This document shows, piece after piece, positions 1-64,000 of a stretch of 64,000 bases of DNA. Under the pieces are notes generated by a model that was not told the DNA's origin, searched no databases, and was given only the letters and a program-made list of their open reading frames with translations. The stretch lies in assembly GCF_022846255.1 (NCBI RefSeq), contig NZ_AP025682.1; one strand, given 5' to 3'. This DNA comes from Escherichia coli. Its GTDB lineage: Bacteria > Pseudomonadota > Gammaproteobacteria > Enterobacterales > Enterobacteriaceae. Numbering within the stretch: position 1 is the stretch's first letter; every line of letters starts with the position of its first letter. Position numbers and translations under genes: made by a program.

Positions 1-644
1 ATTTTATGGTGCTGCTGGAGCCAGAGATTATCCTCAATGCGCCGCAAGAATATCTGCTGGCGGGGATCGGTGACACGCTGGCGAAATGGTATGAAGCGGT
101 GGTGCTGGCTCCGCAACCAGAAACGTTGCCACTAACCGTGCGGCTGGGAATCAATAATGCGCAGGCCATTCGCGACGTCTTGTTAAACAGTAGCGAACAG
201 GCGCTTGCCGATCAGCAAAATCAGCAATTAACGCAATCATTTTGCGATGTGGTGGATGCCATTATTGCTGGTGGTGGAATGGTCGGTGGTCTGGGCGATC
301 GTTTTACGCGTGTGGCGGCGGCTCATGCCGTGCATAACGGTCTGACCGTGCTGCCGCAAACCGAGAAGTTTCTCCACGGCACCAAAGTCGCCTACGGCAT
401 TCTGGTGCAAAGCGCCTTGCTGGGTCAGGATGATGTGCTGGCGCAATTAACTGGAGCGTATCAGCGTTTTCATCTGCCGACTACGCTGGCGGAGCTGGAA
501 GTGGATATCAATAATCAGGCGGAGATCGACAAAGTGATTGCCCACACCTTGCGCCCGGTGGAGTCCATTCATTACCTGCCAGTCACGCTGACACCAGATA
601 CGTTGCGTGCAGCGTTCGAAAAAGTGGAATCGTTTAAAGCCTGA
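1..644 (+). CDS. ybdH: 3' portion of a glycerol dehydrogenase-like iron-containing alcohol dehydrogenase (YbdH/HcxA); the 5' end lies outside the window
   Basis: ORF 6..644 runs in frame from the window edge; the translation resembles the Fe-ADH / glycerol dehydrogenase family; position next to ybdD-cstA matches K-12 synteny. Confidence 0.85.
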   Translation, partial: FMVLLEPEIILNAPQEYLLAGIGDTLAKWYEAVVLAPQPETLPLTVRLGINNAQAIRDVLLNSSEQALADQQNQQLTQSFCDVVDAIIAGGGMVGGLGDRFTRVAAAHAVHNGLTVLPQTEKFLHGTKVAYGILVQSALLGQDDVLAQLTGAYQRFHLPTTLAELEVDINNQAEIDKVIAHTLRPVESIHYLPVTLTPDTLRAAFEKVESFKA

Positions 645-653
645 CGTGCAAAT

Positions 654-851
654 TTAGCAGCAGCGCGCGCCGCCTTTTCCACCGTAGCGCGCGTCCTGCC
701 GCTCACGGAAAAACTCTTCGTAGGTCATCGGCGTTTGATCGGGATGATTAACCCGCATATGTTCGACATAGTTGTCGTAATCAGGCATACCAATCATCAG
801 CTTCGCCGCCTGACCTAAATATTTTCCGGCTTTTGCCAGTGAATCAAACAT
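654..851 (-). CDS. ybdD: Small DUF466 protein YbdD, downstream partner of cstA
   Basis: 65-66 aa [61 protein letters not shown]; lies just downstream of cstA on the same strand. Confidence 0.85.
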
Positions 852-882
852 CAATACCTCCGGTAAACAGGTTGCTGAGAGA

Positions 883-985
883 GTGCCGGATGCGGCGTGA
901 GCGCTTTATCCAGCCTACAAATGCTATCAACGCGCTCGGTCAGTCCCCTCGCCCCACCGGGGAGAGGGTTAGGGTGAGGGGGAAC
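883..985. repeat. REP-like palindromic unit (gccggatgcggcgtgagcgctttatccagcctaca) followed by a GC-rich box C-like element (cccctcgccccaccggggagagggttagggtgaggggg)
   Basis: Direct reading: canonical REP motif gccggatgcggcgtga...ttatcc...cctac plus a G/C-rich imperfect palindrome, in the cstA-ybdD intergenic spacer. Confidence 0.6.
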
Positions 986-1032
986 CCTCGGCACTATGCC
1001 AACATTCGCCAACATCCCCCCTCACTCTGACT

Positions 1033-3138
1033 TTAGTGTGCGCCTTTTGCCTGCGCCACGATCTCCTCGACATTTTCCGGCATTGGCTCATACGGCGTTT
1101 CTTTCGCCGTTGGCTTCGGATCTTTCAATGCCGCCAGTGCCGTCTTAATCGAGAACAGCGCCAGAACCACCACGACCACCATAAAGAAGATGGTTAACCC
1201 GGCATCCAGACGGTTGTTGAACACCAGTTGCGCCAGCTGTGACTCAGTATACTGCGACGGAATATTGCCGCTGTCGATCATTGCCTGGAACTTATTAGCA
1301 ATGGCCAGGAAGCCGACTTTCGCATCCGGGCTAAACGCTTTCTGCCAGCCTGCAGTCAGGGTACAAATCAGCAGCCAGGCCGTTGGTACCAGCGCCACCC
1401 AGGCGTAACGTTGACGTTTCATTTTGAACAGCACCACGGCACAGAGCATCAGCGCCATCCCTGCCAGCATCTGGTTGGCAATACCAAACAGCGGCCACAA
1501 GGTATTAATACCGCCCAGCGGATCGACCACGCCCTGATGCAGGAAGTAGCCCCACGCCAGCACACACAGCGCCGTTGCCAGCAGGTTCGCTGGCAGTGAA
1601 TCGGTCCGCTTCAGGCCAGGAGAAACCACGCCCAGCAGATCCTGCAACATAAAGCGTGCAGCACGCGTACCTGCATCCACCGCTGTCAGAATAAACAGTG
1701 CTTCAAACAGAATAGCGAAGTGATACCAGAACGCCACATCCATCATGCCGCCCAGCGCGCCGTGCAGAATGTAGGCCATCCCCACCGCCAGCGTCGGCGC
1801 ACCGCCCGCACGGGAAATGATCGACTGTTCACCCACTTCGCTGGCAATCTGGTTGAGCGTATCTGGTGTAATGCTAAAGCCCCAGCTACTCACCACCTGC
1901 GCGGCAGAAGCGACCACATCCGCCGTCCCTGCCGGAGCCAGCACCGCCATTGGGCTGTTCATGGCAAAATACACGCCCGGATCGATGATACAGGCAGAAA
2001 CCAGCGCCATAATCGCCACGAAGGATTCCATCAACATCCCACCGTAGCCGATAAAGCACGCCTGCCCTTCGTTCGCCAGCATCTTCGGCGTGGTGCCGGA
2101 AGAGATCAGCGCATGGAAGCCAGACACCGCACCACAGGCGATGGTGATAAACAGGAACGGGAACAGGTTACCGGTCCATACCGGTCCAGTGCCATCGACA
2201 AATTTGGTCAGCGCAGGCATGGTCAGCGTCGGGCGCATAATCAAAATGCCTACCGCCAGACCGACGATAGTCCCGATTTTCAGGAAGGTAGAGAGGTAGT
2301 CACGCGGGGCCAGCAGCAACCACACCGGCAGCACCGCCGCCACAAAACCGTAGCCCACCAGCATCCAGGTCAGCTGCACGCCGGTAAAGTCAAAGTACGG
2401 TGCCCAGGTCGGACTTTCTGCCACCCAGCCGCCAGAAATAATGGCGAAAATCAGGAATACCAGACCGATGACCGACACTTCACCAATACGCCCCGGACGC
2501 AGATAACGCAGGTAGATCCCCATGAACAGCGCCAGCGGAATGGTGAAAGCAACGGTATACGTTCCCCACGGGCTATGAGTCAGGGCTTTCACCACGATCA
2601 TCGCCAGCACGGCAAGGATAATGACCATGATCATAAAGCAGGCCACCAGCGCAATCACCCCGGCGGTTGGCCCCATCTCTTCTTTGACCAGCTCACCCAG
2701 CGAGCGACCGTCACGACGCGTAGAAACAAACAGCACCATGAAATCCTGCACCGCACCGGCGAGAACCACCCCGGCGAGCAGCCAGATCATCCCCGGCAGG
2801 TAGCCCATTTGCGCCGCCAGCACCGGCCCCACCAGCGGCCCTGCTCCGGCAATGGCCGCAAAATGGTGACCGAACAGCACTTTCTTGTCCGTCGGCACAT
2901 AGTCCAGCCCGTCGTTATGGCGCACCGCTGGCGTCATACGCGTCGGGTCAACCGCCAGCACATTTTTGGCGATATACAGACCATAAAAACGGTAAGCGAT
3001 CAGATAGATACAGACCGACGCCACCACAATCCACAGCGCGTTGATCTGTTCCCCACGATTTAAAGCAATGTATCCCAGAGCAAATGCTCCCATTACAGAG
3101 AGCACTGTCCAGACGAGGTATTTCCCTGATTTGTTCAT
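1033..3138 (-). CDS. cstA: Carbon starvation protein A, peptide/pyruvate transporter
   Basis: 701 aa polytopic membrane protein MNKSGKYLVWTVLSVMGAFALGYIALNRGEQINALWIV...; the length matches CstA. Confidence 0.95.
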   Translation of the reverse strand: MNKSGKYLVWTVLSVMGAFALGYIALNRGEQINALWIVVASVCIYLIAYRFYGLYIAKNVLAVDPTRMTPAVRHNDGLDYVPTDKKVLFGHHFAAIAGAGPLVGPVLAAQMGYLPGMIWLLAGVVLAGAVQDFMVLFVSTRRDGRSLGELVKEEMGPTAGVIALVACFMIMVIILAVLAMIVVKALTHSPWGTYTVAFTIPLALFMGIYLRYLRPGRIGEVSVIGLVFLIFAIISGGWVAESPTWAPYFDFTGVQLTWMLVGYGFVAAVLPVWLLLAPRDYLSTFLKIGTIVGLAVGILIMRPTLTMPALTKFVDGTGPVWTGNLFPFLFITIACGAVSGFHALISSGTTPKMLANEGQACFIGYGGMLMESFVAIMALVSACIIDPGVYFAMNSPMAVLAPAGTADVVASAAQVVSSWGFSITPDTLNQIASEVGEQSIISRAGGAPTLAVGMAYILHGALGGMMDVAFWYHFAILFEALFILTAVDAGTRAARFMLQDLLGVVSPGLKRTDSLPANLLATALCVLAWGYFLHQGVVDPLGGINTLWPLFGIANQMLAGMALMLCAVVLFKMKRQRYAWVALVPTAWLLICTLTAGWQKAFSPDAKVGFLAIANKFQAMIDSGNIPSQYTESQLAQLVFNNRLDAGLTIFFMVVVVVLALFSIKTALAALKDPKPTAKETPYEPMPENVEEIVAQAKGAH

Positions 3139-3318
3139 AGTTGTTATCCGTGTGCGTGTCCATAGAGATGTTACATTTTGTTTCTATAACATCTTTGTAC
3201 GATTTAACAACACGGCAACCATGTAAATCGGAGTTGAAACCAATATTTAACTTAACAATGTTAACTCGATCACTCCGTTAACCGAGTTTTCCTGCAATCT
3301 CATATAATTCTGTCGGGT

Positions 3319-4480
<1,162 letters not shown>

Positions 4481-4481
<1 letters not shown>

Positions 4482-5338
4482 TATTTCACCTCGCGGGAGA
4501 GTAGCTTCCACCAGGCGTCGATGGTCGGGTTTTTCGCCAGCATGACAAAGTCGATATCGCCATGCACTTTGCGCCAGCGCGCCGCCAGCGCCATCATGCG
4601 CACCGAATCCAGACCGTAGTCGATCAGGTTGTCGTCATCGAAGGGTTCATCGGACTCGTCCAGCAACGGCAGGATCACCTCACGCAGCGCCGCTTTGCTG
4701 GCGGGGATAGGTGCTGGCAGCAATTCTTCGGTCATCACCACCCGACCAGAACGTCCGGCCACATATTTCAGCGACATCAAATGCTCGTCACGGCTGAAAT
4801 CGGCCAGCGCATCCGCCACCATAAACGGTTTAATATCGCGCATAAACGCGTCCGTTGCGGTGGTCATACAGCCAATGTGGGCATATACCCCGGTAATAAT
4901 CAGCTGGTTACGTCCACTCTCTTTGAGCATTTGCTCCAGCGGGGAACGATGAAACGCGCTATAGCGCCACTTCACCAGCACCGTGTCGTCGGCATCTGGC
5001 GTCAGGCGATCCACCACCTTTTGCTGTTCCGGCGAACGGGTCAGGCCAGGCCCCCACATATCATTCAACAGCGCCCGATCTTCATCGCTCTGCTCTTTCG
5101 GCTGGGCGGTGTAATAAACCGGGATATTGTGCTGTTTGCAGTAGTCGCGTAGTGCCGCAATATTCGCGATCACCTGCTCCATCATCGGGCAGTTCTCACC
5201 CCAGAAGCTGACAAAATAGTCCTGCATATCATGGATTAACAACGCGGCACGTTGCGGTTCAAAGGCCCAGTCGACTTTATTCTGCGGAATATCGTGAGAC
5301 TCCGGCAGTGCGTAAGCCTGTAATTTTGGAATAGCCAT
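4481..5338 (-). CDS. entB: Isochorismatase / aryl carrier protein EntB
   Basis: 285 aa, MAIPKLQAYALPESHDIPQNKVDWAFEPQRAALLIHDMQDYF...; isochorismatase N-domain with C-terminal carrier-protein region. Confidence 0.95.
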
Positions 5339-5351
5339 CGTGTTCTCTCCT

Positions 5352-6962
5352 TCAGGCTGATGTGCGTGACGCCAGCCACTGACGTAATTGTTTTTTATCG
5401 ACTTTCCCGACCGCCGTCAGCGGAAGTGAATCCACACACTCCACGCGATCCGGTAATTTAAATTCGGCAATACCCTGTTCACGCAGGAAACGACGCACCT
5501 GCACCGCGCGCAGCGGCTCTTTTACCACCAGATAAGCACAGCTTTTTTCGCCCATCAGCTCATCTTCCATGCTCACCAGTGCGGCGTAGATCACCGCCGG
5601 ATGGCGCAGCAGCAGGTTTTCGATCTCTTCGGCAGCGATCTTCTCGCCGCCACGGTTGATCTGATCTTTCTCGCGTCCCTGCACAGTGATGTAACCCTCT
5701 GGATCAATAGAGATCAGATCGCCGGAACAGTAAAAACCGTTGGCATCAAAGGCGCTGGCATTGTGCTGCGGGCTTTTGTAATAGCCACGGAAGGTGTACG
5801 GCCCGCGCGTCATCAGGCGTCCAACTTCCCCTTGCGGCAGTGGATTTCCTTCGGCATCGGCAACCCATACTTCATCGTCCGGGCACATTGGGTAACCCTG
5901 GGTATGGATAATTTTCTCCGCACTATCATCAAGACGGGTGTAGTTCACCAGCCCTTCCGCCATGCCAAACACCTGCTGCAACTGACAGCCAATCTCAGCG
6001 GGAATACGCGCCGCAAGCGTGGCAGAAAGACGGGCGCCGCCGACCTGTAACAGTTTCAGCGAGGCAAGCTGCGCCCGGCTTTCGCCTTCAGCCAGTGCCT
6101 GCAACCACAGGCTGACTGCTGGCGGCACCAGCGCGGTGACGTTCACCTGATGTTTTTCAATCAATGGGAAGCAAAGCGTAGCGCTGGGGTCGGCAGCCAG
6201 AACGACAGTGCCGCCAGCGAGAAATACCCCCAACGATCCCGGTGAACTCATGGCGTAGTTATGAGCCGCCGGGATCGCGCACAGGTAGCGCGTCTGTTGT
6301 GTGAACTGACAAATCTCGACGCTACGACGCACGCTGTAGTAGTAGTCGTTATGAGTGCGCGGGATCAGTTTCGGAGTGCCGGTGGTGCCGCCGGAAAGCT
6401 GGAAATAGGCCACTTCATCAGCAGGAGATGGCGTGGCAGTAAAATCCTCAGCCGGATGGTTAATCGCATCCTGCAAGTTATGCTCACCGCTGTCGTTGAG
6501 CAGCTGCACCACGCGAATCGAAGAATGCTCTGCAACAAATGTGTTGAGGAAATCATCCCCGCTAAATAGCGCATGTTGGCGATCGGCAATCAGTAACGCC
6601 GGTTCAATCTGGCTGGCATAGGCGTTCAGTTCACTACGCTGATGGCTGAACAGCGCCAGCACCGGCGCAACGCCCAGTTTCAGCAGCGCGAAAAAGGTAA
6701 TGTAAAGTTCAGCGACGTTACCCAGTTGTACCAGCGCGGTTTCACCAGGTTTAATGCCCTGACGGCGCAAACTACAGGCGAGGTTATCCGCCGCCTGATT
6801 CAGCTCCCGGTAACTCAACTGCCGCTCGCCGTCGATAACCGCGATGCTGTCACTCGTAGCGTGGCGAGTCAGAATGTCGGTCAGTGGCAAATCCTGCCAG
6901 TAGCCTTTTTCCCGATAGCGACGGGCAAACTCTTCCGGCCAGCGGGTGAATGGAATGCTCAT
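5352..6962 (-). CDS. entE: 2,3-dihydroxybenzoate-AMP ligase
   Basis: 536 aa adenylate-forming enzyme, [35 protein letters not shown]...; contains the [12 protein letters not shown]-binding motif. Confidence 0.95.
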
Positions 6963-6971
6963 CCTCGCTCC

Positions 6972-8147
6972 TTAATGCAATCCAAAAACGTTCAACATGG
7001 TAGAAAGTTTGACGCCCGTTTCGCGCCACTCACCCAACGGTGAGGACGCAGGCACAATCCCCGCTCCGGCAAACAGACGCACCTGATTTTCCCGCAGCTT
7101 CGCGCAGCGGATGGTCACCACCCATTCACCGTTACCTTCGCTGTCACACCAACCCACAATGCCGCCAAACAGTTCGCGGTCGAACGGCTCCAGTTCAGCA
7201 ATAACCTGAGTCGCGGCCTGATGCGGGAAACCGCTCAGCGCGGGGGTCGGATGCAGCAGACAAGCCAAAGTCAGTGCGTTTTCTTGCGAATTCGCTTTAC
7301 CTTCAAAGGGAGTTGCGAGATGCCACAGCGTCGGCGTGGTAATCAATTGTGGAGAGGAGGGAACGTGTAACTCACTACTGCGTTTGCGCAGTACCTCTTT
7401 CATCGCCTGAGTCACCAGTTCATGTTCATGGCGATCTTTTTCTGACGCCAGCAGACGATTACCCGCTTCGCGATCGAGCACTTCATCCGGCTGACGACGC
7501 GCGGAACCGGCTAACGGAATGGAGCTAAAACGCTCGCCGTCTTTACGTAGCAGCAGTTCCGGGCTGGCCCCCAGCAGAACGCCACCATCAGCCAGCGGGA
7601 CATGGAAGTTGTAACTAACCGGGTTTTGCGCAATCAACCGTTCCAGCAATACGCCACTATCAATGGCGGCGTCAGTGGTGATATCAATCAACCGTGACAA
7701 CACCACTTTGTCGACCTGCGGCGTGGCGGTAAGTGCGGCGGCGCGAGCAACCATCTGTTCAAACGTGGTTTGTTCCGGAATTGCCTGGCGTTCCACCACG
7801 TTCAGCGACTGGCTGCGGGTAAAACGGCGGGCTGAAGATTGTTTTTCCTGGCGGGAGAACGACTGCCAGGACTCGGGAATATACAGCGATGAAGGCTGAC
7901 GTGGATCGAAGGGAATCGCCCCGACCATCACCGGATTTTTGATGCCCTGCGCTTTGGCATCGGCAAACAACGCGGCGAGTTTTTGCTGGAAGGGACTGTC
8001 GGGCGAATCCCCGTTCACAGCCGGTTCATCGAAGCGGGCGAAACATCCTGACGTCGTAAAACTGCGGTACGGCGACATAAAGAAAAAGCGATTGGGCGCA
8101 AGTGTTGCCATGGTCTGCTGTACTTCCTCAGCCAGTGACGTATCCAT
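6972..8147 (-). CDS. entC: Isochorismate synthase
   Basis: [34 protein letters not shown]...; the track ORF begins 4 codons upstream (MEDD); chorismate-utilising enzyme family. Confidence 0.93.
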
Positions 8148-8176
8148 ATCATCCTCCACAAAATGATAAAGGCTTT

Positions 8177-8195
8177 AATAATGATTATCATTTAT
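8177..8195. promoter_or_regulatory. Fur box in the divergent entC / fepB promoter region
   Basis: aataatgattatcatttat closely matches the Fur consensus GATAATGATAATCATTATC; sits between divergent iron-regulated operons. Confidence 0.75.
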
Positions 8196-8335
8196 ATTTT
8201 CGGTCGCTAACCTAAAAGCAAACGCGCACTATGTCAACTCTTGAGGTAACGCAATCTGCAACTCGGGGTTGCATCTGGTTGTGGTTACAATGAAAATGAG
8301 AAGCATTAACTTCATTAATAACAGGAAGCTGATTT

Positions 8336-9292
8336 GTGAGACTCGTCCCGCTCTACCGCAACGCCCTTCTATTAACAGGACTTTTGCTTTCAGGAATAGC
8401 CGTAGTTCAGGCCGCCGACTGGCCGCGTCAGATTACTGACAGCCGGGGCACTCATACCCTGGAAAGCCAGCCGCAGCGTATTGTTTCCACCAGCGTCACC
8501 CTGACTGGCTCACTGCTGGCGATTGATGCTCCGGTGATCGCCAGCGGCGCGACCACGCCGAATAACCGCGTCGCGGATGACCAGGGCTTTTTACGCCAGT
8601 GGAGCAAGGTGGCGAAAGAACGCAAACTGCAACGGCTCTATATCGGCGAACCGAGCGCCGAAGCCGTTGCCGCGCAAATGCCGGATTTGATTTTAATTAG
8701 CGCAACCGGCGGGGATTCGGCGCTGGCGCTGTATGATCAGCTTTCCACCATCGCCCCGACATTAATCATCAATTACGACGACAAAAGCTGGCAGGCGCTG
8801 TTAACGCAACTTGGCGAAATTACCGGGCATGAGAAACAAGCGGCAGAGCGGATTGCACAGTTTGATAAGCAACTGGCGGCGGCGAAAGAGCAAATCAAAT
8901 TACCGCCGCAGCCGGTCACTGCCATTGTCTATACCGCCGCTGCACACAGTGCCAATCTCTGGACGCCGGAATCAGCACAAGGGCAGATGCTGGAACAACT
9001 CGGCTTTACGTTGGCGAAATTGCCCGCAGGGTTAAACGCCAGCCAAAGCCAGGGCAAACGCCATGACATCATTCAGCTTGGTGGAGAAAATCTGGCTGCA
9101 GGGTTAAATGGCGAGTCACTATTCCTGTTCGCCGGTGATCAGAAAGACGCCGATGCTATTTATGCTAATCCGCTGCTCGCGCACCTGCCTGCAGTACAAA
9201 ACAAGCAGGTTTATGCGCTGGGAACCGAGACGTTCCGTCTGGATTACTACAGCGCCATGCAAGTGCTGGATAGACTTAAGGCGCTGTTTTAA
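8336..9292 (+). CDS. fepB: Periplasmic ferric-enterobactin binding protein
   Basis: 318 aa, [58 protein letters not shown]...; signal peptide; siderophore-binding fold. Confidence 0.95.
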
Positions 9293-9295
9293 GCA

Positions 9296-10546
9296 TTAAC
9301 TGTCGGACGCTGTCACCTGCGGCGGCGTCTGGCGAAAACGTCGCAACTCCACCAGCACCAGCAACAACAACACGCCGATAATCAACAAACCAAAACCGCT
9401 CGCGCTTGCGGAAGCAACCGGTGTCATCATCGCGCCCAAACCGCCCAGCAGCGCCGCGCCTATGGCATCGCCCGTCACGTTTTGTGCCGTCCACAAACCG
9501 TTAATCCGCCCTAACATCGCTTCCGGGGTTTGCGTTTGCAGCATTGTATATTGCAGCAACGAACTAACCGCGCTCAGCCAGCCGAACAGCGCCAGACAAA
9601 CCACGCCTAAAATCCACATCGGCATCAGGCCAAACAAACCAATGGCGAGGAACGATCCCAGCGTGGAAAGCAGCATCAATAACCCTGGTCGCGCGCTATG
9701 TGCCAGCTTACCGCTGGTTAACGCGCCAATAGCCGCGCCGAGCGGGATCGCCGCATAGAGAAAACCAATCTGTGCCGCCGACATCTGCCAGTTGTCAGCC
9801 AGCGCCGGATACAGGACCCGCACCGCGCTCGCCATCGTCAATAAACCACCCAGCAACGCAATCCCTCCCACCAGCGGGCTGGCGAGTAGAAAACGAAATC
9901 CTGCCAGTAATGATTTCAACGGATGCTCACGCGGCTGCGGCGGTGGTGGCAACGCCGGAAGGCTTAACAACGGTAGCAAGGTAATAAACGTGCCCGCCGC
10001 CGCCAGCCCGTAGTTCCAGGCTACGCCGCCGGTCGCCAGCAGTAAACCGCCAATCATGGGCGAAATCACCGATCCCAGACGCACAGTCAACATGGTGATC
10101 GCCCCGGCCTGCATTAGGTTTTCACGCCCTACCAGTGCAGGTGTCGCCGCCAGTAGCGCCGTAACGCCAAGTGATGCGAAAAAACCATCCCATAAACCAA
10201 GTAAATAGATTGCCAGCAAAGACGGCTCCGGCAGCAGCGCATTCAGGCACAGTCCAATGAAGCCAATGCCACAGGTGCCACGCGCCAGCAAAATCACTTT
10301 TTTACGCTCATAGCGATCCGCCAGCACACCGCCGACCATCAGGCCAACAAACATCGCGCCGCCGGTCAGCGTCACCGAAAGCCCCACCTGCCAGGTAGAA
10401 TGCGTCATCATCTGGATCTGCACCGGCACCGCGACGCCGAGCAAACCCAGAGAAACAATTGAGATAAAACGAGCGAGGAATACTGCGCGAAACGCCGGGT
10501 GCGTTTTCAACAGGCTGAGGTTAAGCAGCCAGGATTGTTTATTCAT
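9296..10546 (-). CDS. entS: Enterobactin exporter (MFS)
   Basis: 416 aa MFS transporter, [34 protein letters not shown]...; divergent from fepD. Confidence 0.93.
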
Positions 10547-10619
10547 TACAATGCCTTGCCATCAAATATTTTAAATACCTATTCTTAGGCTGCACATGCT
10601 AACATATCCAAATAAGATC

Positions 10620-10644
10620 GATAACGATAATTAATTTCATTATC
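10620..10644. promoter_or_regulatory. Fur box in the divergent entS / fepD promoter region
   Basis: gataacgataattaatttcattatc is a Fur-consensus-like AT-rich hexamer array; it abuts the first ATG of the fepD track ORF. Confidence 0.7.
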
Positions 10645-10656
10645 ATGGAAGTTCGT

Positions 10657-11661
10657 ATGTCTGGTTCTGTTGCCGTGACACGCGCCATTGCCGTGCCCGG
10701 ATTGCTGTTATTACTGATTATCGCGACGGCATTAAGCCTACTCATTGGGGCAAAATCACTCCCCGCTTCCGTAGTGCTGGAGGCGCTCTCCGGCACCTGC
10801 CAGAGCGCCGACTGCACCATCGTGCTCGACGCACGACTGCCGCGCACCCTTGCCGGTTTACTGGCAGGCGGTGCGCTTGGCCTTGCCGGGGCGTTAATGC
10901 AAACCCTCACCCGAAACCCGCTTGCCGATCCTGGTTTGCTTGGCGTGAACGCCGGTGCCAGTTTTGCCATTGTGCTGGGCGCGGCGCTGTTTGGTTACTC
11001 TTCCGCGCAGGAACAACTGGCGATGGCCTTCGCCGGGGCGCTGGTGGCCTCGTTGATTGTTGCCTTTACCGGCAGCCAGGGCGGCGGGCAGTTAAGTCCG
11101 GTGCGTTTAACCCTGGCAGGCGTGGCGCTGGCGGCGGTGCTGGAAGGGCTGACCAGCGGCATCGCCCTGCTTAATCCCGACGTCTACGATCAACTGCGTT
11201 TCTGGCAAGCCGGTTCGCTGGATATTCGCAATCTACATACCTTAAAAGTGGTGCTGATCCCGGTGCTTACCGCTGGAGCAACTGCGCTATTACTGAGCCG
11301 CGCGCTGAACAGTTTAAGCCTTGGCAGTGACACCGCGACGGCACTGGGCAGTCGCGTAGCGCGCACACAGTTGATTGGTCTGCTGGCAATTACCGTGCTT
11401 TGTGGTAGTGCGACGGCGGTAGTTGGCCCGATTGCCTTTATTGGCCTGATGATGCCGCACATGGCGCGCTGGCTGGTAGGTGCCGATCATCGCTGGTCGC
11501 TGCCCGTCACGCTACTCGCTACCCCTGCCCTGCTGCTGTTTGCCGATATCATTGGGCGGGTGATTGTTCCCGGCGAACTGCGCGTTTCTGTAGTCAGTGC
11601 CTTTATTGGCGCACCAGTGCTGATCTTCCTCGTACGACGTAAAACGCGAGGTGGCGCATGA
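10657..11661 (+). CDS. fepD: Ferric-enterobactin ABC transporter permease
   Basis: MSGSVAVTRAIAVPGLLLLLIIATALSLLIGAKSLPASVV...; FecCD-family permease; start chosen 4 codons inside the track ORF because the upstream ATG lies within the Fur box; gives 334 aa. Confidence 0.9.
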   Translation: MSGSVAVTRAIAVPGLLLLLIIATALSLLIGAKSLPASVVLEALSGTCQSADCTIVLDARLPRTLAGLLAGGALGLAGALMQTLTRNPLADPGLLGVNAGASFAIVLGAALFGYSSAQEQLAMAFAGALVASLIVAFTGSQGGGQLSPVRLTLAGVALAAVLEGLTSGIALLNPDVYDQLRFWQAGSLDIRNLHTLKVVLIPVLTAGATALLLSRALNSLSLGSDTATALGSRVARTQLIGLLAITVLCGSATAVVGPIAFIGLMMPHMARWLVGADHRWSLPVTLLATPALLLFADIIGRVIVPGELRVSVVSAFIGAPVLIFLVRRKTRGGA

Positions 11662-12650
11662 TTTACGTCTCTCGCCGATTAATTATCACCTGTCTGCTGT
11701 TGCTAATAGCTTGTGTGATGGCAGGCGTGTGGGGATTACGTAGCGGTGCCGTCACGCTGGAAACTTCGCAGGTATTCGCCGCGTTGATGGGCGACACGCC
11801 GCGCAGTATGACGATGGTGGTCACCGAATGGCGTTTACCACGCGTGCTGATGGCGCTGTTGATTGGCGCGGCGCTGGGCGTCAGCGGCGCGATTTTTCAG
11901 TCGCTGATGCGTAACCCGCTCGGCAGCCCTGACGTAATGGGCTTTAACACCGGGGCGTGGAGCGGCGTGCTGGTGGCGATGGTGCTGTTTGGTCAGGACC
12001 TGACGGCTATCGCGCTGGCAGCAATGGTGGGCGGCATTGTCACTTCGCTGTTGGTCTGGCTGCTCGCCTGGCGTAACGGTATCGACACCTTTCGGTTGAT
12101 TATTATCGGTATCGGTGTTCGCGCCATGCTGGTGGCCTTTAATACCTGGCTGTTGCTGAAAGCGTCTTTAGAAACGGCGCTAACAGCGGGTTTGTGGAAT
12201 GCCGGATCGCTCAATGGCCTGACGTGGGCAAAAACCTCGCCTTCCGCACCCATCATTATATTAATGTTAATTGCCGCCGCCTTGCTGGTGCGGCGAATGC
12301 GCTTGCTGGAAATGGGCGATGATACCGCATGTGCGCTGGGCGTCAGCGTCGAACGTTCGCGACTGTTAATGATGCTGGTCGCCGTAGTGCTTACCGCAGC
12401 TGCCACTGCCCTGGCGGGGCCAATTTCCTTTATTGCTTTAGTCGCGCCACACATTGCCCGCCGCATCAGTGGCACCGCTCGCTGGGGGCTGACCCAGGCG
12501 GCGCTGTGCGGGGCGTTGTTACTGCTGGTGGCCGATCTCTGCGCCCAACAACTGTTTATGCCGTATCAACTTCCGGTTGGCGTCGTTACCGTCAGCCTCG
12601 GCGGTATTTACCTTATCGTCTTGTTAATTCAGGAGTCTCGCAAAAAATGA
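11658..12650 (+). CDS. fepG: Ferric-enterobactin ABC transporter permease
   Basis: 330 aa FecCD-family permease, MIYVSRRLIITCLLLLIACVMAGVWGLRSGAVTLETSQ...; start overlaps the fepD stop. Confidence 0.93.
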   Translation: MIYVSRRLIITCLLLLIACVMAGVWGLRSGAVTLETSQVFAALMGDTPRSMTMVVTEWRLPRVLMALLIGAALGVSGAIFQSLMRNPLGSPDVMGFNTGAWSGVLVAMVLFGQDLTAIALAAMVGGIVTSLLVWLLAWRNGIDTFRLIIIGIGVRAMLVAFNTWLLLKASLETALTAGLWNAGSLNGLTWAKTSPSAPIIILMLIAAALLVRRMRLLEMGDDTACALGVSVERSRLLMMLVAVVLTAAATALAGPISFIALVAPHIARRISGTARWGLTQAALCGALLLLVADLCAQQLFMPYQLPVGVVTVSLGGIYLIVLLIQESRKK

Positions 12651-13462
12651 CCGAATCAGTAGCCCGTTTGCGCGGCGAACAGTTAACCCTCGGATATGGC
12701 AAATATACCGTTGCGGAAAATCTGACTGTAGAAATACCTGATGGTCACTTCACGGCAATTATCGGGCCAAATGGCTGCGGTAAATCCACGTTACTGCGTA
12801 CCTTAAGCCGCCTGATGACGCCTGCTCACGGGCATGTCTGGCTGGATGGCGAGCACATTCAACATTACGCCAGTAAAGAGGTTGCACGCCGGATTGGTCT
12901 GTTGGCGCAAAATGCTACCACACCGGGCGATATCACTGTGCAGGAGCTGGTGGCGCGTGGGCGTTACCCGCATCAACCGCTGTTTACCCGCTGGCGCAAA
13001 GAAGATGAAGACGCGGTAACAAAAGCGATGCAGGCCACGGGAATAACTCATCTGGCGGATCAAAGCGTGGACACCCTTTCTGGCGGACAACGCCAGCGAG
13101 CGTGGATCGCGATGGTGCTGGCCCAGGAAACGGCAATTATGCTGCTCGATGAACCCACGACCTGGCTGGATATCAGTCATCAGATTGATTTGCTGGAACT
13201 GTTAAGCGAACTGAACCGCGAGAAAGGCTATACCCTGGCGGCGGTGCTGCACGATCTTAATCAGGCCTGTCGTTACGCCAGCCATTTGATTGCATTGCGG
13301 GAAGGGAAAATTGTTGCTCAGGGAGCACCGAAGGAGATTGTCACTGCTGAACTGATCGAGCGCATTTATGGTCTGCGCTGCATGATTATTGACGATCCGG
13401 TTGCCGGAACGCCGCTCGTGGTGCCGCTCGGACGAACGGCACCTTCAACCGCAAAGATTTAA
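12647..13462 (+). CDS. fepC: Ferric-enterobactin ABC transporter ATPase
   Basis: MTESVARLRGEQLTLGYGKYTVAENLTVEIPDGHFTAIIGPNGCGKSTLLRTL...; Walker A GPNGCGKST, signature LSGGQRQR; the ATG at 12647 overlaps the fepG TGA; the track ORF 12329..13462 is an out-of-context extension. Confidence 0.93.
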   Translation: MTESVARLRGEQLTLGYGKYTVAENLTVEIPDGHFTAIIGPNGCGKSTLLRTLSRLMTPAHGHVWLDGEHIQHYASKEVARRIGLLAQNATTPGDITVQELVARGRYPHQPLFTRWRKEDEDAVTKAMQATGITHLADQSVDTLSGGQRQRAWIAMVLAQETAIMLLDEPTTWLDISHQIDLLELLSELNREKGYTLAAVLHDLNQACRYASHLIALREGKIVAQGAPKEIVTAELIERIYGLRCMIIDDPVAGTPLVVPLGRTAPSTAKI

Positions 13463-14592
13463 ACTAAGTGGTCTGCCATCATGGCATCCTGTTTTCTGGA
13501 TGCCATCGCATGACGCAACAGCACACCACCACAAGCCACCATCCCGCCGATCAACGCGGAAAGGATCACAATAATAGCCTTACCCGGACCATCTTTTTTC
13601 ACTGGCAATGACGGTCTTAACTGATATTTAAACGGCGTAAAATTCACATCGTTGATATTTGCTTTTGTTAACTGCTCAACAAGATACTGGCGATTACGTA
13701 ATTCGCCGTTCAGTTCCGCAACGTCAGTAACCGCTTTTTCAATTTCCAGTTTGCGTTCAATACCGTCTGCGCCGAGAGAAATAGAGAAATCGGGGTCATC
13801 TTTAACGGCCTGACCATTACTGTATACGGGCTTTTTAATTCCTGCCGCGTTGGCAATGTCGAGTGAATAATTGAGGCGCTGAATGTTTGCATCAAGTTGA
13901 TTTTTCATTTTAATGCGGTCCTGAGCCAGTTTTGCTTTTTCAAACTGGGTTTTGATCTCCAGTTTATTACGGACGTTTTCTATCGACTCTTTCACCACCA
14001 ACACAGAGATATAATCGATATACCCGCTCAAAACGGTCTGCGCCTCTTCACTGGTTGGCGCGGTAAAACTTAGCGTCCAGGAGGTATACAGTGACGGTTC
14101 ATCTTTTTTCTTACTGGCATTGTCATCAACCGCTTTCATTTTTTCGCTCAATGCGACAATTGCGCGATGCAAATCCAGTTCGTCGATTTTCGCCTCTTTT
14201 AATTGGTCCATTACATAAGGTGATGAGCGCAGGTACTCTTCTAGTAAGCTAACAGACTGAAACTTCTTGATAAACAGGTTAAATGCACCGCCACGGTCGA
14301 TATTAACATCGAGATCAAGAACGCGGAGTTTGGTAAAGGTTTTCTCCAGGTCCTGCCACTGAATGGCTTCGGCGGGAGTAATGACGGCTGAGCTGGTCCA
14401 TTTTTGCGGCAGGATGAAAGAGATCAGCAAGCCTGCGCAGGCAAACGCAAAAACGACCGCCATGATCGTTTTTTTGGCCCGCCATAAAACTTCAATTAGA
14501 CTAAGTAAATCAATTTCATTATTACTGGGCGACGCCAGAGGATACTCGGGAAAATGAGCTTCACTTCCCTGTTTAATATTCAGTGATGACAT
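13459..14592 (-). CDS. fepE: Polysaccharide co-polymerase (Wzz family) FepE
   Basis: MSSLNIKQGSEAHFPEYPLASPSNNEIDLLSLIEVLWRAKKTIMAVV...; two transmembrane segments flanking a coiled periplasmic domain; start trimmed to give 377 aa. Confidence 0.9.
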   Translation of the reverse strand: MSSLNIKQGSEAHFPEYPLASPSNNEIDLLSLIEVLWRAKKTIMAVVFAFACAGLLISFILPQKWTSSAVITPAEAIQWQDLEKTFTKLRVLDLDVNIDRGGAFNLFIKKFQSVSLLEEYLRSSPYVMDQLKEAKIDELDLHRAIVALSEKMKAVDDNASKKKDEPSLYTSWTLSFTAPTSEEAQTVLSGYIDYISVLVVKESIENVRNKLEIKTQFEKAKLAQDRIKMKNQLDANIQRLNYSLDIANAAGIKKPVYSNGQAVKDDPDFSISLGADGIERKLEIEKAVTDVAELNGELRNRQYLVEQLTKANINDVNFTPFKYQLRPSLPVKKDGPGKAIIVILSALIGGMVACGGVLLRHAMASRKQDAMMADHLV

Positions 14593-14759
14593 GGGGTATA
14601 ACCTGAAAATGAGTCCAATAAGAGTAAATCTCCACGGCCCCCACTCTACCAGTTGGTGAGATTTATCCGAAGCTGAAGTTTGTAAATTACTCCCACTGAA
14701 TGCAACATTCACTCTATTTCAGAGAAATACCCACCAAATTTATAAATTAAACAAATGAT

Positions 14760-14792
14760 AAACCCATAATTATTTTCTGTAATTATGGGTTT
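14760..14792 (-). terminator. Perfect 13-bp inverted repeat with a 7-nt loop just downstream of the entF stop; candidate terminator or attenuator between entF and fepE
   Basis: Direct reading: aaacccataatta-ttttctg-taattatgggttt; on the minus strand it is followed by a T-rich stretch. Confidence 0.4.
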
Positions 14793-14807
14793 ATAGATAA
14801 TATAAAT

Positions 14808-17800
14808 TTACTTATTTAGCGTCGCACGAATAATCGGCCCAATTTTTTCAAACGCCACCGGAGAGATAATATCCACATGCGCACAATCCTGACGATAGAT
14901 ATCCAGCCCAGCAATCCACGGTGCCCAGGCCTGTTCAGGAGTCATACCTTCCTGAAGCGTGCGTTCGGCAACAAATAGCGTCGCTTTACCATCAAACGGT
15001 ACGCTATGAGCTGTCGTCAGCAGGCGCACAGCATCAGCGTAGTTGCCTTCAATGGTGGTAAACAACTCCGTTGAAGTACTTCCCTGCTGTGCCGCCAGGA
15101 AGGCTTCGCGCTCGCGGTTAATCTCCGCCAGCACTTCCGGGTCCAGACCATTGGCTTCTTTTTCCTGCCAGTTTTGCGTTTCTGGCGGCCAGGTATCCAG
15201 CAAGCCAAGAAATGCCACCTGTTCGCCACGGGCACGCAGTCGCGCCGCAATGCCCTGCGCCAGCGTACCGCCCAGCGAATAACCCAGCAGGTAATATGGG
15301 CCGTGCGGTTGTTGTTCAAGTAACGTTGCCAGATGCGCTTCGCAGACTTCATCCAGATTTGCTGACGTCTGCATGGGGCCATGAGGGCGCGGCGACTGAA
15401 TGCCGATAATCGACCATTGTGGATCGAGATAACGCGAGAGCACGCTGAACTGCCAGGCAAAACCGGATGCCGGATGGAAACAAAACAGCGTCGGACCATT
15501 ACCTTCACGCAACGGCAGAATGGTTTCGAATCCCATGCGCTGGGTGCTGTCTTCTTCACCATCAATAATCGTTGCCAGTTTGGCGACAGTTGACGCGACC
15601 ATCACCTGCCCCGGCGTCACCTGACGAGCAAACTGTCGACTTAACTGCGCTGCCAGTTTCATTGCCAGTAGCGAATGACCGCCAAGCGCAAAGAAATCAG
15701 CATCGGCATCCTGCACGTCACAACCCAGCAACGACGAGAATGCCGCGGCGATAATCGTTTCACTGCCCGCTTTCGGCGCACGCCCCGGCGCTTGTGCCTT
15801 CAGTTCAGGCAACGGTAAGGCTTTGCGATCCAGCTTGCCGTTGGCGCTAAGTGGTAACTGTGGAAGTTGCAGCAGAACCACCGGTACCATATGTGGTGGC
15901 AATGTTTCACGAAGCTGCGCCTGTAATGCGCTGGTATCCAACGGCAGACCTGATTGCGACACCAGATAGCCCACCAACTGACGCGCATCACCACCAGTGG
16001 CTGCCGCCTGGTTAATCACACAGGCGTGGGTAACGGCTTGTTCGACATCCGGCAGCGCCTGCATCACGCGATCAATTTCGCCCAGTTCGATACGCTGCCC
16101 GCGAATTTTTAGCTGATCGTCACTGCGCCCGAGGTACTCCACCGCGCCGTTATCCAGCCAGCGGGCCACATCGCCGGTACGGTACATCCGTTCACCTGGG
16201 GCAAAAGGATCGGCAATAAAGCGGCTGGCGGTCAGATCGGGTCGTCCAAGATACCCCTGCGCCAGTTGAATACCGGTGAGATAGAGATCTCCCGCCACAC
16301 CCGGCGGCACCGGATGCATCATCGCATCGAGAATGCGCAGGCCCGTATTCCACACCGGATAACCGATCGGCACACTGCTGCCGCGCACCTCTGCCAGTTC
16401 CTCGCCAAAAGCCGGATACCAACTGACATCTACCGCCGCTTCCGTCGGGCCATATAGATTATGCAACGGCGCGCCGGTTAACTGTTGCCATTCGCGGCAT
16501 AAATCAGCCGGTAAGGCTTCACCACTACAGAAAACCTGTTTCAACGTCGCGCAACTCTGGCGAGCGGTTTGCGGCGTCAGCGATGCAACAAATGCCGCCA
16601 GCATCGACGGCACAAAGTGCGTGGTCGTTACGCCATAATCAGCAAAAAAATGCTGCATAGCGAGCGGGTCGCGGTGCGCTTCCGGTTCAGCCATCACCAG
16701 TTTCGCCCCGGCAATAAACGGCCAGAAAAACTCCCACACCGAGACATCAAAACTGCACGGCGTTTTTTGGGCAACGACATCTTCGCCTGTAAGCGGGTAA
16801 TGGTTTTGCATCCAAAGCAGGCGATTAACGATAGCCGTCTGCCCGACCATTACCCCTTTTGGTCTGCCGGTGGAACCGGAGGTGAAGATGATATAAGCCG
16901 TGTGGTGCGGTTGTGAAAGCTGCAGCGGCGCACTGCCCTGTGGGGTAAGCGGGGCGTTATAGCAAAGGCTGGTTAAATTAGGGATATCGCTAAAGCGCGG
17001 CAGTTGATCGTCAGTGGTGATTAACAGCGACGGACGCGCATCTTCCAGCATCATTTTCAGGCGATCGTCCGGATAGCCGGTATCCAACGGTAGCCAGGCC
17101 GCACCAGCTTCAACTATCGCATGTAGCGCCAGGGTCAAAAAGACCGAGCGCGGTAGAGCCACCGCCACGCTGTCGCCCGGTTTAACGCCGCGCTCACGCA
17201 GCAGATTCGCCAGCGCCACCACCTGCTCGCGCATTTCCCGATAGCTGAACTGGTAACGCGCATCTGCCAGCGCCGGAGCATCCGGTGTTTTTGCCGCTTG
17301 TTCTGCCACCAGCGCGCTCAGCGTGGTTTCTGGAATCTCAACCTGAGTGGCGTTGATCTGCGCCAGCTGCGCATACTCGCCTGGCAGCATAATATCGACA
17401 TCGCCGCACAACAGCGACGGATCCGCGGCGAACTGCGCAATCAGCATTTTCAGGCGTTCAGCGTGTTGAATTAACGTTGGCTCATCGTAACGCTGTTTAT
17501 TGGCGAGGATCTCAATACTCAAATCACCGTGTTCATCCGGGAACAGGGCCAGTTCAAGGTCATTAACCGGACCGGTTGCCAGGGTATGGGTTTGCGCCTG
17601 AACACCAGGAATATCCAGTTGGTAATCAAATACCTTGATATTGAGTACCGGACCGAACAGCGGTTCCTCTCCCGCCGCGCGCCCGCTGTCACGGACAATT
17701 TGTTCGGCATCGTAACGTTGATGGCGACGCATTTTTTTCAGTTGAGCCGCCAGTCGGGTTGCCAGTTCTGGTAGCGTTTCTTGCGCCGCAATGTGAATAC

Positions 17801-18689
17801 CCAACGGCAAAACGTTGAGCACGGGTCCGGTAGCCGTCAGCGCCGCCGAGCCCAGTCGACGCATAAAGATAAATCCGGCAGCGTAGTCCATGCGGTTGCA
17901 CAATCGCCCCAGCCACAAGGCTGCCAACGCAAGTGCTAAATCGGTACGCTGCACACCTGAAAGTTGCGTAGCCAGCTGGCGGAATTCCCCGTTGGTAAAT
18001 TCCAGTTTCAGGCGCAAAATATCTGCCGAAGCGCTGCGCCCCGGTAAAGGTGCCGGAGAAAGTGACGCGGGCGGTGGTAGTTGACGACGCTGTTCCGCCC
18101 AGAATGCCGCATCACGCTGCCAGGCTTCACTTTCGCGGTACTGCTGATACTCTTCCACTACATCAGCGAAAGGCGTAAACGGCGAAGCAGGCGTTGGTTC
18201 GCCACGCAGCAATGCGCAGTAAATGTTGGCGATCTGGCGTGTAATGGCCGGGAAACTGAAGCCATCGACCAGCAAATGGTGATAACGCTGATACCAGTAC
18301 CAGCGGTTATCCGCCACCTGTATCAGTTGATGAAAGACCAGTGGTTTACCACTATCGACGCGCAGATCTTGTTGCAAATCCGCCTGCATTAATGCCCGCG
18401 CAGTACCGTGCGGATCAATGTTGGTTCGCAGGTCGATAATTTCTGGCAGTTCGAACGTCTGCGCATCATCGACCCACTGCCAGACTTCGCCGTTATCTTC
18501 CGTAAAACGCATCCGCAACGTATCTGCTTGCGCTAGTCCGGCAACCACCGCGCGGGCCAGTAGTGGCGCATCAACCTCTCCGGTTAACTCAACGTAATGC
18601 GCCACGCTCCAGGCGGAGGGTAAATCCGACAGTTTTTCTGCCATCCAGATGCCGGGCTGTGCGGCGACCAAAGGTAAATGCTGGCTCAT
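14808..18689 (-). CDS. entF: Enterobactin non-ribosomal peptide synthetase (C-A-PCP-TE, serine-activating)
   Basis: MSQHLPLVAAQPGIWMAEKLSDLPSAWSVAHYVELTGEVD...; condensation, adenylation (SGSTGRPKG), carrier and thioesterase regions; start trimmed to give 1293 aa and overlap the ybdZ stop. Confidence 0.95.
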   Translation of the reverse strand: MSQHLPLVAAQPGIWMAEKLSDLPSAWSVAHYVELTGEVDAPLLARAVVAGLAQADTLRMRFTEDNGEVWQWVDDAQTFELPEIIDLRTNIDPHGTARALMQADLQQDLRVDSGKPLVFHQLIQVADNRWYWYQRYHHLLVDGFSFPAITRQIANIYCALLRGEPTPASPFTPFADVVEEYQQYRESEAWQRDAAFWAEQRRQLPPPASLSPAPLPGRSASADILRLKLEFTNGEFRQLATQLSGVQRTDLALALAALWLGRLCNRMDYAAGFIFMRRLGSAALTATGPVLNVLPLGIHIAAQETLPELATRLAAQLKKMRRHQRYDAEQIVRDSGRAAGEEPLFGPVLNIKVFDYQLDIPGVQAQTHTLATGPVNDLELALFPDEHGDLSIEILANKQRYDEPTLIQHAERLKMLIAQFAADPSLLCGDVDIMLPGEYAQLAQINATQVEIPETTLSALVAEQAAKTPDAPALADARYQFSYREMREQVVALANLLRERGVKPGDSVAVALPRSVFLTLALHAIVEAGAAWLPLDTGYPDDRLKMMLEDARPSLLITTDDQLPRFSDIPNLTSLCYNAPLTPQGSAPLQLSQPHHTAYIIFTSGSTGRPKGVMVGQTAIVNRLLWMQNHYPLTGEDVVAQKTPCSFDVSVWEFFWPFIAGAKLVMAEPEAHRDPLAMQHFFADYGVTTTHFVPSMLAAFVASLTPQTARQSCATLKQVFCSGEALPADLCREWQQLTGAPLHNLYGPTEAAVDVSWYPAFGEELAEVRGSSVPIGYPVWNTGLRILDAMMHPVPPGVAGDLYLTGIQLAQGYLGRPDLTASRFIADPFAPGERMYRTGDVARWLDNGAVEYLGRSDDQLKIRGQRIELGEIDRVMQALPDVEQAVTHACVINQAAATGGDARQLVGYLVSQSGLPLDTSALQAQLRETLPPHMVPVVLLQLPQLPLSANGKLDRKALPLPELKAQAPGRAPKAGSETIIAAAFSSLLGCDVQDADADFFALGGHSLLAMKLAAQLSRQFARQVTPGQVMVASTVAKLATIIDGEEDSTQRMGFETILPLREGNGPTLFCFHPASGFAWQFSVLSRYLDPQWSIIGIQSPRPHGPMQTSANLDEVCEAHLATLLEQQPHGPYYLLGYSLGGTLAQGIAARLRARGEQVAFLGLLDTWPPETQNWQEKEANGLDPEVLAEINREREAFLAAQQGSTSTELFTTIEGNYADAVRLLTTAHSVPFDGKATLFVAERTLQEGMTPEQAWAPWIAGLDIYRQDCAHVDIISPVAFEKIGPIIRATLNK

Positions 18690-18904
18690 TGTGCCTCCTG
18701 CAACTGGGTGAAATTCGCCGGTGTCAGAGTACGCCAGTGGGCTTCCAGCCACTGCAGGCAGGACGCCTGTGACTGCGGCTGACACACAACGTCCCAGCCT
18801 GCCGGTAAGGCGCATTGTTGCGGCCACAGACTGAATTGCCCCTGCGCATTGCGCAAAATGTAAAACGCTCCCTGTGGATCATCGAAGGGATTACTGAATG
18901 CCAT
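18686..18904 (-). CDS. ybdZ: MbtH-like protein
   Basis: 72 aa, MAFSNPFDDPQGAFYILRNAQGQFSLWPQQCALPAGWDVVCQPQSQASCLQWLEAHWRTLTP; MbtH signature; immediately upstream of and overlapping entF. Confidence 0.9.
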   Translation of the reverse strand: MAFSNPFDDPQGAFYILRNAQGQFSLWPQQCALPAGWDVVCQPQSQASCLQWLEAHWRTLTPANFTQLQEAQ

Positions 18905-18906
18905 AT

Positions 18907-20109
18907 TCAACTCCTGTCATGGAAAAGTGGTTGCCAGAGGTCGATTAGCCCCTGCATCAAGCCACCGCGCCAACAAAGCGCATCATGTCCGCCGTCAACC
19001 TGACGCCAGAAAATGGATTCTTTTAGGGGGTGTAATTGCGCATACAGCGCCTGATTGGCCTGCATGATCATCGGCTCGCGAACACCCGCTTCCAGCACAA
19101 TGCGCAGACCTTCGGCGCTAACTTCACCAGTTTTTAGCTGTTCAAGTAACACGCCCTCTTGGTGCCCGCCCCGATGCGGCCACCAGTACGAACCTGACTG
19201 GCTTAATACACAGCCAAAGCGTTCAGGCCAGTGCAGTCCGGCATACAGCGCGGAAAGCCCACCAAAACTCTGTCCGGCAACCACGGTGCGATCGGCGCGA
19301 TCGCTAAAAGGGGCAATAGTTTTCACCAGGGGTAATAACTCTTGCTGTACTGCCAGCCAGAAATCCGCATTACACGGCAGTTCGTGGGCGCGGTGCGCGG
19401 TGTCGATAGCGTCGATCAACACATACACGGCGGGCGGAAGTTGCCGACGATGGGTCAGCGAAGTCAGCGCAGGCCAGACGGGCATACTCTGCGCCCAAAA
19501 TTCGCCATCAAGCAAAACTGCCAGCGGGCGTTCTTCTGCTGTTGCATCGCCGGTGGTAAAAATCCATACACGGCGTGAATTTTTCAACCGTTCACTTTTC
19601 CAGATAATTTCTTTGGCAGGCGTTTCTGGCGCTTGCGGACAATCCCATCCCGGTTGCAGAGACGCTTGCGGCATTTCGAGTGCAGAAACAGCGTGCCCGC
19701 GCCCGCCTTTCCAGCTTTGTGGATTCAGCGGATCGGCTATCGCCTGGGGTAATAGTTTTCGCCAGCCTTCGCGTAATTCGAGGCGATCGGGGGATGGTGC
19801 AGAAAAAATGTCATCGCGTTCAGTAGGAATAAAGCAGTAGCTGCCGCGCCAGTTGGCATTGAGTTGTGTCGTCCACTGCCAAACATCGGTTCCTGCAATT
19901 CGCTGCATCGACCGGGGCTGGCTGTTCTGATGGTGATCGGTCACGCCAGTGATATAGACCCATACGCGCTTTATCGTCGAGTATTCTTCAGAACCCTGGG
20001 GATCACGCCACCAGAAAGTGACCTCAAACATTTCGTCATTCAGACGTTGCCATTCCGGGCCATGTTTCGACTGCCACCAGCTCTCACTTCCTACTTTTAA
20101 CGCCGTCAC
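18907..20109 (-). CDS. fes: Enterochelin (ferric-enterobactin) esterase
   Basis: 400 aa, MTALKVGSESWWQSKHGPEWQRLNDEMFEVTFWWRDPQG...; esterase fold with GQSFGG serine motif; first gene of fes-ybdZ-entF. Confidence 0.92.
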   Translation of the reverse strand: MTALKVGSESWWQSKHGPEWQRLNDEMFEVTFWWRDPQGSEEYSTIKRVWVYITGVTDHHQNSQPRSMQRIAGTDVWQWTTQLNANWRGSYCFIPTERDDIFSAPSPDRLELREGWRKLLPQAIADPLNPQSWKGGRGHAVSALEMPQASLQPGWDCPQAPETPAKEIIWKSERLKNSRRVWIFTTGDATAEERPLAVLLDGEFWAQSMPVWPALTSLTHRRQLPPAVYVLIDAIDTAHRAHELPCNADFWLAVQQELLPLVKTIAPFSDRADRTVVAGQSFGGLSALYAGLHWPERFGCVLSQSGSYWWPHRGGHQEGVLLEQLKTGEVSAEGLRIVLEAGVREPMIMQANQALYAQLHPLKESIFWRQVDGGHDALCWRGGLMQGLIDLWQPLFHDRS

Positions 20110-20160
20110 ACCATAACCCCATGTTTACTGTGCAATTTTTTATTGATTGCAGAAATATAT

Positions 20161-20195
20161 TGATAATATTATTGATAACTATTTGCATTTGCAAT
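20161..20195. promoter_or_regulatory. Overlapping Fur boxes in the divergent fes / fepA promoter region
   Basis: tgataatattattgataactatttgcatttgcaat contains tandem GATAAT-like hexamers characteristic of Fur operators. Confidence 0.7.
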
Positions 20196-20351
20196 AGCGT
20201 AATGGCGCGCCGTGGGAAGCGCGGACATTAATTAATCAGCTGCACTGCGTGTCTTTCAGGATCAAAGGTTTTCGCGGTAGCGGGATGCGTCGTGTTGATG
20301 ACGACCATGCCCGACAGTTGCAATTCGTGGCAAAAATGCAGGAATAAAACA

Positions 20352-22592
20352 ATGAACAAGAAGATTCATTCCCTGGCCTTGTTGGTCAATCTGGGGATTT
20401 ATGGGGTAGCACAGGCACAAGAGCCGACCGATACTCCTGTTTCACATGACGATACTATTGTTGTTACCGCCGCCGAGCAGAACTTGCAGGCGCCCGGCGT
20501 TTCGACCATCACCGCAGATGAAATCCGCAAAAACCCGGTTGCCCGCGATGTATCGGAGATTATCCGTACCATGCCTGGCGTTAACCTGACCGGTAACTCC
20601 ACCAGTGGTCAGCGTGGTAATAACCGACAGATTGATATTCGCGGCATGGGTCCGGAAAACACGCTGATTTTGATTGACGGCAAGCCGGTCAGCAGCCGTA
20701 ACTCTGTGCGTCAGGGCTGGCGTGGCGAGCGCGATACCCGTGGTGATACCTCCTGGGTGCCGCCTGAAATGATTGAACGTATTGAAGTTCTACGTGGTCC
20801 GGCAGCTGCGCGTTATGGCAACGGCGCGGCGGGCGGCGTGGTTAACATCATTACCAAAAAAGGCAGCGGTGAGTGGCACGGCTCCTGGGATGCTTATTTC
20901 AATGCGCCAGAACATAAAGAGGAAGGTGCCACCAAACGCACCAACTTCAGCCTGACCGGTCCGCTGGGCGACGAATTCAGCTTCCGCTTGTATGGCAACC
21001 TCGACAAAACCCAGGCTGACGCGTGGGATATCAACCAGGGCCATCAGTCCGCGCGTGCCGGAACGTATGCCACGACGTTACCAGCCGGGCGCGAAGGGGT
21101 GATCAACAAAGATATTAATGGCGTGGTGCGCTGGGACTTCGCGCCTCTGCAGTCACTCGAACTGGAAGCGGGCTACAGCCGCCAGGGTAACCTGTATGCG
21201 GGTGATACGCAGAACACCAACTCTGACGCTTACACTCGATCGAAATATGGCGATGAAACCAACCGCCTGTATCGCCAGAACTACTCGCTGACCTGGAACG
21301 GTGGCTGGGATAACGGCGTGACCACCAGCAACTGGGTGCAGTACGAACACACCCGTAACTCGCGTATTCCGGAAGGTCTGGCGGGCGGTACCGAAGGGAA
21401 ATTTAACGAAAAAGCGACGCAGGATTTTGTAGATATCGATCTTGATGACGTGATGCTGCACAGCGAAGTTAACCTGCCGATTGATTTCCTCGTAAACCAA
21501 ACGCTGACGCTGGGTACAGAGTGGAATCAGCAACGGATGAAGGACTTAAGTTCCAACACCCAGGCGCTGACCGGAACGAATACCGGCGGTGCTATTGATG
21601 GTGTGAGTGCCACCGACCGTAGCCCGTATTCAAAAGCAGAAATTTTCTCGCTATTTGCCGAAAACAATATGGAGCTGACTGACAGCACCATCGTAACGCC
21701 GGGGCTGCGTTTCGATCATCACAGTATTGTCGGCAATAACTGGAGTCCGGCTCTAAACATATCGCAAGGTTTAGGCGATGACTTCACGCTGAAAATGGGC
21801 ATTGCCCGTGCTTATAAAGCGCCGAGTCTGTACCAGACTAACCCAAACTACATTCTCTACAGTAAAGGTCAGGGCTGCTATGCCAGCGCGGGCGGCTGCT
21901 ATCTGCAAGGTAATGATGACCTGAAAGCGGAAACCAGCATCAACAAGGAGATTGGTCTGGAGTTCAAACGCGACGGCTGGCTGGCGGGCGTGACCTGGTT
22001 CCGTAACGATTATCGCAATAAGATTGAAGCGGGCTATGTGGCTGTAGGGCAAAACGCAGTCGGCACCGATCTCTATCAGTGGGATAACGTACCGAAAGCG
22101 GTGGTTGAAGGTCTGGAAGGATCGTTAAACGTACCGGTTAGCGAAACGGTGATGTGGACCAATAACATCACTTATATGCTGAAGAGTGAAAACAAAACCA
22201 CGGGCGACCGTTTGTCGATCATCCCGGAATATACGTTGAACTCAACGCTGAGCTGGCAGGCACGGGAAGATTTGTCGATGCAAACGACCTTCACCTGGTA
22301 CGGCAAGCAGCAGCCGAAGAAGTACAACTACAAAGGTCAGCCAGCGGTTGGACCGGAAACCAAAGAAATCAGTCCGTACAGCATTGTTGGCCTGAGCGCG
22401 ACCTGGGATGTGACCAAGAATGTCAGTCTGACCGGCGGCGTGGACAACCTGTTCGACAAACGTTTGTGGCGTGCGGGTAATGCCCAGACCACGGGCGATC
22501 TGGCAGGAGCCAACTATATCGCAGGTGCCGGGGCGTATACCTATAACGAGCCGGGACGTACGTGGTATATGAGCATTAATACTCACTTCTGA
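20352..22592 (+). CDS. fepA: TonB-dependent outer-membrane ferric-enterobactin receptor
   Basis: MNKKIHSLALLVNLGIYGVAQAQEPTDTPVSHDDTIVVTAAEQNLQAPGVSTITADEIRK... with TonB box DTIVVTA and C-terminal YMSINTHF; start trimmed 20 codons to give 746 aa. Confidence 0.95.
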   Translation: MNKKIHSLALLVNLGIYGVAQAQEPTDTPVSHDDTIVVTAAEQNLQAPGVSTITADEIRKNPVARDVSEIIRTMPGVNLTGNSTSGQRGNNRQIDIRGMGPENTLILIDGKPVSSRNSVRQGWRGERDTRGDTSWVPPEMIERIEVLRGPAAARYGNGAAGGVVNIITKKGSGEWHGSWDAYFNAPEHKEEGATKRTNFSLTGPLGDEFSFRLYGNLDKTQADAWDINQGHQSARAGTYATTLPAGREGVINKDINGVVRWDFAPLQSLELEAGYSRQGNLYAGDTQNTNSDAYTRSKYGDETNRLYRQNYSLTWNGGWDNGVTTSNWVQYEHTRNSRIPEGLAGGTEGKFNEKATQDFVDIDLDDVMLHSEVNLPIDFLVNQTLTLGTEWNQQRMKDLSSNTQALTGTNTGGAIDGVSATDRSPYSKAEIFSLFAENNMELTDSTIVTPGLRFDHHSIVGNNWSPALNISQGLGDDFTLKMGIARAYKAPSLYQTNPNYILYSKGQGCYASAGGCYLQGNDDLKAETSINKEIGLEFKRDGWLAGVTWFRNDYRNKIEAGYVAVGQNAVGTDLYQWDNVPKAVVEGLEGSLNVPVSETVMWTNNITYMLKSENKTTGDRLSIIPEYTLNSTLSWQAREDLSMQTTFTWYGKQQPKKYNYKGQPAVGPETKEISPYSIVGLSATWDVTKNVSLTGGVDNLFDKRLWRAGNAQTTGDLAGANYIAGAGAYTYNEPGRTWYMSINTHF

Positions 22593-22625
22593 AGCTAACG
22601 TCAGATTGTTGACAAAGTGCGCGTA

Positions 22626-22720
22626 GTTCATGCCGGATGCGGCGTGAACGCCTTATCCGGCCTACAAAAAATCTTGCCAATTCAATATATTGCAGGACCA
22701 CGTAGGCCTGATAAGCGTAG
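22626..22720. repeat. BIME: two inverted REP units
   Basis: gccggatgcggcgtgaacgccttatccggcctaca ... gtaggcctgataagcgtagcgcatcaggca, classic REP palindromes in opposite orientation downstream of fepA. Confidence 0.7.
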
Positions 22721-22758
22721 CGCATCAGGCAGTTTTGCGTTTGTCATCATTCTCTAAT

Positions 22759-23427
22759 ATGGTTGACATGAAAACTACGCATACCTCCCTCCCCTTTGCA
22801 GGACATACGCTGCATTTTGTTGAGTTTGATCCGGCGAGTTTTCGCGAGCAGGATTTACTCTGGCTGCCGCACTACGCACAACTTCAACACGCTGGACGTA
22901 AACGTAAAACAGAGCATTTAGCCGGGCGGATCGCTGCAGTTTATGCGCTGCGGGAATATGGCTATAAATGTGTGCCCGCAATCGGCGAGCTACGCCAACC
23001 TGTGTGGCCTGCGGAGGTATACGGCAGCATTAGTCACTGTGGGACTACGGCATTAGCCGTGGTTTCCCGTCAACCGATTGGCATTGATATTGAAGAGATT
23101 TTCTCTGCACAAACCGCAAGAGAATTGACAGACAACATTATTACACCAGCAGAACACGAGCGACTCGCAGAATGCGGTTTAACCTTTTCTCTGGCGCTGA
23201 CACTGGCATTTTCCGCCAAAGAGAGCGCATTTAAGGCAAGTGAAATCCAAACTGATGCAGGTTTTCTGGACTATCAAATTGGAAATTGTCAGCATCAACA
23301 GATGAATATAAGCGGGCCGAATGGCGACCATATCGTGCAGTGGTTAGTAAGGGGTAATAATGTTATTACCTTGTGCCTGGTAGATAAACACCCGCACACT
23401 GCAGCATGCGGGTTATCTGGCGGGTAA
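22759..23427 (+). CDS. entD: 4'-phosphopantetheinyl transferase for EntB/EntF
   Basis: MKTTHTSLPFAGHTLHFVEFDPASFREQDLLWLPHYAQLQHAGRKRKTEHLAGRIAAVYALREYGYKC...; PPTase motifs; start taken at MVDMKTT; C-terminal ~45 aa differ from the K-12 allele as I recall it. Confidence 0.85.
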   Translation: MVDMKTTHTSLPFAGHTLHFVEFDPASFREQDLLWLPHYAQLQHAGRKRKTEHLAGRIAAVYALREYGYKCVPAIGELRQPVWPAEVYGSISHCGTTALAVVSRQPIGIDIEEIFSAQTARELTDNIITPAEHERLAECGLTFSLALTLAFSAKESAFKASEIQTDAGFLDYQIGNCQHQQMNISGPNGDHIVQWLVRGNNVITLCLVDKHPHTAACGLSGG

Positions 23428-23428
23428 T

Positions 23429-24364
23429 TCAAAGCATTTCCCGTGCCTGAGCTGCAATTCCGGCAGCATCAAATCCATGATGCTGACGCAACCACCCACG
23501 ATCCGCCGCTGCGGCATATTCTCCATCCATAATGCCTGCGCGTTTTAATTTGATCCCCGTTCCGGCCTCTGCCAACACTTCCGCGACCAGGCTACCAAGG
23601 CCGCCATTGACGTTATGCTCTTCAACCGTCATCACTGCTTTGCATCCTTTTAACGCTGCCAGCAATGCTTTGGTGTCGCATGGGCGAATCGACGGTACGC
23701 TGACAACTGTAGCCGCGATACCAGACTGCGCTAAAAGTTCTGCGGCATCGACCACTTCATGAACGGTAGAGCCTGTGGCTACCAGCGCCAGTTCGCTGCC
23801 CTCGCGCAAAGTCACCACGGCACCTGGTACAAATCGGTAGTCCTCATCGTGGATTTCCGGCAGGGCTTTACCGTCCATACGGATATAAACAGGCCCCTGA
23901 TAGCGAAGAGCATAATCAATCACCTGACGGCACTCCCGAGGTGAAGACGGGGCAAAGATTTGAATATTGCCGAAACCACGCATAACCGCAATGTCATCAA
24001 TCGCATGATGCGTGCTCGCCAGCGGTCCATAACTCGCCCCGGCATTCAGACCAAACAATTTTACGTTGGTAAAGTTGTAGCAGACATCAACCTTGATTTG
24101 CTCGTTAGCGCGAGCGATAAGAAATGGCGCGGCATTGCAGGTAACAGCCACCTTGCCGCCCAGCGCCAGCCCGGCAGCGGCACCAACCATGCTCTGTTCG
24201 GCAATACCCACATTCACCAGTCGGTCAGGAAATTGCTTAATAAAGGGAGCAATTTTTGCCGTAGACGTTGAATCAGCCACTACAGGCACCAAATCGATCC
24301 CCTCATTTACGGCATCGATAAATGCCTGAACCATCACATTTGCCAGATGTTCACTGTTACGCAT
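23429..24364 (-). CDS. Transketolase C-terminal (pyrimidine-binding) subunit of a split transketolase
   Basis: 311 aa, MRNSEHLANVMVQAFIDAVNEGIDLVPVVADSTSTAKIAPFIKQFPDRLVNVGIAEQSMVGAAAGLALGGK...; overlaps the N-subunit gene by 8 bp. Confidence 0.85.
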   Translation of the reverse strand: MRNSEHLANVMVQAFIDAVNEGIDLVPVVADSTSTAKIAPFIKQFPDRLVNVGIAEQSMVGAAAGLALGGKVAVTCNAAPFLIARANEQIKVDVCYNFTNVKLFGLNAGASYGPLASTHHAIDDIAVMRGFGNIQIFAPSSPRECRQVIDYALRYQGPVYIRMDGKALPEIHDEDYRFVPGAVVTLREGSELALVATGSTVHEVVDAAELLAQSGIAATVVSVPSIRPCDTKALLAALKGCKAVMTVEEHNVNGGLGSLVAEVLAEAGTGIKLKRAGIMDGEYAAAADRGWLRQHHGFDAAGIAAQAREML

Positions 24365-25187
24365 CTTTGAGTTCCTTCAGTGCCTGTTCAATTTCATCGC
24401 CTTTCGGCACCCGGTGATGCCATTCCGCACGCCCTTGTATAAAGGAAATGCCTGCCCCTTTAGTGGTGTGGGCAATCACCACATTCGGTTTGCCTTCCTG
24501 TTTAAGCCCTTCAAGCGTCGCGACAACCGAAGCCATATCATTGCCCTGACATTCGGTAACCTGCATACCGAATGCCAGCCATTTCTCTGCCAGAGGATCG
24601 GTGTTCATGATTTCGCGCGTTGGCCCGGCTAATTGCAGATTATTTTTGTCATTAATAATGACCAGGTTATCAAGCCCGTAATGCGCCGCCGCCAGTGCAG
24701 CTTCCCAGTTACTGCCCTCAGCCAGCTCACCATCGCCAGTAATTAAGAAGATACGACGACGGCTTTGACTTTTTTTCGCCGCCAGCGCAAGTCCTACAGC
24801 CACAGGGAAACCATGTCCCAGTGCTCCGGTATTCAGTTCAATACCTGGCGTTTTTTGCCGAACCGGATGGCCGGGTAAGTGTGAATTTGGCTGCTGATAA
24901 GTGGAAAGCCATTCCAGTGGGAAGAATCCTGCTTCCGCCAGCACGCAGTAGTAACATCCAACAGCATGGCCTTTTGACTGAATGTATATATCCCGGTCAT
25001 CGTCGTGAAGGCGATCCGGGGCGACATTGAGAATACGAAAATAGAGTGCGGTCAGTAATTCAACCTGAGAGAGATCGGCCCCAGTGTGTCCACCTGCCGG
25101 GCTATTGGCATTTAAGCGCACGATATGGCAGCGTACCGCCCGCGCTTTACGCTCAAGGGTCTGGATATCATAGCTATAGGGATTCAT
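24357..25187 (-). CDS. Transketolase N-terminal (thiamine-diphosphate binding) subunit
   Basis: 276 aa with TPP-binding GDGELAEGSNWEAALAAAHYGLDNLVIINDKN motif; first gene of a two-gene unit divergent from the regulator. Confidence 0.85.
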   Translation of the reverse strand: MNPYSYDIQTLERKARAVRCHIVRLNANSPAGGHTGADLSQVELLTALYFRILNVAPDRLHDDDRDIYIQSKGHAVGCYYCVLAEAGFFPLEWLSTYQQPNSHLPGHPVRQKTPGIELNTGALGHGFPVAVGLALAAKKSQSRRRIFLITGDGELAEGSNWEAALAAAHYGLDNLVIINDKNNLQLAGPTREIMNTDPLAEKWLAFGMQVTECQGNDMASVVATLEGLKQEGKPNVVIAHTTKGAGISFIQGRAEWHHRVPKGDEIEQALKELKDA

Positions 25188-25367
25188 TTAATACCTCTGA
25201 ATTTATTTTCAACATGGAATATTTATTCCACCGGGGACTAAAAAAACCAGAAATCCCAGGGCGTTGCGCGGCAAGACTTACGCTGCTGCATCATACTCAG
25301 GAACATTCTGCCTCCTTACACCGTCAGTTACGTGTCCGGGTAATCATCAGTTGACCTGATATCATCT

Positions 25368-25381
25368 TGAATATATATTCA
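25368..25381. promoter_or_regulatory. Palindrome TGAATATATATTCA in the transketolase / regulator divergent promoter region; candidate operator
   Basis: Direct reading; the same 12-bp core GAATATATATTC recurs at 26729..26740 upstream of the kinase-transporter operon. Confidence 0.45.
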
Positions 25382-25549
25382 ATAATGATTCTTTATTCAA
25401 TTATGCCGCCTGTTTTTTATTTTTGTCCATCGCTGATTTTAAGGATTGGTTAAAGTTAGAACTCCATCACACTTAACTGTCTTCTTTTTTCGCGTATGAT
25501 AAAAGCCTCTAAGATAAGGGCGGTACGTTAATGATTTACGGGGAAATAT

Positions 25550-26500
25550 ATGGCTAAGCAGGATGAACAGCGGCTACTGGTGAAGATCGCCACTCTTTAC
25601 TATCTTGAGGGGCGAAAACAGTCTGACATCGCCCAACTTCTCTCGCTTTCTCAGTCATTTATCTCCAGAGCGCTAACCCGTTGCCAGAAAGAAGGCGTGG
25701 TTAAAATCAGCGTTGTCCAGCCGTCAAATATCTTTCTCAATCTGGAAAAAGGCATTGAAGAGCGTTACGGCATTAAACAAGCGATTGTTGTCGATACCGA
25801 AGATGATGCCACTGACCATACCATTAAACGTGCTATCGGCTCTGCCGCCGCGCACTATCTGGAAACGCGTTTAAGACCAAAAGATTTCATTGGCGTCTCT
25901 TCCTGGAGTTCTACGATTCGCGCGATGGTCGATGAAGTTCACGCCCAAAACTTAAAAGCCAGCGGCGTTATTCAGCTGCTGGGCGGCGTGGGGCCAAACG
26001 GCAATGTGCAGGCAACTATTTTGACACAGACCCTGGCCCAGCATCTGAATTGCGAAGCCTGGTTGCTTCCTTCTCAAAGCATTGAAGGTTCGGTAGAAGA
26101 GAAAAAACGCCTGGTGGCAAGCCAGGATGTGGCTGACGTTATCGCCAGATTTGACGACGTCGATATCGCCATTGTCGGCATCGGTATCCTTGAACCCTCG
26201 CAGTTGCTAAAAACCTCGGGCAACTATTATCACGAGGATATGTTACAGGTACTGGCGGATCGCGGTGCTGTGGGCGATATCTGCCTGCACTACTACGATA
26301 AACATGGTCAGCCCGTGTTGCAGGACGATGAAGATCCAGTGATTGGTATGGCACTGGATAAAATCAAAAAATGCCCGAATGTGGTGGCACTGGCGGGCGG
26401 CAAAGACAAAGTTGCCGCCATCAAAGGCGCCATGCAGGGTGGTTATATTGATGTTTTGATCACTGATTTCCCCACCGCCAGAATGCTGATTGCGGATTAA
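25550..26500 (+). CDS. SorC/DeoR-family sugar-binding transcriptional regulator
   Basis: 316 aa; N-terminal HTH (QSDIAQLLSLSQSFISRALTRCQKEGVV) and C-terminal sugar-phosphate-binding domain typical of SorC/DeoR/EryD regulators. Confidence 0.85.
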   Translation: MAKQDEQRLLVKIATLYYLEGRKQSDIAQLLSLSQSFISRALTRCQKEGVVKISVVQPSNIFLNLEKGIEERYGIKQAIVVDTEDDATDHTIKRAIGSAAAHYLETRLRPKDFIGVSSWSSTIRAMVDEVHAQNLKASGVIQLLGGVGPNGNVQATILTQTLAQHLNCEAWLLPSQSIEGSVEEKKRLVASQDVADVIARFDDVDIAIVGIGILEPSQLLKTSGNYYHEDMLQVLADRGAVGDICLHYYDKHGQPVLQDDEDPVIGMALDKIKKCPNVVALAGGKDKVAAIKGAMQGGYIDVLITDFPTARMLIAD

Positions 26501-26523
26501 TCCTCTCCTCCCTTTCTTCTGCC

Positions 26524-26552
26524 CGCCTTTGCGAAAAAATCTTCTCGCAAAG
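26524..26552 (+). terminator. Hairpin downstream of the regulator gene; candidate intrinsic terminator
   Basis: cctttgcgaaaaaatcttctcgcaaagg forms a 9-bp stem; the 3' flank is not strongly T-rich, so strength is uncertain. Confidence 0.35.
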
Positions 26553-26646
26553 GCGCTTGCTTAAAAATCCTTTAATATCAATAAACTGAAATGATTCAAC
26601 AATCCTGTTTCTCGAGGCTTTCTCACCCTGTCACCACGCTTCTAAG

Positions 26647-26662
26647 TGTGATAGCCAGCACA
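26647..26662. promoter_or_regulatory. CRP-like site TGTGA-N6-GCACA upstream of the kinase-transporter operon
   Basis: tgtgatagccagcaca; 4/5 + 5/5 match to the CRP half-sites TGTGA/TCACA; about 190 bp upstream of the kinase start. Confidence 0.35.
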
Positions 26663-26728
26663 TTTGATGATTTTTTCTCTAGCTCAGGAAGAATAATCTG
26701 GCTAAGGTATAAATAAATAATCAGCATC

Positions 26729-26740
26729 GAATATATATTC
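26729..26740. promoter_or_regulatory. Second copy of the GAATATATATTC palindrome; candidate operator of the kinase-transporter-dehydrogenase operon
   Basis: Direct reading; identical 12-bp core to 25369..25380. Confidence 0.45.
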
Positions 26741-26850
26741 ACGCCTTAACACAAAATGTCACAGCAGGGCCTGATGAAGTAATAACGTGACCATGAGGAA
26801 CGCCTCATCTCCTTCCACGCCAGGATGCAATGTGACTCAGGAGACTACCT

Positions 26851-28371
26851 ATGTTTGCAGGAAATAAAGAGTTCGTTGTTGCGTTGGATGAGGGTACCAC
26901 CAATGTAAAAGCCATCGCACTTGATGGTTTCGGTAACGTGGTGGCGAAGTTTTCTCAACCACTGGCTATTCAGACGCCACGTGAAGGCTGGGTTGAGCAA
27001 TCCGGGGAAGCGTTAATCTCTGCCTCGCTTGATGTTATTGCCCAGGCCATCAACCACGTGGGGGCAGAAAATGTAGCGGCTCTGGCTATCAGTAATCAGC
27101 GTGAAACGGCTATCGGCTGGTATCGTCAGAGTGGAAAACCACTCAATGCGGCGATTACCTGGCAATGCACGCGCAGTGCAGAGTTTTGTGAAACACTTCG
27201 TCGCGAGGGCAAAGAGCAGCAAATTAAAACGACTACAGGCCTGCCTATCGCCCCGCTATTTTCCGCGTCCAAGATGCGTTGGCTACTGGAATCTACACCT
27301 GAGGGTGTGCAACTTGCCGACCAGGGTGAAATTTGTCTCGGCACCATTGATGCCTGGTTGCTATGGAACTTGACTGCTGGCGATTCATTTTGCTGCGACT
27401 ACTCTAACGCCGCGCGAACTCAATTACTTAACCTGAAAACAGGCGAGTGGGATGAGGAAATGCTGGCGTTGTTTCACATCCCACGCGCTGCATTGCCAGA
27501 AATTAAACCTTCCAGTGGCCTGTTCGGTTATACCCGAGGACTTAAAACAATTCCGGATGGTATTCCCGTCATGGCGATGGTGGGCGATTCTCACGCCGCT
27601 CTTTTTGGTCATGCGTTGGGAGAAGCGGGATGTGTGAAGGCGACCTATGGGACCGGTTCTTCCGTCATGGCCCCCGTCAACTCTGCTCAGTGTGATATCG
27701 CCACACTTGCCACAACCATTGCCTGGCATGATGGCGAAAATATTATTTACGGTCTGGAAGGAAATATCCCCCACACCGGCGATGCCGTGGCATGGATGGC
27801 TGACAGCACCGGTTTAAGTGAACTGACAGACGCGGAGCTGGCCCACGAACTGAATACCCTGCCAGCCTCAGTGGATTCGACTATGGGTGTTTATTTTGTT
27901 CCTGCTCTCACTGGCCTGGGCGCGCCATGGTGGGATGACAGCGCTCGCGGCGTGGTGTGTGGCTTAAGCCGTGGCGTAAAGCGCGCGCATTTGATTCGTG
28001 CCGCAATGGAATCAATCACTTATCAAATTGCAGATGTAGTGGAGGCAATGCAACAGCATGATGATTTTCACTTATCGGCGTTAATGGTGGATGGCGGCCC
28101 GACCAAAAATGACTGGTTGATGCAATATCAGGCGGATCTGCTGGGTTGCCCGGTGATGCGCAGTGATGTGCCAGAGCTTTCAGCCATTGGTGCGGGCCTG
28201 CTCGCCCGCAAAGCGCTTATCCCCGGTACCGTTGCAGATTTAAAAGCGTTATTAACTGAACACAGTGAATTTAAACCGGACATGGCGCGTCATCAGCGAC
28301 TGCAAAAGAGATGGCAGGAGTGGCGTCATGCGGTAAACAGAACATTATGGAAACCGGCATCGTCAATTTGA
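26851..28371 (+). CDS. FGGY-family carbohydrate kinase (xylulokinase / glycerol kinase-like)
   Basis: 506 aa, MFAGNKEFVVALDEGTTNVKAIALDGFGNVVAKF...; FGGY N- and C-terminal domain signatures. Confidence 0.85.
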   Translation: MFAGNKEFVVALDEGTTNVKAIALDGFGNVVAKFSQPLAIQTPREGWVEQSGEALISASLDVIAQAINHVGAENVAALAISNQRETAIGWYRQSGKPLNAAITWQCTRSAEFCETLRREGKEQQIKTTTGLPIAPLFSASKMRWLLESTPEGVQLADQGEICLGTIDAWLLWNLTAGDSFCCDYSNAARTQLLNLKTGEWDEEMLALFHIPRAALPEIKPSSGLFGYTRGLKTIPDGIPVMAMVGDSHAALFGHALGEAGCVKATYGTGSSVMAPVNSAQCDIATLATTIAWHDGENIIYGLEGNIPHTGDAVAWMADSTGLSELTDAELAHELNTLPASVDSTMGVYFVPALTGLGAPWWDDSARGVVCGLSRGVKRAHLIRAAMESITYQIADVVEAMQQHDDFHLSALMVDGGPTKNDWLMQYQADLLGCPVMRSDVPELSAIGAGLLARKALIPGTVADLKALLTEHSEFKPDMARHQRLQKRWQEWRHAVNRTLWKPASSI

Positions 28372-28474
28372 CGAACAAGACTAACCAACGGAAGGAGAAT
28401 ACCGGCCCATAAATAATTCAGGCTTTACGTTGTTTCACCGTACCCGACAATAACAACACAGAGAGAACATTGTC

Positions 28475-29410
28475 ATGAAATTACGTTTAACACTGTTAAC
28501 CGCTGCGACCCTGACTGCTCTTTCTTTTTCTGCTCATGCGGTAGAAAAAGGAACCATTATGATTATGGTCAATTCACTGGATAATCCTTATTACGCCTCG
28601 GAAGCGAAAGGTGCCAGTGAAAAAGCCCAGCAACTGGGATATAAAACGACCATTCTTTCTCATGGTGAAGATGTCAAAAAACAGAATGAACTGATCGATA
28701 CTGCAATTGGTAAAAAAGTTCAGGGCATTATTTTAGATAATGCCGACTCCACTGCCAGTGTTGCAGCCATTGAAAAAGCAAAAAAAGCAGGTATTCCCGT
28801 TATATTAATTAATCGCGAAATACCTGTGGATGATGTTGCACTGGTGCAAATTACCCATAATAACTTCCAGGCTGGCTCGGAAGTTGCCAACGTATTTGTC
28901 GAGAAAATGGGAGAGAAAGGAAAATATGCCGAACTCACCTGTAATCTTGCTGATAATAATTGCGTAACTCGCTCGAAATCTTTCCATCAGGTCATTGACC
29001 AGTTCCCTGAAATGGTCAGCGTGGCGAAGCAAGATGCCAAAGGCACGTTAATTGATGGCAAACGGATAATGGACAGTATTCTGCAAGCCCATCCCGATGT
29101 AAAAGGGGTGATTTGTGGTAATGGTCCGGTTGCACTGGGAGCTATCGCAGCACTGAAAGCAGCCAATCGCAATGACGTTATTGTTGTCGGCATTGATGGC
29201 AGTAACGATGAGCGCGATGCCGTGAAAGCCGAATCATTGCAGGCTACCGTGATGTTACAAGCGCAAGCCATTGCCGCGCAGGGGGTTACCGATTTGGATA
29301 ATTACCTGCAAAAAGGAGTTAAACCAGCCAAACAGCGGGTGATGTTCCGCGGCATTCTGATAACCAAAGATAACGCAGATAAAGTCCAGGATTTCAATAT
29401 CAAATCCTGA
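28475..29410 (+). CDS. Periplasmic sugar-binding protein of an ABC transporter (RbsB-like)
   Basis: 311 aa with signal peptide MKLRLTLLTAATLTALSFSAHA; periplasmic binding protein type I fold. Confidence 0.85.
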   Translation: MKLRLTLLTAATLTALSFSAHAVEKGTIMIMVNSLDNPYYASEAKGASEKAQQLGYKTTILSHGEDVKKQNELIDTAIGKKVQGIILDNADSTASVAAIEKAKKAGIPVILINREIPVDDVALVQITHNNFQAGSEVANVFVEKMGEKGKYAELTCNLADNNCVTRSKSFHQVIDQFPEMVSVAKQDAKGTLIDGKRIMDSILQAHPDVKGVICGNGPVALGAIAALKAANRNDVIVVGIDGSNDERDAVKAESLQATVMLQAQAIAAQGVTDLDNYLQKGVKPAKQRVMFRGILITKDNADKVQDFNIKS

Positions 29411-29456
29411 TCCCAGGTCGTTGCGCCCTCACAATGAGGGCGCAGAGGAGAATATT

Positions 29457-30077
29457 ATGGATAAAAAAGTCTGGCTGGCGCTGGCAATTCTGAGCCTGGG
29501 TGGATGTCGCATCGTCTCGCAGCAGGAACTTGCCGATCTCAAATCCCCGCCTAATCCTCATATGGCAAATATCGATCAGACCTGGCAGAAAAATATCGTG
29601 CCGCAGGTGGTAGAAAATGCACGTCCGGTTGCGGAGTTAATGGCGGCGCTACAGGCAGAAAAAGATGTCGATGCTGCCTGTAAAACGCTGGGCTATCGTT
29701 CTCAGGAAGAAAACCCGTGTATTTTCTACGTTAAGGTCGAAGGTGGCATCACCAATATTGATGCGAAATCCCGTAGCGGAAAAATGACCATCACAGATAT
29801 CAGCGGCACAAATATTGTCGTGCAGACGGGGCCAACTCTTCGCGGCACGCTTCTGCGAGATGCATATAAAGGTGCAAGCTATGAGCATTTTAACGATCAG
29901 GTTTTATTTGGTGAATATGGTCGTGCTATCAATGAGCAAGCCATCAATATGATTCAGTCGGCAAAGCTTAAAACCGGGGAAACGGTTCAGGTTTATGGCG
30001 TATTTTCTGCATGGGATATTCCGCAAACTATCCCGGATATAACGCCTGCGAAAATAGCCAGGGCGGGAGGCGAGTAA
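29457..30077 (+). CDS. DUF2291-like predicted lipoprotein embedded in the ABC transporter operon
   Basis: MDKKVWLALAILSLGGC... with a lipobox LSLGGC; start chosen at the internal Met with the signal peptide rather than the track start at 29421. Confidence 0.65.
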   Translation: MDKKVWLALAILSLGGCRIVSQQELADLKSPPNPHMANIDQTWQKNIVPQVVENARPVAELMAALQAEKDVDAACKTLGYRSQEENPCIFYVKVEGGITNIDAKSRSGKMTITDISGTNIVVQTGPTLRGTLLRDAYKGASYEHFNDQVLFGEYGRAINEQAINMIQSAKLKTGETVQVYGVFSAWDIPQTIPDITPAKIARAGGE

Positions 30078-30078
30078 T

Positions 30079-31623
30079 ATGTTGCCGCAAGAAATTGACA
30101 CCCCCCAGACTGATGAATCACCTGTAATCATAGAAACGCATGACTTATCGCGTATTTATCCGGGTGTGGTGGCGTTAGATAACGTGAATTACCGTGTCTA
30201 TCGCAATAGAGTGAATGTGCTTATTGGTGAAAACGGTGCGGGTAAATCCACAATGATGAAAATGCTGGCGGGGGTTGAAACACCTTCCTCAGGCAAGATC
30301 ATTCTTGATGGTAAAGAAGTTACCCTAAATTCTACCCATCAGGCCGAAAAACATGGAATTAGTATCATTTTTCAGGAACTGAATTTATTCCCGAATATGA
30401 ATGTCATAGATAACATTTTCATGGCGAATGAATTTTTTCAGAAAGGGAAGATTAACGAAAAATATCAGTATGAATTAGCCAAATCTTTATTAGAGAGACT
30501 GGAGTTGGACGTTGATCCCTATACCCAACTGGGAGAACTTGGTATTGGTCATCAGCAACTGGTGGAGATTGCCCGTGCCCTTTCTAAAGATACCCGGGTA
30601 CTGATTATGGATGAACCGACCTCGGCCCTCAGCCAGTCGGAAGTCAAAGTACTTTTCAATGTGATCGCACAACTGAAGCGCCGTGGTGTCACCATCATTT
30701 ATATCTCCCACCGTCTGGAAGAGTTGATGGAGATTGGCGATTTCATCACCATTTTCCGTGATGGTCGCTTTATTAGTGAACGCGCAGTGAGCGATGCCAG
30801 TATTCCGTGGATCATCGCACAAATGGTCGGTGATAAGAAAAAACATTTTGATTATCAACCAGCTACACAAGGTGACACTGTACTGGCGGTACTGGGGTTA
30901 ACGGCGCTGCATCCCAGCGGTGGTTACAAACTCAATGATGTGACATTCAACCTGCGTAAAGGCGAAGTTATCGGCATTTACGGCTTGCTGGGCGCAGGAC
31001 GTACTGAGCTATTTAAAGGACTGGTGGGCCTGATGCCCTGTCAGAGTGGGAAGATCCTGCTTAATGGTGAAACCATCGACAAATGCCATTTCCAGGCGCG
31101 GCTCAAAAAGGGGCTGGCGTTGGTGCCAGAAGATCGCCAGGGCGAAGGCGTCGTTCAGATGATGTCGATTCAGTCCAATATGACGCTATCCGATTTCAGC
31201 CTGCAAGGTTTTCGCCGTGCCTGGAAATGGCTGAATCCGCAAAAAGAGAGCGCCAGTGTGAAAGAGATGATCCAGCAACTGGCGATCAAAGTCAGTGATG
31301 CCGAACTCCCTATTACCTCACTCAGCGGCGGTAACCAGCAAAAAGTGGTACTTGGCAAAGCGTTGATGACCCAGCCACAGGTGGTGTTTCTTGATGAACC
31401 CACACGCGGCATTGATGTTGGCGCAAAAACCGACGTCTATCAGCTGGTGGGAAAAATGGCACAACAGGGGCTGGCAGTCATGTTCTCTTCTTCAGAACTC
31501 GATGAAGTCATGGCACTGGCAGATCGCATTCTGGTGATGGCTGATGGCCGTATTACCGCTGATCTACCCCGGGGCGAAGTCACCCGAGAGAAACTGATCG
31601 CGGCTTCAACACCTCAAGATTAA
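30079..31623 (+). CDS. Sugar ABC transporter ATPase with duplicated ATP-binding domains (RbsA-like)
   Basis: 514 aa; Walker A GENGAGKST in the first half, a second nucleotide-binding domain, signature LSGGNQQK. Confidence 0.9.
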   Translation: MLPQEIDTPQTDESPVIIETHDLSRIYPGVVALDNVNYRVYRNRVNVLIGENGAGKSTMMKMLAGVETPSSGKIILDGKEVTLNSTHQAEKHGISIIFQELNLFPNMNVIDNIFMANEFFQKGKINEKYQYELAKSLLERLELDVDPYTQLGELGIGHQQLVEIARALSKDTRVLIMDEPTSALSQSEVKVLFNVIAQLKRRGVTIIYISHRLEELMEIGDFITIFRDGRFISERAVSDASIPWIIAQMVGDKKKHFDYQPATQGDTVLAVLGLTALHPSGGYKLNDVTFNLRKGEVIGIYGLLGAGRTELFKGLVGLMPCQSGKILLNGETIDKCHFQARLKKGLALVPEDRQGEGVVQMMSIQSNMTLSDFSLQGFRRAWKWLNPQKESASVKEMIQQLAIKVSDAELPITSLSGGNQQKVVLGKALMTQPQVVFLDEPTRGIDVGAKTDVYQLVGKMAQQGLAVMFSSSELDEVMALADRILVMADGRITADLPRGEVTREKLIAASTPQD

Positions 31624-31640
31624 TCAGGCTGGAATTTCTT

Positions 31641-32708
31641 ATGAATCAGAAATATATGATCTATATGTACCTGTTGAAAGCCAGAACGTTTATCGCTCTG
31701 CTGTTAGTGATCGCCTTCTTTAGCGTGATGGTGCCTAACTTCCTGACGGCCTCTAACCTGCTGATTATGACTCAACACGTTGCGATTACCGGGCTGCTGG
31801 CAATCGGAATGACGCTGGTGATCCTGACAGGCGGCATCGATCTTTCCGTCGGCGCGGTAGCGGGGATCTGCGGAATGGTTGCCGGGGCTCTGCTAACAAA
31901 CGGCCTGCCATTGTGGAGCGGCGATATTATTTTCTTCAACGTACCGGAAGTGATCCTCTGCGTGGCGGTATTTGGCATTTTAGTGGGACTGGTGAATGGT
32001 GCGGTAATCACCCGCTTTGGTGTCGCGCCCTTTATCTGCACCCTCGGTATGATGTACGTCGCCCGTGGCTCTGCCCTGCTGTTTAATGATGGCAGCACTT
32101 ACCCCAATCTCAACGGCATGGAGGCACTGGGCAACACGGGTTTCGCCACCCTTGGTTCTGGCACGTTTTTAGGCGTTTATTTGCCAATCTGGCTGATGAT
32201 TGGCTTTTTGATTTTAGGCTACTGGATCACGACTAAAACGCCGCTCGGTCGTTATATCTATGCCATTGGTGGCAATGAATCTGCCGCGCGACTGGCAGGC
32301 GTACCCATCGTAAAAGTCAAAGTGTTCGTCTATGCGTTCTCCGGATTATGCGCCGCATTTGTCGGTTTGATTGTTGCCTCGCAGCTGCAAACCGCTCACC
32401 CAATGACCGGCAATATGTTCGAAATGGATGCTATCGGTGCCACGGTTCTTGGTGGAACTGCGCTGGCAGGTGGTCGGGGACGTGTCTCTGGCTCGATTAT
32501 CGGTGCCTTTGTCATTGTCTTCCTCGCCGATGGCATGGTGATGATGGGGGTCAGTGATTTCTGGCAAATGGTCATTAAAGGCCTCGTTATCGTCACCGCC
32601 GTGGTAGTCGATCAGTTCCAGCAAAAATTGCAAAACAAAGTCATTTTGATGCGTCGCCATGAAGAAAAGATGGCCGCCGCACCTGCCGTAAAACCGCTTT
32701 CCAGTTAA
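31641..32708 (+). CDS. Sugar ABC transporter permease (RbsC-like)
   Basis: 355 aa polytopic membrane protein of the monosaccharide ABC permease family. Confidence 0.85.
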   Translation: MNQKYMIYMYLLKARTFIALLLVIAFFSVMVPNFLTASNLLIMTQHVAITGLLAIGMTLVILTGGIDLSVGAVAGICGMVAGALLTNGLPLWSGDIIFFNVPEVILCVAVFGILVGLVNGAVITRFGVAPFICTLGMMYVARGSALLFNDGSTYPNLNGMEALGNTGFATLGSGTFLGVYLPIWLMIGFLILGYWITTKTPLGRYIYAIGGNESAARLAGVPIVKVKVFVYAFSGLCAAFVGLIVASQLQTAHPMTGNMFEMDAIGATVLGGTALAGGRGRVSGSIIGAFVIVFLADGMVMMGVSDFWQMVIKGLVIVTAVVVDQFQQKLQNKVILMRRHEEKMAAAPAVKPLSS

Positions 32709-32761
32709 TTAACATCATTCCGCCGGGCATTAAATTGCCCGGCTTATACAGGGGAAAAAAT

Positions 32762-33559
32762 ATGCAACGTAATTTTCAGGGTAAGACTGTAGTTATTACC
32801 GGGGCATGCCGGGGAATTGGGGCCGGGATCGCTGAACGCTTCGCCCGCGATGGCGCAAATCTGGTGATGGTTTCTAACGCTGCACGCGTGCATGAAACTG
32901 CTGAGCAACTGCGCCAATGTTATCAGGCTGACATTTTGTCATTAGAAGTCGATGTGACAGATGAAGCGCAAGTACAGGCACTCTATGAACAAGCGGCTGC
33001 ACGTTTTGGCAGCATCGATGTTTCCATTCAGAATGCAGGCATTATCACCATCGATTATTTTGATCGAATGCCGGCTGCTGATTTCGAAAAAGTGCTGGCG
33101 GTGAACACTACGGCAGTCTGGCTCTGCTGCCGGGAAGCAGCCAAATATATGGTGAAACAAAATCACGGCTGCCTGATCAACACCTCTTCTGGCCAGGGAC
33201 GTCAGGGGTTTATCTATACCCCACACTATGCAGCCAGCAAAATGGGTGTGATCGGCATTACGCAAAGCCTGGCGCACGAGTTAGCGCAGTGGAATATCAC
33301 TGTTAACGCCTTCTGCCCTGGTATTATCGAAAGCGAAATGTGGGACTACAACGACCGCGTATGGGGAGAAATTCTCAGTACCGATGACAAGCGTTATGGC
33401 AAAGGCGAGCTTATGGCGGAATGGGTGGAAGGTATTCCGATGAAGCGTGCCGGTAAACCTGAAGATGTTGCCGGACTGGTTGCCTTCCTCGCCTCTGACG
33501 ATGCGCGTTATCTCACCGGTCAAACCATCAACATCGACGGCGGCCTGATTATGTCGTAA
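32762..33559 (+). CDS. Short-chain dehydrogenase/reductase (polyol / sugar dehydrogenase-like)
   Basis: MQRNFQGKTVVITGACRGIGAGIAERFA...; TGxxxGIG Rossmann motif and catalytic YxxxK; ATG at 32762 preferred over the upstream TTG-initiated track start. Confidence 0.8.
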   Translation: MQRNFQGKTVVITGACRGIGAGIAERFARDGANLVMVSNAARVHETAEQLRQCYQADILSLEVDVTDEAQVQALYEQAAARFGSIDVSIQNAGIITIDYFDRMPAADFEKVLAVNTTAVWLCCREAAKYMVKQNHGCLINTSSGQGRQGFIYTPHYAASKMGVIGITQSLAHELAQWNITVNAFCPGIIESEMWDYNDRVWGEILSTDDKRYGKGELMAEWVEGIPMKRAGKPEDVAGLVAFLASDDARYLTGQTINIDGGLIMS

Positions 33560-33591
33560 TGCCCCTGCGGGCTACTAAGAGAGATATCAAA

Positions 33592-34377
33592 ATGATCGCA
33601 AAAGATTTTGCTCAACAATTGTTTGATCTCCACGATCGCGTCGCCTTTGTCACTGGCGCAGGTAGCGGTATCGGACAAATGATCGCTCTGGCTTTAGCCA
33701 GCGCAGGCGCACGAGTGGTGTGTTTTGATCTACGGGAAGATGGCGGACTCAAAGAGACGGTTAATCATATCGAAGCACTTGGCGGACAAGCCTTGTATTA
33801 CACGGGCGATGTTCGGGAATTGAGAGATCTTCGCGCAGCAGTCGCTCTGGCAAAAACACATTTTGGTCGTCTGGATATTGCCGTAAACGCCGCTGGAATC
33901 GCTAACGCAAACCCGGCGCTGGAGATGGAAAGCGAGCAATGGCAACGCGTTATCGATATCAACCTGACTGGTGTGTGGAATTCCTGTAAGGCGGAAGCCG
34001 AGTTAATGGTAGAGAACGGAGGCGGCTCGATTATAAATATTGCGTCAATGTCCGGGATTATCGTCAATCGCGGTCTGGAACAGGCTCACTACAACAGCTC
34101 CAAAGCAGGCGTGATTCATTTATCTAAAAGTCTTGCGATGGAATGGGTGAGTAAAGGGATCCGTGTGAACTCAATCAGTCCAGGATATACCGCAACACCA
34201 ATGAATACCCGACCTGAAATGGTGCATCAGACTCGGGAGTTTGAAATCCAGACGCCGATTCAGCGGATGGCGAAAGTGGAAGAGATGGCGGGTCCAGCGC
34301 TGTTCCTTGCCAGCGATGCGGCGTCGTTCTGCACTGGTGTTGATCTGGTGGTCGATGGTGGTTTTGTCTGCTGGTAA
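33592..34377 (+). CDS. Second short-chain dehydrogenase/reductase
   Basis: MIAKDFAQQLFDLHDRVAFVTGAGSGIGQMIALALA...; SDR motifs; start at 33592 preferred for its upstream gagag Shine-Dalgarno, with 33559 as alternative. Confidence 0.8.
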   Translation: MIAKDFAQQLFDLHDRVAFVTGAGSGIGQMIALALASAGARVVCFDLREDGGLKETVNHIEALGGQALYYTGDVRELRDLRAAVALAKTHFGRLDIAVNAAGIANANPALEMESEQWQRVIDINLTGVWNSCKAEAELMVENGGGSIINIASMSGIIVNRGLEQAHYNSSKAGVIHLSKSLAMEWVSKGIRVNSISPGYTATPMNTRPEMVHQTREFEIQTPIQRMAKVEEMAGPALFLASDAASFCTGVDLVVDGGFVCW

Positions 34378-34486
34378 AAATGGTTTCGCCCGCAGCCATC
34401 ACTGACCGCGGGCGAAAGTGTAAAGCAGGTGCCTTACCACCCTGACCTGACAACCGGATATGCGGGGATTGCTCCCCGCACAACGG

Positions 34487-34639
34487 CTACTTCTTCGGTT
34501 CGTAAGCGAGAACAACCTTAAACTCAATATTACGTTCCTTTACGGTAAACTCACACAGCGAGTCTCCGACCAGAAGCGTAAATCCCAGCACCGTTAAACA
34601 CAGCACTATGACTGCCACAAGGGCATATTTCGTCAGCAT
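34487..34639 (-). CDS. hokE: Hok-family small membrane toxin, copy 1 (variant with V at the position where copy 2 has A)
   Basis: [50 protein letters not shown], 50 aa; Hok family signature; overlapped by mok-like ORF 34551..34739. Confidence 0.8.
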
Positions 34640-34739
34640 GTTTATATTGCCTCCATGCGAAGAAGGGACTACCATCCAAATTGTTCAGGTTTGGGTAGGT
34701 AGCCCCAAGGTTGATAGAAATATCGTCCTGGGGCTTCAT
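34551..34739 (-). CDS. mokE: mok-like overlapping reading frame, copy 1
   Basis: 62-aa ORF overlapping the hok start in a different frame, as in hok/mok/sok loci. Confidence 0.5.
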
Positions 34740-34990
34740 CTTTCCAGACCTCAGAGTAAACCTGAAACCGGAAAGCTTCAGGCACCCGCAGTTATCTTAC
34801 CCTTCCTTAGCAAAATAGCTGTTTATTTATACAGTGAGTCCTGTTTAGGACTTTTCACCTGTATTATCGCCCATGCCAGTAAAACGAAATCGCCCGCAGC
34901 CATCTCTGACTGCGGGCGAAAGTGTAAAGCAGGTGCCTTACCATCCTGACCTGACAACCGGATATGCGGGGATTACTCCCCGCACAACGG

Positions 34991-35143
34991 CTACTTCTTC
35001 GGTTCGTAAGCGAGAACAGCCTTAAACTCAATATTACGTTCCTTTACGGTAAACTCACACAGCGAGTCTCCGACCAGAAGCGTAAATCCCAGCACCGTTA
35101 AACACAGCACTATGACTGCCACAAGGGCATATTTCGTCAGCAT
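34991..35143 (-). CDS. hokE: Hok-family small membrane toxin, copy 2
   Basis: [50 protein letters not shown], 50 aa; the copy adjacent to ybdK. Confidence 0.85.
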
Positions 35144-35243
35144 GTTTATATTGCCTCCATGCGAAGAAGGGACTACCATCCAAATTGTTCAGGTTTGGGT
35201 AGGTAGCCCCAGGGTTGATAGAAATATCGTCCTGGGGCTTCAT
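35055..35243 (-). CDS. mokE: mok-like overlapping reading frame, copy 2
   Basis: 62-aa ORF overlapping the hok start in a different frame. Confidence 0.5.
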
Positions 35244-35579
35244 CTTTCCAGACCTCAGAGTAAACCTGAAACCGGAAAGCTTCAGGCACCCGCAGTTATC
35301 TTACCCTTCCTTAGCAAAATAGCTGTTTATTTATACAGTGAGTCCTGTTTCGGACTTCTCATTTAATCAACTGAAGCTGAACCCGTTTTTTTCTGCATGC
35401 CTCAATCGTCAAAATTCTTCGCCGCCAGCCAGCTCTGCCATAACTTGTCACATTGCAAAAGTAGCCAAATTGCTTCAGTCACAATCAGTTCTCCATCACC
35501 AAAAAAAGAAACATTCCAGAACTTCCGCATCTCACCCAGCCGCTCCCACTTCTATACTGAATAGAAAACGCCAACATAA

Positions 35580-36707
<1,128 letters not shown>

Positions 36708-36772
36708 GTCGGGAATTGCCTTACAGAAGAATATCCCTGACAATGGTGTTTTAACTTACATTTAACAATGTT

Positions 36773-37021
36773 ATGAAACACCCTTTAGAAACCTTGACCA
36801 CCGCAGCAGGCATTTTGCTGATGGCTTTCCTCTCTTGCCTGCTGCTGCCCGCCCCCGCACTGGGGCTGACGCTGGCACAAAAACTGGTGACCACGTTCCA
36901 TCTGATGGATCTTAGCCAGCTTTACACGTTATTGTTTTGTCTGTGGTTTTTAGTGCTGGGCGCTATTGAGTATTTTGTTCTACGCTTTATCTGGCGACGC
37001 TGGTTCTCGCTGGCGGATTAA
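36773..37021 (+). CDS. ybdJ: Small inner-membrane protein YbdJ
   Basis: 82 aa with two predicted transmembrane helices; K-12 synteny. Confidence 0.85.
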
Positions 37022-37085
37022 ACGTCGATTATCGCCGAACTTCGCGGCATACTTTGCTTATTCTCCTTCGCCTAAAGGAACATTT

Positions 37086-37469
37086 ATGGATAAGCAATCA
37101 CTGCACGAAACGGCGAAACGCCTGGCTCTTGAGTTACCCTTTGTCGAGCTTTGCTGGCCTTTTGGCCCGGAGTTCGATGTTTTTAAAATTGGCGGCAAGA
37201 TTTTTATGCTGTCGTCGGAGCTGCGCGGCGTCCCCTTTATCAATCTGAAGTCCGATCCACAAAAATCCCTGCTAAATCAGCAAATATACCCAAGCATCAA
37301 GCCAGGGTATCACATGAATAAAAAGCACTGGATTTCGGTGTATCCCGGCGAGGAAATCTCCGAAGCGTTACTTCGCGATCTGATCAACGATTCGTGGAAT
37401 CTGGTGGTTGATGGTCTGGCTAAACGCGATCAAAAACGACTGCGTCCTGACTCAACCGTAAATCAATAG
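37086..37469 (+). CDS. ybdF: Small conserved protein YbdF (DUF419)
   Basis: [44 protein letters not shown]...; start trimmed from the track ORF 36966..37469. Confidence 0.85.
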
Positions 37470-37547
37470 CGCATTTTTCTCGCTTACCATTTCATCTCGA
37501 TCCTTGTAATCTGCTGGCACGCAAAATTACTTTCACATGGAGTCTTT

Positions 37548-38201
37548 ATGGATATCATTTCTGTCGCCTTAAAGCGTCATTCCACTAAGGCATTTGATGC
37601 CAGCAAAAAACTTACCCCGGAACAGGCCGAGCAGATCAAAACTCTACTGCAATACAGCCCATCCAGCACCAACTCCCAGCCGTGGCATTTTATTGTTGCC
37701 AGCACGGAAGAAGGTAAAGCGCGTGTTGCCAAATCCGCTGCCGATAATTACGTGTTCAACGAGCGTAAAATGCTTGATGCCTCGCACGTCGTGGTGTTCT
37801 GTGCAAAAACCGCGATGGACGATGCCTGGCTAAAGCTGGTTGTTGACCAGGAAGATGCCGATGGCCGCTTTGCCACGCCGGAAGCGAAAGCCGCGAACGA
37901 TAAAGGTCGCAAGTTCTTCGCCGATATGCACCGTAAAGATCTGCATGATGATGCAGAGTGGATGGCAAAACAGGTTTATCTCAACGTCGGTAACTTCCTG
38001 CTGGGCGTGGCGGCGCTGGGTCTGGACGCGGTGCCCATCGAAGGTTTTGACGCCGCCATCCTCGATGAAGAATTTGGTCTGAAAGAGAAAGGCTACACCA
38101 GTCTGGTGGTTGTTCCGGTGGGTCATCACAGCGTTGAAGATTTTAACGCTACGCTGCCGAAATCTCGTCTGCCGCAAAACATTACCTTAACCGAAGTGTA
38201 A
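37548..38201 (+). CDS. nfsB: Oxygen-insensitive NAD(P)H nitroreductase
   Basis: 217 aa, [53 protein letters not shown]...; nitroreductase family. Confidence 0.95.
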
Positions 38202-38260
38202 TTCTCCCTTGCCGGGCATCTGCCCGGCTATTTCCCCTCAGATTCTCCTGATTTGCATAA

Positions 38261-39556
<1,296 letters not shown>

Positions 39557-39609
39557 TTAAAAAAACCGCTCTCATCGAATGGATGAGAGCGGCTTTCAGA
39601 TTGTTGACA

Positions 39610-39695
<86 letters not shown>

Positions 39696-39713
39696 AATCA
39701 GCCTCACATCAGC

Positions 39714-41096
39714 TTAATTCACTTTCCTACGCAATGTTTTAAACGCCACAAACAGGAACACAATCCACACCGGCAGCAGAATCGCTGACAGGCGCATATC
39801 ATCCATCGTGCACATCAGCAGCAAAATCATGCCGAGGAAGGCGATGCAAAGATAGTTGCCGAACGGATAGAGCAGCGCCTTAAATTGTGTTTCACGCCCC
39901 TGACGTCGCATCGCCGCGCGAAAACGCAGATGCGCCAGGCAGATCATAATCCAGTTCAACAGCAGCGTTGCTACCACCAGCGCCATCAGCAGACCAAACG
40001 CTTTTTGCGGCAGCAGATAGTTGATTAACACCACCAGCGAAGTGATCGCTCCGGAAAGCATCAGCGAGTTAATCGGCACGCCGCGACGGCTGACGCGAGT
40101 CAAAAACTTTGGCGCATTACCCTGCACAGAAAGGCCAAACAGCATGCGGCTGTTAGAGTAAACCCCGCTGTTATACACCGACAGCGATGCCACCAGAATG
40201 ACGAAGTTCAGCGCAGAAGCCACCACGTTGCTGTCGAGATTATGGAAAATCATCACAAACGGGCTACTGTTGGATTTCACTTCCACCCACGGGTAGAGCG
40301 CCAGTAAAACCACCAGTGAACCGATATAAAACAGCAGGATGCGATACACCACCTGATTCACTGCTTTAGGGATGCTTTTTTCCGGATCGCGCGCTTCAGC
40401 CGCAGTAATCCCAATCAGCTCCAGACCGCCGAAGGAGAACATAATTACCGCCAGCGACAAAATCAGTCCATTCCAGCCGGTGGCAAAGAAACCGCCATAG
40501 CGCCAGAGGTTATCGATACTGGCTTTCTCACCGCCGTGCCCAGAAAACAGCAGCCACAGACCAAAGCCGATCATACCGATGATCGCCAGCACTTTAATCA
40601 GCGCAAACCAGAACTCGGTTTCGCCATATAAGCGCACGTTCACCAGGTTAACGGCGTTGATGATAATAAAGAAGGCGGCAGCCCAAATCCACGTTGGAAC
40701 ATCCGGGAACCAGTACTGCATATAGATGCCCGCAGCGGTCAGCTCTGCCATTCCCACCAGCACGAACATTACCCAGTAGTTCCAGCCAGAGAGGAAGCCC
40801 GCAAACGGTCCCCAGTATTTATAGGCAAAGTGGGCAAATGAACCGGATACCGGCTCTTCGACCACCATCTCGCCGAGCTGGCGCATAATCAGGAAAGCGA
40901 TGATCCCGGCGACGCCGTAGCCCAGCAATACAGCCGGACCCGCCATCTGAATCGCCGGGCCAATGCCAAGAAACAGACCAGTACCAATTGCGCCACCCAG
41001 CGCAATCAGTTGAATATGACGGTTATGTAATCCGCGATGAAGCGTCGGCTCTTGATTCGACGCAGTATCTTCCGATACGGTTGACGCGTTTTTCAC
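39714..41096 (-). CDS. pheP: Phenylalanine-specific amino-acid permease (APC family)
   Basis: ...KNASTVSEDTASNQEPTLHRGLHNRHIQLIALGGAIGTGLFLGIG...; the codon matching the known PheP N-terminus is a Val in the track translation, so the start (possibly GTG near 41096) is uncertain. Confidence 0.9.
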   Translation of the reverse strand: MKNASTVSEDTASNQEPTLHRGLHNRHIQLIALGGAIGTGLFLGIGPAIQMAGPAVLLGYGVAGIIAFLIMRQLGEMVVEEPVSGSFAHFAYKYWGPFAGFLSGWNYWVMFVLVGMAELTAAGIYMQYWFPDVPTWIWAAAFFIIINAVNLVNVRLYGETEFWFALIKVLAIIGMIGFGLWLLFSGHGGEKASIDNLWRYGGFFATGWNGLILSLAVIMFSFGGLELIGITAAEARDPEKSIPKAVNQVVYRILLFYIGSLVVLLALYPWVEVKSNSSPFVMIFHNLDSNVVASALNFVILVASLSVYNSGVYSNSRMLFGLSVQGNAPKFLTRVSRRGVPINSLMLSGAITSLVVLINYLLPQKAFGLLMALVVATLLLNWIMICLAHLRFRAAMRRQGRETQFKALLYPFGNYLCIAFLGMILLLMCTMDDMRLSAILLPVWIVFLFVAFKTLRRKVN

Positions 41097-41197
41097 GCCT
41101 TTCCCCTGTGTGTCTTTTTTGTTGAGGGGCACCTTTTAACATTTAGTGCCCATCGTCGCAAGACACAATCCACACGGTTAAACGGGGTATCCTGCTT

Positions 41198-44100
41198 TTA
41201 TTTCCGTACCCGATGTCGGTGCAGCCACATCAGCTTATACGCCGCCGGGATAATAAACAGCGACAGCAAAGGCGCGGTGATCATGCCGCCAATCATCGGC
41301 GCGGCAATCCGGCTCATCACCTCTGACCCTGCTCCTGTTCCCCACAGAATCGGCAGCAGACCAGCGATAATCACCGCCACCGTCATCGCTTTTGGGCGCA
41401 CGCGCAGTACCGCGCCGTGATATAACGCCTCATCCAGCTTCTGCTCGCTGAATGTTTGCGGATTATTCAACGACGGCTCGGCCTCTATGGCGTGACGTAA
41501 ATACATCAGCATCACCACGCCAAATTCGGCGGCGACCCCGGCAAGGGCAATAAAACCGGTGCCCGTCGCCACGGAAAGATGAAAGCCCATCCACCACAGC
41601 AACCAGATGCCGCCCACCAGCGCAAACGGTACGCTGCTGATAATCAGCAACGCTTCGCCCACCCGACGGAACGCCAGATACAACAGCACGAAGATGATCA
41701 TCAGCGTCATCGGCACCATCAGTTTCAGCTTATGGTTGGCGCGCTCCAGTAGCTCGAACTGCCCGGAGAATGCCACGCTAGTGCCCGGTTTTAACTGCAC
41801 TTTTTCAGCTATCGCTTTTTGCAGATCGTGAACCACCGACACCATGTCACGATCGCGGGCATCGATATAAATCCAGCTCGTCGGGCGCGCATTCTCGGTT
41901 TTCAGCATCGACGGTCCGGTAGAGACTTTAACGTCGGCCACGTCCGCCAGAGTGATTTGCTGCTTCATCGGCGTGAGGATCGGCAACTGGCGCAGTGCCT
42001 GCGGGCTATCGCGCCAGCTTTGCGGATAACGCAGATTAATTGGATAACGAGCAATCCCTTCCACCGTTTCGCCAACCATCGCCCCGCCCACCGCAGAAGT
42101 CACAAACAACTGCACATCCGCCACCGTCATACCGTAACGCGCGGCTTTTTCACGGTTAATCTCAACGTTGATATAGCGCCCACCTTCCAGACGCTCAGCA
42201 AGCGCAGAAGCCACGCCTGGCACCGTTCGCGCCACTTCTTCAATTTGCTCCGCCATCGTGTCGATATCCGCCAGCACAGTGCCGGAAACTTTAATGCCGA
42301 TAGGGCTTTTAATGCCAGTCGAGAGCATATCGATACGGTTACGAATTGGCGGCACCCACAGATTCGCCAGCCCCGGCAGACGCACGGTGTTATCCAGTTC
42401 CTCAATGATTTTGTCCATCGTCATGCCAGGCCGCCACTGATCCTGCGGCTTAAGCTGGATAGTCGTTTCTACCATCTCCAGTGGAGCAGAATCGGTGGCG
42501 GTTTCCGCTTTCCCGGTTTTGCCAAATACCCGCGCCACTTCAGGTACGCTCATAATCAGCTTGTCGGTTTTTTGCAGCATACTCGCCGCCTCCGCTGCGG
42601 AAATCCCCGGCAGCGTCGATGGCATATACAACAAGTCGCCTTCATTGATCTGCGGTAAAAATTCCCCGCCCACTTTATTGAGCGGCCAGAGAACCGTCAG
42701 CACCGAAAGCGCTGCCACCAACAGCGTGGTTTTCGGCCAGTGCAGTACTTTCAGCAACAGCGGATGATAAACACGAATCAAAAAGCGATTGAGCGGGTTA
42801 CTGCTTTCTGGCGGAATTTTGCCACGGATCCAGTAGCCCATCAGGATCGGGATCACTACAATCGCCAGTAGCGCCGCGCCCGCCATCGCATAGGTTTTGG
42901 TGAACGCCAGCGGGCCAAACAGACGACCTTCCTGCCCTTCCAGGGTGAAGATCGGGATAAACGACAGCGTGATAATCAGCAGACTGATAAACAGCGCCGG
43001 CCCCACTTCAACAGATGCATCGGTGATCACCTGCCAGCGCGTTTTATTATCCAGCGTGGCGTCAGGATGCTGGTGCTGCCACTCTTCCAGCCGTTTATGC
43101 GCATTCTCGATCATGACGATAGCGGCATCGACCATCGCCCCGACGGCAATCGCAATGCCACCCAACGACATAATATTGGCGTTCAGTCCCTGAAAGTGCA
43201 TGACAATAAAAGCAATACACAACCCCAGCGGCAACGAAATAATCGCCACCAGCGCCGAGCGCACATGCCAGAGAAACAGCGCACAGACTACCGCCACCAC
43301 AATAAACTCTTCCAGCAACTTGCCGCTGAGGTTGTCAATGGCGCGGTCAATGAGCTGGCTGCGATCGTATGTTGTAACTATCTCCACGCCTTCCGGCAGA
43401 CTGCTTTTCAGCGTTTCCAGTTTGTCCTTCACGGCGGCGATTACTTCTCGGGCGTTTTTGCCGGAGCGCAGGATCACCACCCCGCCCGCCACTTCGCCTT
43501 CGCCGTTCAGTTCGGCAATGCCCCGGCGCATCTCCGGGCCAATCTGGACCTTCGCAACATCACGCAGATAAACGGGCACGCCATTTTCACTGGCTTTTAA
43601 AACGATGTGATTAAAGTCGTCGAGCGTTTGCAGATAGCCGCTGGCTCGCACCATATATTCCGCTTCCGCCAGTTCGATCGACGAACCACCCGCTTCCTGG
43701 TTTGAAGCATCCAGCGCGCTTTTTACTTCGGCGAGACTGATGCCATATTGCGCCAGGCGCTGAGGATCGATAACCACCTGATACTCTTTCACCACACCGC
43801 CTACCGACGCCACTTCCGCAACGTCAGGAATGGTTTTCAGCTCATATTTGAGAAACCAGTCCTGCAATGAGCGTAAATCGGCAAGATCGTGCTTACCGCT
43901 GCGATCCACCAGTGCATATTCATAGATCCAGCCAACACCCGTGGCATCTGGCCCCAGCTCGGCGCTGACTCCCGCAGGCAGCTTACCCTGTACCTGGTTG
44001 AGGTACTCCAGCACCCGCGAGCGCGCCCAGTACGGATCGGTGCCATCTTCGAAAATGACATACACATAAGAGTCGCCAAACTGCGAGAAACCGCGCACAG

Positions 44101-44341
44101 TCTTCGCGCCAGGCACCGACAACATGGTGGTGGTTAGCGGATAAGTCACCTGATTTTCAACGATTTGCGGTGCCTGACCGGGATAGCTGGTTTTAATAAT
44201 CACCTGCACATCAGAGAGATCCGGCAGTGCATCCACTGGCGTGTTAATGATGGTCCAGGTGCCCCAGATACTCAGAAACAACGCGCCCATCAGCACCAGA
44301 AAACGGTTCGCCACCGAGCGACGAATAATCCATTCAATCAT
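41198..44341 (-). CDS. cusA: RND inner-membrane Cu(I)/Ag(I) efflux pump
   Basis: 1047 aa, [59 protein letters not shown]...; heavy-metal efflux RND family. Confidence 0.95.
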
Positions 44342-44352
44342 TGGTTATTCCC

Positions 44353-45576
44353 TCAATGCGCATGGGTAGCACTTTCAGAGCGCATCCGCTCCAGTGCGCC
44401 AGAAATATTGGCTTCGGAATCAATCAGGAACAGGCCGCTGGAAACCACCTTTTCACCTTCCGCCAGACCAGAGCGTAATGCGGTGACGCCTTGCGATGCC
44501 TGGAAAACGGCAACGCGTTTCGGTACAAAGCGCCCGTCGGCATCAACGGTAATCACCCGCTGTTCGCTGCCGGTATCAATCAGCGCTTGTGACGGAATGA
44601 GCAGCATCGGTTCGCTGGCGGTGTTGAGTTGCAACCAGGCGTTCATTCCCGGCTTTAGCGCCTCGTCGGTGTTGTCGACTTCCAGGCGCAGCTGCAGCGT
44701 GCGGGTTGCGGCATCCACGCCGGGTAGCAGCGTCCATTTGCGGATGGTGAGTGTTTTATCAGGTCGTGCCGGAACGGTGAGCGTAAACTGCGAGGCATCT
44801 TTCACCAGCCAGGCGATGGACTCCGGGATCGCGGCAGTGATCCACACCGGGTCCATACCCTGAATTTTCGCGACCACGTTATCTTTGGCGATATTCATTC
44901 CCGCGCGCAGATCAAACGCGGTGATCACGCCATCAATGGGCGATTTGAGCGTAAAGCGAGTCTGGATTTTTTGCGTGGCGATCAGGCGGCGAATATCCGC
45001 CTCCGGCATTCCCGCCAGTCGCAGTCGCTCAAGAATGCCTTCAGTCTGGGTCGCCGTACCGCCGGTTTCGCGCAGCAGTAAATACTCACTCTGCGCTTCC
45101 ACCCAGTCGGGAATGGTCAGGTCGAGAAGCGGCGCGCCCTTTTGCACTTTATCGCCCACGGTAAGCGGATACACCTTGTCGATAAACCCGGCGGCGCGGG
45201 CCTGCACAATGGCATACTGATACTCGTTGTAACTGACATTCGCCGGGAAACTCTGGGAAAAAGTCAGCGGCCCGCGCGTGACGGTCGCCGTTTTCACCCC
45301 CAGATTCTGCGTCTGAGTCGGGTCAATGCGCACACCAGACGCAGAACTCTCTTCATCGGCATATTTCGGCACCAGATCCATATCCATAAACGGCGATTTC
45401 CCTGGTTTATCGAACCGCGTATTGGGATACATCGGGTCGTACCAGAATAAGACTTTACGTTCTGCGGTCGACGTTTTTTCTGCGGGCGGTTCCTCCTTTG
45501 CAAACCAGGTAAAACCTGCCGCAGAAATAATACCGCCCGCGATCATGCTGCCGATAATAAGCGCGATTTTTTTCAT
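44353..45576 (-). CDS. cusB: Membrane fusion (periplasmic adaptor) protein of the Cus system
   Basis: 407 aa, MKKIALIIGSMIAGGIISAAGFTWFAKEEPPAEK... Confidence 0.95.
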   Translation of the reverse strand: MKKIALIIGSMIAGGIISAAGFTWFAKEEPPAEKTSTAERKVLFWYDPMYPNTRFDKPGKSPFMDMDLVPKYADEESSASGVRIDPTQTQNLGVKTATVTRGPLTFSQSFPANVSYNEYQYAIVQARAAGFIDKVYPLTVGDKVQKGAPLLDLTIPDWVEAQSEYLLLRETGGTATQTEGILERLRLAGMPEADIRRLIATQKIQTRFTLKSPIDGVITAFDLRAGMNIAKDNVVAKIQGMDPVWITAAIPESIAWLVKDASQFTLTVPARPDKTLTIRKWTLLPGVDAATRTLQLRLEVDNTDEALKPGMNAWLQLNTASEPMLLIPSQALIDTGSEQRVITVDADGRFVPKRVAVFQASQGVTALRSGLAEGEKVVSSGLFLIDSEANISGALERMRSESATHAH

Positions 45577-45591
45577 CTCATTAAACCTGGG

Positions 45592-45924
45592 TTACTGGCT
45601 GACTTTAATATCCTGTAATAAAGAAAGGCTGCCCTGCTGGACAAAATTAAACGCCACTTTGTCGCCGGTTTTAATTTCGCTCATTTTCGTCTGCGGGGTG
45701 ATGGTAAAGCGCATAGTCATCTCCGGCCAGTTCACGGCAGCAATCGGATCGTGATGGATGGTGATTTTTTTGCTTTCCAGATCAACACCTTTTACCACCC
45801 CAGTGGCGCTAATAACCTGTGGTTGTGCTTCGCTCATGGTTTCATGATGATGTTCGTTAGCCTGGGCATTAAAGCCAATAACGGTAAACAGACTAAACAT
45901 TGCGACTTGCAGTGCTTTTTTCAT
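45592..45924 (-). CDS. cusF: Periplasmic Cu(I)/Ag(I) metallochaperone
   Basis: 110 aa with signal peptide; MKKALQVAMFSLFTVIGFNAQANEHHHETMSEAQPQVISATGVVKGVDLESKKITIHHDPIAAVNWPEMTMRF. Confidence 0.95.
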   Translation of the reverse strand: MKKALQVAMFSLFTVIGFNAQANEHHHETMSEAQPQVISATGVVKGVDLESKKITIHHDPIAAVNWPEMTMRFTITPQTKMSEIKTGDKVAFNFVQQGSLSLLQDIKVSQ

Positions 45925-45947
45925 TTATTCTCTCCTGGAGTTAAAAA

Positions 45948-47330
45948 TTATTGCTGCCAACCGCCCCCTAAGGCGGTATATAAAGAAATTTCGTTAACCT
46001 GACGGGCATAATTCAGGTCAAGTAAAGTTTGTCGGGTTGCAAATAAAGAACGCTCGGCATCCAGCACTTCCAGATAACTTACCGCGCCGTGCTGATATAA
46101 TGCCCGCGCCCGTTGCAAAGTAATTTGCAGCGACGCAAGATAACGCTGCTGGGCGCTGATTTGATCGTTCAGGCTTTGACGTAATGCCAGCGCATCTGCC
46201 ACTTCTTTAAAGGCGTTCTGGATTTTCTGTTCATAATTCACCACCGACTGCTGCTGGCGAATTTCGGCGATATCCAGATTGGCCTGGTTGCGTCCAGCAT
46301 TAAAAATGGGGATCTCAATTTTAGGAATAAAATTCCACATCCCGCTGCTGGCATTAAATAATGACGACAGATCGCTGCTGGCGGTTGATATTCCGCTGGT
46401 CAGGCTGATAGACGGGAAAAATGCCGCACGCGCAGCACCAATATTGGCATTAGCCGCCATTAACGCGTGTTCAGCTTCCATAATATCAGGGCGCTGCAAT
46501 AAGATTTGCGACGACAAGCCCGCCGGTAATTTAACGCTTTGCAGGCTGTCGCTGTTTACTGTCTGCGCTTGCGGCAGCTTGCCGTAGCTTCCCAATAACA
46601 GTTGCAATGCATTATTTGCCTGCGCCAGTTCCCCCTGACGTTTAGCGATGTCGCTGCGGGTACTTTCTATCACCCCGCGAGCCTGTTCCAGCGCCAGAAC
46701 ATTGCTGCTACCGGTCAACAGTTGTTTTTCGACAAACGCATATGACTGCTGATAATTACGCAGCGTTTCTTCGGCTATTTGCAATTGCGCATACGCCAGT
46801 TGCTGATTGAAATAGCTTTGCGCGACATTAGAAACCAGCAAAATATGCACCGCGCGCTGAGCTTCCTCAGTGGCTAAATAATTTTGGCGCTCGGCTTCGC
46901 TCATGTTCTTTAAGCGCCCGAAAAAATCGAGATCAAAGCTGGCGTTAAGGCCAGTCGAGAACTCCCGCGTCGTGGCTGAATCGCCTTTAAGATTGCCGCT
47001 CCAGCTGCCGCTGCCCTCGCCATTGAGCTGTGGGTAGCGGTCGGCATCGGTCAGACGATATTGCGCCCGCGCTTCCTGCACTTTCAGCGCCGCCATGCGC
47101 AAATCCCGGTTATTCACCAACGCCTCGCTAATCAGCGTCTTCACCTGATTATCAACAAAAAAGGTGCGCCAGCCTGCGTTCTGGTAGTTATCTGCTGCGT
47201 TAACCAGGCCGTTCTGGCTGAGTGAGAACTGCTGAGGAACGGGCATTGCCGGACGCTGATAATCCGGTGCCAGTGAACAACCGGTTAGCGCAAGGGCCAC
47301 ACAAAATGGCAGAAGTTTACAAGGAGACAT
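45948..47330 (-). CDS. cusC: Outer-membrane factor lipoprotein of the Cus efflux system
   Basis: 460 aa, lipobox LTGCS near the N-terminus; TolC-like OMF family. Confidence 0.95.
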   Translation of the reverse strand: MSPCKLLPFCVALALTGCSLAPDYQRPAMPVPQQFSLSQNGLVNAADNYQNAGWRTFFVDNQVKTLISEALVNNRDLRMAALKVQEARAQYRLTDADRYPQLNGEGSGSWSGNLKGDSATTREFSTGLNASFDLDFFGRLKNMSEAERQNYLATEEAQRAVHILLVSNVAQSYFNQQLAYAQLQIAEETLRNYQQSYAFVEKQLLTGSSNVLALEQARGVIESTRSDIAKRQGELAQANNALQLLLGSYGKLPQAQTVNSDSLQSVKLPAGLSSQILLQRPDIMEAEHALMAANANIGAARAAFFPSISLTSGISTASSDLSSLFNASSGMWNFIPKIEIPIFNAGRNQANLDIAEIRQQQSVVNYEQKIQNAFKEVADALALRQSLNDQISAQQRYLASLQITLQRARALYQHGAVSYLEVLDAERSLFATRQTLLDLNYARQVNEISLYTALGGGWQQ

Positions 47331-47399
47331 AGGCTCATAATTTCTGGTGATTTTATGCTGCCAACTTTACTCGCCAGGCTCTGATTTTCCGGTGACAGG

Positions 47400-47421
47400 A
47401 AAATGACAAAATTGTCATTTT
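47400..47421. promoter_or_regulatory. CusR box (palindrome AAAATGACAAAATTGTCATTTT) in the cusC / cusR divergent promoter
   Basis: Direct reading of a perfect inverted repeat matching the known CusR operator between cusC and cusR. Confidence 0.8.
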
Positions 47422-47486
47422 GCCAATAAGCGATTGCCATCTGATCCCGCTACTCTAGAATTGCCCGGGCAACATGCGGAGGAAAT

Positions 47487-48170
47487 ATGAAACTGTTGAT
47501 TGTCGAAGATGAAAAGAAAACCGGAGAATACTTGACCAAAGGGTTAACCGAAGCCGGTTTTGTGGTCGATTTGGCCGACAACGGGCTGAATGGCTACCAT
47601 CTGGCGATGACCGGTGATTATGATCTGATAATCCTCGATATTATGCTGCCGGACGTGAACGGCTGGGATATCGTGCGCATGTTGCGTTCCGCCAATAAGG
47701 GGATGCCGATTCTGTTGCTTACCGCGCTTGGCACCATTGAACATCGCGTCAAGGGGCTGGAGTTGGGGGCGGATGACTATCTGGTGAAGCCGTTCGCTTT
47801 TGCTGAACTGCTGGCGCGGGTGCGCACTCTACTGCGGCGCGGGGCGGCGGTGATTATCGAAAGTCAGTTTCAGGTTGCCGATCTGATGGTCGATCTCGTC
47901 AGCCGCAAAGTCACCCGCAGCGGCACGCGCATCACTCTGACCAGTAAAGAATTTACTCTGCTGGAGTTTTTCCTCCGCCATCAGGGCGAAGTGCTGCCCC
48001 GCTCGCTTATCGCCTCGCAGGTATGGGACATGAATTTTGACAGCGATACCAACGCCATTGATGTGGCGGTGAAGCGGCTGCGCGGCAAAATCGACAACGA
48101 CTTTGAGCCAAAGTTGATTCAGACCGTGCGCGGCGTGGGTTACATGCTAGAGGTGCCGGATGGTCAGTAA
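47487..48170 (+). CDS. cusR: OmpR-family response regulator of the copper/silver-sensing two-component system
   Basis: 227 aa, [63 protein letters not shown]... Confidence 0.95.
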
Positions 48171-49602
48171 GCCATTTCAGCGCCCGTTTTCGCTGGCAAC
48201 CCGCCTGACCTTTTTTATCAGCCTCGCCACCATCGCGGCGTTTTTCGCCTTTGCATGGATCATGATCCACTCGGTAAAAGTGCATTTTGCCGAGCAGGAT
48301 ATTAATGATTTAAAGGAGATTAGCGCCACCCTTGAACGGGTACTTAATCACCCTGACGAAACGCAAGCCCGACGCTTAATGACGCTGGAAGATATCGTCA
48401 GTGGTTATTCCAATGTGTTGATCTCCCTGGCAAATAGCCACGGTAAAACGGTGTATCACTCCCCAGGTGCGCCGGATATCCGCGAGTTTACGCGTGACGC
48501 CATACCCGATAAAGACGCGCAGGCTGGCGAGGTGTATCTCCTTTCCGGCCCGACGATGATGATGCCAGGGCACGGTCACGGGCATATGGAACACAGCAAC
48601 TGGCGGATGATTAACTTGCCGGTTGGCCCGCTGGTTGACGGCAAACCGATTTATACGCTCTACATCGCGCTTTCGATCGATTTTCATCTTCATTACATCA
48701 ATGATTTGATGAATAAACTTATTATGACCGCATCGGTAATCAGCATCCTGATCGTCTTTATCGTGCTGTTGGCGGTATATAAAGGTCATGCGCCGATCCG
48801 CAGCGTCAGCCGTCAAATCCAGAATATCACCTCGAAAGATCTCGACGTTCGCCTTGACCCGCAGACCGTGCCCATTGAGCTGGAACAGCTGGTACTGTCG
48901 TTCAACCATATGATCGAGCGTATTGAGGATGTCTTTACCCGCCAGTCCAATTTCTCAGCGGATATAGCCCACGAAATTCGCACACCTATTACTAATCTCA
49001 TTACGCAAACGGAAATCGCCCTCAGCCAGTCGCGCAGCCAGAAGGAGCTGGAAGATGTGCTCTACTCTAATCTCGAAGAGCTGACGCGAATGGCGAAAAT
49101 GGTCAGCGATATGCTGTTTCTTGCTCAGGCCGATAACAACCAGCTAATCCCCGAAAAGAAAATGCTCAACCTGGCGGATGAAGTCGGCAAAGTGTTCGAT
49201 TTTTTCGAGGCGTTAGCAGAAGATCGCTGCGTGGAGCTGCGGTTTGTTGGCGACGAGTGTCAGGTTGCGGGCGATCCGCTGATGCTGCGTCGGGCGTTAA
49301 GCAACCTGCTTTCTAATGCCCTGCGTTATACGCCAACCGGAGAGACAATTGTCGTGCGCTGCCAGACGGTCGATCACCTGGTGCAAGTTACCGTCGAAAA
49401 CCCCGGTACGCCCATTGCGCCCGAACACTTACCGCGATTGTTTGACCGTTTCTACCGCATTGATCCTTCCCGCCAGCGAAAAGGCGAAGGTAGCGGCATT
49501 GGTCTGGCGATAGTGAAATCGATTGTTGTCGCGCATAAAGGCACTGTTACAGTAACGTCAGATGCACGGGGGACAAGGTTTGTTATCATATTACCCGCTT
49601 AA
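48160..49602 (+). CDS. cusS: Sensor histidine kinase of the copper/silver-sensing two-component system
   Basis: 480 aa; two transmembrane segments, HAMP, H-box [12 protein letters not shown] and ATPase domain; start overlaps the cusR 3' end. Confidence 0.95.
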
Positions 49603-49751
49603 TCCTTCAGCAAACGGCAACTTTTATAACCAGTGTAAAAATAACATGCCGCAATAGTAATACCTATTAATGATAAAAAGCTGTCACAATTCATAAAAAA
49701 CCTTAATATACGCCACCCTAAACATAACCAGCGTTAATGTAAGGTTTTTGT

Positions 49752-51989
49752 GTGGACTGGCTTCTTGATGTTTTTGCTACCTGGCTCTACGGCTTAAAAG
49801 TAATCGCGATAACGTTAGCGGTCATTATGTTCATCAGCGGGCTGGACGATTTTTTTATTGATGTCGTCTACTGGGTACGCCGCATTAAACGCAAGTTGAG
49901 TGTTTATCGCCGCTACCCGCGAATGAGTTACCGCGAACTGTATAAACCAGATGAAAAACCGTTAGCGATTATGGTTCCGGCGTGGAATGAAACGGGCGTC
50001 ATCGGCAATATGGCCGAGCTGGCGGCGACCACGCTCGACTACGAAAACTATCATATCTTTGTTGGCACCTACCCCAACGACCCCGATACTCAGCGTGATG
50101 TTGACGAAGTGTGCGCTCGCTTCCCGAACGTGCATAAGGTAGTCTGCGCGCGTCCTGGCCCCACCAGCAAAGCCGACTGTCTGAACAACGTGCTGGACGC
50201 CATCACCCAATTTGAACGTAGCGCCAATTTCGCTTTTGCTGGTTTTATTCTGCATGACGCCGAAGATGTGATTTCACCGATGGAATTGCGTCTGTTCAAC
50301 TATCTGGTCGAGCGTAAAGATCTGATTCAGATCCCAGTGTATCCGTTCGAACGCGAATGGACGCACTTCACCAGCATGACCTACATTGATGAGTTTTCAG
50401 AACTGCATGGCAAAGATGTTCCGGTGCGTGAAGCCCTCGCCGGACAGGTGCCCAGCGCAGGCGTCGGCACCTGTTTCAGCCGCCGCGCCGTGACCGCACT
50501 GTTAGCTGACGGTGACGGTATTGCTTTCGACGTGCAGAGTCTGACTGAAGATTACGACATTGGCTTCCGCCTGAAAGAGAAAGGTATGACGGAAATTTTT
50601 GTCCGTTTTCCGGTGGTGGACGAAGCCAAAGAACGCGAGCAGCGTAAATTTTTACAGCATGCGCGGACGTCAAACATGATCTGCGTGCGCGAATATTTCC
50701 CCGATACCTTTTCGACTGCGGTTCGGCAAAAATCTCGCTGGATCATCGGCATTGTTTTCCAGGGCTTTAAAACCCACAAATGGACCTCCAGCCTGACGCT
50801 GAACTACTTTCTCTGGCGCGACCGCAAAGGGGCAATCAGTAACTTTGTCAGCTTCCTCGCGATGCTGGTGATGATCCAGCTTTTGCTGTTGCTGGCGTAT
50901 GAAAGTTTGTGGCCCGATGCCTGGCATTTCCTTTCTATTTTCAGCGGCAGCGCATGGTTAATGACTCTGCTGTGGCTAAACTTTGGCTTGATGATTAACC
51001 GCATCGTGCAGCGGGTGATTTTCGTTACTGGCTACTACGGCCTGACGCAGGGGCTGCTATCTGTCCTGCGTCTTTTCTGGGGCAACCTGATTAACTTCAT
51101 GGCCAACTGGCGCGCGTTAAAACAGGTACTTCAACACGGCGATCCACGTCGCGTCGCGTGGGATAAAACAACGCATGACTTCCCCAGCGTGACTGGCGAT
51201 ACCCGCTCGTTGCGTCCGTTAGGTCAAATCCTGCTGGAAAATCAGGTCATCACTGAAGAACAACTCGATACAGCACTGCGTAATCGCGTCGAAGGTCTAC
51301 GCCTGGGCGGTTCAATGCTGATGCAGGGGCTGATTAGCGCCGAGCAACTGGCACAGGCGCTGGCAGAGCAAAACGGCGTGGCGTGGGAATCCATCGATGC
51401 CTGGCAGATCCCTTCCTCGCTGATTGCCGAAATGCCGGCCTCCGTGGCGTTGCATTATGCGGTACTGCCGCTGCGTCTGGACAATGATGAGTTAATTGTC
51501 GGCAGTGAAGATGGTATTGACCCGGTTTCGCTGGCGGCCCTGACGCGTAAAGTCGGACGCAAAGTGCGTTACGTCATTGTTCTGCGGGGACAAATTGTCA
51601 CCGGATTACGCCACTGGTATGCACGCCGACGCGGTCACGATCCGCGGGCAATGTTGTACAATGCAGTTCAGCATCAGTGGCTCACGGAACAGCAGGCCGG
51701 TGAAATCTGGCGGCAATATGTGCCGCATCAGTTCCTGTTCGCAGAAATACTGACCACGCTCGGTCATATTAATCGTTCAGCAATTAACGTGTTGTTATTG
51801 CGCCATGAACGCAGTTCTCTGCCGCTCGGCAAGTTTTTGGTCACCGAAGGCGTTATCAGCCAGGAAACGTTGGATCGCGTCCTGACAATTCAACGCGAAT
51901 TACAAGTTTCGATGCAATCACTATTACTCAAAGCAGGTTTAAACACTGAACAGGTTGCACAACTGGAGTCCGAAAATGAAGGAGAATAA
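49752..51989 (+). CDS. nfrB: Inner-membrane GT2 glycosyltransferase with C-terminal c-di-GMP-binding domain (phage N4 adsorption protein B)
   Basis: 745 aa beginning V/MDWLLDVFATWLYGLKVIAITLAVIMF (likely GTG start); GT2 domain plus C-terminal MshEN-like region. Confidence 0.9.
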   Translation: MDWLLDVFATWLYGLKVIAITLAVIMFISGLDDFFIDVVYWVRRIKRKLSVYRRYPRMSYRELYKPDEKPLAIMVPAWNETGVIGNMAELAATTLDYENYHIFVGTYPNDPDTQRDVDEVCARFPNVHKVVCARPGPTSKADCLNNVLDAITQFERSANFAFAGFILHDAEDVISPMELRLFNYLVERKDLIQIPVYPFEREWTHFTSMTYIDEFSELHGKDVPVREALAGQVPSAGVGTCFSRRAVTALLADGDGIAFDVQSLTEDYDIGFRLKEKGMTEIFVRFPVVDEAKEREQRKFLQHARTSNMICVREYFPDTFSTAVRQKSRWIIGIVFQGFKTHKWTSSLTLNYFLWRDRKGAISNFVSFLAMLVMIQLLLLLAYESLWPDAWHFLSIFSGSAWLMTLLWLNFGLMINRIVQRVIFVTGYYGLTQGLLSVLRLFWGNLINFMANWRALKQVLQHGDPRRVAWDKTTHDFPSVTGDTRSLRPLGQILLENQVITEEQLDTALRNRVEGLRLGGSMLMQGLISAEQLAQALAEQNGVAWESIDAWQIPSSLIAEMPASVALHYAVLPLRLDNDELIVGSEDGIDPVSLAALTRKVGRKVRYVIVLRGQIVTGLRHWYARRRGHDPRAMLYNAVQHQWLTEQQAGEIWRQYVPHQFLFAEILTTLGHINRSAINVLLLRHERSSLPLGKFLVTEGVISQETLDRVLTIQRELQVSMQSLLLKAGLNTEQVAQLESENEGE

Positions 51990-54948
51990 CCTTAATCGCG
52001 TCATCGGATGGTCTGGTTTACTGCTGACATCTTTATTGAGTACCAGCGCACTCGCAGACAATATCGGCACCAGCGCAGAAGAGCTGGGGCTGAGCGATTA
52101 TCGCCATTTTGTTATTTATCCCCGTCTCGATAAGGCGCTGAAGGCACAGAAAAATAACGACGAAGCAACCGCCATCCGCGAATTTGAATATATACACCAG
52201 CAGGTGCCGGATAATATTCCGCTGACTTTATACCTTGCGGAAGCCTATCGCCATTTTGGTCATGATGACCGGGCGCGGCTGTTGCTTGAGGATCAACTGA
52301 AACGTCACCCTGGAGATGATCGGCTTGAGCGCAGTCTGGCGGCTATTCCTGTTGAAGTGAAAAGCGTTACGACTGTTGAAGAACTGCTTGCCCAGCAAAA
52401 AGCGTGCGATGCTGCGCCGACCCTGCGTTGTCGCAGTGAAGTCGGGCAGAATGCCCTGCGGCTGGCACAATTACCTGTCGCCAGAGCGCAACTGAACGAT
52501 GCGACGTTTGCTGCATCGCCGGAAGGAAAAACGCTGCGAACCGATCTGCTGCAACGCGCAATCTACCTGAAACAATGGTCCCAGGCAGATACGCTATACA
52601 ATGAAGCACGCCAGCAGAACACATTAAGCGCGGCAGAACGCCGTCAGTGGTTTGACGTGCTTCTTGCCGGGCAGCTGGACGATCGGATCCTGGCGCTGCA
52701 ATCACAGGGGATCTTCACCGATCCTCAGTCATATATTACTTACGCGACCGCGCTGGCTTATCGTGGCGAAAAAGCACGCCTCCAGCATTATCTCATTGAA
52801 AATAAGCCGCTGTTTACCACGGACGCACAAGAGAAAAGTTGGCTCTATCTGTTATCTAAATACAGCGCCAACCCCGTTCAGGCGTTGGCGAATTATACGG
52901 TACAGTTTGCCGACAACCGCCAGTATGTTGTTGGCGCGACGCTACCGGTGCTGTTAAAAGAAGGTCAGTACGGCGCAGCGCAAAAACTGCTCGCCACCCT
53001 CCCCGCCAATGAAATGCTTGAGGAGCGTTATACCGTTAGCGTAGCGACCCATAACAAGGCTGAAGCTCTGCGTCTGGCACGATTGCTGTATCAGCAAGAA
53101 CCGGCAAATCTTACCCGCCTGGATCAACTGACCTGGCAACTGATGCAGAACGAACAGTCACGCGAAGCTGCCGATTTATTGCTGCAACGCTATCCTTTCC
53201 AGGGCGATGCGCGTGTCAGCCAGACTTTAATGGCGCGACTGGCGTCTCTGCTGGAAAGTCATCCTTACCTGGCAACGCCGGCGAAGGTGGCGATTTTATC
53301 GAAACCCTTACCGCTGGCGGAGCAACGTCAGTGGCAAAGTCAGTTGCCGGGTATTGCAGATAATTGCCCGGCAATAGTTCGCTTGCTGGGCGATATGTCG
53401 CCTTCCTACGATGCCGCCGCCTGGAACCGTCTGGCAAAGTGTTATCGGGACACGCTACCCGGTGTGGCGTTGTATGCATGGCTTCAGGCCGAACAACGAC
53501 AACCGAACGCCTGGCAACATCGTGCGGTAGCCTATCAGGCGTATCAGGTTGAGGACTACGCCACCGCACTGGCGGCATGGCAGAAAATCAGTCTTCACGA
53601 CATGAGCAATGAGGATCTGCTTGCTGCTGCCAATACCGCCCAGGCGGCAGGAAATGGTGCGGCTCGCGATCGCTGGCTTCAGCAGGCAGAACAACGTGGG
53701 CTGGGAAACAATGCCCTCTACTGGTGGCTGCATGCGCAACGTTACATTCATGGTCAGCCGGAACTCGCACTGAACGATCTCACGCGCTCAATCAATATTG
53801 CGCCTTCTGCCAACGCTTACGTTGCGCGGGCAACAATTTATCGCCAACGTCATAATATCCCGGCGGCGGTGAGTGATTTGCGCGCCGCGCTGGAACTGGA
53901 ACCGAATAATAGCAACACCCAGGCAGCGCTTGGTTACGCCTTGTGGGATAGCGGTGATATCGCACAGTCGCGGGAAATGCTCGAACAGGCGCATAAAGGG
54001 CTACCGGACGATCCGGCACTTATCCGACAACTGGCCTACGTGAACCAGCGTCTGGATGACATGCCTGCGACGCAGCACTACGCCCGGCTGGTGATTGATG
54101 ACATTGATAATCAGGCGCTGATAACCCCACTGACCCCAGAGCAAAATCAGCAACGCTTCAATTTCCGCCGTCTGCATGAGGAGGTCGGTCGCCGCTGGAC
54201 GTTCAGTTTCGATTCTTCTATCGGCTTGCGTTCCGGCGCAATGAGTACCGCTAACAATAATGTCGGCGGCGCAGCGCCAGGGAAAAGCTATCGTAGCTAC
54301 GGGCAACTGGAAGCCGAGTATCGCATCGGACGCAATATGCTGCTGGAAGGCGACCTGCTCTCGGTTTACAGCCGTGTATTTGCCGATACCGGAGAAAACG
54401 GGGTGATGATGCCGGTGAAAAATCCGATGTCCGGCACCGGTCTGCGCTGGAAGCCGCTGCGCGATCAGATCTTTTTCCTCACCGTCGAACAGCAGTTGCC
54501 GCTGAACGGCCAAAATGGTGCATCCGATACCATGCTGCGCGCCAGCGCCTCATTCTTTAATGGCGGCAAATACAGCGACGAATGGCACCCGAACGGTTCA
54601 GGCTGGTTTGCCCAAAACCTGTACCTCGATGCAGCGCAATATATCCGCCAGGATATTCAGGCGTGGACGGCAGATTATCGCGTCAGCTGGCATCAGAAGG
54701 TAGCTAACGGACAGACTATTGAGCCTTACGCTCACGTTCAGGACAACGGCTATCGTGATAAAGGCACTCAGGGCGCGCAGCTTGGCGGTGTCGGGGTCCG
54801 CTGGAATATCTGGACCGGCGAGACGCACTACGACGCCTGGCCGCACAAAGTCAGTCTCGGCGTCGAGTATCAACATACCTTTAAGGCGATTAATCAACGT
54901 AACGGAGAGCGCAACAATGCGTTTCTCACCATTGGAGTGCACTGGTAA
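51976..54948 (+). CDS. nfrA: Outer-membrane TPR-containing protein (phage N4 adsorption protein A)
   Basis: MKENNLNRVIGWSGLLLTSLLSTSALADNIG... with signal peptide; start trimmed to give 990 aa; overlaps the nfrB 3' end by 14 bp. Confidence 0.9.
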   Translation: MKENNLNRVIGWSGLLLTSLLSTSALADNIGTSAEELGLSDYRHFVIYPRLDKALKAQKNNDEATAIREFEYIHQQVPDNIPLTLYLAEAYRHFGHDDRARLLLEDQLKRHPGDDRLERSLAAIPVEVKSVTTVEELLAQQKACDAAPTLRCRSEVGQNALRLAQLPVARAQLNDATFAASPEGKTLRTDLLQRAIYLKQWSQADTLYNEARQQNTLSAAERRQWFDVLLAGQLDDRILALQSQGIFTDPQSYITYATALAYRGEKARLQHYLIENKPLFTTDAQEKSWLYLLSKYSANPVQALANYTVQFADNRQYVVGATLPVLLKEGQYGAAQKLLATLPANEMLEERYTVSVATHNKAEALRLARLLYQQEPANLTRLDQLTWQLMQNEQSREAADLLLQRYPFQGDARVSQTLMARLASLLESHPYLATPAKVAILSKPLPLAEQRQWQSQLPGIADNCPAIVRLLGDMSPSYDAAAWNRLAKCYRDTLPGVALYAWLQAEQRQPNAWQHRAVAYQAYQVEDYATALAAWQKISLHDMSNEDLLAAANTAQAAGNGAARDRWLQQAEQRGLGNNALYWWLHAQRYIHGQPELALNDLTRSINIAPSANAYVARATIYRQRHNIPAAVSDLRAALELEPNNSNTQAALGYALWDSGDIAQSREMLEQAHKGLPDDPALIRQLAYVNQRLDDMPATQHYARLVIDDIDNQALITPLTPEQNQQRFNFRRLHEEVGRRWTFSFDSSIGLRSGAMSTANNNVGGAAPGKSYRSYGQLEAEYRIGRNMLLEGDLLSVYSRVFADTGENGVMMPVKNPMSGTGLRWKPLRDQIFFLTVEQQLPLNGQNGASDTMLRASASFFNGGKYSDEWHPNGSGWFAQNLYLDAAQYIRQDIQAWTADYRVSWHQKVANGQTIEPYAHVQDNGYRDKGTQGAQLGGVGVRWNIWTGETHYDAWPHKVSLGVEYQHTFKAINQRNGERNNAFLTIGVHW

Positions 54949-55839
54949 ATGCGTAAGTTCATTTTCGTATTGCTGACACTGCTTTTGGTCAGCCCTTTTT
55001 CCTTTGCGATGAAAGGTATTATCTGGCAACCACAAAACCGTGATAGTCAGGTTACCGATACCCAGTGGCAGGGGCTGATGAGTCAGTTACGTTTGCAAGG
55101 CTTCGATACCCTGGTTTTGCAATGGACTCGTTACGGCGATGCATTCACCCAGCCAGAACAGCGCGCGTTATTGTTTAAGCGTGCCGCAGCTGCGCAACAG
55201 GCTGGCCTGAAGCTGATTGTCGGGCTGAATGCCGATCCGGAATTTTTTATGCACCAGAAACAGTCGTCTGCAGCGCTGGAAAGCTATCTTAACCGCCTGC
55301 TGGCTGCCGATCTCCAGCAAGCCAGATTATGGAGCGCCGTACCTGGCGTAACGCCGGATGGCTGGTACATCAGCGCGGAAATTGACGACCTGAACTGGCG
55401 CAGCGAAGCCGCCCGTCAGCCTTTGCTAACATGGTTAAACAACGCGCAGCGGTTGATTAGCGATGTTTCAGCAAAACCGGTTTATATCAGTAGTTTTTTC
55501 GCCGGAAACATGTCGCCCGATGGCTATCGCCAACTGCTGGAACACGTTAAAGCAACCGGCGTTAATGTCTGGGTACAGGATGGCAGCGGCGTGGATAAAC
55601 TGACCGCTGAACAGCGTGAACGTTATCTACAGGCCAGCGCCGATTGCCAAAGCTCCGCCCCAGCAAGCGGCATTGTTTATGAACTGTTTGTCGCCGGCAA
55701 AGGCAAAACCTTTACAGCGAAACCGAAACCGGACGCAGAAATTGCCTCGCTGTTAGCGAAACGTTCCTCTTGCGGTAAAGACACGCTCTATTTCTCTCTG
55801 CGCTATTTGCCCGTCGCGCACGGCATTCTCGAGTATTAA
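54949..55839 (+). CDS. ybcH: Periplasmic protein YbcH, third gene of the nfrBA-ybcH operon
   Basis: 296 aa with signal peptide MRKFIFVLLTLLLVSPFSFA; start abuts the nfrA stop. Confidence 0.88.
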   Translation: MRKFIFVLLTLLLVSPFSFAMKGIIWQPQNRDSQVTDTQWQGLMSQLRLQGFDTLVLQWTRYGDAFTQPEQRALLFKRAAAAQQAGLKLIVGLNADPEFFMHQKQSSAALESYLNRLLAADLQQARLWSAVPGVTPDGWYISAEIDDLNWRSEAARQPLLTWLNNAQRLISDVSAKPVYISSFFAGNMSPDGYRQLLEHVKATGVNVWVQDGSGVDKLTAEQRERYLQASADCQSSAPASGIVYELFVAGKGKTFTAKPKPDAEIASLLAKRSSCGKDTLYFSLRYLPVAHGILEY

Positions 55840-56021
55840 ATCTCCTCCAGGTAAGTCGGGTACGACCTGGCTTACCTCTTTCGCTCTCGTCAAAATTCCA
55901 TCAAGATTAATTGCTAAAAAGCGTGCTAAAGAAAGAAGATCGTTATCGGCGAACGGGCCGATCACTCATGCAGGAAGCATAGATCCTTTGAGCGGAGTTT
56001 CTGATATCTGAGGAGTGCGAA

Positions 56022-56783
56022 ATGCAATTGAGCAGCAGTGAACCTTGCGTGGTGATCCTGACCGAAAAAGAGGTAGAGGTAAGCGTCAATAACCATGCTA
56101 CGTTTACCCTTCCGAAAAACTACCTGGCCGCCTTCGCGTGCAACAATAACGTCATTGAACTCTCAACGTTAAATCACGTATTAATCACCCACATCAACCG
56201 TAACATCATCAACGATTATCTGTTGTTTTTAAATAAGAACTTAACCTGTATAAAGCCCTGGTCGCGGCTGGCAACTCCGGTTATCGCTTGTCATAGCCGT
56301 ACACCGGAAGTGTTCCGGCTAGCCGCCAACCACAGCAAGCAGCAACCCAGCAAACCCTGCGAAGCGGAGTTGACGCGCGCATTGCTTTTTACCGTATTGT
56401 CTAACTTTCTTGAGCAATCGCGGTTTATTGCCCTACTGATGTATATCTTACGCAGCAGCGTCCGCGACAGCGTCTGCCGCATTATTCAAAGCGATATTCA
56501 GCATTACTGGAATCTGCGAATTGTCGCCAGTTCGCTATGTTTAAGCCCCAGCCTGCTCAAAAAGAAATTAAAAAACGAAAATACCAGCTATAGCCAGATT
56601 GTCACAGAGTGTCGTATGCGTTACGCCGTACAGATGTTATTGATGGATAACAAAAATATCACTCAGGTGGCGCAATTATGTGGCTATAGCAGCACGTCGT
56701 ACTTTATCTCTGTTTTTAAGGCGTTTTACGGCCTGACACCGTTGAATTATCTCGCCAAACAGCGACAAAAAGTGATGTGGTGA
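56022..56783 (+). CDS. envY: AraC-family transcriptional regulator (envelope porin regulator EnvY)
   Basis: 253 aa; C-terminal AraC HTH (NITQVAQLCGYSSTSYFISVFKAFYGLTPLNYL); position next to ybcH as in K-12. Confidence 0.8.
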   Translation: MQLSSSEPCVVILTEKEVEVSVNNHATFTLPKNYLAAFACNNNVIELSTLNHVLITHINRNIINDYLLFLNKNLTCIKPWSRLATPVIACHSRTPEVFRLAANHSKQQPSKPCEAELTRALLFTVLSNFLEQSRFIALLMYILRSSVRDSVCRIIQSDIQHYWNLRIVASSLCLSPSLLKKKLKNENTSYSQIVTECRMRYAVQMLLMDNKNITQVAQLCGYSSTSYFISVFKAFYGLTPLNYLAKQRQKVMW

Positions 56784-56827
56784 AGAGCAAAGCGGAACGG
56801 ATAAGACGGGATTAAATGAAGAAGAAA

Positions 56828-56904
56828 TGGCGCGCCCTGCAGGATTCGAACCTGCGGCCCACGACTTAGAAGGTCGTTGCTCTATCCAACTGAGCTAAGG
56901 GCGC
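56828..56904 (-). tRNA. argU: tRNA-Arg (UCU), argU
   Basis: The reverse complement reads GCGCCCTTAGCTCAGTTGGATAGAGCAACGACCTTCTAAGTCGTGGGCCGCAGGTTCGAATCCTGCAGGGCGCGCCA: cloverleaf with TCT anticodon and CCA end. Confidence 0.95.
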
Positions 56905-57145
56905 GTTGATACCGCAATGCGGTGTAATCGCGTGAATTATACGGTCAACCCTTGCTGAGTCAATGGCTTTTGATCTGGTTGCTGAACAAGTGAACGACCG
57001 CGTCTGATTTTCTGATTTATTTCGTTATAGCGGCAAACAAACGCACACCGCTGCGCGTCTGAATCAAGAAAACCCGTATTTTCATGTATCAAGTACAATT
57101 TACCGCCCTAACGGAAAATTGTCCGATCCAATGAGACTGGTAACT

Positions 57146-57778
57146 ATGAAACCAACGTCGGTGATCATTATGGATACTCATCCTATCATCAGAATGTCTA
57201 TTGAAGTTCTGTTGCAAAAAAACAGTGAATTGCAGATTGTCCTGAAAACGGATGATTACCGCATAACCATCGATTATCTCCGAACCCGTCCTGTTGATTT
57301 AATCATTATGGATATAGACTTGCCCGGTACAGACGGTTTTACCTTCCTGAAAAGGATCAAACAAATTCAGAGTACAGTGAAAGTATTATTTTTATCATCG
57401 AAATCAGAATGCTTTTATGCTGGCAGAGCGATACAAGCTGGTGCTAACGGTTTTGTCAGTAAATGCAATGATCAGAATGATATTTTTCATGCCGTTCAGA
57501 TGATCCTCTCCGGATACACTTTTTTTCCCAGCGAAACGCTCAACTATATAAAAAGCAATAAATGTAGTATGAATAGTTCAACGGTCACTGTGCTATCTAA
57601 TCGTGAAGTAACCATATTACGTTATCTGGTTAGCGGATTATCTAATAAAGAAATTGCCGATAAGTTATTACTTAGCAATAAAACAGTTAGTGCACATAAA
57701 TCTAATATTTATGGCAAGCTAGGTTTGCATTCAATTGTAGAGCTTATCGACTACGCCAAATTATATGAATTAATATAA
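57146..57778 (+). CDS. fimZ: LuxR/FixJ-family response regulator controlling fimbrial expression
   Basis: MKPTSVIIMDTHPIIRMSIEVLLQKNSELQIVLKTDDYRITIDYLRTRPVDLIIMDIDLPGTDGF...; C-terminal LuxR HTH; start trimmed to give 210 aa. Confidence 0.92.
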   Translation: MKPTSVIIMDTHPIIRMSIEVLLQKNSELQIVLKTDDYRITIDYLRTRPVDLIIMDIDLPGTDGFTFLKRIKQIQSTVKVLFLSSKSECFYAGRAIQAGANGFVSKCNDQNDIFHAVQMILSGYTFFPSETLNYIKSNKCSMNSSTVTVLSNREVTILRYLVSGLSNKEIADKLLLSNKTVSAHKSNIYGKLGLHSIVELIDYAKLYELI

Positions 57779-57780
57779 TA

Positions 57781-58296
57781 TTAATTATAATTGATCATAA
57801 ATATCGCATCCGCTTTCGCCACACCAGGCTGAACACCGCTGGCTAACGCTCGATAATTGGCAAAAAAGTTTAGTGTGACATTGCCATTTGCATCAACTTC
57901 CTCAGTCGAGCTCGCCTCCCCCAGTGCGAGCCGGGAGCGATCGCTATTACGTAATTCGATGGCGACGGTTTGTGCCATTGCGGGATCATCCAGAGCCAGC
58001 AGGTTGGCATCAGATGCCGGCGTTCCCGTAAATAAAATCGCAACTGAACCCGGAGGACATCCCTCCAGCCGCAGGCTAAAAGGGACGAGTGCCGTGGTAT
58101 CGCCAGCGCTCAGTAATTGTGTCGTAGGCCATCTGCCTAAATCTACCGTCTTATCCTTATCCGCTGTGTTTACGGTACAGGAGAAATCAACAACGTTACC
58201 GTGCAAATTGATATTAATCGTTCCTAAAGGGTCAACTGCCCATCCACTGGAACTCCACAGTAGCCCGCAGAAACAGCTAAAGAGTACTCTTCTCAT
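57781..58296 (-). CDS. sfmF: Fimbrial minor subunit (FimF-like)
   Basis: MRRVLFSCFCGLLWSSSGWAVDPLGTININLHGNVVDFSCTVNTADKDKTVDLG...; fimbrial subunit fold; start trimmed from the track ORF. Confidence 0.88.
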   Translation of the reverse strand: MRRVLFSCFCGLLWSSSGWAVDPLGTININLHGNVVDFSCTVNTADKDKTVDLGRWPTTQLLSAGDTTALVPFSLRLEGCPPGSVAILFTGTPASDANLLALDDPAMAQTVAIELRNSDRSRLALGEASSTEEVDANGNVTLNFFANYRALASGVQPGVAKADAIFMINYN

Positions 58297-58306
58297 TCTC
58301 CGTACC

Positions 58307-59314
58307 TCATTGATAATCGACGCGTAAATACCCCAGCGCGCTAAACGGCCCTTCGGTCGGTTTTTGACCGGTAATACTGATAGGCCAGGCGCGAAGTGTG
58401 ACATTGGCTGCCGCAGCTGCATCCAGACGGAAAGGAATAACGCTATTGAGATCATTAGGCGTGATCGGCGTATCGTTCTGATCGGCCACAATAAAACCTA
58501 AATCCTGATTGTCCGACACCATCGCCTGACCAGAAACGGCGCTGGCTTCCAGACGCATTGTTAAATAAGCCTGCGCAGCAACATTCGTACATTTGATCGC
58601 AATGCTCTTGGTTTGCGGCATGACACCAGCTGGTCGATTCCCCGGCCCTGCCGCACTAAATAACGATGCGCCGATATCACCAAAATCAAATTCAACAATT
58701 TGCCCGGCATTTAATTCGCAGTTTTGCGGTACTTCAACCCGGCCACCAAAACTAATGGTATAAACAGGTGTAACCAACGGATCGTTAGGCGTTGATGTCA
58801 CATACACGGTAAACATCACCTGTCTGGGGATCTCCACCATGTTAATAAAGGGACGAATAACCTTTAAACGAAATATCAAATGAGAATCCATCACCCCGAA
58901 CGGAAGGTTTTGCGAAACGTTAGGATCTGTTCCCATACGAATATAATTTTGCGGAGGGAATTGAATATCCATCACGCTATCAACCAGACTCATCGCACCT
59001 AATAGATAATCATTTAATTGCATATATTTATAATTATCGATAGTTTCCTGAACAATAAAGTTGGTGACATAACTACGGTATGTATAATTCACCAGCGTGC
59101 CGGGTGGACAAATTGCTGATACACCTACCCAGCCGGATTTTTCCGGTAAAACAACAATCTGCCCTGGCTGGTTATTGGGGCTATTAAAGACATTTGAGAG
59201 ATCATAGTGTTCATCTTCTGCTACGCCAGTACTATTTGCACAAACAGTAGCCCAGGATATGTTTGTTAACCACAAACATGCCATCGCCAATAATAATCTG
59301 CAGATTATCTTCAT
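58307..59314 (-). CDS. sfmH: Fimbrial tip adhesin-like subunit (FimH-like)
   Basis: ~327-335 aa with signal peptide and two-domain adhesin/pilin organisation; exact start uncertain. Confidence 0.88.
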   Translation of the reverse strand: MKIICRLLLAMACLWLTNISWATVCANSTGVAEDEHYDLSNVFNSPNNQPGQIVVLPEKSGWVGVSAICPPGTLVNYTYRSYVTNFIVQETIDNYKYMQLNDYLLGAMSLVDSVMDIQFPPQNYIRMGTDPNVSQNLPFGVMDSHLIFRLKVIRPFINMVEIPRQVMFTVYVTSTPNDPLVTPVYTISFGGRVEVPQNCELNAGQIVEFDFGDIGASLFSAAGPGNRPAGVMPQTKSIAIKCTNVAAQAYLTMRLEASAVSGQAMVSDNQDLGFIVADQNDTPITPNDLNSVIPFRLDAAAAANVTLRAWPISITGQKPTEGPFSALGYLRVDYQ

Positions 59315-59326
59315 TGATAATTTCCT

Positions 59327-61936
59327 TTATGAGCCAGGATGTGTGCAAACTGCCGAAATAACAGTGACGGCTTGCTGTAAGCTTTGCTTCGGCAATACAT
59401 AGTGCGCAATGCAGCGTGAGTTCGCGCCGTCTCCCCACTGAACCAGTAATTCACCAGACAATGGCGCACCGCTTAAATAAACTTGCCCGTCATCACCCAC
59501 CATACTGGTTATTCCGGTACTGTTTTCCCGTACCAGTGATCCAAACGGCACCGGTTTTCCGCCCTGGGTAACGGTAATGAGCGCCCGCACGCCTATGCGG
59601 GTATCAAAATTGGCACGAACCAACGCGCCTTGCGTCGGCACAACGCTGCTAATATTTTTTTCAACATCGATGGAATTCCCCATCGTATTGGTATCAAGCG
59701 CGATACGGTTATACCGATAAACCGTGGCATACGGCATCACCGCATAGCCGCGCCAATCGGTTATAATTCCAGTTTGATTTTCAATGCGTACACCGCCTGC
59801 GCCTGGCGCTTTAATCAAAACATTGGTATCCCCTAAAGGCTGGCTCAGCGTTATACCATTTTCATGCCCGACCACACCGCCAGACAGCTGCCAGTTAACG
59901 TCATGTTGATCGCGGTCGTAGTTATACCCGACCCCCAGCGTACCGTAAGCGGCCTGCCAGTTTGCCGTGGCGCTGCCCGTATACCCATTATTCGAGGTAT
60001 CGCCCTGGCTTACGTGATAACTCAGGTTGTGGCCTTCCAGTAAGGTCCCACCAACGCCTGCCAGCCAGCTATTTTGCCCGTTGCTGTTACGGTTGGCGTT
60101 AAAGGAGGCATAAGCGCGGTCGAGCGCATTTTCCCGGGTGTAGCGACGTTTGGTCAGAACATTGAAAGGCACTGAAACATTAAGTCCGACAATACGTTCG
60201 TTATCGGGGATCCCTACAGATTCATTCCACGAAAATGAGAGTGAATAACTGATGTCAACCCAGCTGCTGGTATACCCCACCTGATACCAGGTATCTGAAT
60301 CCGAAGTATTCCAGTATTTTTGATGGGTACCAGAAATATAAAGCGAGCCAAAGTCATTAAGTGATTGTGAAATATTTAACTGCAAACGGTCTTTACGACT
60401 AAAGCGTAAATTGTGGTAATTCACGATTATCGGTTCATCGCGATGCTCACCGTCATAATCGTAATCATATTCGTACCCCTCCATTCGACGATACGCAACA
60501 TCATCAAGGGTATAAAAACCTTGTGTCGAATAGCGGTAACCCATTAACTGAAAATTGGTGCCGAAAGTGTTCATTGATTTCGCATAGAGGAAGCGAATGG
60601 AATCCCCCTCATGACGACTGTCGTCGGCTAACTGACTGCGCGCATGCGTTACATCCAGCGACACTGCGCCCCAGTTCCCGAGGTTGCGCCCCAGCCCTAA
60701 CAAAAAGGCGGTGTAATTTGCAGATAATTGCGTCCCGCCGTAGGCAGTAAATTCCTGTGGTAAACCGCCGAGTGCCGTGCCCTGAAAAAAGAAAGGCGAC
60801 GATTGCTGACTATTACCGCTACGAAAATCGCCCGCCGTCAGCTCAAATTTGAAACGCCCTTCGCGTTGTAAAATTGGCACTGTTGAATACGGAATCGTGT
60901 AATTCTGCTGATTACCATCACGCTCGTCGATGGTGACGTCCAGATCGCCATTTGAAGATGTCGGGTGCAAATCTGTAATTTCAAAAGCGCCGGGGGAAAC
61001 ATAGCTTTGATAGATAATAAAACCATTTTGCCGAATCGTTAGCTGGGCCGCCGTACGGGCAATCCCACGTACCGTTGGAGCAAATCCCTGCTGGCTATCA
61101 GGATACATATTATCGGAAGAATAAAGCCGTACACCTCGAAATCCAACGCCATCGAAAATATCACTCCCTGTATTACCGTCTCCCATTACCAGTTCACTTT
61201 TCAGCGGAATAATGGCGCGCTGTACCCAGGTGCCAATATTATTCCACTGTTCTGAATGATATCCATTTCCGCGAAAATAGTTCCAGGAACCATTGTTGCG
61301 TAAACGCCACGGGCCAATATTAATCCCGCTGAGTTCACTAAAAAAATAGCTATCGTTACCATTACCTCTGTTACCGGTGAAATTATAATTCAGGAGTAAA
61401 GCAGGAATACCTTCATCCCACTCTTCAGGCGGAATATAACCGTGAGCGCTACTCAACAACGCTATCTGAGGAATAGTGATGTTCAGGCGCATCGCTGCAA
61501 AATCAAAGTTAATTGTGGCATCAGGTACAGCTTTCAGTAAATTGATGCATTTATTATTTTGCTGCTGGGCTAACTCGGGGAATGCACTGCTATTAAGGCC
61601 AATTCGTTCAAGGAGTGCCTGGTTAAAACAAGGCATTAACCCACCTGATTTATCACCTGTATTTACTGTCGTCGATTCAAATACGATATCCTGTGAACCA
61701 ATGAACTCATCATTACGCCAGAGATCCACCCGATACACACCCGCAGGTTGATGATTACCTCTCTCAAAGCGCGATAAATCAGCAACGGATGTGCCATTCT
61801 CTAATAAAAATGCCGGGTTGAAATAACTTTCCGCATAGCTTAAAAAGGAGGGTAAAATGGCAAGAGATGAATAACAAATTCCGGCCAGACACCAAGTATA
61901 CCTCTGCGGAATATCCGTAGTAGTGGGTATTTTCAT
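59327..61936 (-). CDS. sfmD: Outer-membrane fimbrial usher
   Basis: 869 aa usher family (PapC/FimD-like). Confidence 0.93.
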
Positions 61937-61966
61937 AATTAGCTCTGATATTGTCAGATGATTCGG

Positions 61967-62659
61967 TTAGTTTAAGTTCACTTCTCTGACCGGGGTTACT
62001 GAACCATAATCATTAACGGTCTGAAATTTCAGCTTTCCCTGCACTCCTGAGGGTAAGGGAATTTGTGAATTAACTCTGGGTGCAGCCATAGCATTCCCCA
62101 GTTTTTGGCTGCCCACTTGCAAGTTAACCAGGGTGACATAAAAAGGTGATGGATTATGAACATTGATATAGTTACCGGATCGCGAAAACTTGAGTGTGTC
62201 CGGCGCTTCTGCGGGTAATTCTTGTAATTGAATTGGACGGAGAAATAATTTCATGCGCGATAAAATCGCCAGTTGCAAAACATTCCTGCCGTTCAATGCA
62301 TTTTTATCTACCGAAGGGATCGTCTTAACATTCATCCAGAACAGAGACTCACGATCTGCCGCCAGCGGTGGACCGGTGTAAATAATACGCAAAGTATTTT
62401 CGCTTTTGGGTTCACTAACAAACAGTGGCGGTGTAATGATGAATGACTTTTCTTTTACACCGCTGCTGTTTTCAATCCACGAATTGACCAGAAAGCGCTC
62501 ATTGGTATGGCTATTTCTAATCCATACCGCAGTCTGTTTAGCATCAGCGGGATAAATAATACGCGTGGCACCTAATGCGATCCCTCCGGCAGCATGGGCG
62601 CTGGCCGAAATGATTAAATAAAATATAATGAGCATCAATAACTTTATTTTAGTCATCAT
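61967..62659 (-). CDS. sfmC: Periplasmic fimbrial chaperone (PapD/FimC-like)
   Basis: 230 aa, [65 protein letters not shown]... Confidence 0.93.
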
Positions 62660-62878
62660 AGTTAATACGCCTTGTGTATTCCTGACGGCAAAAATAAGGA
62701 GTATAAAGAAATGATTGCTTTGGTTTCTTACAACACATCATTCCCTTTTCATTTAATAAAGCGGCATGATACAAAGTGAGCGTGATTTCGATTTACATTG
62801 CCACCATACCGCTTCAGACAACCGGTACATTACTTTGTTATAAGACGTGATATATAATTCAAAACAACGTGGTTTTGA

Positions 62879-63421
62879 TTATTCGTATCTCATAATAAAA
62901 GTCGCGTCAGCATTTGCTTGCCCTGCTGATGCACTTGTACCGGTACCTTTATAACGTGCAGAAAAATGAAGAACGTTGGTCCCGGGGATCAAGTTCTGGT
63001 TGGTTGAGAAGCTATTCCCATCAGGTTTGAGAATTGCGGATGTATTATCAAGTATTTCAATACCGACACCCGTTGCTGTTGTTGTATTAGTACTGGATGC
63101 AATGGCCAATAAATTATCATTGATTGCATCCGCCTGACCAGAAAATGCAACGGCAGCATTAGCGGCAACGACAGGATCGCAGTCGTTCAACTGTATAGTG
63201 AATGGAATTAATGCAGAGGTATTACCAACAGCATTGAAAATATCGGTACGATATTGACCGAGTGTGACAACCTGGTCTGCCGAGTCAGTATTCACTGAAC
63301 AGGCAGCATTCACCAGTTCGCCTTCAAAGTGAATTGTACCGCCATCTACAACGGCAGCATAACTACCCGTAGCGGCGAATAGTGCGGCAGCCAGCGCAGA
63401 CGAAATAAATCTTAATTTCAT
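62879..63421 (-). CDS. sfmA: Type 1-like fimbrial major subunit
   Basis: [57 protein letters not shown]...; start trimmed to give 180 aa. Confidence 0.9.
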
Positions 63422-63892
63422 ATATATTCCTTCAATCTCATTTATCGACTCCACATCCGTATATAACCGATTACTTTATTTAAGACACTGATAGTAGTAA
63501 AATTCCTTTTTATCCTCTAAGAATGTCTTAATTGAAAATATGCACTCTATTCTAAAAAATAGAGAGCCTCGTTAGATGAATATTTCCGCGCAAAATATAT
63601 TCAACACAAATATAGACCTGAAGCGGTAAATTACCAGGCTGAAAATTCTTTTTATATTGTCAGGTATTTCTTAAATTATCTTAATCCTTAGACAAGGAAA
63701 TAAATCAGTTCCAGATTTACAACGTCATCATGGACGAAAAATGAAGCTTTCAATCTCAGCGACGGTGCGCCTCACCTTCGCAAGAGGTCGCTTCACGCGA
63801 TAAATCTGAAACGAAACCTGACAGCGCGCCCCGCTTCTGACAAAATAGGCGCATCCCCTTCGACCTACGTAACAGATGGAATCCTCTCTCTG

Positions 63893-64000
63893 ATGGCAGC
63901 AAAGATTATTGACGGTAAAACGATTGCGCAGCAGGTGCGCTCTGAAGTTGCTCAAAAAGTTCAGGCGCGTATTGCAGCCGGACTGCGGGCACCAGGACTG
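63893..64000 (+). CDS. folD: 5' portion of bifunctional methylenetetrahydrofolate dehydrogenase/cyclohydrolase; continues beyond the window
   Basis: ATG at 63893 followed by [36 protein letters not shown]; K-12 synteny next to sfmA. Confidence 0.85.

Follow-up and report, generated by a model that had tools for sequence, protein, structure and literature searches.

In Escherichia coli K-12 the tRNA gene argU is occupied by DLP12, a defective lambdoid prophage of 21.3 kb that extends from intD to appY and ompT. A paper of 2019 reported that the DLP12 attR is similar to 47 bp of argU, compared strains with and without the prophage, and detected DLP12 in 74% of 638 genomes (PMC6379469). ompT has been described as a part of DLP12 (PMC2588501, PMC5723341), and the question of whether strains lacking the prophage never hosted it or have excised it was raised explicitly for Shigella and EIEC (PMC5723341). 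The RefSeq annotation of K-12 lists fimZ, argU, the 'cryptic prophage DLP12' (564755..586056, intD through appY and ompT), envY, ybcH and nfrA, in that order. The prophage is bracketed by a 47-bp direct repeat, CTTCTAAGTCGTGGGCCGCAGGTTCGAATCCTGCAGGGCGCGCCATT, at positions 3756-3802 and 25058-25104 of the K-12 locus used here for comparison, and the annotated DLP12 feature runs from the first base of the first copy to the base before the second. The first copy covers the 3' part of argU and the two bases beyond it, and the second is separated from the stop codon of envY by about 45 bp.

Other strains show other arrangements at the same tRNA gene. In O157:H7 strain Sakai, sequenced in 2001, sfmZ and argU are followed by a 45-bp spacer and a convergent envY, without an integrase gene (NC_002695.2, 657183-658066). 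Sakai does possess ompT, but as the last gene of the lambda-like prophage Sp8, next to minCDE, and strain TR01 shows the same ompT layout. Strain S103EC (NZ_CP076693.1) carries a degraded element, with the order folD, argU, integrase fragment, fragment of the tail-fibre-assembly gene tfa, methyltransferase, ompT, decayed attR and the chromosomal flank ybcH-nfrA. Its attR has 5/47 mismatches and its integrase is truncated; of envY only a short piece of the 3' end remains, and the strain lacks sfm and fimZ, a layout that we take to be that of phylogroup B2.

The 47-bp core is also found in free phages. With the tRNA and its spacer as the query, a search of 50,697 phage records recovered the core from several independent temperate phage genomes. 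It was identical at 47/47 positions in phages Kati and Turner, and was also present in 2G7b and ev243, in phages of the PhiR series, for which the isolation hosts were E. coli strains, among them ECOR13, E. coli C and K-12, and, at 94% identity, in the Salmonella phages SEN22 and BIS08P22. In Kati and 2G7b the sequence is the core of attP and is 100% identical to the K-12 repeat. In Kati (PP925833.1) the core is preceded by a 750-bp regulator gene and then a 954-bp gene, and is followed by a 1164-bp integrase gene; in 2G7b (LR595866.1) it lies between an omptin gene and the integrase gene. Compared with their K-12 counterparts, the Kati proteins are identical at 249/249 (AppY), 316/317 (OmpT) and 384/387 (IntD) residues, and those of 2G7b at 313/317 (OmpT) and 385/387 (Int). 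At the DNA level, the int-attP-ompT-appY module of Kati is 99.4-99.9% identical to its counterparts in the defective K-12 DLP12, and a functional phage closely related to DLP12 is therefore in circulation today. In the Kati record the att core is labelled 'tRNA-Pro', which looks like a mis-call of a partial tRNA-Arg.

We analysed a 64-kb stretch of the E. coli chromosome (hereafter the window), which reads in reversed orientation relative to K-12. The gene order near the site is nfrA(+), ybcH(+), envY(+), argU(-) and fimZ(+), followed by the sfm fimbrial operon (-), and the coordinates are given in Table 1. A single tRNA gene was predicted in the window by ARAGORN, namely a tRNA-Arg with anticodon TCT at 56828-56904 on the minus strand, and the Rfam tRNA model RF00005 matched it with 72.1 bits (gathering score 29). 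This gene is identical to argU of K-12 at 77/77 positions, and equally to argU of S103EC, and synteny identifies it as argU, with sfmD-fimZ-argU colinear with K-12 at 97.9%. The open reading frame at 56022-56783 matches K-12 envY (b0566) with 99.6% DNA identity over 762 bp, and is named envY in the RefSeq annotation of near-identical genomes. For fimZ, a start at the ATG at 57146 yields 633 bp, the length of the K-12 gene. A promoter-like site that is close to consensus lies 32 bp upstream of argU, and may act as a promoter.

Table 1. Features at and around the argU site, with positions in the 64-kb window.
Feature	Position	Strand	Basis
nfrA, chromosomal flank	51976..54948	+	98.3% identity to K-12 nfrA over 2973 bp
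ybcH, chromosomal flank	54949..55839	+	97.4% identity to K-12 ybcH
envY, AraC-family regulator, 253 aa, convergent with argU	56022..56783	+	ORF list; K-12 identity; RefSeq relatives
Spacer from envY stop to argU 3' end, 44 bp	56784..56827		Direct reading; colinear with the chromosomal flank right of K-12 attR
Single 47-bp attB core CTTCTAAGTCGTGGGCCGCAGGTTCGAATCCTGCAGGGCGCGCCATT	56826..56872	-	Exact match; anticodon loop to tRNA 3' end plus 2 nt
argU, tRNA-Arg(UCU), 77 nt, intact	56828..56904	-	ARAGORN; Rfam RF00005; K-12 identity
Promoter-like site upstream of argU, TTGACT / 16-nt spacer / TATAAT	56936..56963	-	Consensus scan, 11/12 matches
fimZ (sfmZ), LuxR-type response regulator, divergent from argU	57146..57778	+	ORF; colinear with K-12 at 97.9%

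An earlier, sequence-only reading of this DNA had placed argU directly beside envY at a distance of about 45 bp, with no integrase, phage genes, ompT or appY in between. Direct reading bears this out, as the last base of the envY stop codon is 56783 and the spacer that separates it from the 3' end of the tRNA measures 44 bp. Relative to the K-12 attR flank and the Sakai spacer, this 44-bp sequence shows a few substitutions and a 1-nt indel, all of which fall outside the core. No intrinsic-terminator-like site was found on scanning the spacer, and its predicted fold was no better than that of shuffled sequence (z 0.88).

The same reading had suggested that an alignment to the K-12 argU-envY interval would locate the attachment repeats, and this is what it did, the repeats being the 47-bp cores of attL and attR. 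When the K-12 interval from argU through DLP12 to envY was aligned to the window using blastn, only the two flanks matched: positions 1-3802 of the K-12 locus aligned with window positions 60633-56826, and positions 25055-30001 with 56875-51930. The two alignments overlapped solely on the att core, across which the flanks are colinear. The 21-kb interior of DLP12 gave no blastn match anywhere in the 64-kb window. Neither intD, tfaD, ybcY, appY and ompT nor their intergenic regions had a DNA match in the window, and IntD and OmpT had no protein match there by tblastn. The core itself was matched once in the window (47/47), and a search that allowed up to three mismatches revealed no duplicated core in the spacer at 56784-56827 and no second copy in the whole 64 kb. 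Both conditions that the earlier reading had named as refuting it therefore turned out negative. With an interior that has no matches and a core in single copy, a DLP12 cryptic prophage in the window is ruled out. The site is bordered by envY and fimZ, with no adjoining integrase or prophage genes. The absence of ompT and appY applies to the 64-kb window alone, and the rest of the genome may contain ompT or a DLP12-like phage, as in Sakai.

One match obtained by tblastn with AppY was considered as a candidate prophage remnant and was rejected, as the only region matched was the AraC-type domain of EnvY. The phage-borne AppY and the chromosomal EnvY are AraC-family paralogues with 43.8% identity over 96 residues of the HTH domain, and the part of EnvY that aligns with K-12 AppY is its C-terminus (window positions 56472-56759). 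In K-12, appY and envY flank attR on opposite sides, about 1.7 kb apart.

We then set the four types of attachment site side by side. The site in the window consists of the 5' half of the tRNA, the core and the envY-side flank. The K-12 attL consists of the tRNA 5' half, the core and the int-side arm, and the K-12 attR of the ompT-side arm, the core and the envY-side flank. The attP sites of Kati and 2G7b consist of the ompT-side arm, the core and the int-side arm, and thus differ from the site in the window in being the phage partner, with phage DNA in both arms. The window therefore has on its left the bacterial flank of K-12 attL, on its right the bacterial flank of K-12 attR, and neither of the phage arms. 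The four sites fit the Campbell model exactly, and the site in the window is attB. The K-12 locus shares with it the tRNA (77/77), the 47-bp core and the flanks fimZ-sfm and envY-ybcH-nfrA, but has two cores with the defective prophage (intD to appY and ompT) between them, where the window has one core and no prophage DNA. The comparison thus upholds the sequence-only reading in its central claim of an unoccupied attachment site. The K-12 annotation, in which envY lies just past the attR end of DLP12, is likewise consistent with it.

We consider it nearly certain that the locus is the unoccupied attB of DLP12-family lambdoid phages, situated within the 3' half of a functional argU, and no evidence contradicting this was found. 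An empty junction might also arise as an artefact of assembly, if a prophage with 47-bp flanking repeats had been dropped or placed on another contig. Sequencing reads are far longer than a 47-bp repeat, however, the flanks are perfectly colinear across the core, and the same junction is uninterrupted in closed genomes including Sakai, with 2501 genomes covering at least 80% of a junction query in one place; we attach almost no probability to such an artefact. It is just as improbable that the site stands empty because it was altered beyond use by the phages, that is, as a resistant allele of attB. The core is identical at 47/47 positions to K-12 attL and attR and to the phage attP, the tRNA equals K-12 argU at 77/77 positions, and the few substitutions in the spacer fall outside the core.

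The unoccupied attB is readily placed in a scheme of integration. Phages of the DLP12 family carry an attP with the same 47 bp, a tyrosine integrase gene on one side of it and cargo (ompT, sometimes appY) on the other. An integrase-mediated crossover inside the 47 bp would insert the phage. The core copy contributed by the phage would rebuild the 3' half of the tRNA at attL, and a pseudo-tRNA half would remain at attR, about 45 bp from envY. The cargo genes, which adjoin attP, would adjoin attR and envY after integration. In the source strain argU abuts envY because no such insertion is present. As the core is 100% identical, the attB in the window is predicted to be competent for integrase-mediated recombination with attP.

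It had also been proposed that ompT and appY travel with the prophage and that envY belongs to the core chromosome. The first proposal is correct. Both genes lie inside the core-to-core interval of K-12. In free phages ompT adjoins attP on the side away from the integrase, in Kati with appY next to ompT, and the ompT of Sakai is in Sp8; ompT and appY are phage cargo next to attP. The second needs qualification. envY does lie outside the repeats, on the chromosomal side, but it is present in 4170 of 5426 complete E. coli genomes (77%) and is reduced to a remnant in S103EC, and so is not universal.

The frequency of the empty junction was estimated in the same 5426 complete genomes with a 1.3-kb query comprising envY, argU and fimZ, and a genome was counted if at least 80% of the query was covered in one place. 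The contiguous junction was found in at least 2501 genomes, about half of the collection. The empty state must be at least this frequent, since strains without envY or fimZ cannot reach the required coverage. The comparison with strains lacking DLP12 at argU that the earlier reading had called for thus finds the same junction in Sakai and in at least 2501/5426 genomes. The K-12-type arrangement of ompT, attR and envY was present in 1583 genomes, ompT in 3095 and appY in 837. Since 2501 and 3095 together exceed 5426, at least 170 genomes have both an empty junction and ompT, and an empty argU site says nothing about ompT elsewhere in a genome. The arrangement is ordinary and already documented, and its inference here is not new: earlier work had already documented the att core, had traced ompT and appY to phages, and had described strains without DLP12. 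The locus is a tRNA-embedded phage integration hotspot that is empty in the source strain, with little importance beyond bookkeeping. Its use lies in annotation, in predicting lysogeny by argU-specific temperate phages, and in the expectation that ompT and appY will not be found at this locus.

Whether the site was never occupied or has lost an occupant is a separate matter. The two histories yield identical sequence, as the core is the same in host and phage, and hence sequence cannot decide between a naive and an excised site. There is no positive evidence for a site that was never occupied; excision by Int/Xis, or RecA-dependent recombination between the 47-bp repeats, would regenerate the same sequence. 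The best 30 matches to the junction all consisted of one uninterrupted alignment across the site. Over 24 kb, 11 of the best 12 matches were likewise a single uninterrupted alignment; the twelfth, CUVET16-465, gave two separate alignments that together covered about 3.2 kb more than the query, the interruption falling somewhere within the 24 kb. Degraded elements such as that of S103EC (5/47 mismatches in attR, truncated integrase) bear on the matter as well, as precise loss of long-resident remnants is unlikely once the integrase is lost and attR is mutated. The uninterrupted best matches and the decay of old remnants provide two weak arguments against long-term residency.

The rival history is a scarless loss. 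In this scenario a DLP12-like prophage once resided at argU, and Int/Xis excision or RecA recombination of the 47-bp direct repeats restored attB. The product would be identical to the site observed, intact phages that use the argU site circulate today, and Hha-induced excision of DLP12 in K-12 has been published, according to a passage quoted in PMC4632033. The choice between a naive and an excised site is also stated to be open for Shigella and EIEC (PMC5723341). Against a loss, the site bears no scar and no phage-derived polymorphism, although none could be expected to betray past residency, because the core equals the host version and the phage version alike at 47/47 positions. Among the genomes of the collection, the closest ones, as judged by the best matches, are almost all empty, which speaks against a recent, strain-specific event, and in degraded remnants that lack the integrase and carry mutations in attR precise loss is blocked. 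A scarless loss is a real possibility, though we would not favour it. That the lineage never fixed a resident prophage at argU appears somewhat likelier, and we lean towards this history.

The E. coli lineage of the source strain appears to be poorly sampled. The best match to window positions 40000-64000 (24 kb) among the 5426 complete genomes was 98.7% identical, and identity of the window to K-12 ranged from 95.9% to 98.5% by segment. The chances are about even that this strain preserves an ancestral argU attB that was never occupied. If it does, it would be a natural recipient in which to measure lysogenic conversion by ompT/appY phages such as Kati. It would also provide a reference point for the question raised for Shigella and EIEC, namely whether DLP12 was never present in ompT-negative lineages or was lost from them. 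For the state of the site in outgroup Escherichia, we scanned one genome per species for an exact pattern of argU and its leader, and retrieved two short contigs only, a Streptomyces triticisoli scaffold (NZ_QFDQ01000134.1) and a contig of a Collinsella MAG. The former matched the window over argU and about 190 bp upstream only. Both are likely to be contaminating E. coli DNA or DNA of a vector or tRNA-supplement plasmid, and are uninformative on outgroups.

Some features of the window away from argU were also recorded. An 11.1-kb block at 23300-34400, between the hokE region and entD, is absent from K-12. It encodes a split transketolase, a SorC/DeoR-type regulator, an FGGY sugar kinase, a ribose-type ABC transporter (binding protein, ATPase and permease), two SDR dehydrogenases and one open reading frame without a family match, and looks like an island for sugar or polyol catabolism. 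Of the 5426 complete genomes, 630 have the block, the best match being 98.9% identical. At positions 34385-35400 the hokE/sokE toxin-antitoxin locus occurs twice in tandem, with a repeat period of about 504 bp, and Rfam sok matches were obtained at 34631-34787 and 35135-35291. In K-12 the locus is single and IS186 has inserted next to it, whereas the window has no IS186 there. Finally, the Rfam model of the small RNA ES036 (CssrF) matched at 22668-22709 with 42.2 bits (gathering score 37.6), near the fepA-entD boundary as judged by colinearity with K-12.

Follow-up and report, generated by a model that had tools for sequence, protein, structure and literature searches.

The divergent folD-sfmA spacer of Escherichia coli, probably a composite of a housekeeping promoter and an AT-rich, H-NS-silenced and FimZ-activated fimbrial control region

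What does the long divergent spacer between the fimbrial gene sfmA and the housekeeping gene folD of Escherichia coli control, and which of its parts serves which gene? We addressed this question in a window of 64,000 nucleotides (the whole stretch of DNA analysed, on contig NZ_AP025682.1). A previous description made from the sequence alone, hereafter the sequence-only reading, had proposed a divergent regulatory region of ~470 bp, and with both start codons checked the spacer indeed measured 471 bp (470 bp in K-12). The identities of sfmA and folD rest on curated NCBIfam models and agree with how RefSeq annotates near-identical genomes, K-12 (b0529/b0530) among them. A long divergent spacer between folD and the fimA/sfmA ortholog (318-579 bp) is kept in Escherichia, Salmonella, Citrobacter, Kosakonia, Trabulsiella, Leclercia, and Lelliottia. 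All elements of the sequence-only reading held up, apart from refinements to the extent of the folD element and to the share of the AT-rich DNA that is probably transcribed. Our analysis indicates that the spacer is likely a composite divergent control region that combines a housekeeping folD promoter with an AT-rich, H-NS-silenced and FimZ-activated sfm promoter region. As a control region it has already been published, and the main facts, an H-NS-bound promoter island and the control of sfm by FimZ, are in print. The locus illustrates in textbook fashion how a housekeeping promoter and a silenced accessory operon can share one spacer, and it has little import beyond annotation. By-products of the analysis are a precise three-part map of the spacer as well as candidate FimZ boxes and a predicted start of sfmA transcription that can be used for reporter design (Table 1).

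Specifically, the spacer consists of an 84-bp folD core, a lineage-specific centre and an AT-rich sfmA side, with GC contents of 0.54 (63809-63892), 0.50 (63721-63808) and 0.30 (63422-63720), respectively. The bounds of 63455..63720 that had been given for the AT-rich part were correct as to composition but too narrow, since the AT-rich stretch continues to the sfmA start codon. The segment 63422-63752 is the most AT-rich 331-bp stretch within the 64-kb window (99.9th percentile), and this is no chance fluctuation. The folD promoter had been placed in the GC-richer part next to folD. A conserved extended -10 element agrees with this placement, but only 63809-63892 represents a conserved folD control element, while 63721-63808 is lineage-specific filler.

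Table 1. Features of the folD-sfmA spacer and its borders, in window coordinates.
Feature	Coordinates	Strand	Basis or remark
Whole divergent folD-sfmA spacer	63422..63892	none	start codons; annotation of K-12 and of the closest genome concurs
sfmA start codon ATG	63421..63419	minus	sequence check
folD start codon ATG	63893	plus	sequence check
Promoter island 557105_351 folD(-)/sfmA(+)	~63401..63752	none	coordinates of PMC3661553 mapped onto the window
sfmA leader, ~180 nt, predicted	63422..63604	minus	six sense-strand GGA motifs
GGA motifs of the sfmA leader	63585-63587, 63513-63515, 63504-63506, 63456-63458, 63450-63452, 63428-63430	minus	63428-63430 lies within the Shine-Dalgarno sequence
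AUAUACGGAUGU in the sfmA leader	63464..63453	minus	sequence check
TCGATAAATG, agreeing with the high-affinity consensus TCGATAAATT of H-NS at 9/10 positions	63439..63448	minus	only suggestive
Imperfect inverted repeat, core TTAAGACA...TGTCTTAA, leader hairpin	63475..63536	minus	two WTTAAGA copies; not conserved in E. albertii
Second small hairpin in the sfmA leader	63542-63567	minus	inverted-repeat and fold analysis
Candidate sfmA -10 hexamer TATATT	63609..63614	minus	aligned with the conserved GTTTAATTTA -10 of Salmonella/Citrobacter; among the minus-strand promoter-like sites of the hexamer scan
Heptad AAAAAGA, candidate proximal FimZ/H-NS box	63647..63653	minus	~-49..-43; homologous to Salmonella ATTAAAAGA at -51..-43
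Heptad TTTAAGA, candidate core FimZ box	63669..63675	minus	~-71..-65; homologous to Salmonella AATAAGA
Heptad ATTAAGA	63679..63685	minus	~-81..-75; E. coli-specific direct repeat, 10 bp upstream of the TTTAAGA box
Lineage-specific GC-richer centre	63721..63808	none	no alignable counterpart in E. albertii, Salmonella, Citrobacter
folD control core, promoter and leader, 84 bp	63809..63892	plus	only spacer part kept in sfm-less E. coli
folD -35 hexamer CTGACA, predicted	63818..63823	plus	consensus scan; ACTGACA invariant in 15 sequences of nine genera
folD extended -10 TGaCAAAAT, predicted	63838..63846	plus	consensus scan flags TG; GCTTCTGACAAAATA invariant in 15 sequences of nine genera
folD leader, ~40 nt, predicted	63853..63892	plus	includes the invariant block ACAGAtGGAATCcTCTCTCTG immediately 5' of the ATG

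The folD core was nearly invariant in an alignment of 15 sequences from nine genera. Its predicted promoter consists of CTGACA, a 17-bp spacer and TG-A-CAAAAT, in agreement with sigma-70 promoters of the extended -10 type (spacer of 16-18 bp, TG one base upstream of the -10), and transcription is predicted to start at about 63853. The distribution of the spacer parts among E. coli genomes shows the same boundary: homology with the sfm-less strain A24 begins exactly at 63809, and the folD end of the spacer was matched in 5,424 of 5,426 genomes, compared with 4,264 that matched its AT-rich part. Where sfm is deleted (~21% of E. coli genomes), the folD core is the sole part of the spacer that is left, and it alone also remains in E. 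coli with an IS1-associated deletion. Because these natural sfm deletions retain only 63809-63892, 84 bp should be enough for folD expression. The core would thus act as a compact sigma-70 promoter driving the housekeeping gene folD, and sequence further upstream would not be needed. A literature search for a mapped start of folD transcription or for a link between PurR and folD returned nothing usable, with 'folD' being confounded with the word 'fold'.

The centre of the spacer, in contrast to the conserved core, appears to be fast-evolving filler without conserved sequence or structure. Within it, many E. coli carry a tandem duplication of a 9-bp unit, CTCAGCGAC (63755-63763), and this duplication accounts for a length difference of 9-10 bp among E. 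coli genomes. About 1,550 genomes fell into a band of 90-95% identity, and the members of this band among the matches listed have spans that are 9 bp longer. A placement of the length difference in the FimZ-box repeat was rejected, since the alignment puts it in the centre. We also rejected a conserved hairpin, insulator or terminator: among 15 taxa the fold z-scores of the centre were mostly within about ±1.2, with outliers in C. koseri (+1.74), Leclercia (+1.63) and C. FP75 (-1.58), and only the folD strand of E. coli reached -2.2. The centre is single-copy in every genome, and because of this the 12-nt inverted repeat that brackets it was treated as a chance occurrence and a mobile or repeated element was dismissed.

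It is very improbable that the centre encodes a product of its own, be it a 20-codon small protein (63741-63803, plus strand) or a small RNA. The open reading frame is intact in four E. coli variants that differ by two synonymous changes, one Ile to Val exchange and one in-frame 9-bp duplication, but a repeat unit of 9 bp cannot shift the frame, and with three substitutions the pattern is statistically meaningless. Moreover, neither E. albertii nor any other genus compared has the frame, and its sole Shine-Dalgarno-like sequence is a weak GGA. The small ORF was rejected as unconserved outside E. coli and too little variable for testing. For a small RNA one could cite the mildly stable fold of the folD strand mentioned above, but stable structure is not conserved across genera, the centre carries no annotation in K-12 and other RefSeq records, and Rfam gave no match. 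In a permissive Rfam scan of 62600-64000 the best scores were 10-17 bits compared with gathering scores of 40-100, with E-values >4. Finally, the entire centre is deleted, with folD retained, in the same ~21% of genomes.

The same deletions bear on the origin of the sfm cluster. The cluster is a positional ortholog of Salmonella fim, located between folD and tRNA-Arg (PMC3604780), and outside E. coli we found the synteny folD - fimA-type operon - tRNA-Arg at 23 loci in eight genera. Panyukov and Ozoline (PMC3661553) proposed that the cluster and its AT-rich promoter region were acquired horizontally from Salmonella. Such a transfer would fit the AT-richness of the DNA, its foreign character according to several predictors (Table 1 of that paper) and its patchy occurrence in E. 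coli, being absent from B2 (PMC3604780) and from 21% of the genomes (present in 4,264/5,426). However, gene order is identical in the eight genera and the spacer could be aligned from end to end. The sfm-less E. coli have a deletion-like structure, with the argU flank kept to position 57008 and rejoined at 63809; between flank and junction, 35 bp weakly match an internal part of fimZ. An IS1-mediated partial deletion was also seen. We regard the transfer as rather unlikely. Both the synteny in eight genera and the form of the deletions favour ancestry with later loss, and repeated loss of a vertically inherited cluster is simpler than acquisition.

The AT-rich part of the spacer is one of 78 published promoter islands of K-12 (Table 1 entry 557105_351 folD(-)/sfmA(+) and Fig. 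7 of Panyukov and Ozoline 2013, PLoS One 8:e62601; PMC3661553), and it was published as such because of its extreme AT content and its many promoter-like sequences, which overlap one another. We mapped the island onto the window by alignment with MG1655 and an offset of +777 that we infer between U00096.2 and NC_000913.3. In a crude hexamer scan, which is not equivalent to PlatProm, 63422-63752 contained 14 promoter-like sites against a window mean of 1.7 (99.9th percentile) and 36 -10-like hexamers against a mean of 10.7, both being the top values of the 64-kb window. The scan agreed with the definition of an island, a segment of 300 bp or more in which potential transcription start points are exceptionally dense on both strands. 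A consensus promoter scan of the spacer detected no minus-strand promoter at the threshold used. In vivo binding of H-NS at the island was reported by ChIP-chip (code K, Kahramanoglou MG1655 and Oshima W3110; PMC3661553), together with at least two H-NS modules for the spacer and with binding of RNA polymerase that yields little full-length RNA and short abortive products; the same paper compares the island directly with Salmonella folD-fimA. Our own match to the H-NS consensus near the sfmA start codon is only suggestive, because matches with one mismatch are not enriched across the window (7 compared with 4.45 expected). The statement of the sequence-only reading that sfm is little expressed under laboratory conditions is in line with its description as a cryptic, H-NS-repressed operon (Korea 2010, as cited in PMC5797941). 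H-NS coating the AT-rich sfmA side would keep productive sfm transcription off in the laboratory.

Regulation of sfm by FimZ, also named in that reading, is backed by the report that FimZ activates sfm in K-12 (Ogawa 2022), which is curated in RegulonDB, and by the position of fimZ itself inside the window (57119-57778, NCBIfam model). The fimA promoter of Salmonella enterica was described with a FimZ footprint from -98 to -47 that contains H-NS-type AAGA elements, and with Lrp motifs (Yeh 2002; Baek 2011, PMC3203922). Our promoter numbering on S. arizonae reproduces the published coordinates of the Lrp and H-NS motifs. In the region homologous to the footprint, the TTTAAGA and AAAAAGA heptads of E. 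coli align with AATAAGA and TAAAAGA of Salmonella. Five genera (E. coli, Salmonella, all Citrobacter, Kosakonia and Trabulsiella) share a WWTAAGA heptad at a distance of 254-274 nt upstream of the start codon, followed 22 nt downstream by a second box, AAAAG; in E. albertii the boxes are degenerate. WTTAAGA occurs four times in the spacer compared with 0.5 expected copies (P = 0.001), two of them belonging to the inverted repeat of the leader and not to the upstream region.

Other elements of the Salmonella promoter have been lost. The distal box AAAATAAGA (-100..-92) and the upstream half-site TTCTTAT were not found in E. coli, which lacks ~75 nt present in Salmonella and Citrobacter, and neither the conserved -10 GTTTAATTTA of these two genera nor the Lrp motifs at -35..-20 are retained. 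At the aligned positions E. coli has GGTCTATATTTG and ...GGTAATTTACC..., with TATATT available as a substitute -10, and a start of sfmA transcription near 63600-63604 on the minus strand is predicted by homology. Because E. coli is strongly diverged from Salmonella here, the true FimZ site and start of transcription could differ from this prediction. The motif search for FimZ, H-NS and Lrp sites that had been recommended revealed AAGA heptads at the FimZ footprint position; the H-NS consensus is unenriched and the positions of the Lrp motifs are not kept. A search of the spacer for a strict CRP palindrome gave no hit. The suggestion that silencing and activation sites reside in the AT-rich part is supported by the published H-NS-bound island and by the heptads, except that ~180 nt of this part are probably sfmA leader. 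FimZ, an orphan response regulator encoded at the far end of the cluster, would most likely bind the AAGA heptads from ~-81 to -43 (63647-63685), and from there it would act on a weak promoter (-10 near 63609-63614), either by bringing in RNA polymerase or by displacing H-NS.

The AT-rich part might instead be purely a promoter island, an array of many overlapping promoter-like sites that evolved as a platform and in which RNA polymerase is trapped in abortive cycles and H-NS is recruited, with no dedicated activator site and with FimZ acting indirectly. This is the model that was proposed for exactly this spacer (PMC3661553), and it draws on the highest density of promoter-like sites in the window and on the loss in E. 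coli of most sequence common to the Salmonella and Citrobacter fimA promoters. However, two AAGA boxes still lie where the Salmonella FimZ footprint would place them, 22 nt apart as in Salmonella, although the surrounding sequence is heavily diverged, and FimZ is kept in the cluster and reported to induce sfm transcription. We consider an island devoid of any activator site to be quite unlikely. Silencing and FimZ-dependent anti-silencing on the same DNA are compatible and not exclusive, and the combination of both remains our preferred reading.

Many fimbrial operons are expressed in a phase-variable manner. The type 1 fimbriae of E. coli are controlled by an invertible promoter segment, fimS, and pap by a Dam/Lrp methylation switch. 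Several short inverted repeats in the spacer, such as 63708-63719 with 63801-63812, could recall a switch of the fimS type. They are, however, only 8-12 nt long, a size expected by chance, and the segment within the 12-nt pair was found in one orientation and as a single copy in ~4,300 genomes. Furthermore, no recombinase gene adjoins the spacer, whose neighbours are sfmA/sfmC and folD/ybcJ. For a pap-like switch, not one GATC site is present anywhere in the 471-bp spacer. The Salmonella fimA promoter is likewise described as having no invertible element (PMC3203922). A hidden phase-variation switch of either type is thus extremely improbable, and we rejected it in view of the lack of GATC, the lack of an adjacent recombinase gene and the single orientation across genomes.

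The predicted sfmA leader raises the further possibility of post-transcriptional control. None of its GGA motifs has a counterpart on the opposite strand, which is free of GGA (no TCC on the sense strand). In the alignment of three genera no variation is seen in the GGA at 63456-63458 or in the Shine-Dalgarno sequence, and the distances of the GGA motifs from the sfmA ATG match those in Salmonella, Citrobacter, Kosakonia and Trabulsiella. The enrichment of GGA in the E. coli leader was significant against mononucleotide shuffles (P = 0.006) but weaker against dinucleotide shuffles (0.07-0.08), and the motifs are worth mentioning only because of this positional conservation across genera. The larger of the two leader hairpins carries two GGA near its apical part; it is unconserved in E. 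albertii, and the fold of the whole leader did not differ significantly from that of shuffled sequences (z = -1.1). Conservation of the leader GGA motifs suggests, by analogy with Salmonella, that CsrA might bind at sfmA. The sfmA transcript would carry a leader of ~180 nt in which the conserved GGA motifs, one of them in the ribosome-binding site, may permit CsrA binding. That this leader is a CsrA-binding RNA conserved across Enterobacteriaceae, with the AUACGGAUGU site at a position invariant in three genera, we put forward as a tentative and still doubtful proposal. If it is true, any relief of H-NS silencing in E. coli would place the translation of sfmA under the control of CsrA. The sfm transcript could also titrate CsrA, and a fimbrial operon regarded as 'cryptic' would be connected with the global Csr network.

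The closest known counterpart of this leader is the 5'UTR of Salmonella fimAICDHF, which titrates CsrA (Sterzenbach 2013, as cited in PMC6844306 and PMC6347204). It is orthologous to the sfmA leader and of similar length, has several sense-strand GGA at matching distances from the ATG with one of them in the Shine-Dalgarno sequence, and both leaders contain a ACGGAUGU / ACAGGAUG-type site. Otherwise the sfmA leader is strongly diverged and more AT-rich than that of Salmonella fimA. Since sfm is normally silent, any titration of CsrA would occur only after de-repression. E. coli K-12 is not known to carry a pef operon that could be the downstream target.

The promoter region as a whole is best compared with PfimA of Salmonella, which is found at the same place between folD and the major subunit gene, with fimZ likewise present in the cluster. 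Both have AAGA heptads at about -71 and -49 and a long leader of 180-200 nt. In contrast to Salmonella, E. coli does not have fimI, nor fimY and fimW: argU (56828-56904) and fimZ are only 214 bp apart, with no ORF of at least 90 aa between them. Its spacer is richer in AT and falls short of that of Salmonella by ~75 bp, and the direct repeat ATTAAGA-N3-TTTAAGA takes the place of the TTCTTAT...AATAAGAA of Salmonella and Citrobacter. The island 557105_351 of K-12, on the other hand, is the same DNA. The AT-rich part is ~98.5% identical to that of a K-12-labelled genome and aligns from end to end with MG1655, and extreme AT content and density of promoter-like signals are common to K-12 and the strain of the window, with differences limited to a few point changes and a 1-bp indel, nothing substantive. 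An AT-rich upstream region, repression by H-NS and poor expression in the laboratory are shared by sfm with the other cryptic chaperone-usher operons of K-12 that were reported as H-NS-silenced (yad, yeh, elf/ycb and others; Korea 2010), and yadN, yehD and elfA are also listed as promoter islands (Table 1 of PMC3661553). Unlike these operons, sfm has a dedicated activator of the response-regulator type, FimZ, encoded within its own cluster, and the gene on the other side of its spacer is an essential one with a housekeeping role.

The spacer between sfmA and folD (63422-63892, 471 bp) is a long divergent intergenic region, as the sequence-only reading had described it. NCBIfam equivalog models identified SfmA as a Salmonella-type FimA subunit and likewise confirmed FolD. 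In the K-12 RefSeq annotation folD (b0529) and sfmA (b0530) are divergent with a gap of 470 bp that contains no annotated feature, and 701 bases around the spacer match 5,424 of 5,426 complete E. coli genomes (best match 99.9% identical). GC content is 0.30 on the sfmA side (63422-63720), 0.50 in the centre (63721-63808) and 0.54 in the folD-proximal core (63809-63892). The 331 bp from 63422 are the most AT-rich stretch of the 64-kb window and also top it in -10-like hexamers and promoter-like hexamer pairs (99.9th percentile each); this extreme position shows that the composition is real and not a chance fluctuation.

The region is nothing new in kind and is already known. Panyukov and Ozoline (PLoS One 2013, PMC3661553) list '557105_351 folD(-)/sfmA(+)' among 78 K-12 'promoter islands', which are AT-rich, covered by H-NS and extremely dense in predicted start points, and where RNA polymerase is bound and short abortive products are made while full-length RNA is scarce. 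That H-NS covers this island is supported by ChIP-chip data from Kahramanoglou and from Oshima, and Figure 7 of the same paper compares the spacer with Salmonella folD-fimA (PMC3661553). Via K-12 alignment the island falls at approximately 63401-63752, a mapping that rests on an inferred coordinate offset of +777. This published island bears out the proposal that silencing resides in the AT-rich part. The claimed silence of sfm agrees with its place among the cryptic chaperone-usher operons that H-NS represses (Korea 2010, as cited in PMC5797941), and the claimed control by FimZ with the FimZ dependence of sfm induction reported for E. coli K-12 (Ogawa et al. 2022; curated in RegulonDB v12). 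Overall, the interpretation as silencing, FimZ activation and a folD promoter in the GC-richer part is supported, and we consider it very probable that the spacer is a composite of a folD promoter, a centre and an sfmA promoter region with leader. The compact, conserved folD promoter would be self-sufficient, the centre would be neutral and fast-evolving, and the AT-rich sfmA promoter region, whose H-NS occupancy and FimZ dependence are known from the literature, would carry a long GGA-rich leader. Boundaries, composition, conservation and the end of the deletion are shown by the sequence comparisons; both starts of transcription, the exact FimZ boxes and CsrA binding are predictions. A pap-type Dam switch is excluded since the spacer has no GATC site, and a fimS-type invertible element because there is no adjacent recombinase gene and inverted repeats are only 8-12 nt long. 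The spacer region gave no match to any Rfam family.

Genes and candidate promoter elements in and near the folD-sfmA spacer
Feature	Coordinates	Strand	Relative position	Remark
fimZ	57119-57778			product confirmed as FimZ by NCBIfam equivalog model
sfmA start	63421	minus		protein MKLRFISS...
Candidate sfmA -10 TATATT	63609-63614	minus		occupies homologous -10 position
Candidate box AAAAAGA	63647-63653	minus	~-49..-43	
Candidate box TTTAAGA	63669-63675	minus	~-71..-65	
Candidate box ATTAAGA	63679-63685	minus	~-81..-75	E. coli-specific
Predicted folD -35 CTGACA	63818-63823	plus		sigma-70 consensus scan
Predicted folD extended -10 TGaCAAAAT	63838-63846	plus		sigma-70 consensus scan
folD start	63893	plus		protein MAAKIIDGK...

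A search with SfmA in species-representative genomes returned 31 loci. Outside the species E. coli, folD is found upstream of the fimA/sfmA ortholog and in divergent orientation to it in 23 loci, which come from Escherichia, Salmonella, Citrobacter, Kosakonia, Trabulsiella, Leclercia, Lelliottia and Phytobacter; the 17 spacers measured are 318-579 bp long. Alignment divides the spacer into three parts, namely the folD core, the centre and the AT-rich sfmA side. The core (the last 84 bp) is almost invariant in nine genera and contains ACTGACA, a spacer of 17 bp and GCTTCTGACAAAATA, after which ACAGAtGGAATCcTCTCTCTG adjoins the ATG. This conservation, together with the sigma-70 promoter found by consensus scan, supports the view that the GC-richer part holds the folD promoter; transcription is predicted to start at approximately 63853, giving a leader of 40 nt.

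Natural deletions would delimit this promoter. In sfm-less strains such as A24 only 270 bp separate tRNA-Arg (argU) from folD. The argU flank is kept up to 57008 and homology to the window restarts exactly at 63809, which marks out, at the level of sequence, a deletion of ~57009-63808 that took fimZ and sfmFHDCA together with 387 bp of the spacer and spared the 84-bp core. In a second class of genomes an IS1-associated deletion ends near 63773. folD is essential in K-12, and the deletion genomes therefore indicate that the core would be sufficient for folD expression. sfm-less E. coli (A24, L002 3815-4084) keep ~104 bp of the argU-fimZ spacer, followed by ~80 bp of poorly matching sequence including a 35-bp, 83% match to the inside of fimZ (window 57322-57356), possibly a scar of the deletion. 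Across this junction PGAP has called a minus-strand hypothetical protein of 65 aa that overlaps the folD promoter; the call is probably spurious.

Some further features were seen around the core. Just upstream of the folD -35 (position of window 63803-63818), Salmonella (ACACAAACGTTAACTG), Citrobacter (ACGCAAACGAAAACTG) and Kosakonia (CCGCAAACGGTAACTG) carry sequences (loci L015, L016, L007, L025) resembling the PurR operator, whose consensus is ACGCAAACGTTTTCNT; the E. coli counterpart, approximately TCTGAAACGAAACCTG, is degenerate. In these three genera, though not in E. coli, folD may be purine-repressed. The folD start codon is overlapped, as TGATG, by a mini-ORF of five codons, ATGGAATCCTCTCTCTGA (MESSL*, 63876-63893). 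This mini-ORF is not kept as such, since C. koseri, C. werkmanii and Lelliottia have ACG in place of its ATG; the surrounding block is invariant in nine genera. folD has no well-placed Shine-Dalgarno sequence, the only GGA lying ~12 nt upstream and being followed by a CU-rich tract.

Nothing aligns with the centre even in E. albertii, and it has no stable hairpin conserved across genera. E. coli genomes differ in length here by 9 bp, owing to a tandem duplication of CTCAGCGAC (63755-63763) that is seen in strain H3; as the duplication sits in the centre, a length polymorphism in the regulator boxes was rejected. A 90-95% identity band contains approximately 1,550 of 4,299 E. coli genomes, with spans 9 bp longer among the matches listed, consistent with this duplication; a lower band of 147 genomes may hold further copies. 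Four E. coli variants have an intact 20-codon ORF (63741-63803, plus strand); they differ by two synonymous substitutions, one replacement of Ile by Val and the in-frame 9-bp duplication. Variation is sparse, and neither E. albertii nor the more distant genomes have the ORF, which probably arose by chance. The 81-nt E. coli-specific centre is flanked by the two arms of a 12-nt inverted repeat (63708-63719 GTTCCAGATTTA / 63801-63812 TAAATCTGAAAC, 11/12 complementary), the right arm containing the sfm-less deletion junction at 63809. The repeat is probably also due to chance, since the bracketed segment is single-copy in every genome.

The AT-rich side, present in only 4,264 of 5,426 E. coli genomes, keeps patches that resemble the promoter and leader of fimA in Salmonella and Citrobacter. 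In Salmonella the FimZ site spans -98..-47 from the fimA start of transcription, with AAAATAAGA at -100..-92, ATTAAAAGA at -51..-43 and Lrp motifs at -35..-28 and -31..-20 (Baek et al., PMC3203922). When S. arizonae was numbered by hand from ATTAAAAGA, both Lrp motifs and the distal box landed at the published positions, and we therefore trust the homology mapping. In E. coli, Salmonella, every Citrobacter, Kosakonia and Trabulsiella a WWTAAGA heptad precedes the ATG by 254-274 nt, with a second box, AAAAG, 22 nt downstream of the heptad. The AT-rich part holds four WTTAAGA copies versus 0.5 expected (P = 0.001); two of them form a leader inverted repeat (63475-63536) and are not upstream sites. 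The exact E. coli FimZ boxes are candidates that we infer from sequence. In contrast to Salmonella and Citrobacter, neither the -10 GTTTAATTTA nor the TTCTTAT half-site nor the Lrp motifs are conserved in E. coli. Because TATATT lies at the -10 position, the sfmA start of transcription is predicted at 63600-63604, with a leader of ~180 nt. Between the two conserved AAGA boxes (63653-63665) the sfmA strand reads ACCTGACAATATA, a reverse-complement echo of the folD -35 ACCTGACA and -10 CTGACAAAATA (63816-63847; inverted repeats I3 and I7), which may be an extra promoter-like site of the island or chance.

The predicted leader contains six GGA and no TCC on the sense strand (P 0.006 against mononucleotide shuffles, 0.07-0.08 against dinucleotide shuffles). 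Taken alone this enrichment is weak; the pattern recurs across genera, with 5-9 sense GGA (3 in E. albertii) versus 0-3 TCC in orthologous leaders. Positions from the ATG are -94, -85, -37, -31 and -9 in E. coli and ~-98, -49, -39, -32, -26 and -8 in other genera; among Escherichia, Salmonella and Citrobacter the alignment does not vary at the GGA of 63456-63458 (AUACGGAUGU) or at the GGA of the Shine-Dalgarno sequence. As a whole the leader folds no better than shuffled sequence (z = -1.1). Because titration of CsrA has been documented for the RNA of the Salmonella fimAICDHF leader (Sterzenbach 2013, cited in both PMC6844306 and PMC6347204), CsrA binding by the E. coli leader would be a reasonable extension.

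The E. albertii spacer (L006, 2078-2500; 423 bp) has ATTTAGG and AAAAAGT at the aligned box positions, no exact AAGA boxes and only three leader GGA motifs; its sfm promoter may be decaying. In the window strain, argU (anticodon tct; region 56828-57118) is followed directly by ORFs at 54949-56783 with lengths matching envY and ybcH, as it is in strain 44; the DLP12-type prophage present at argU in K-12 is absent. Salmonella fim is the positional ortholog of sfm, which phylogroup B2 lacks (PMC3604780). Contrary to the literature, we consider vertical inheritance followed by loss more likely than acquisition from Salmonella, because of the eight-genus synteny and the deletion-like structure of sfm-less strains. 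The sfmA-sfmC gap (62660-62878) is 219 bp long and AT-rich, and genomic SELEX placed an RpoH-holoenzyme peak in it (PMC5493296). At this place Salmonella and Citrobacter carry a second subunit gene, fimI, which is missing from E. coli sfm. Nor does E. coli have the fimY and fimW of Salmonella, the argU-fimZ gap being only 214 bp. Compared with Salmonella PfimA, the sfm system appears to work in the same way, in a reduced and diverged version.
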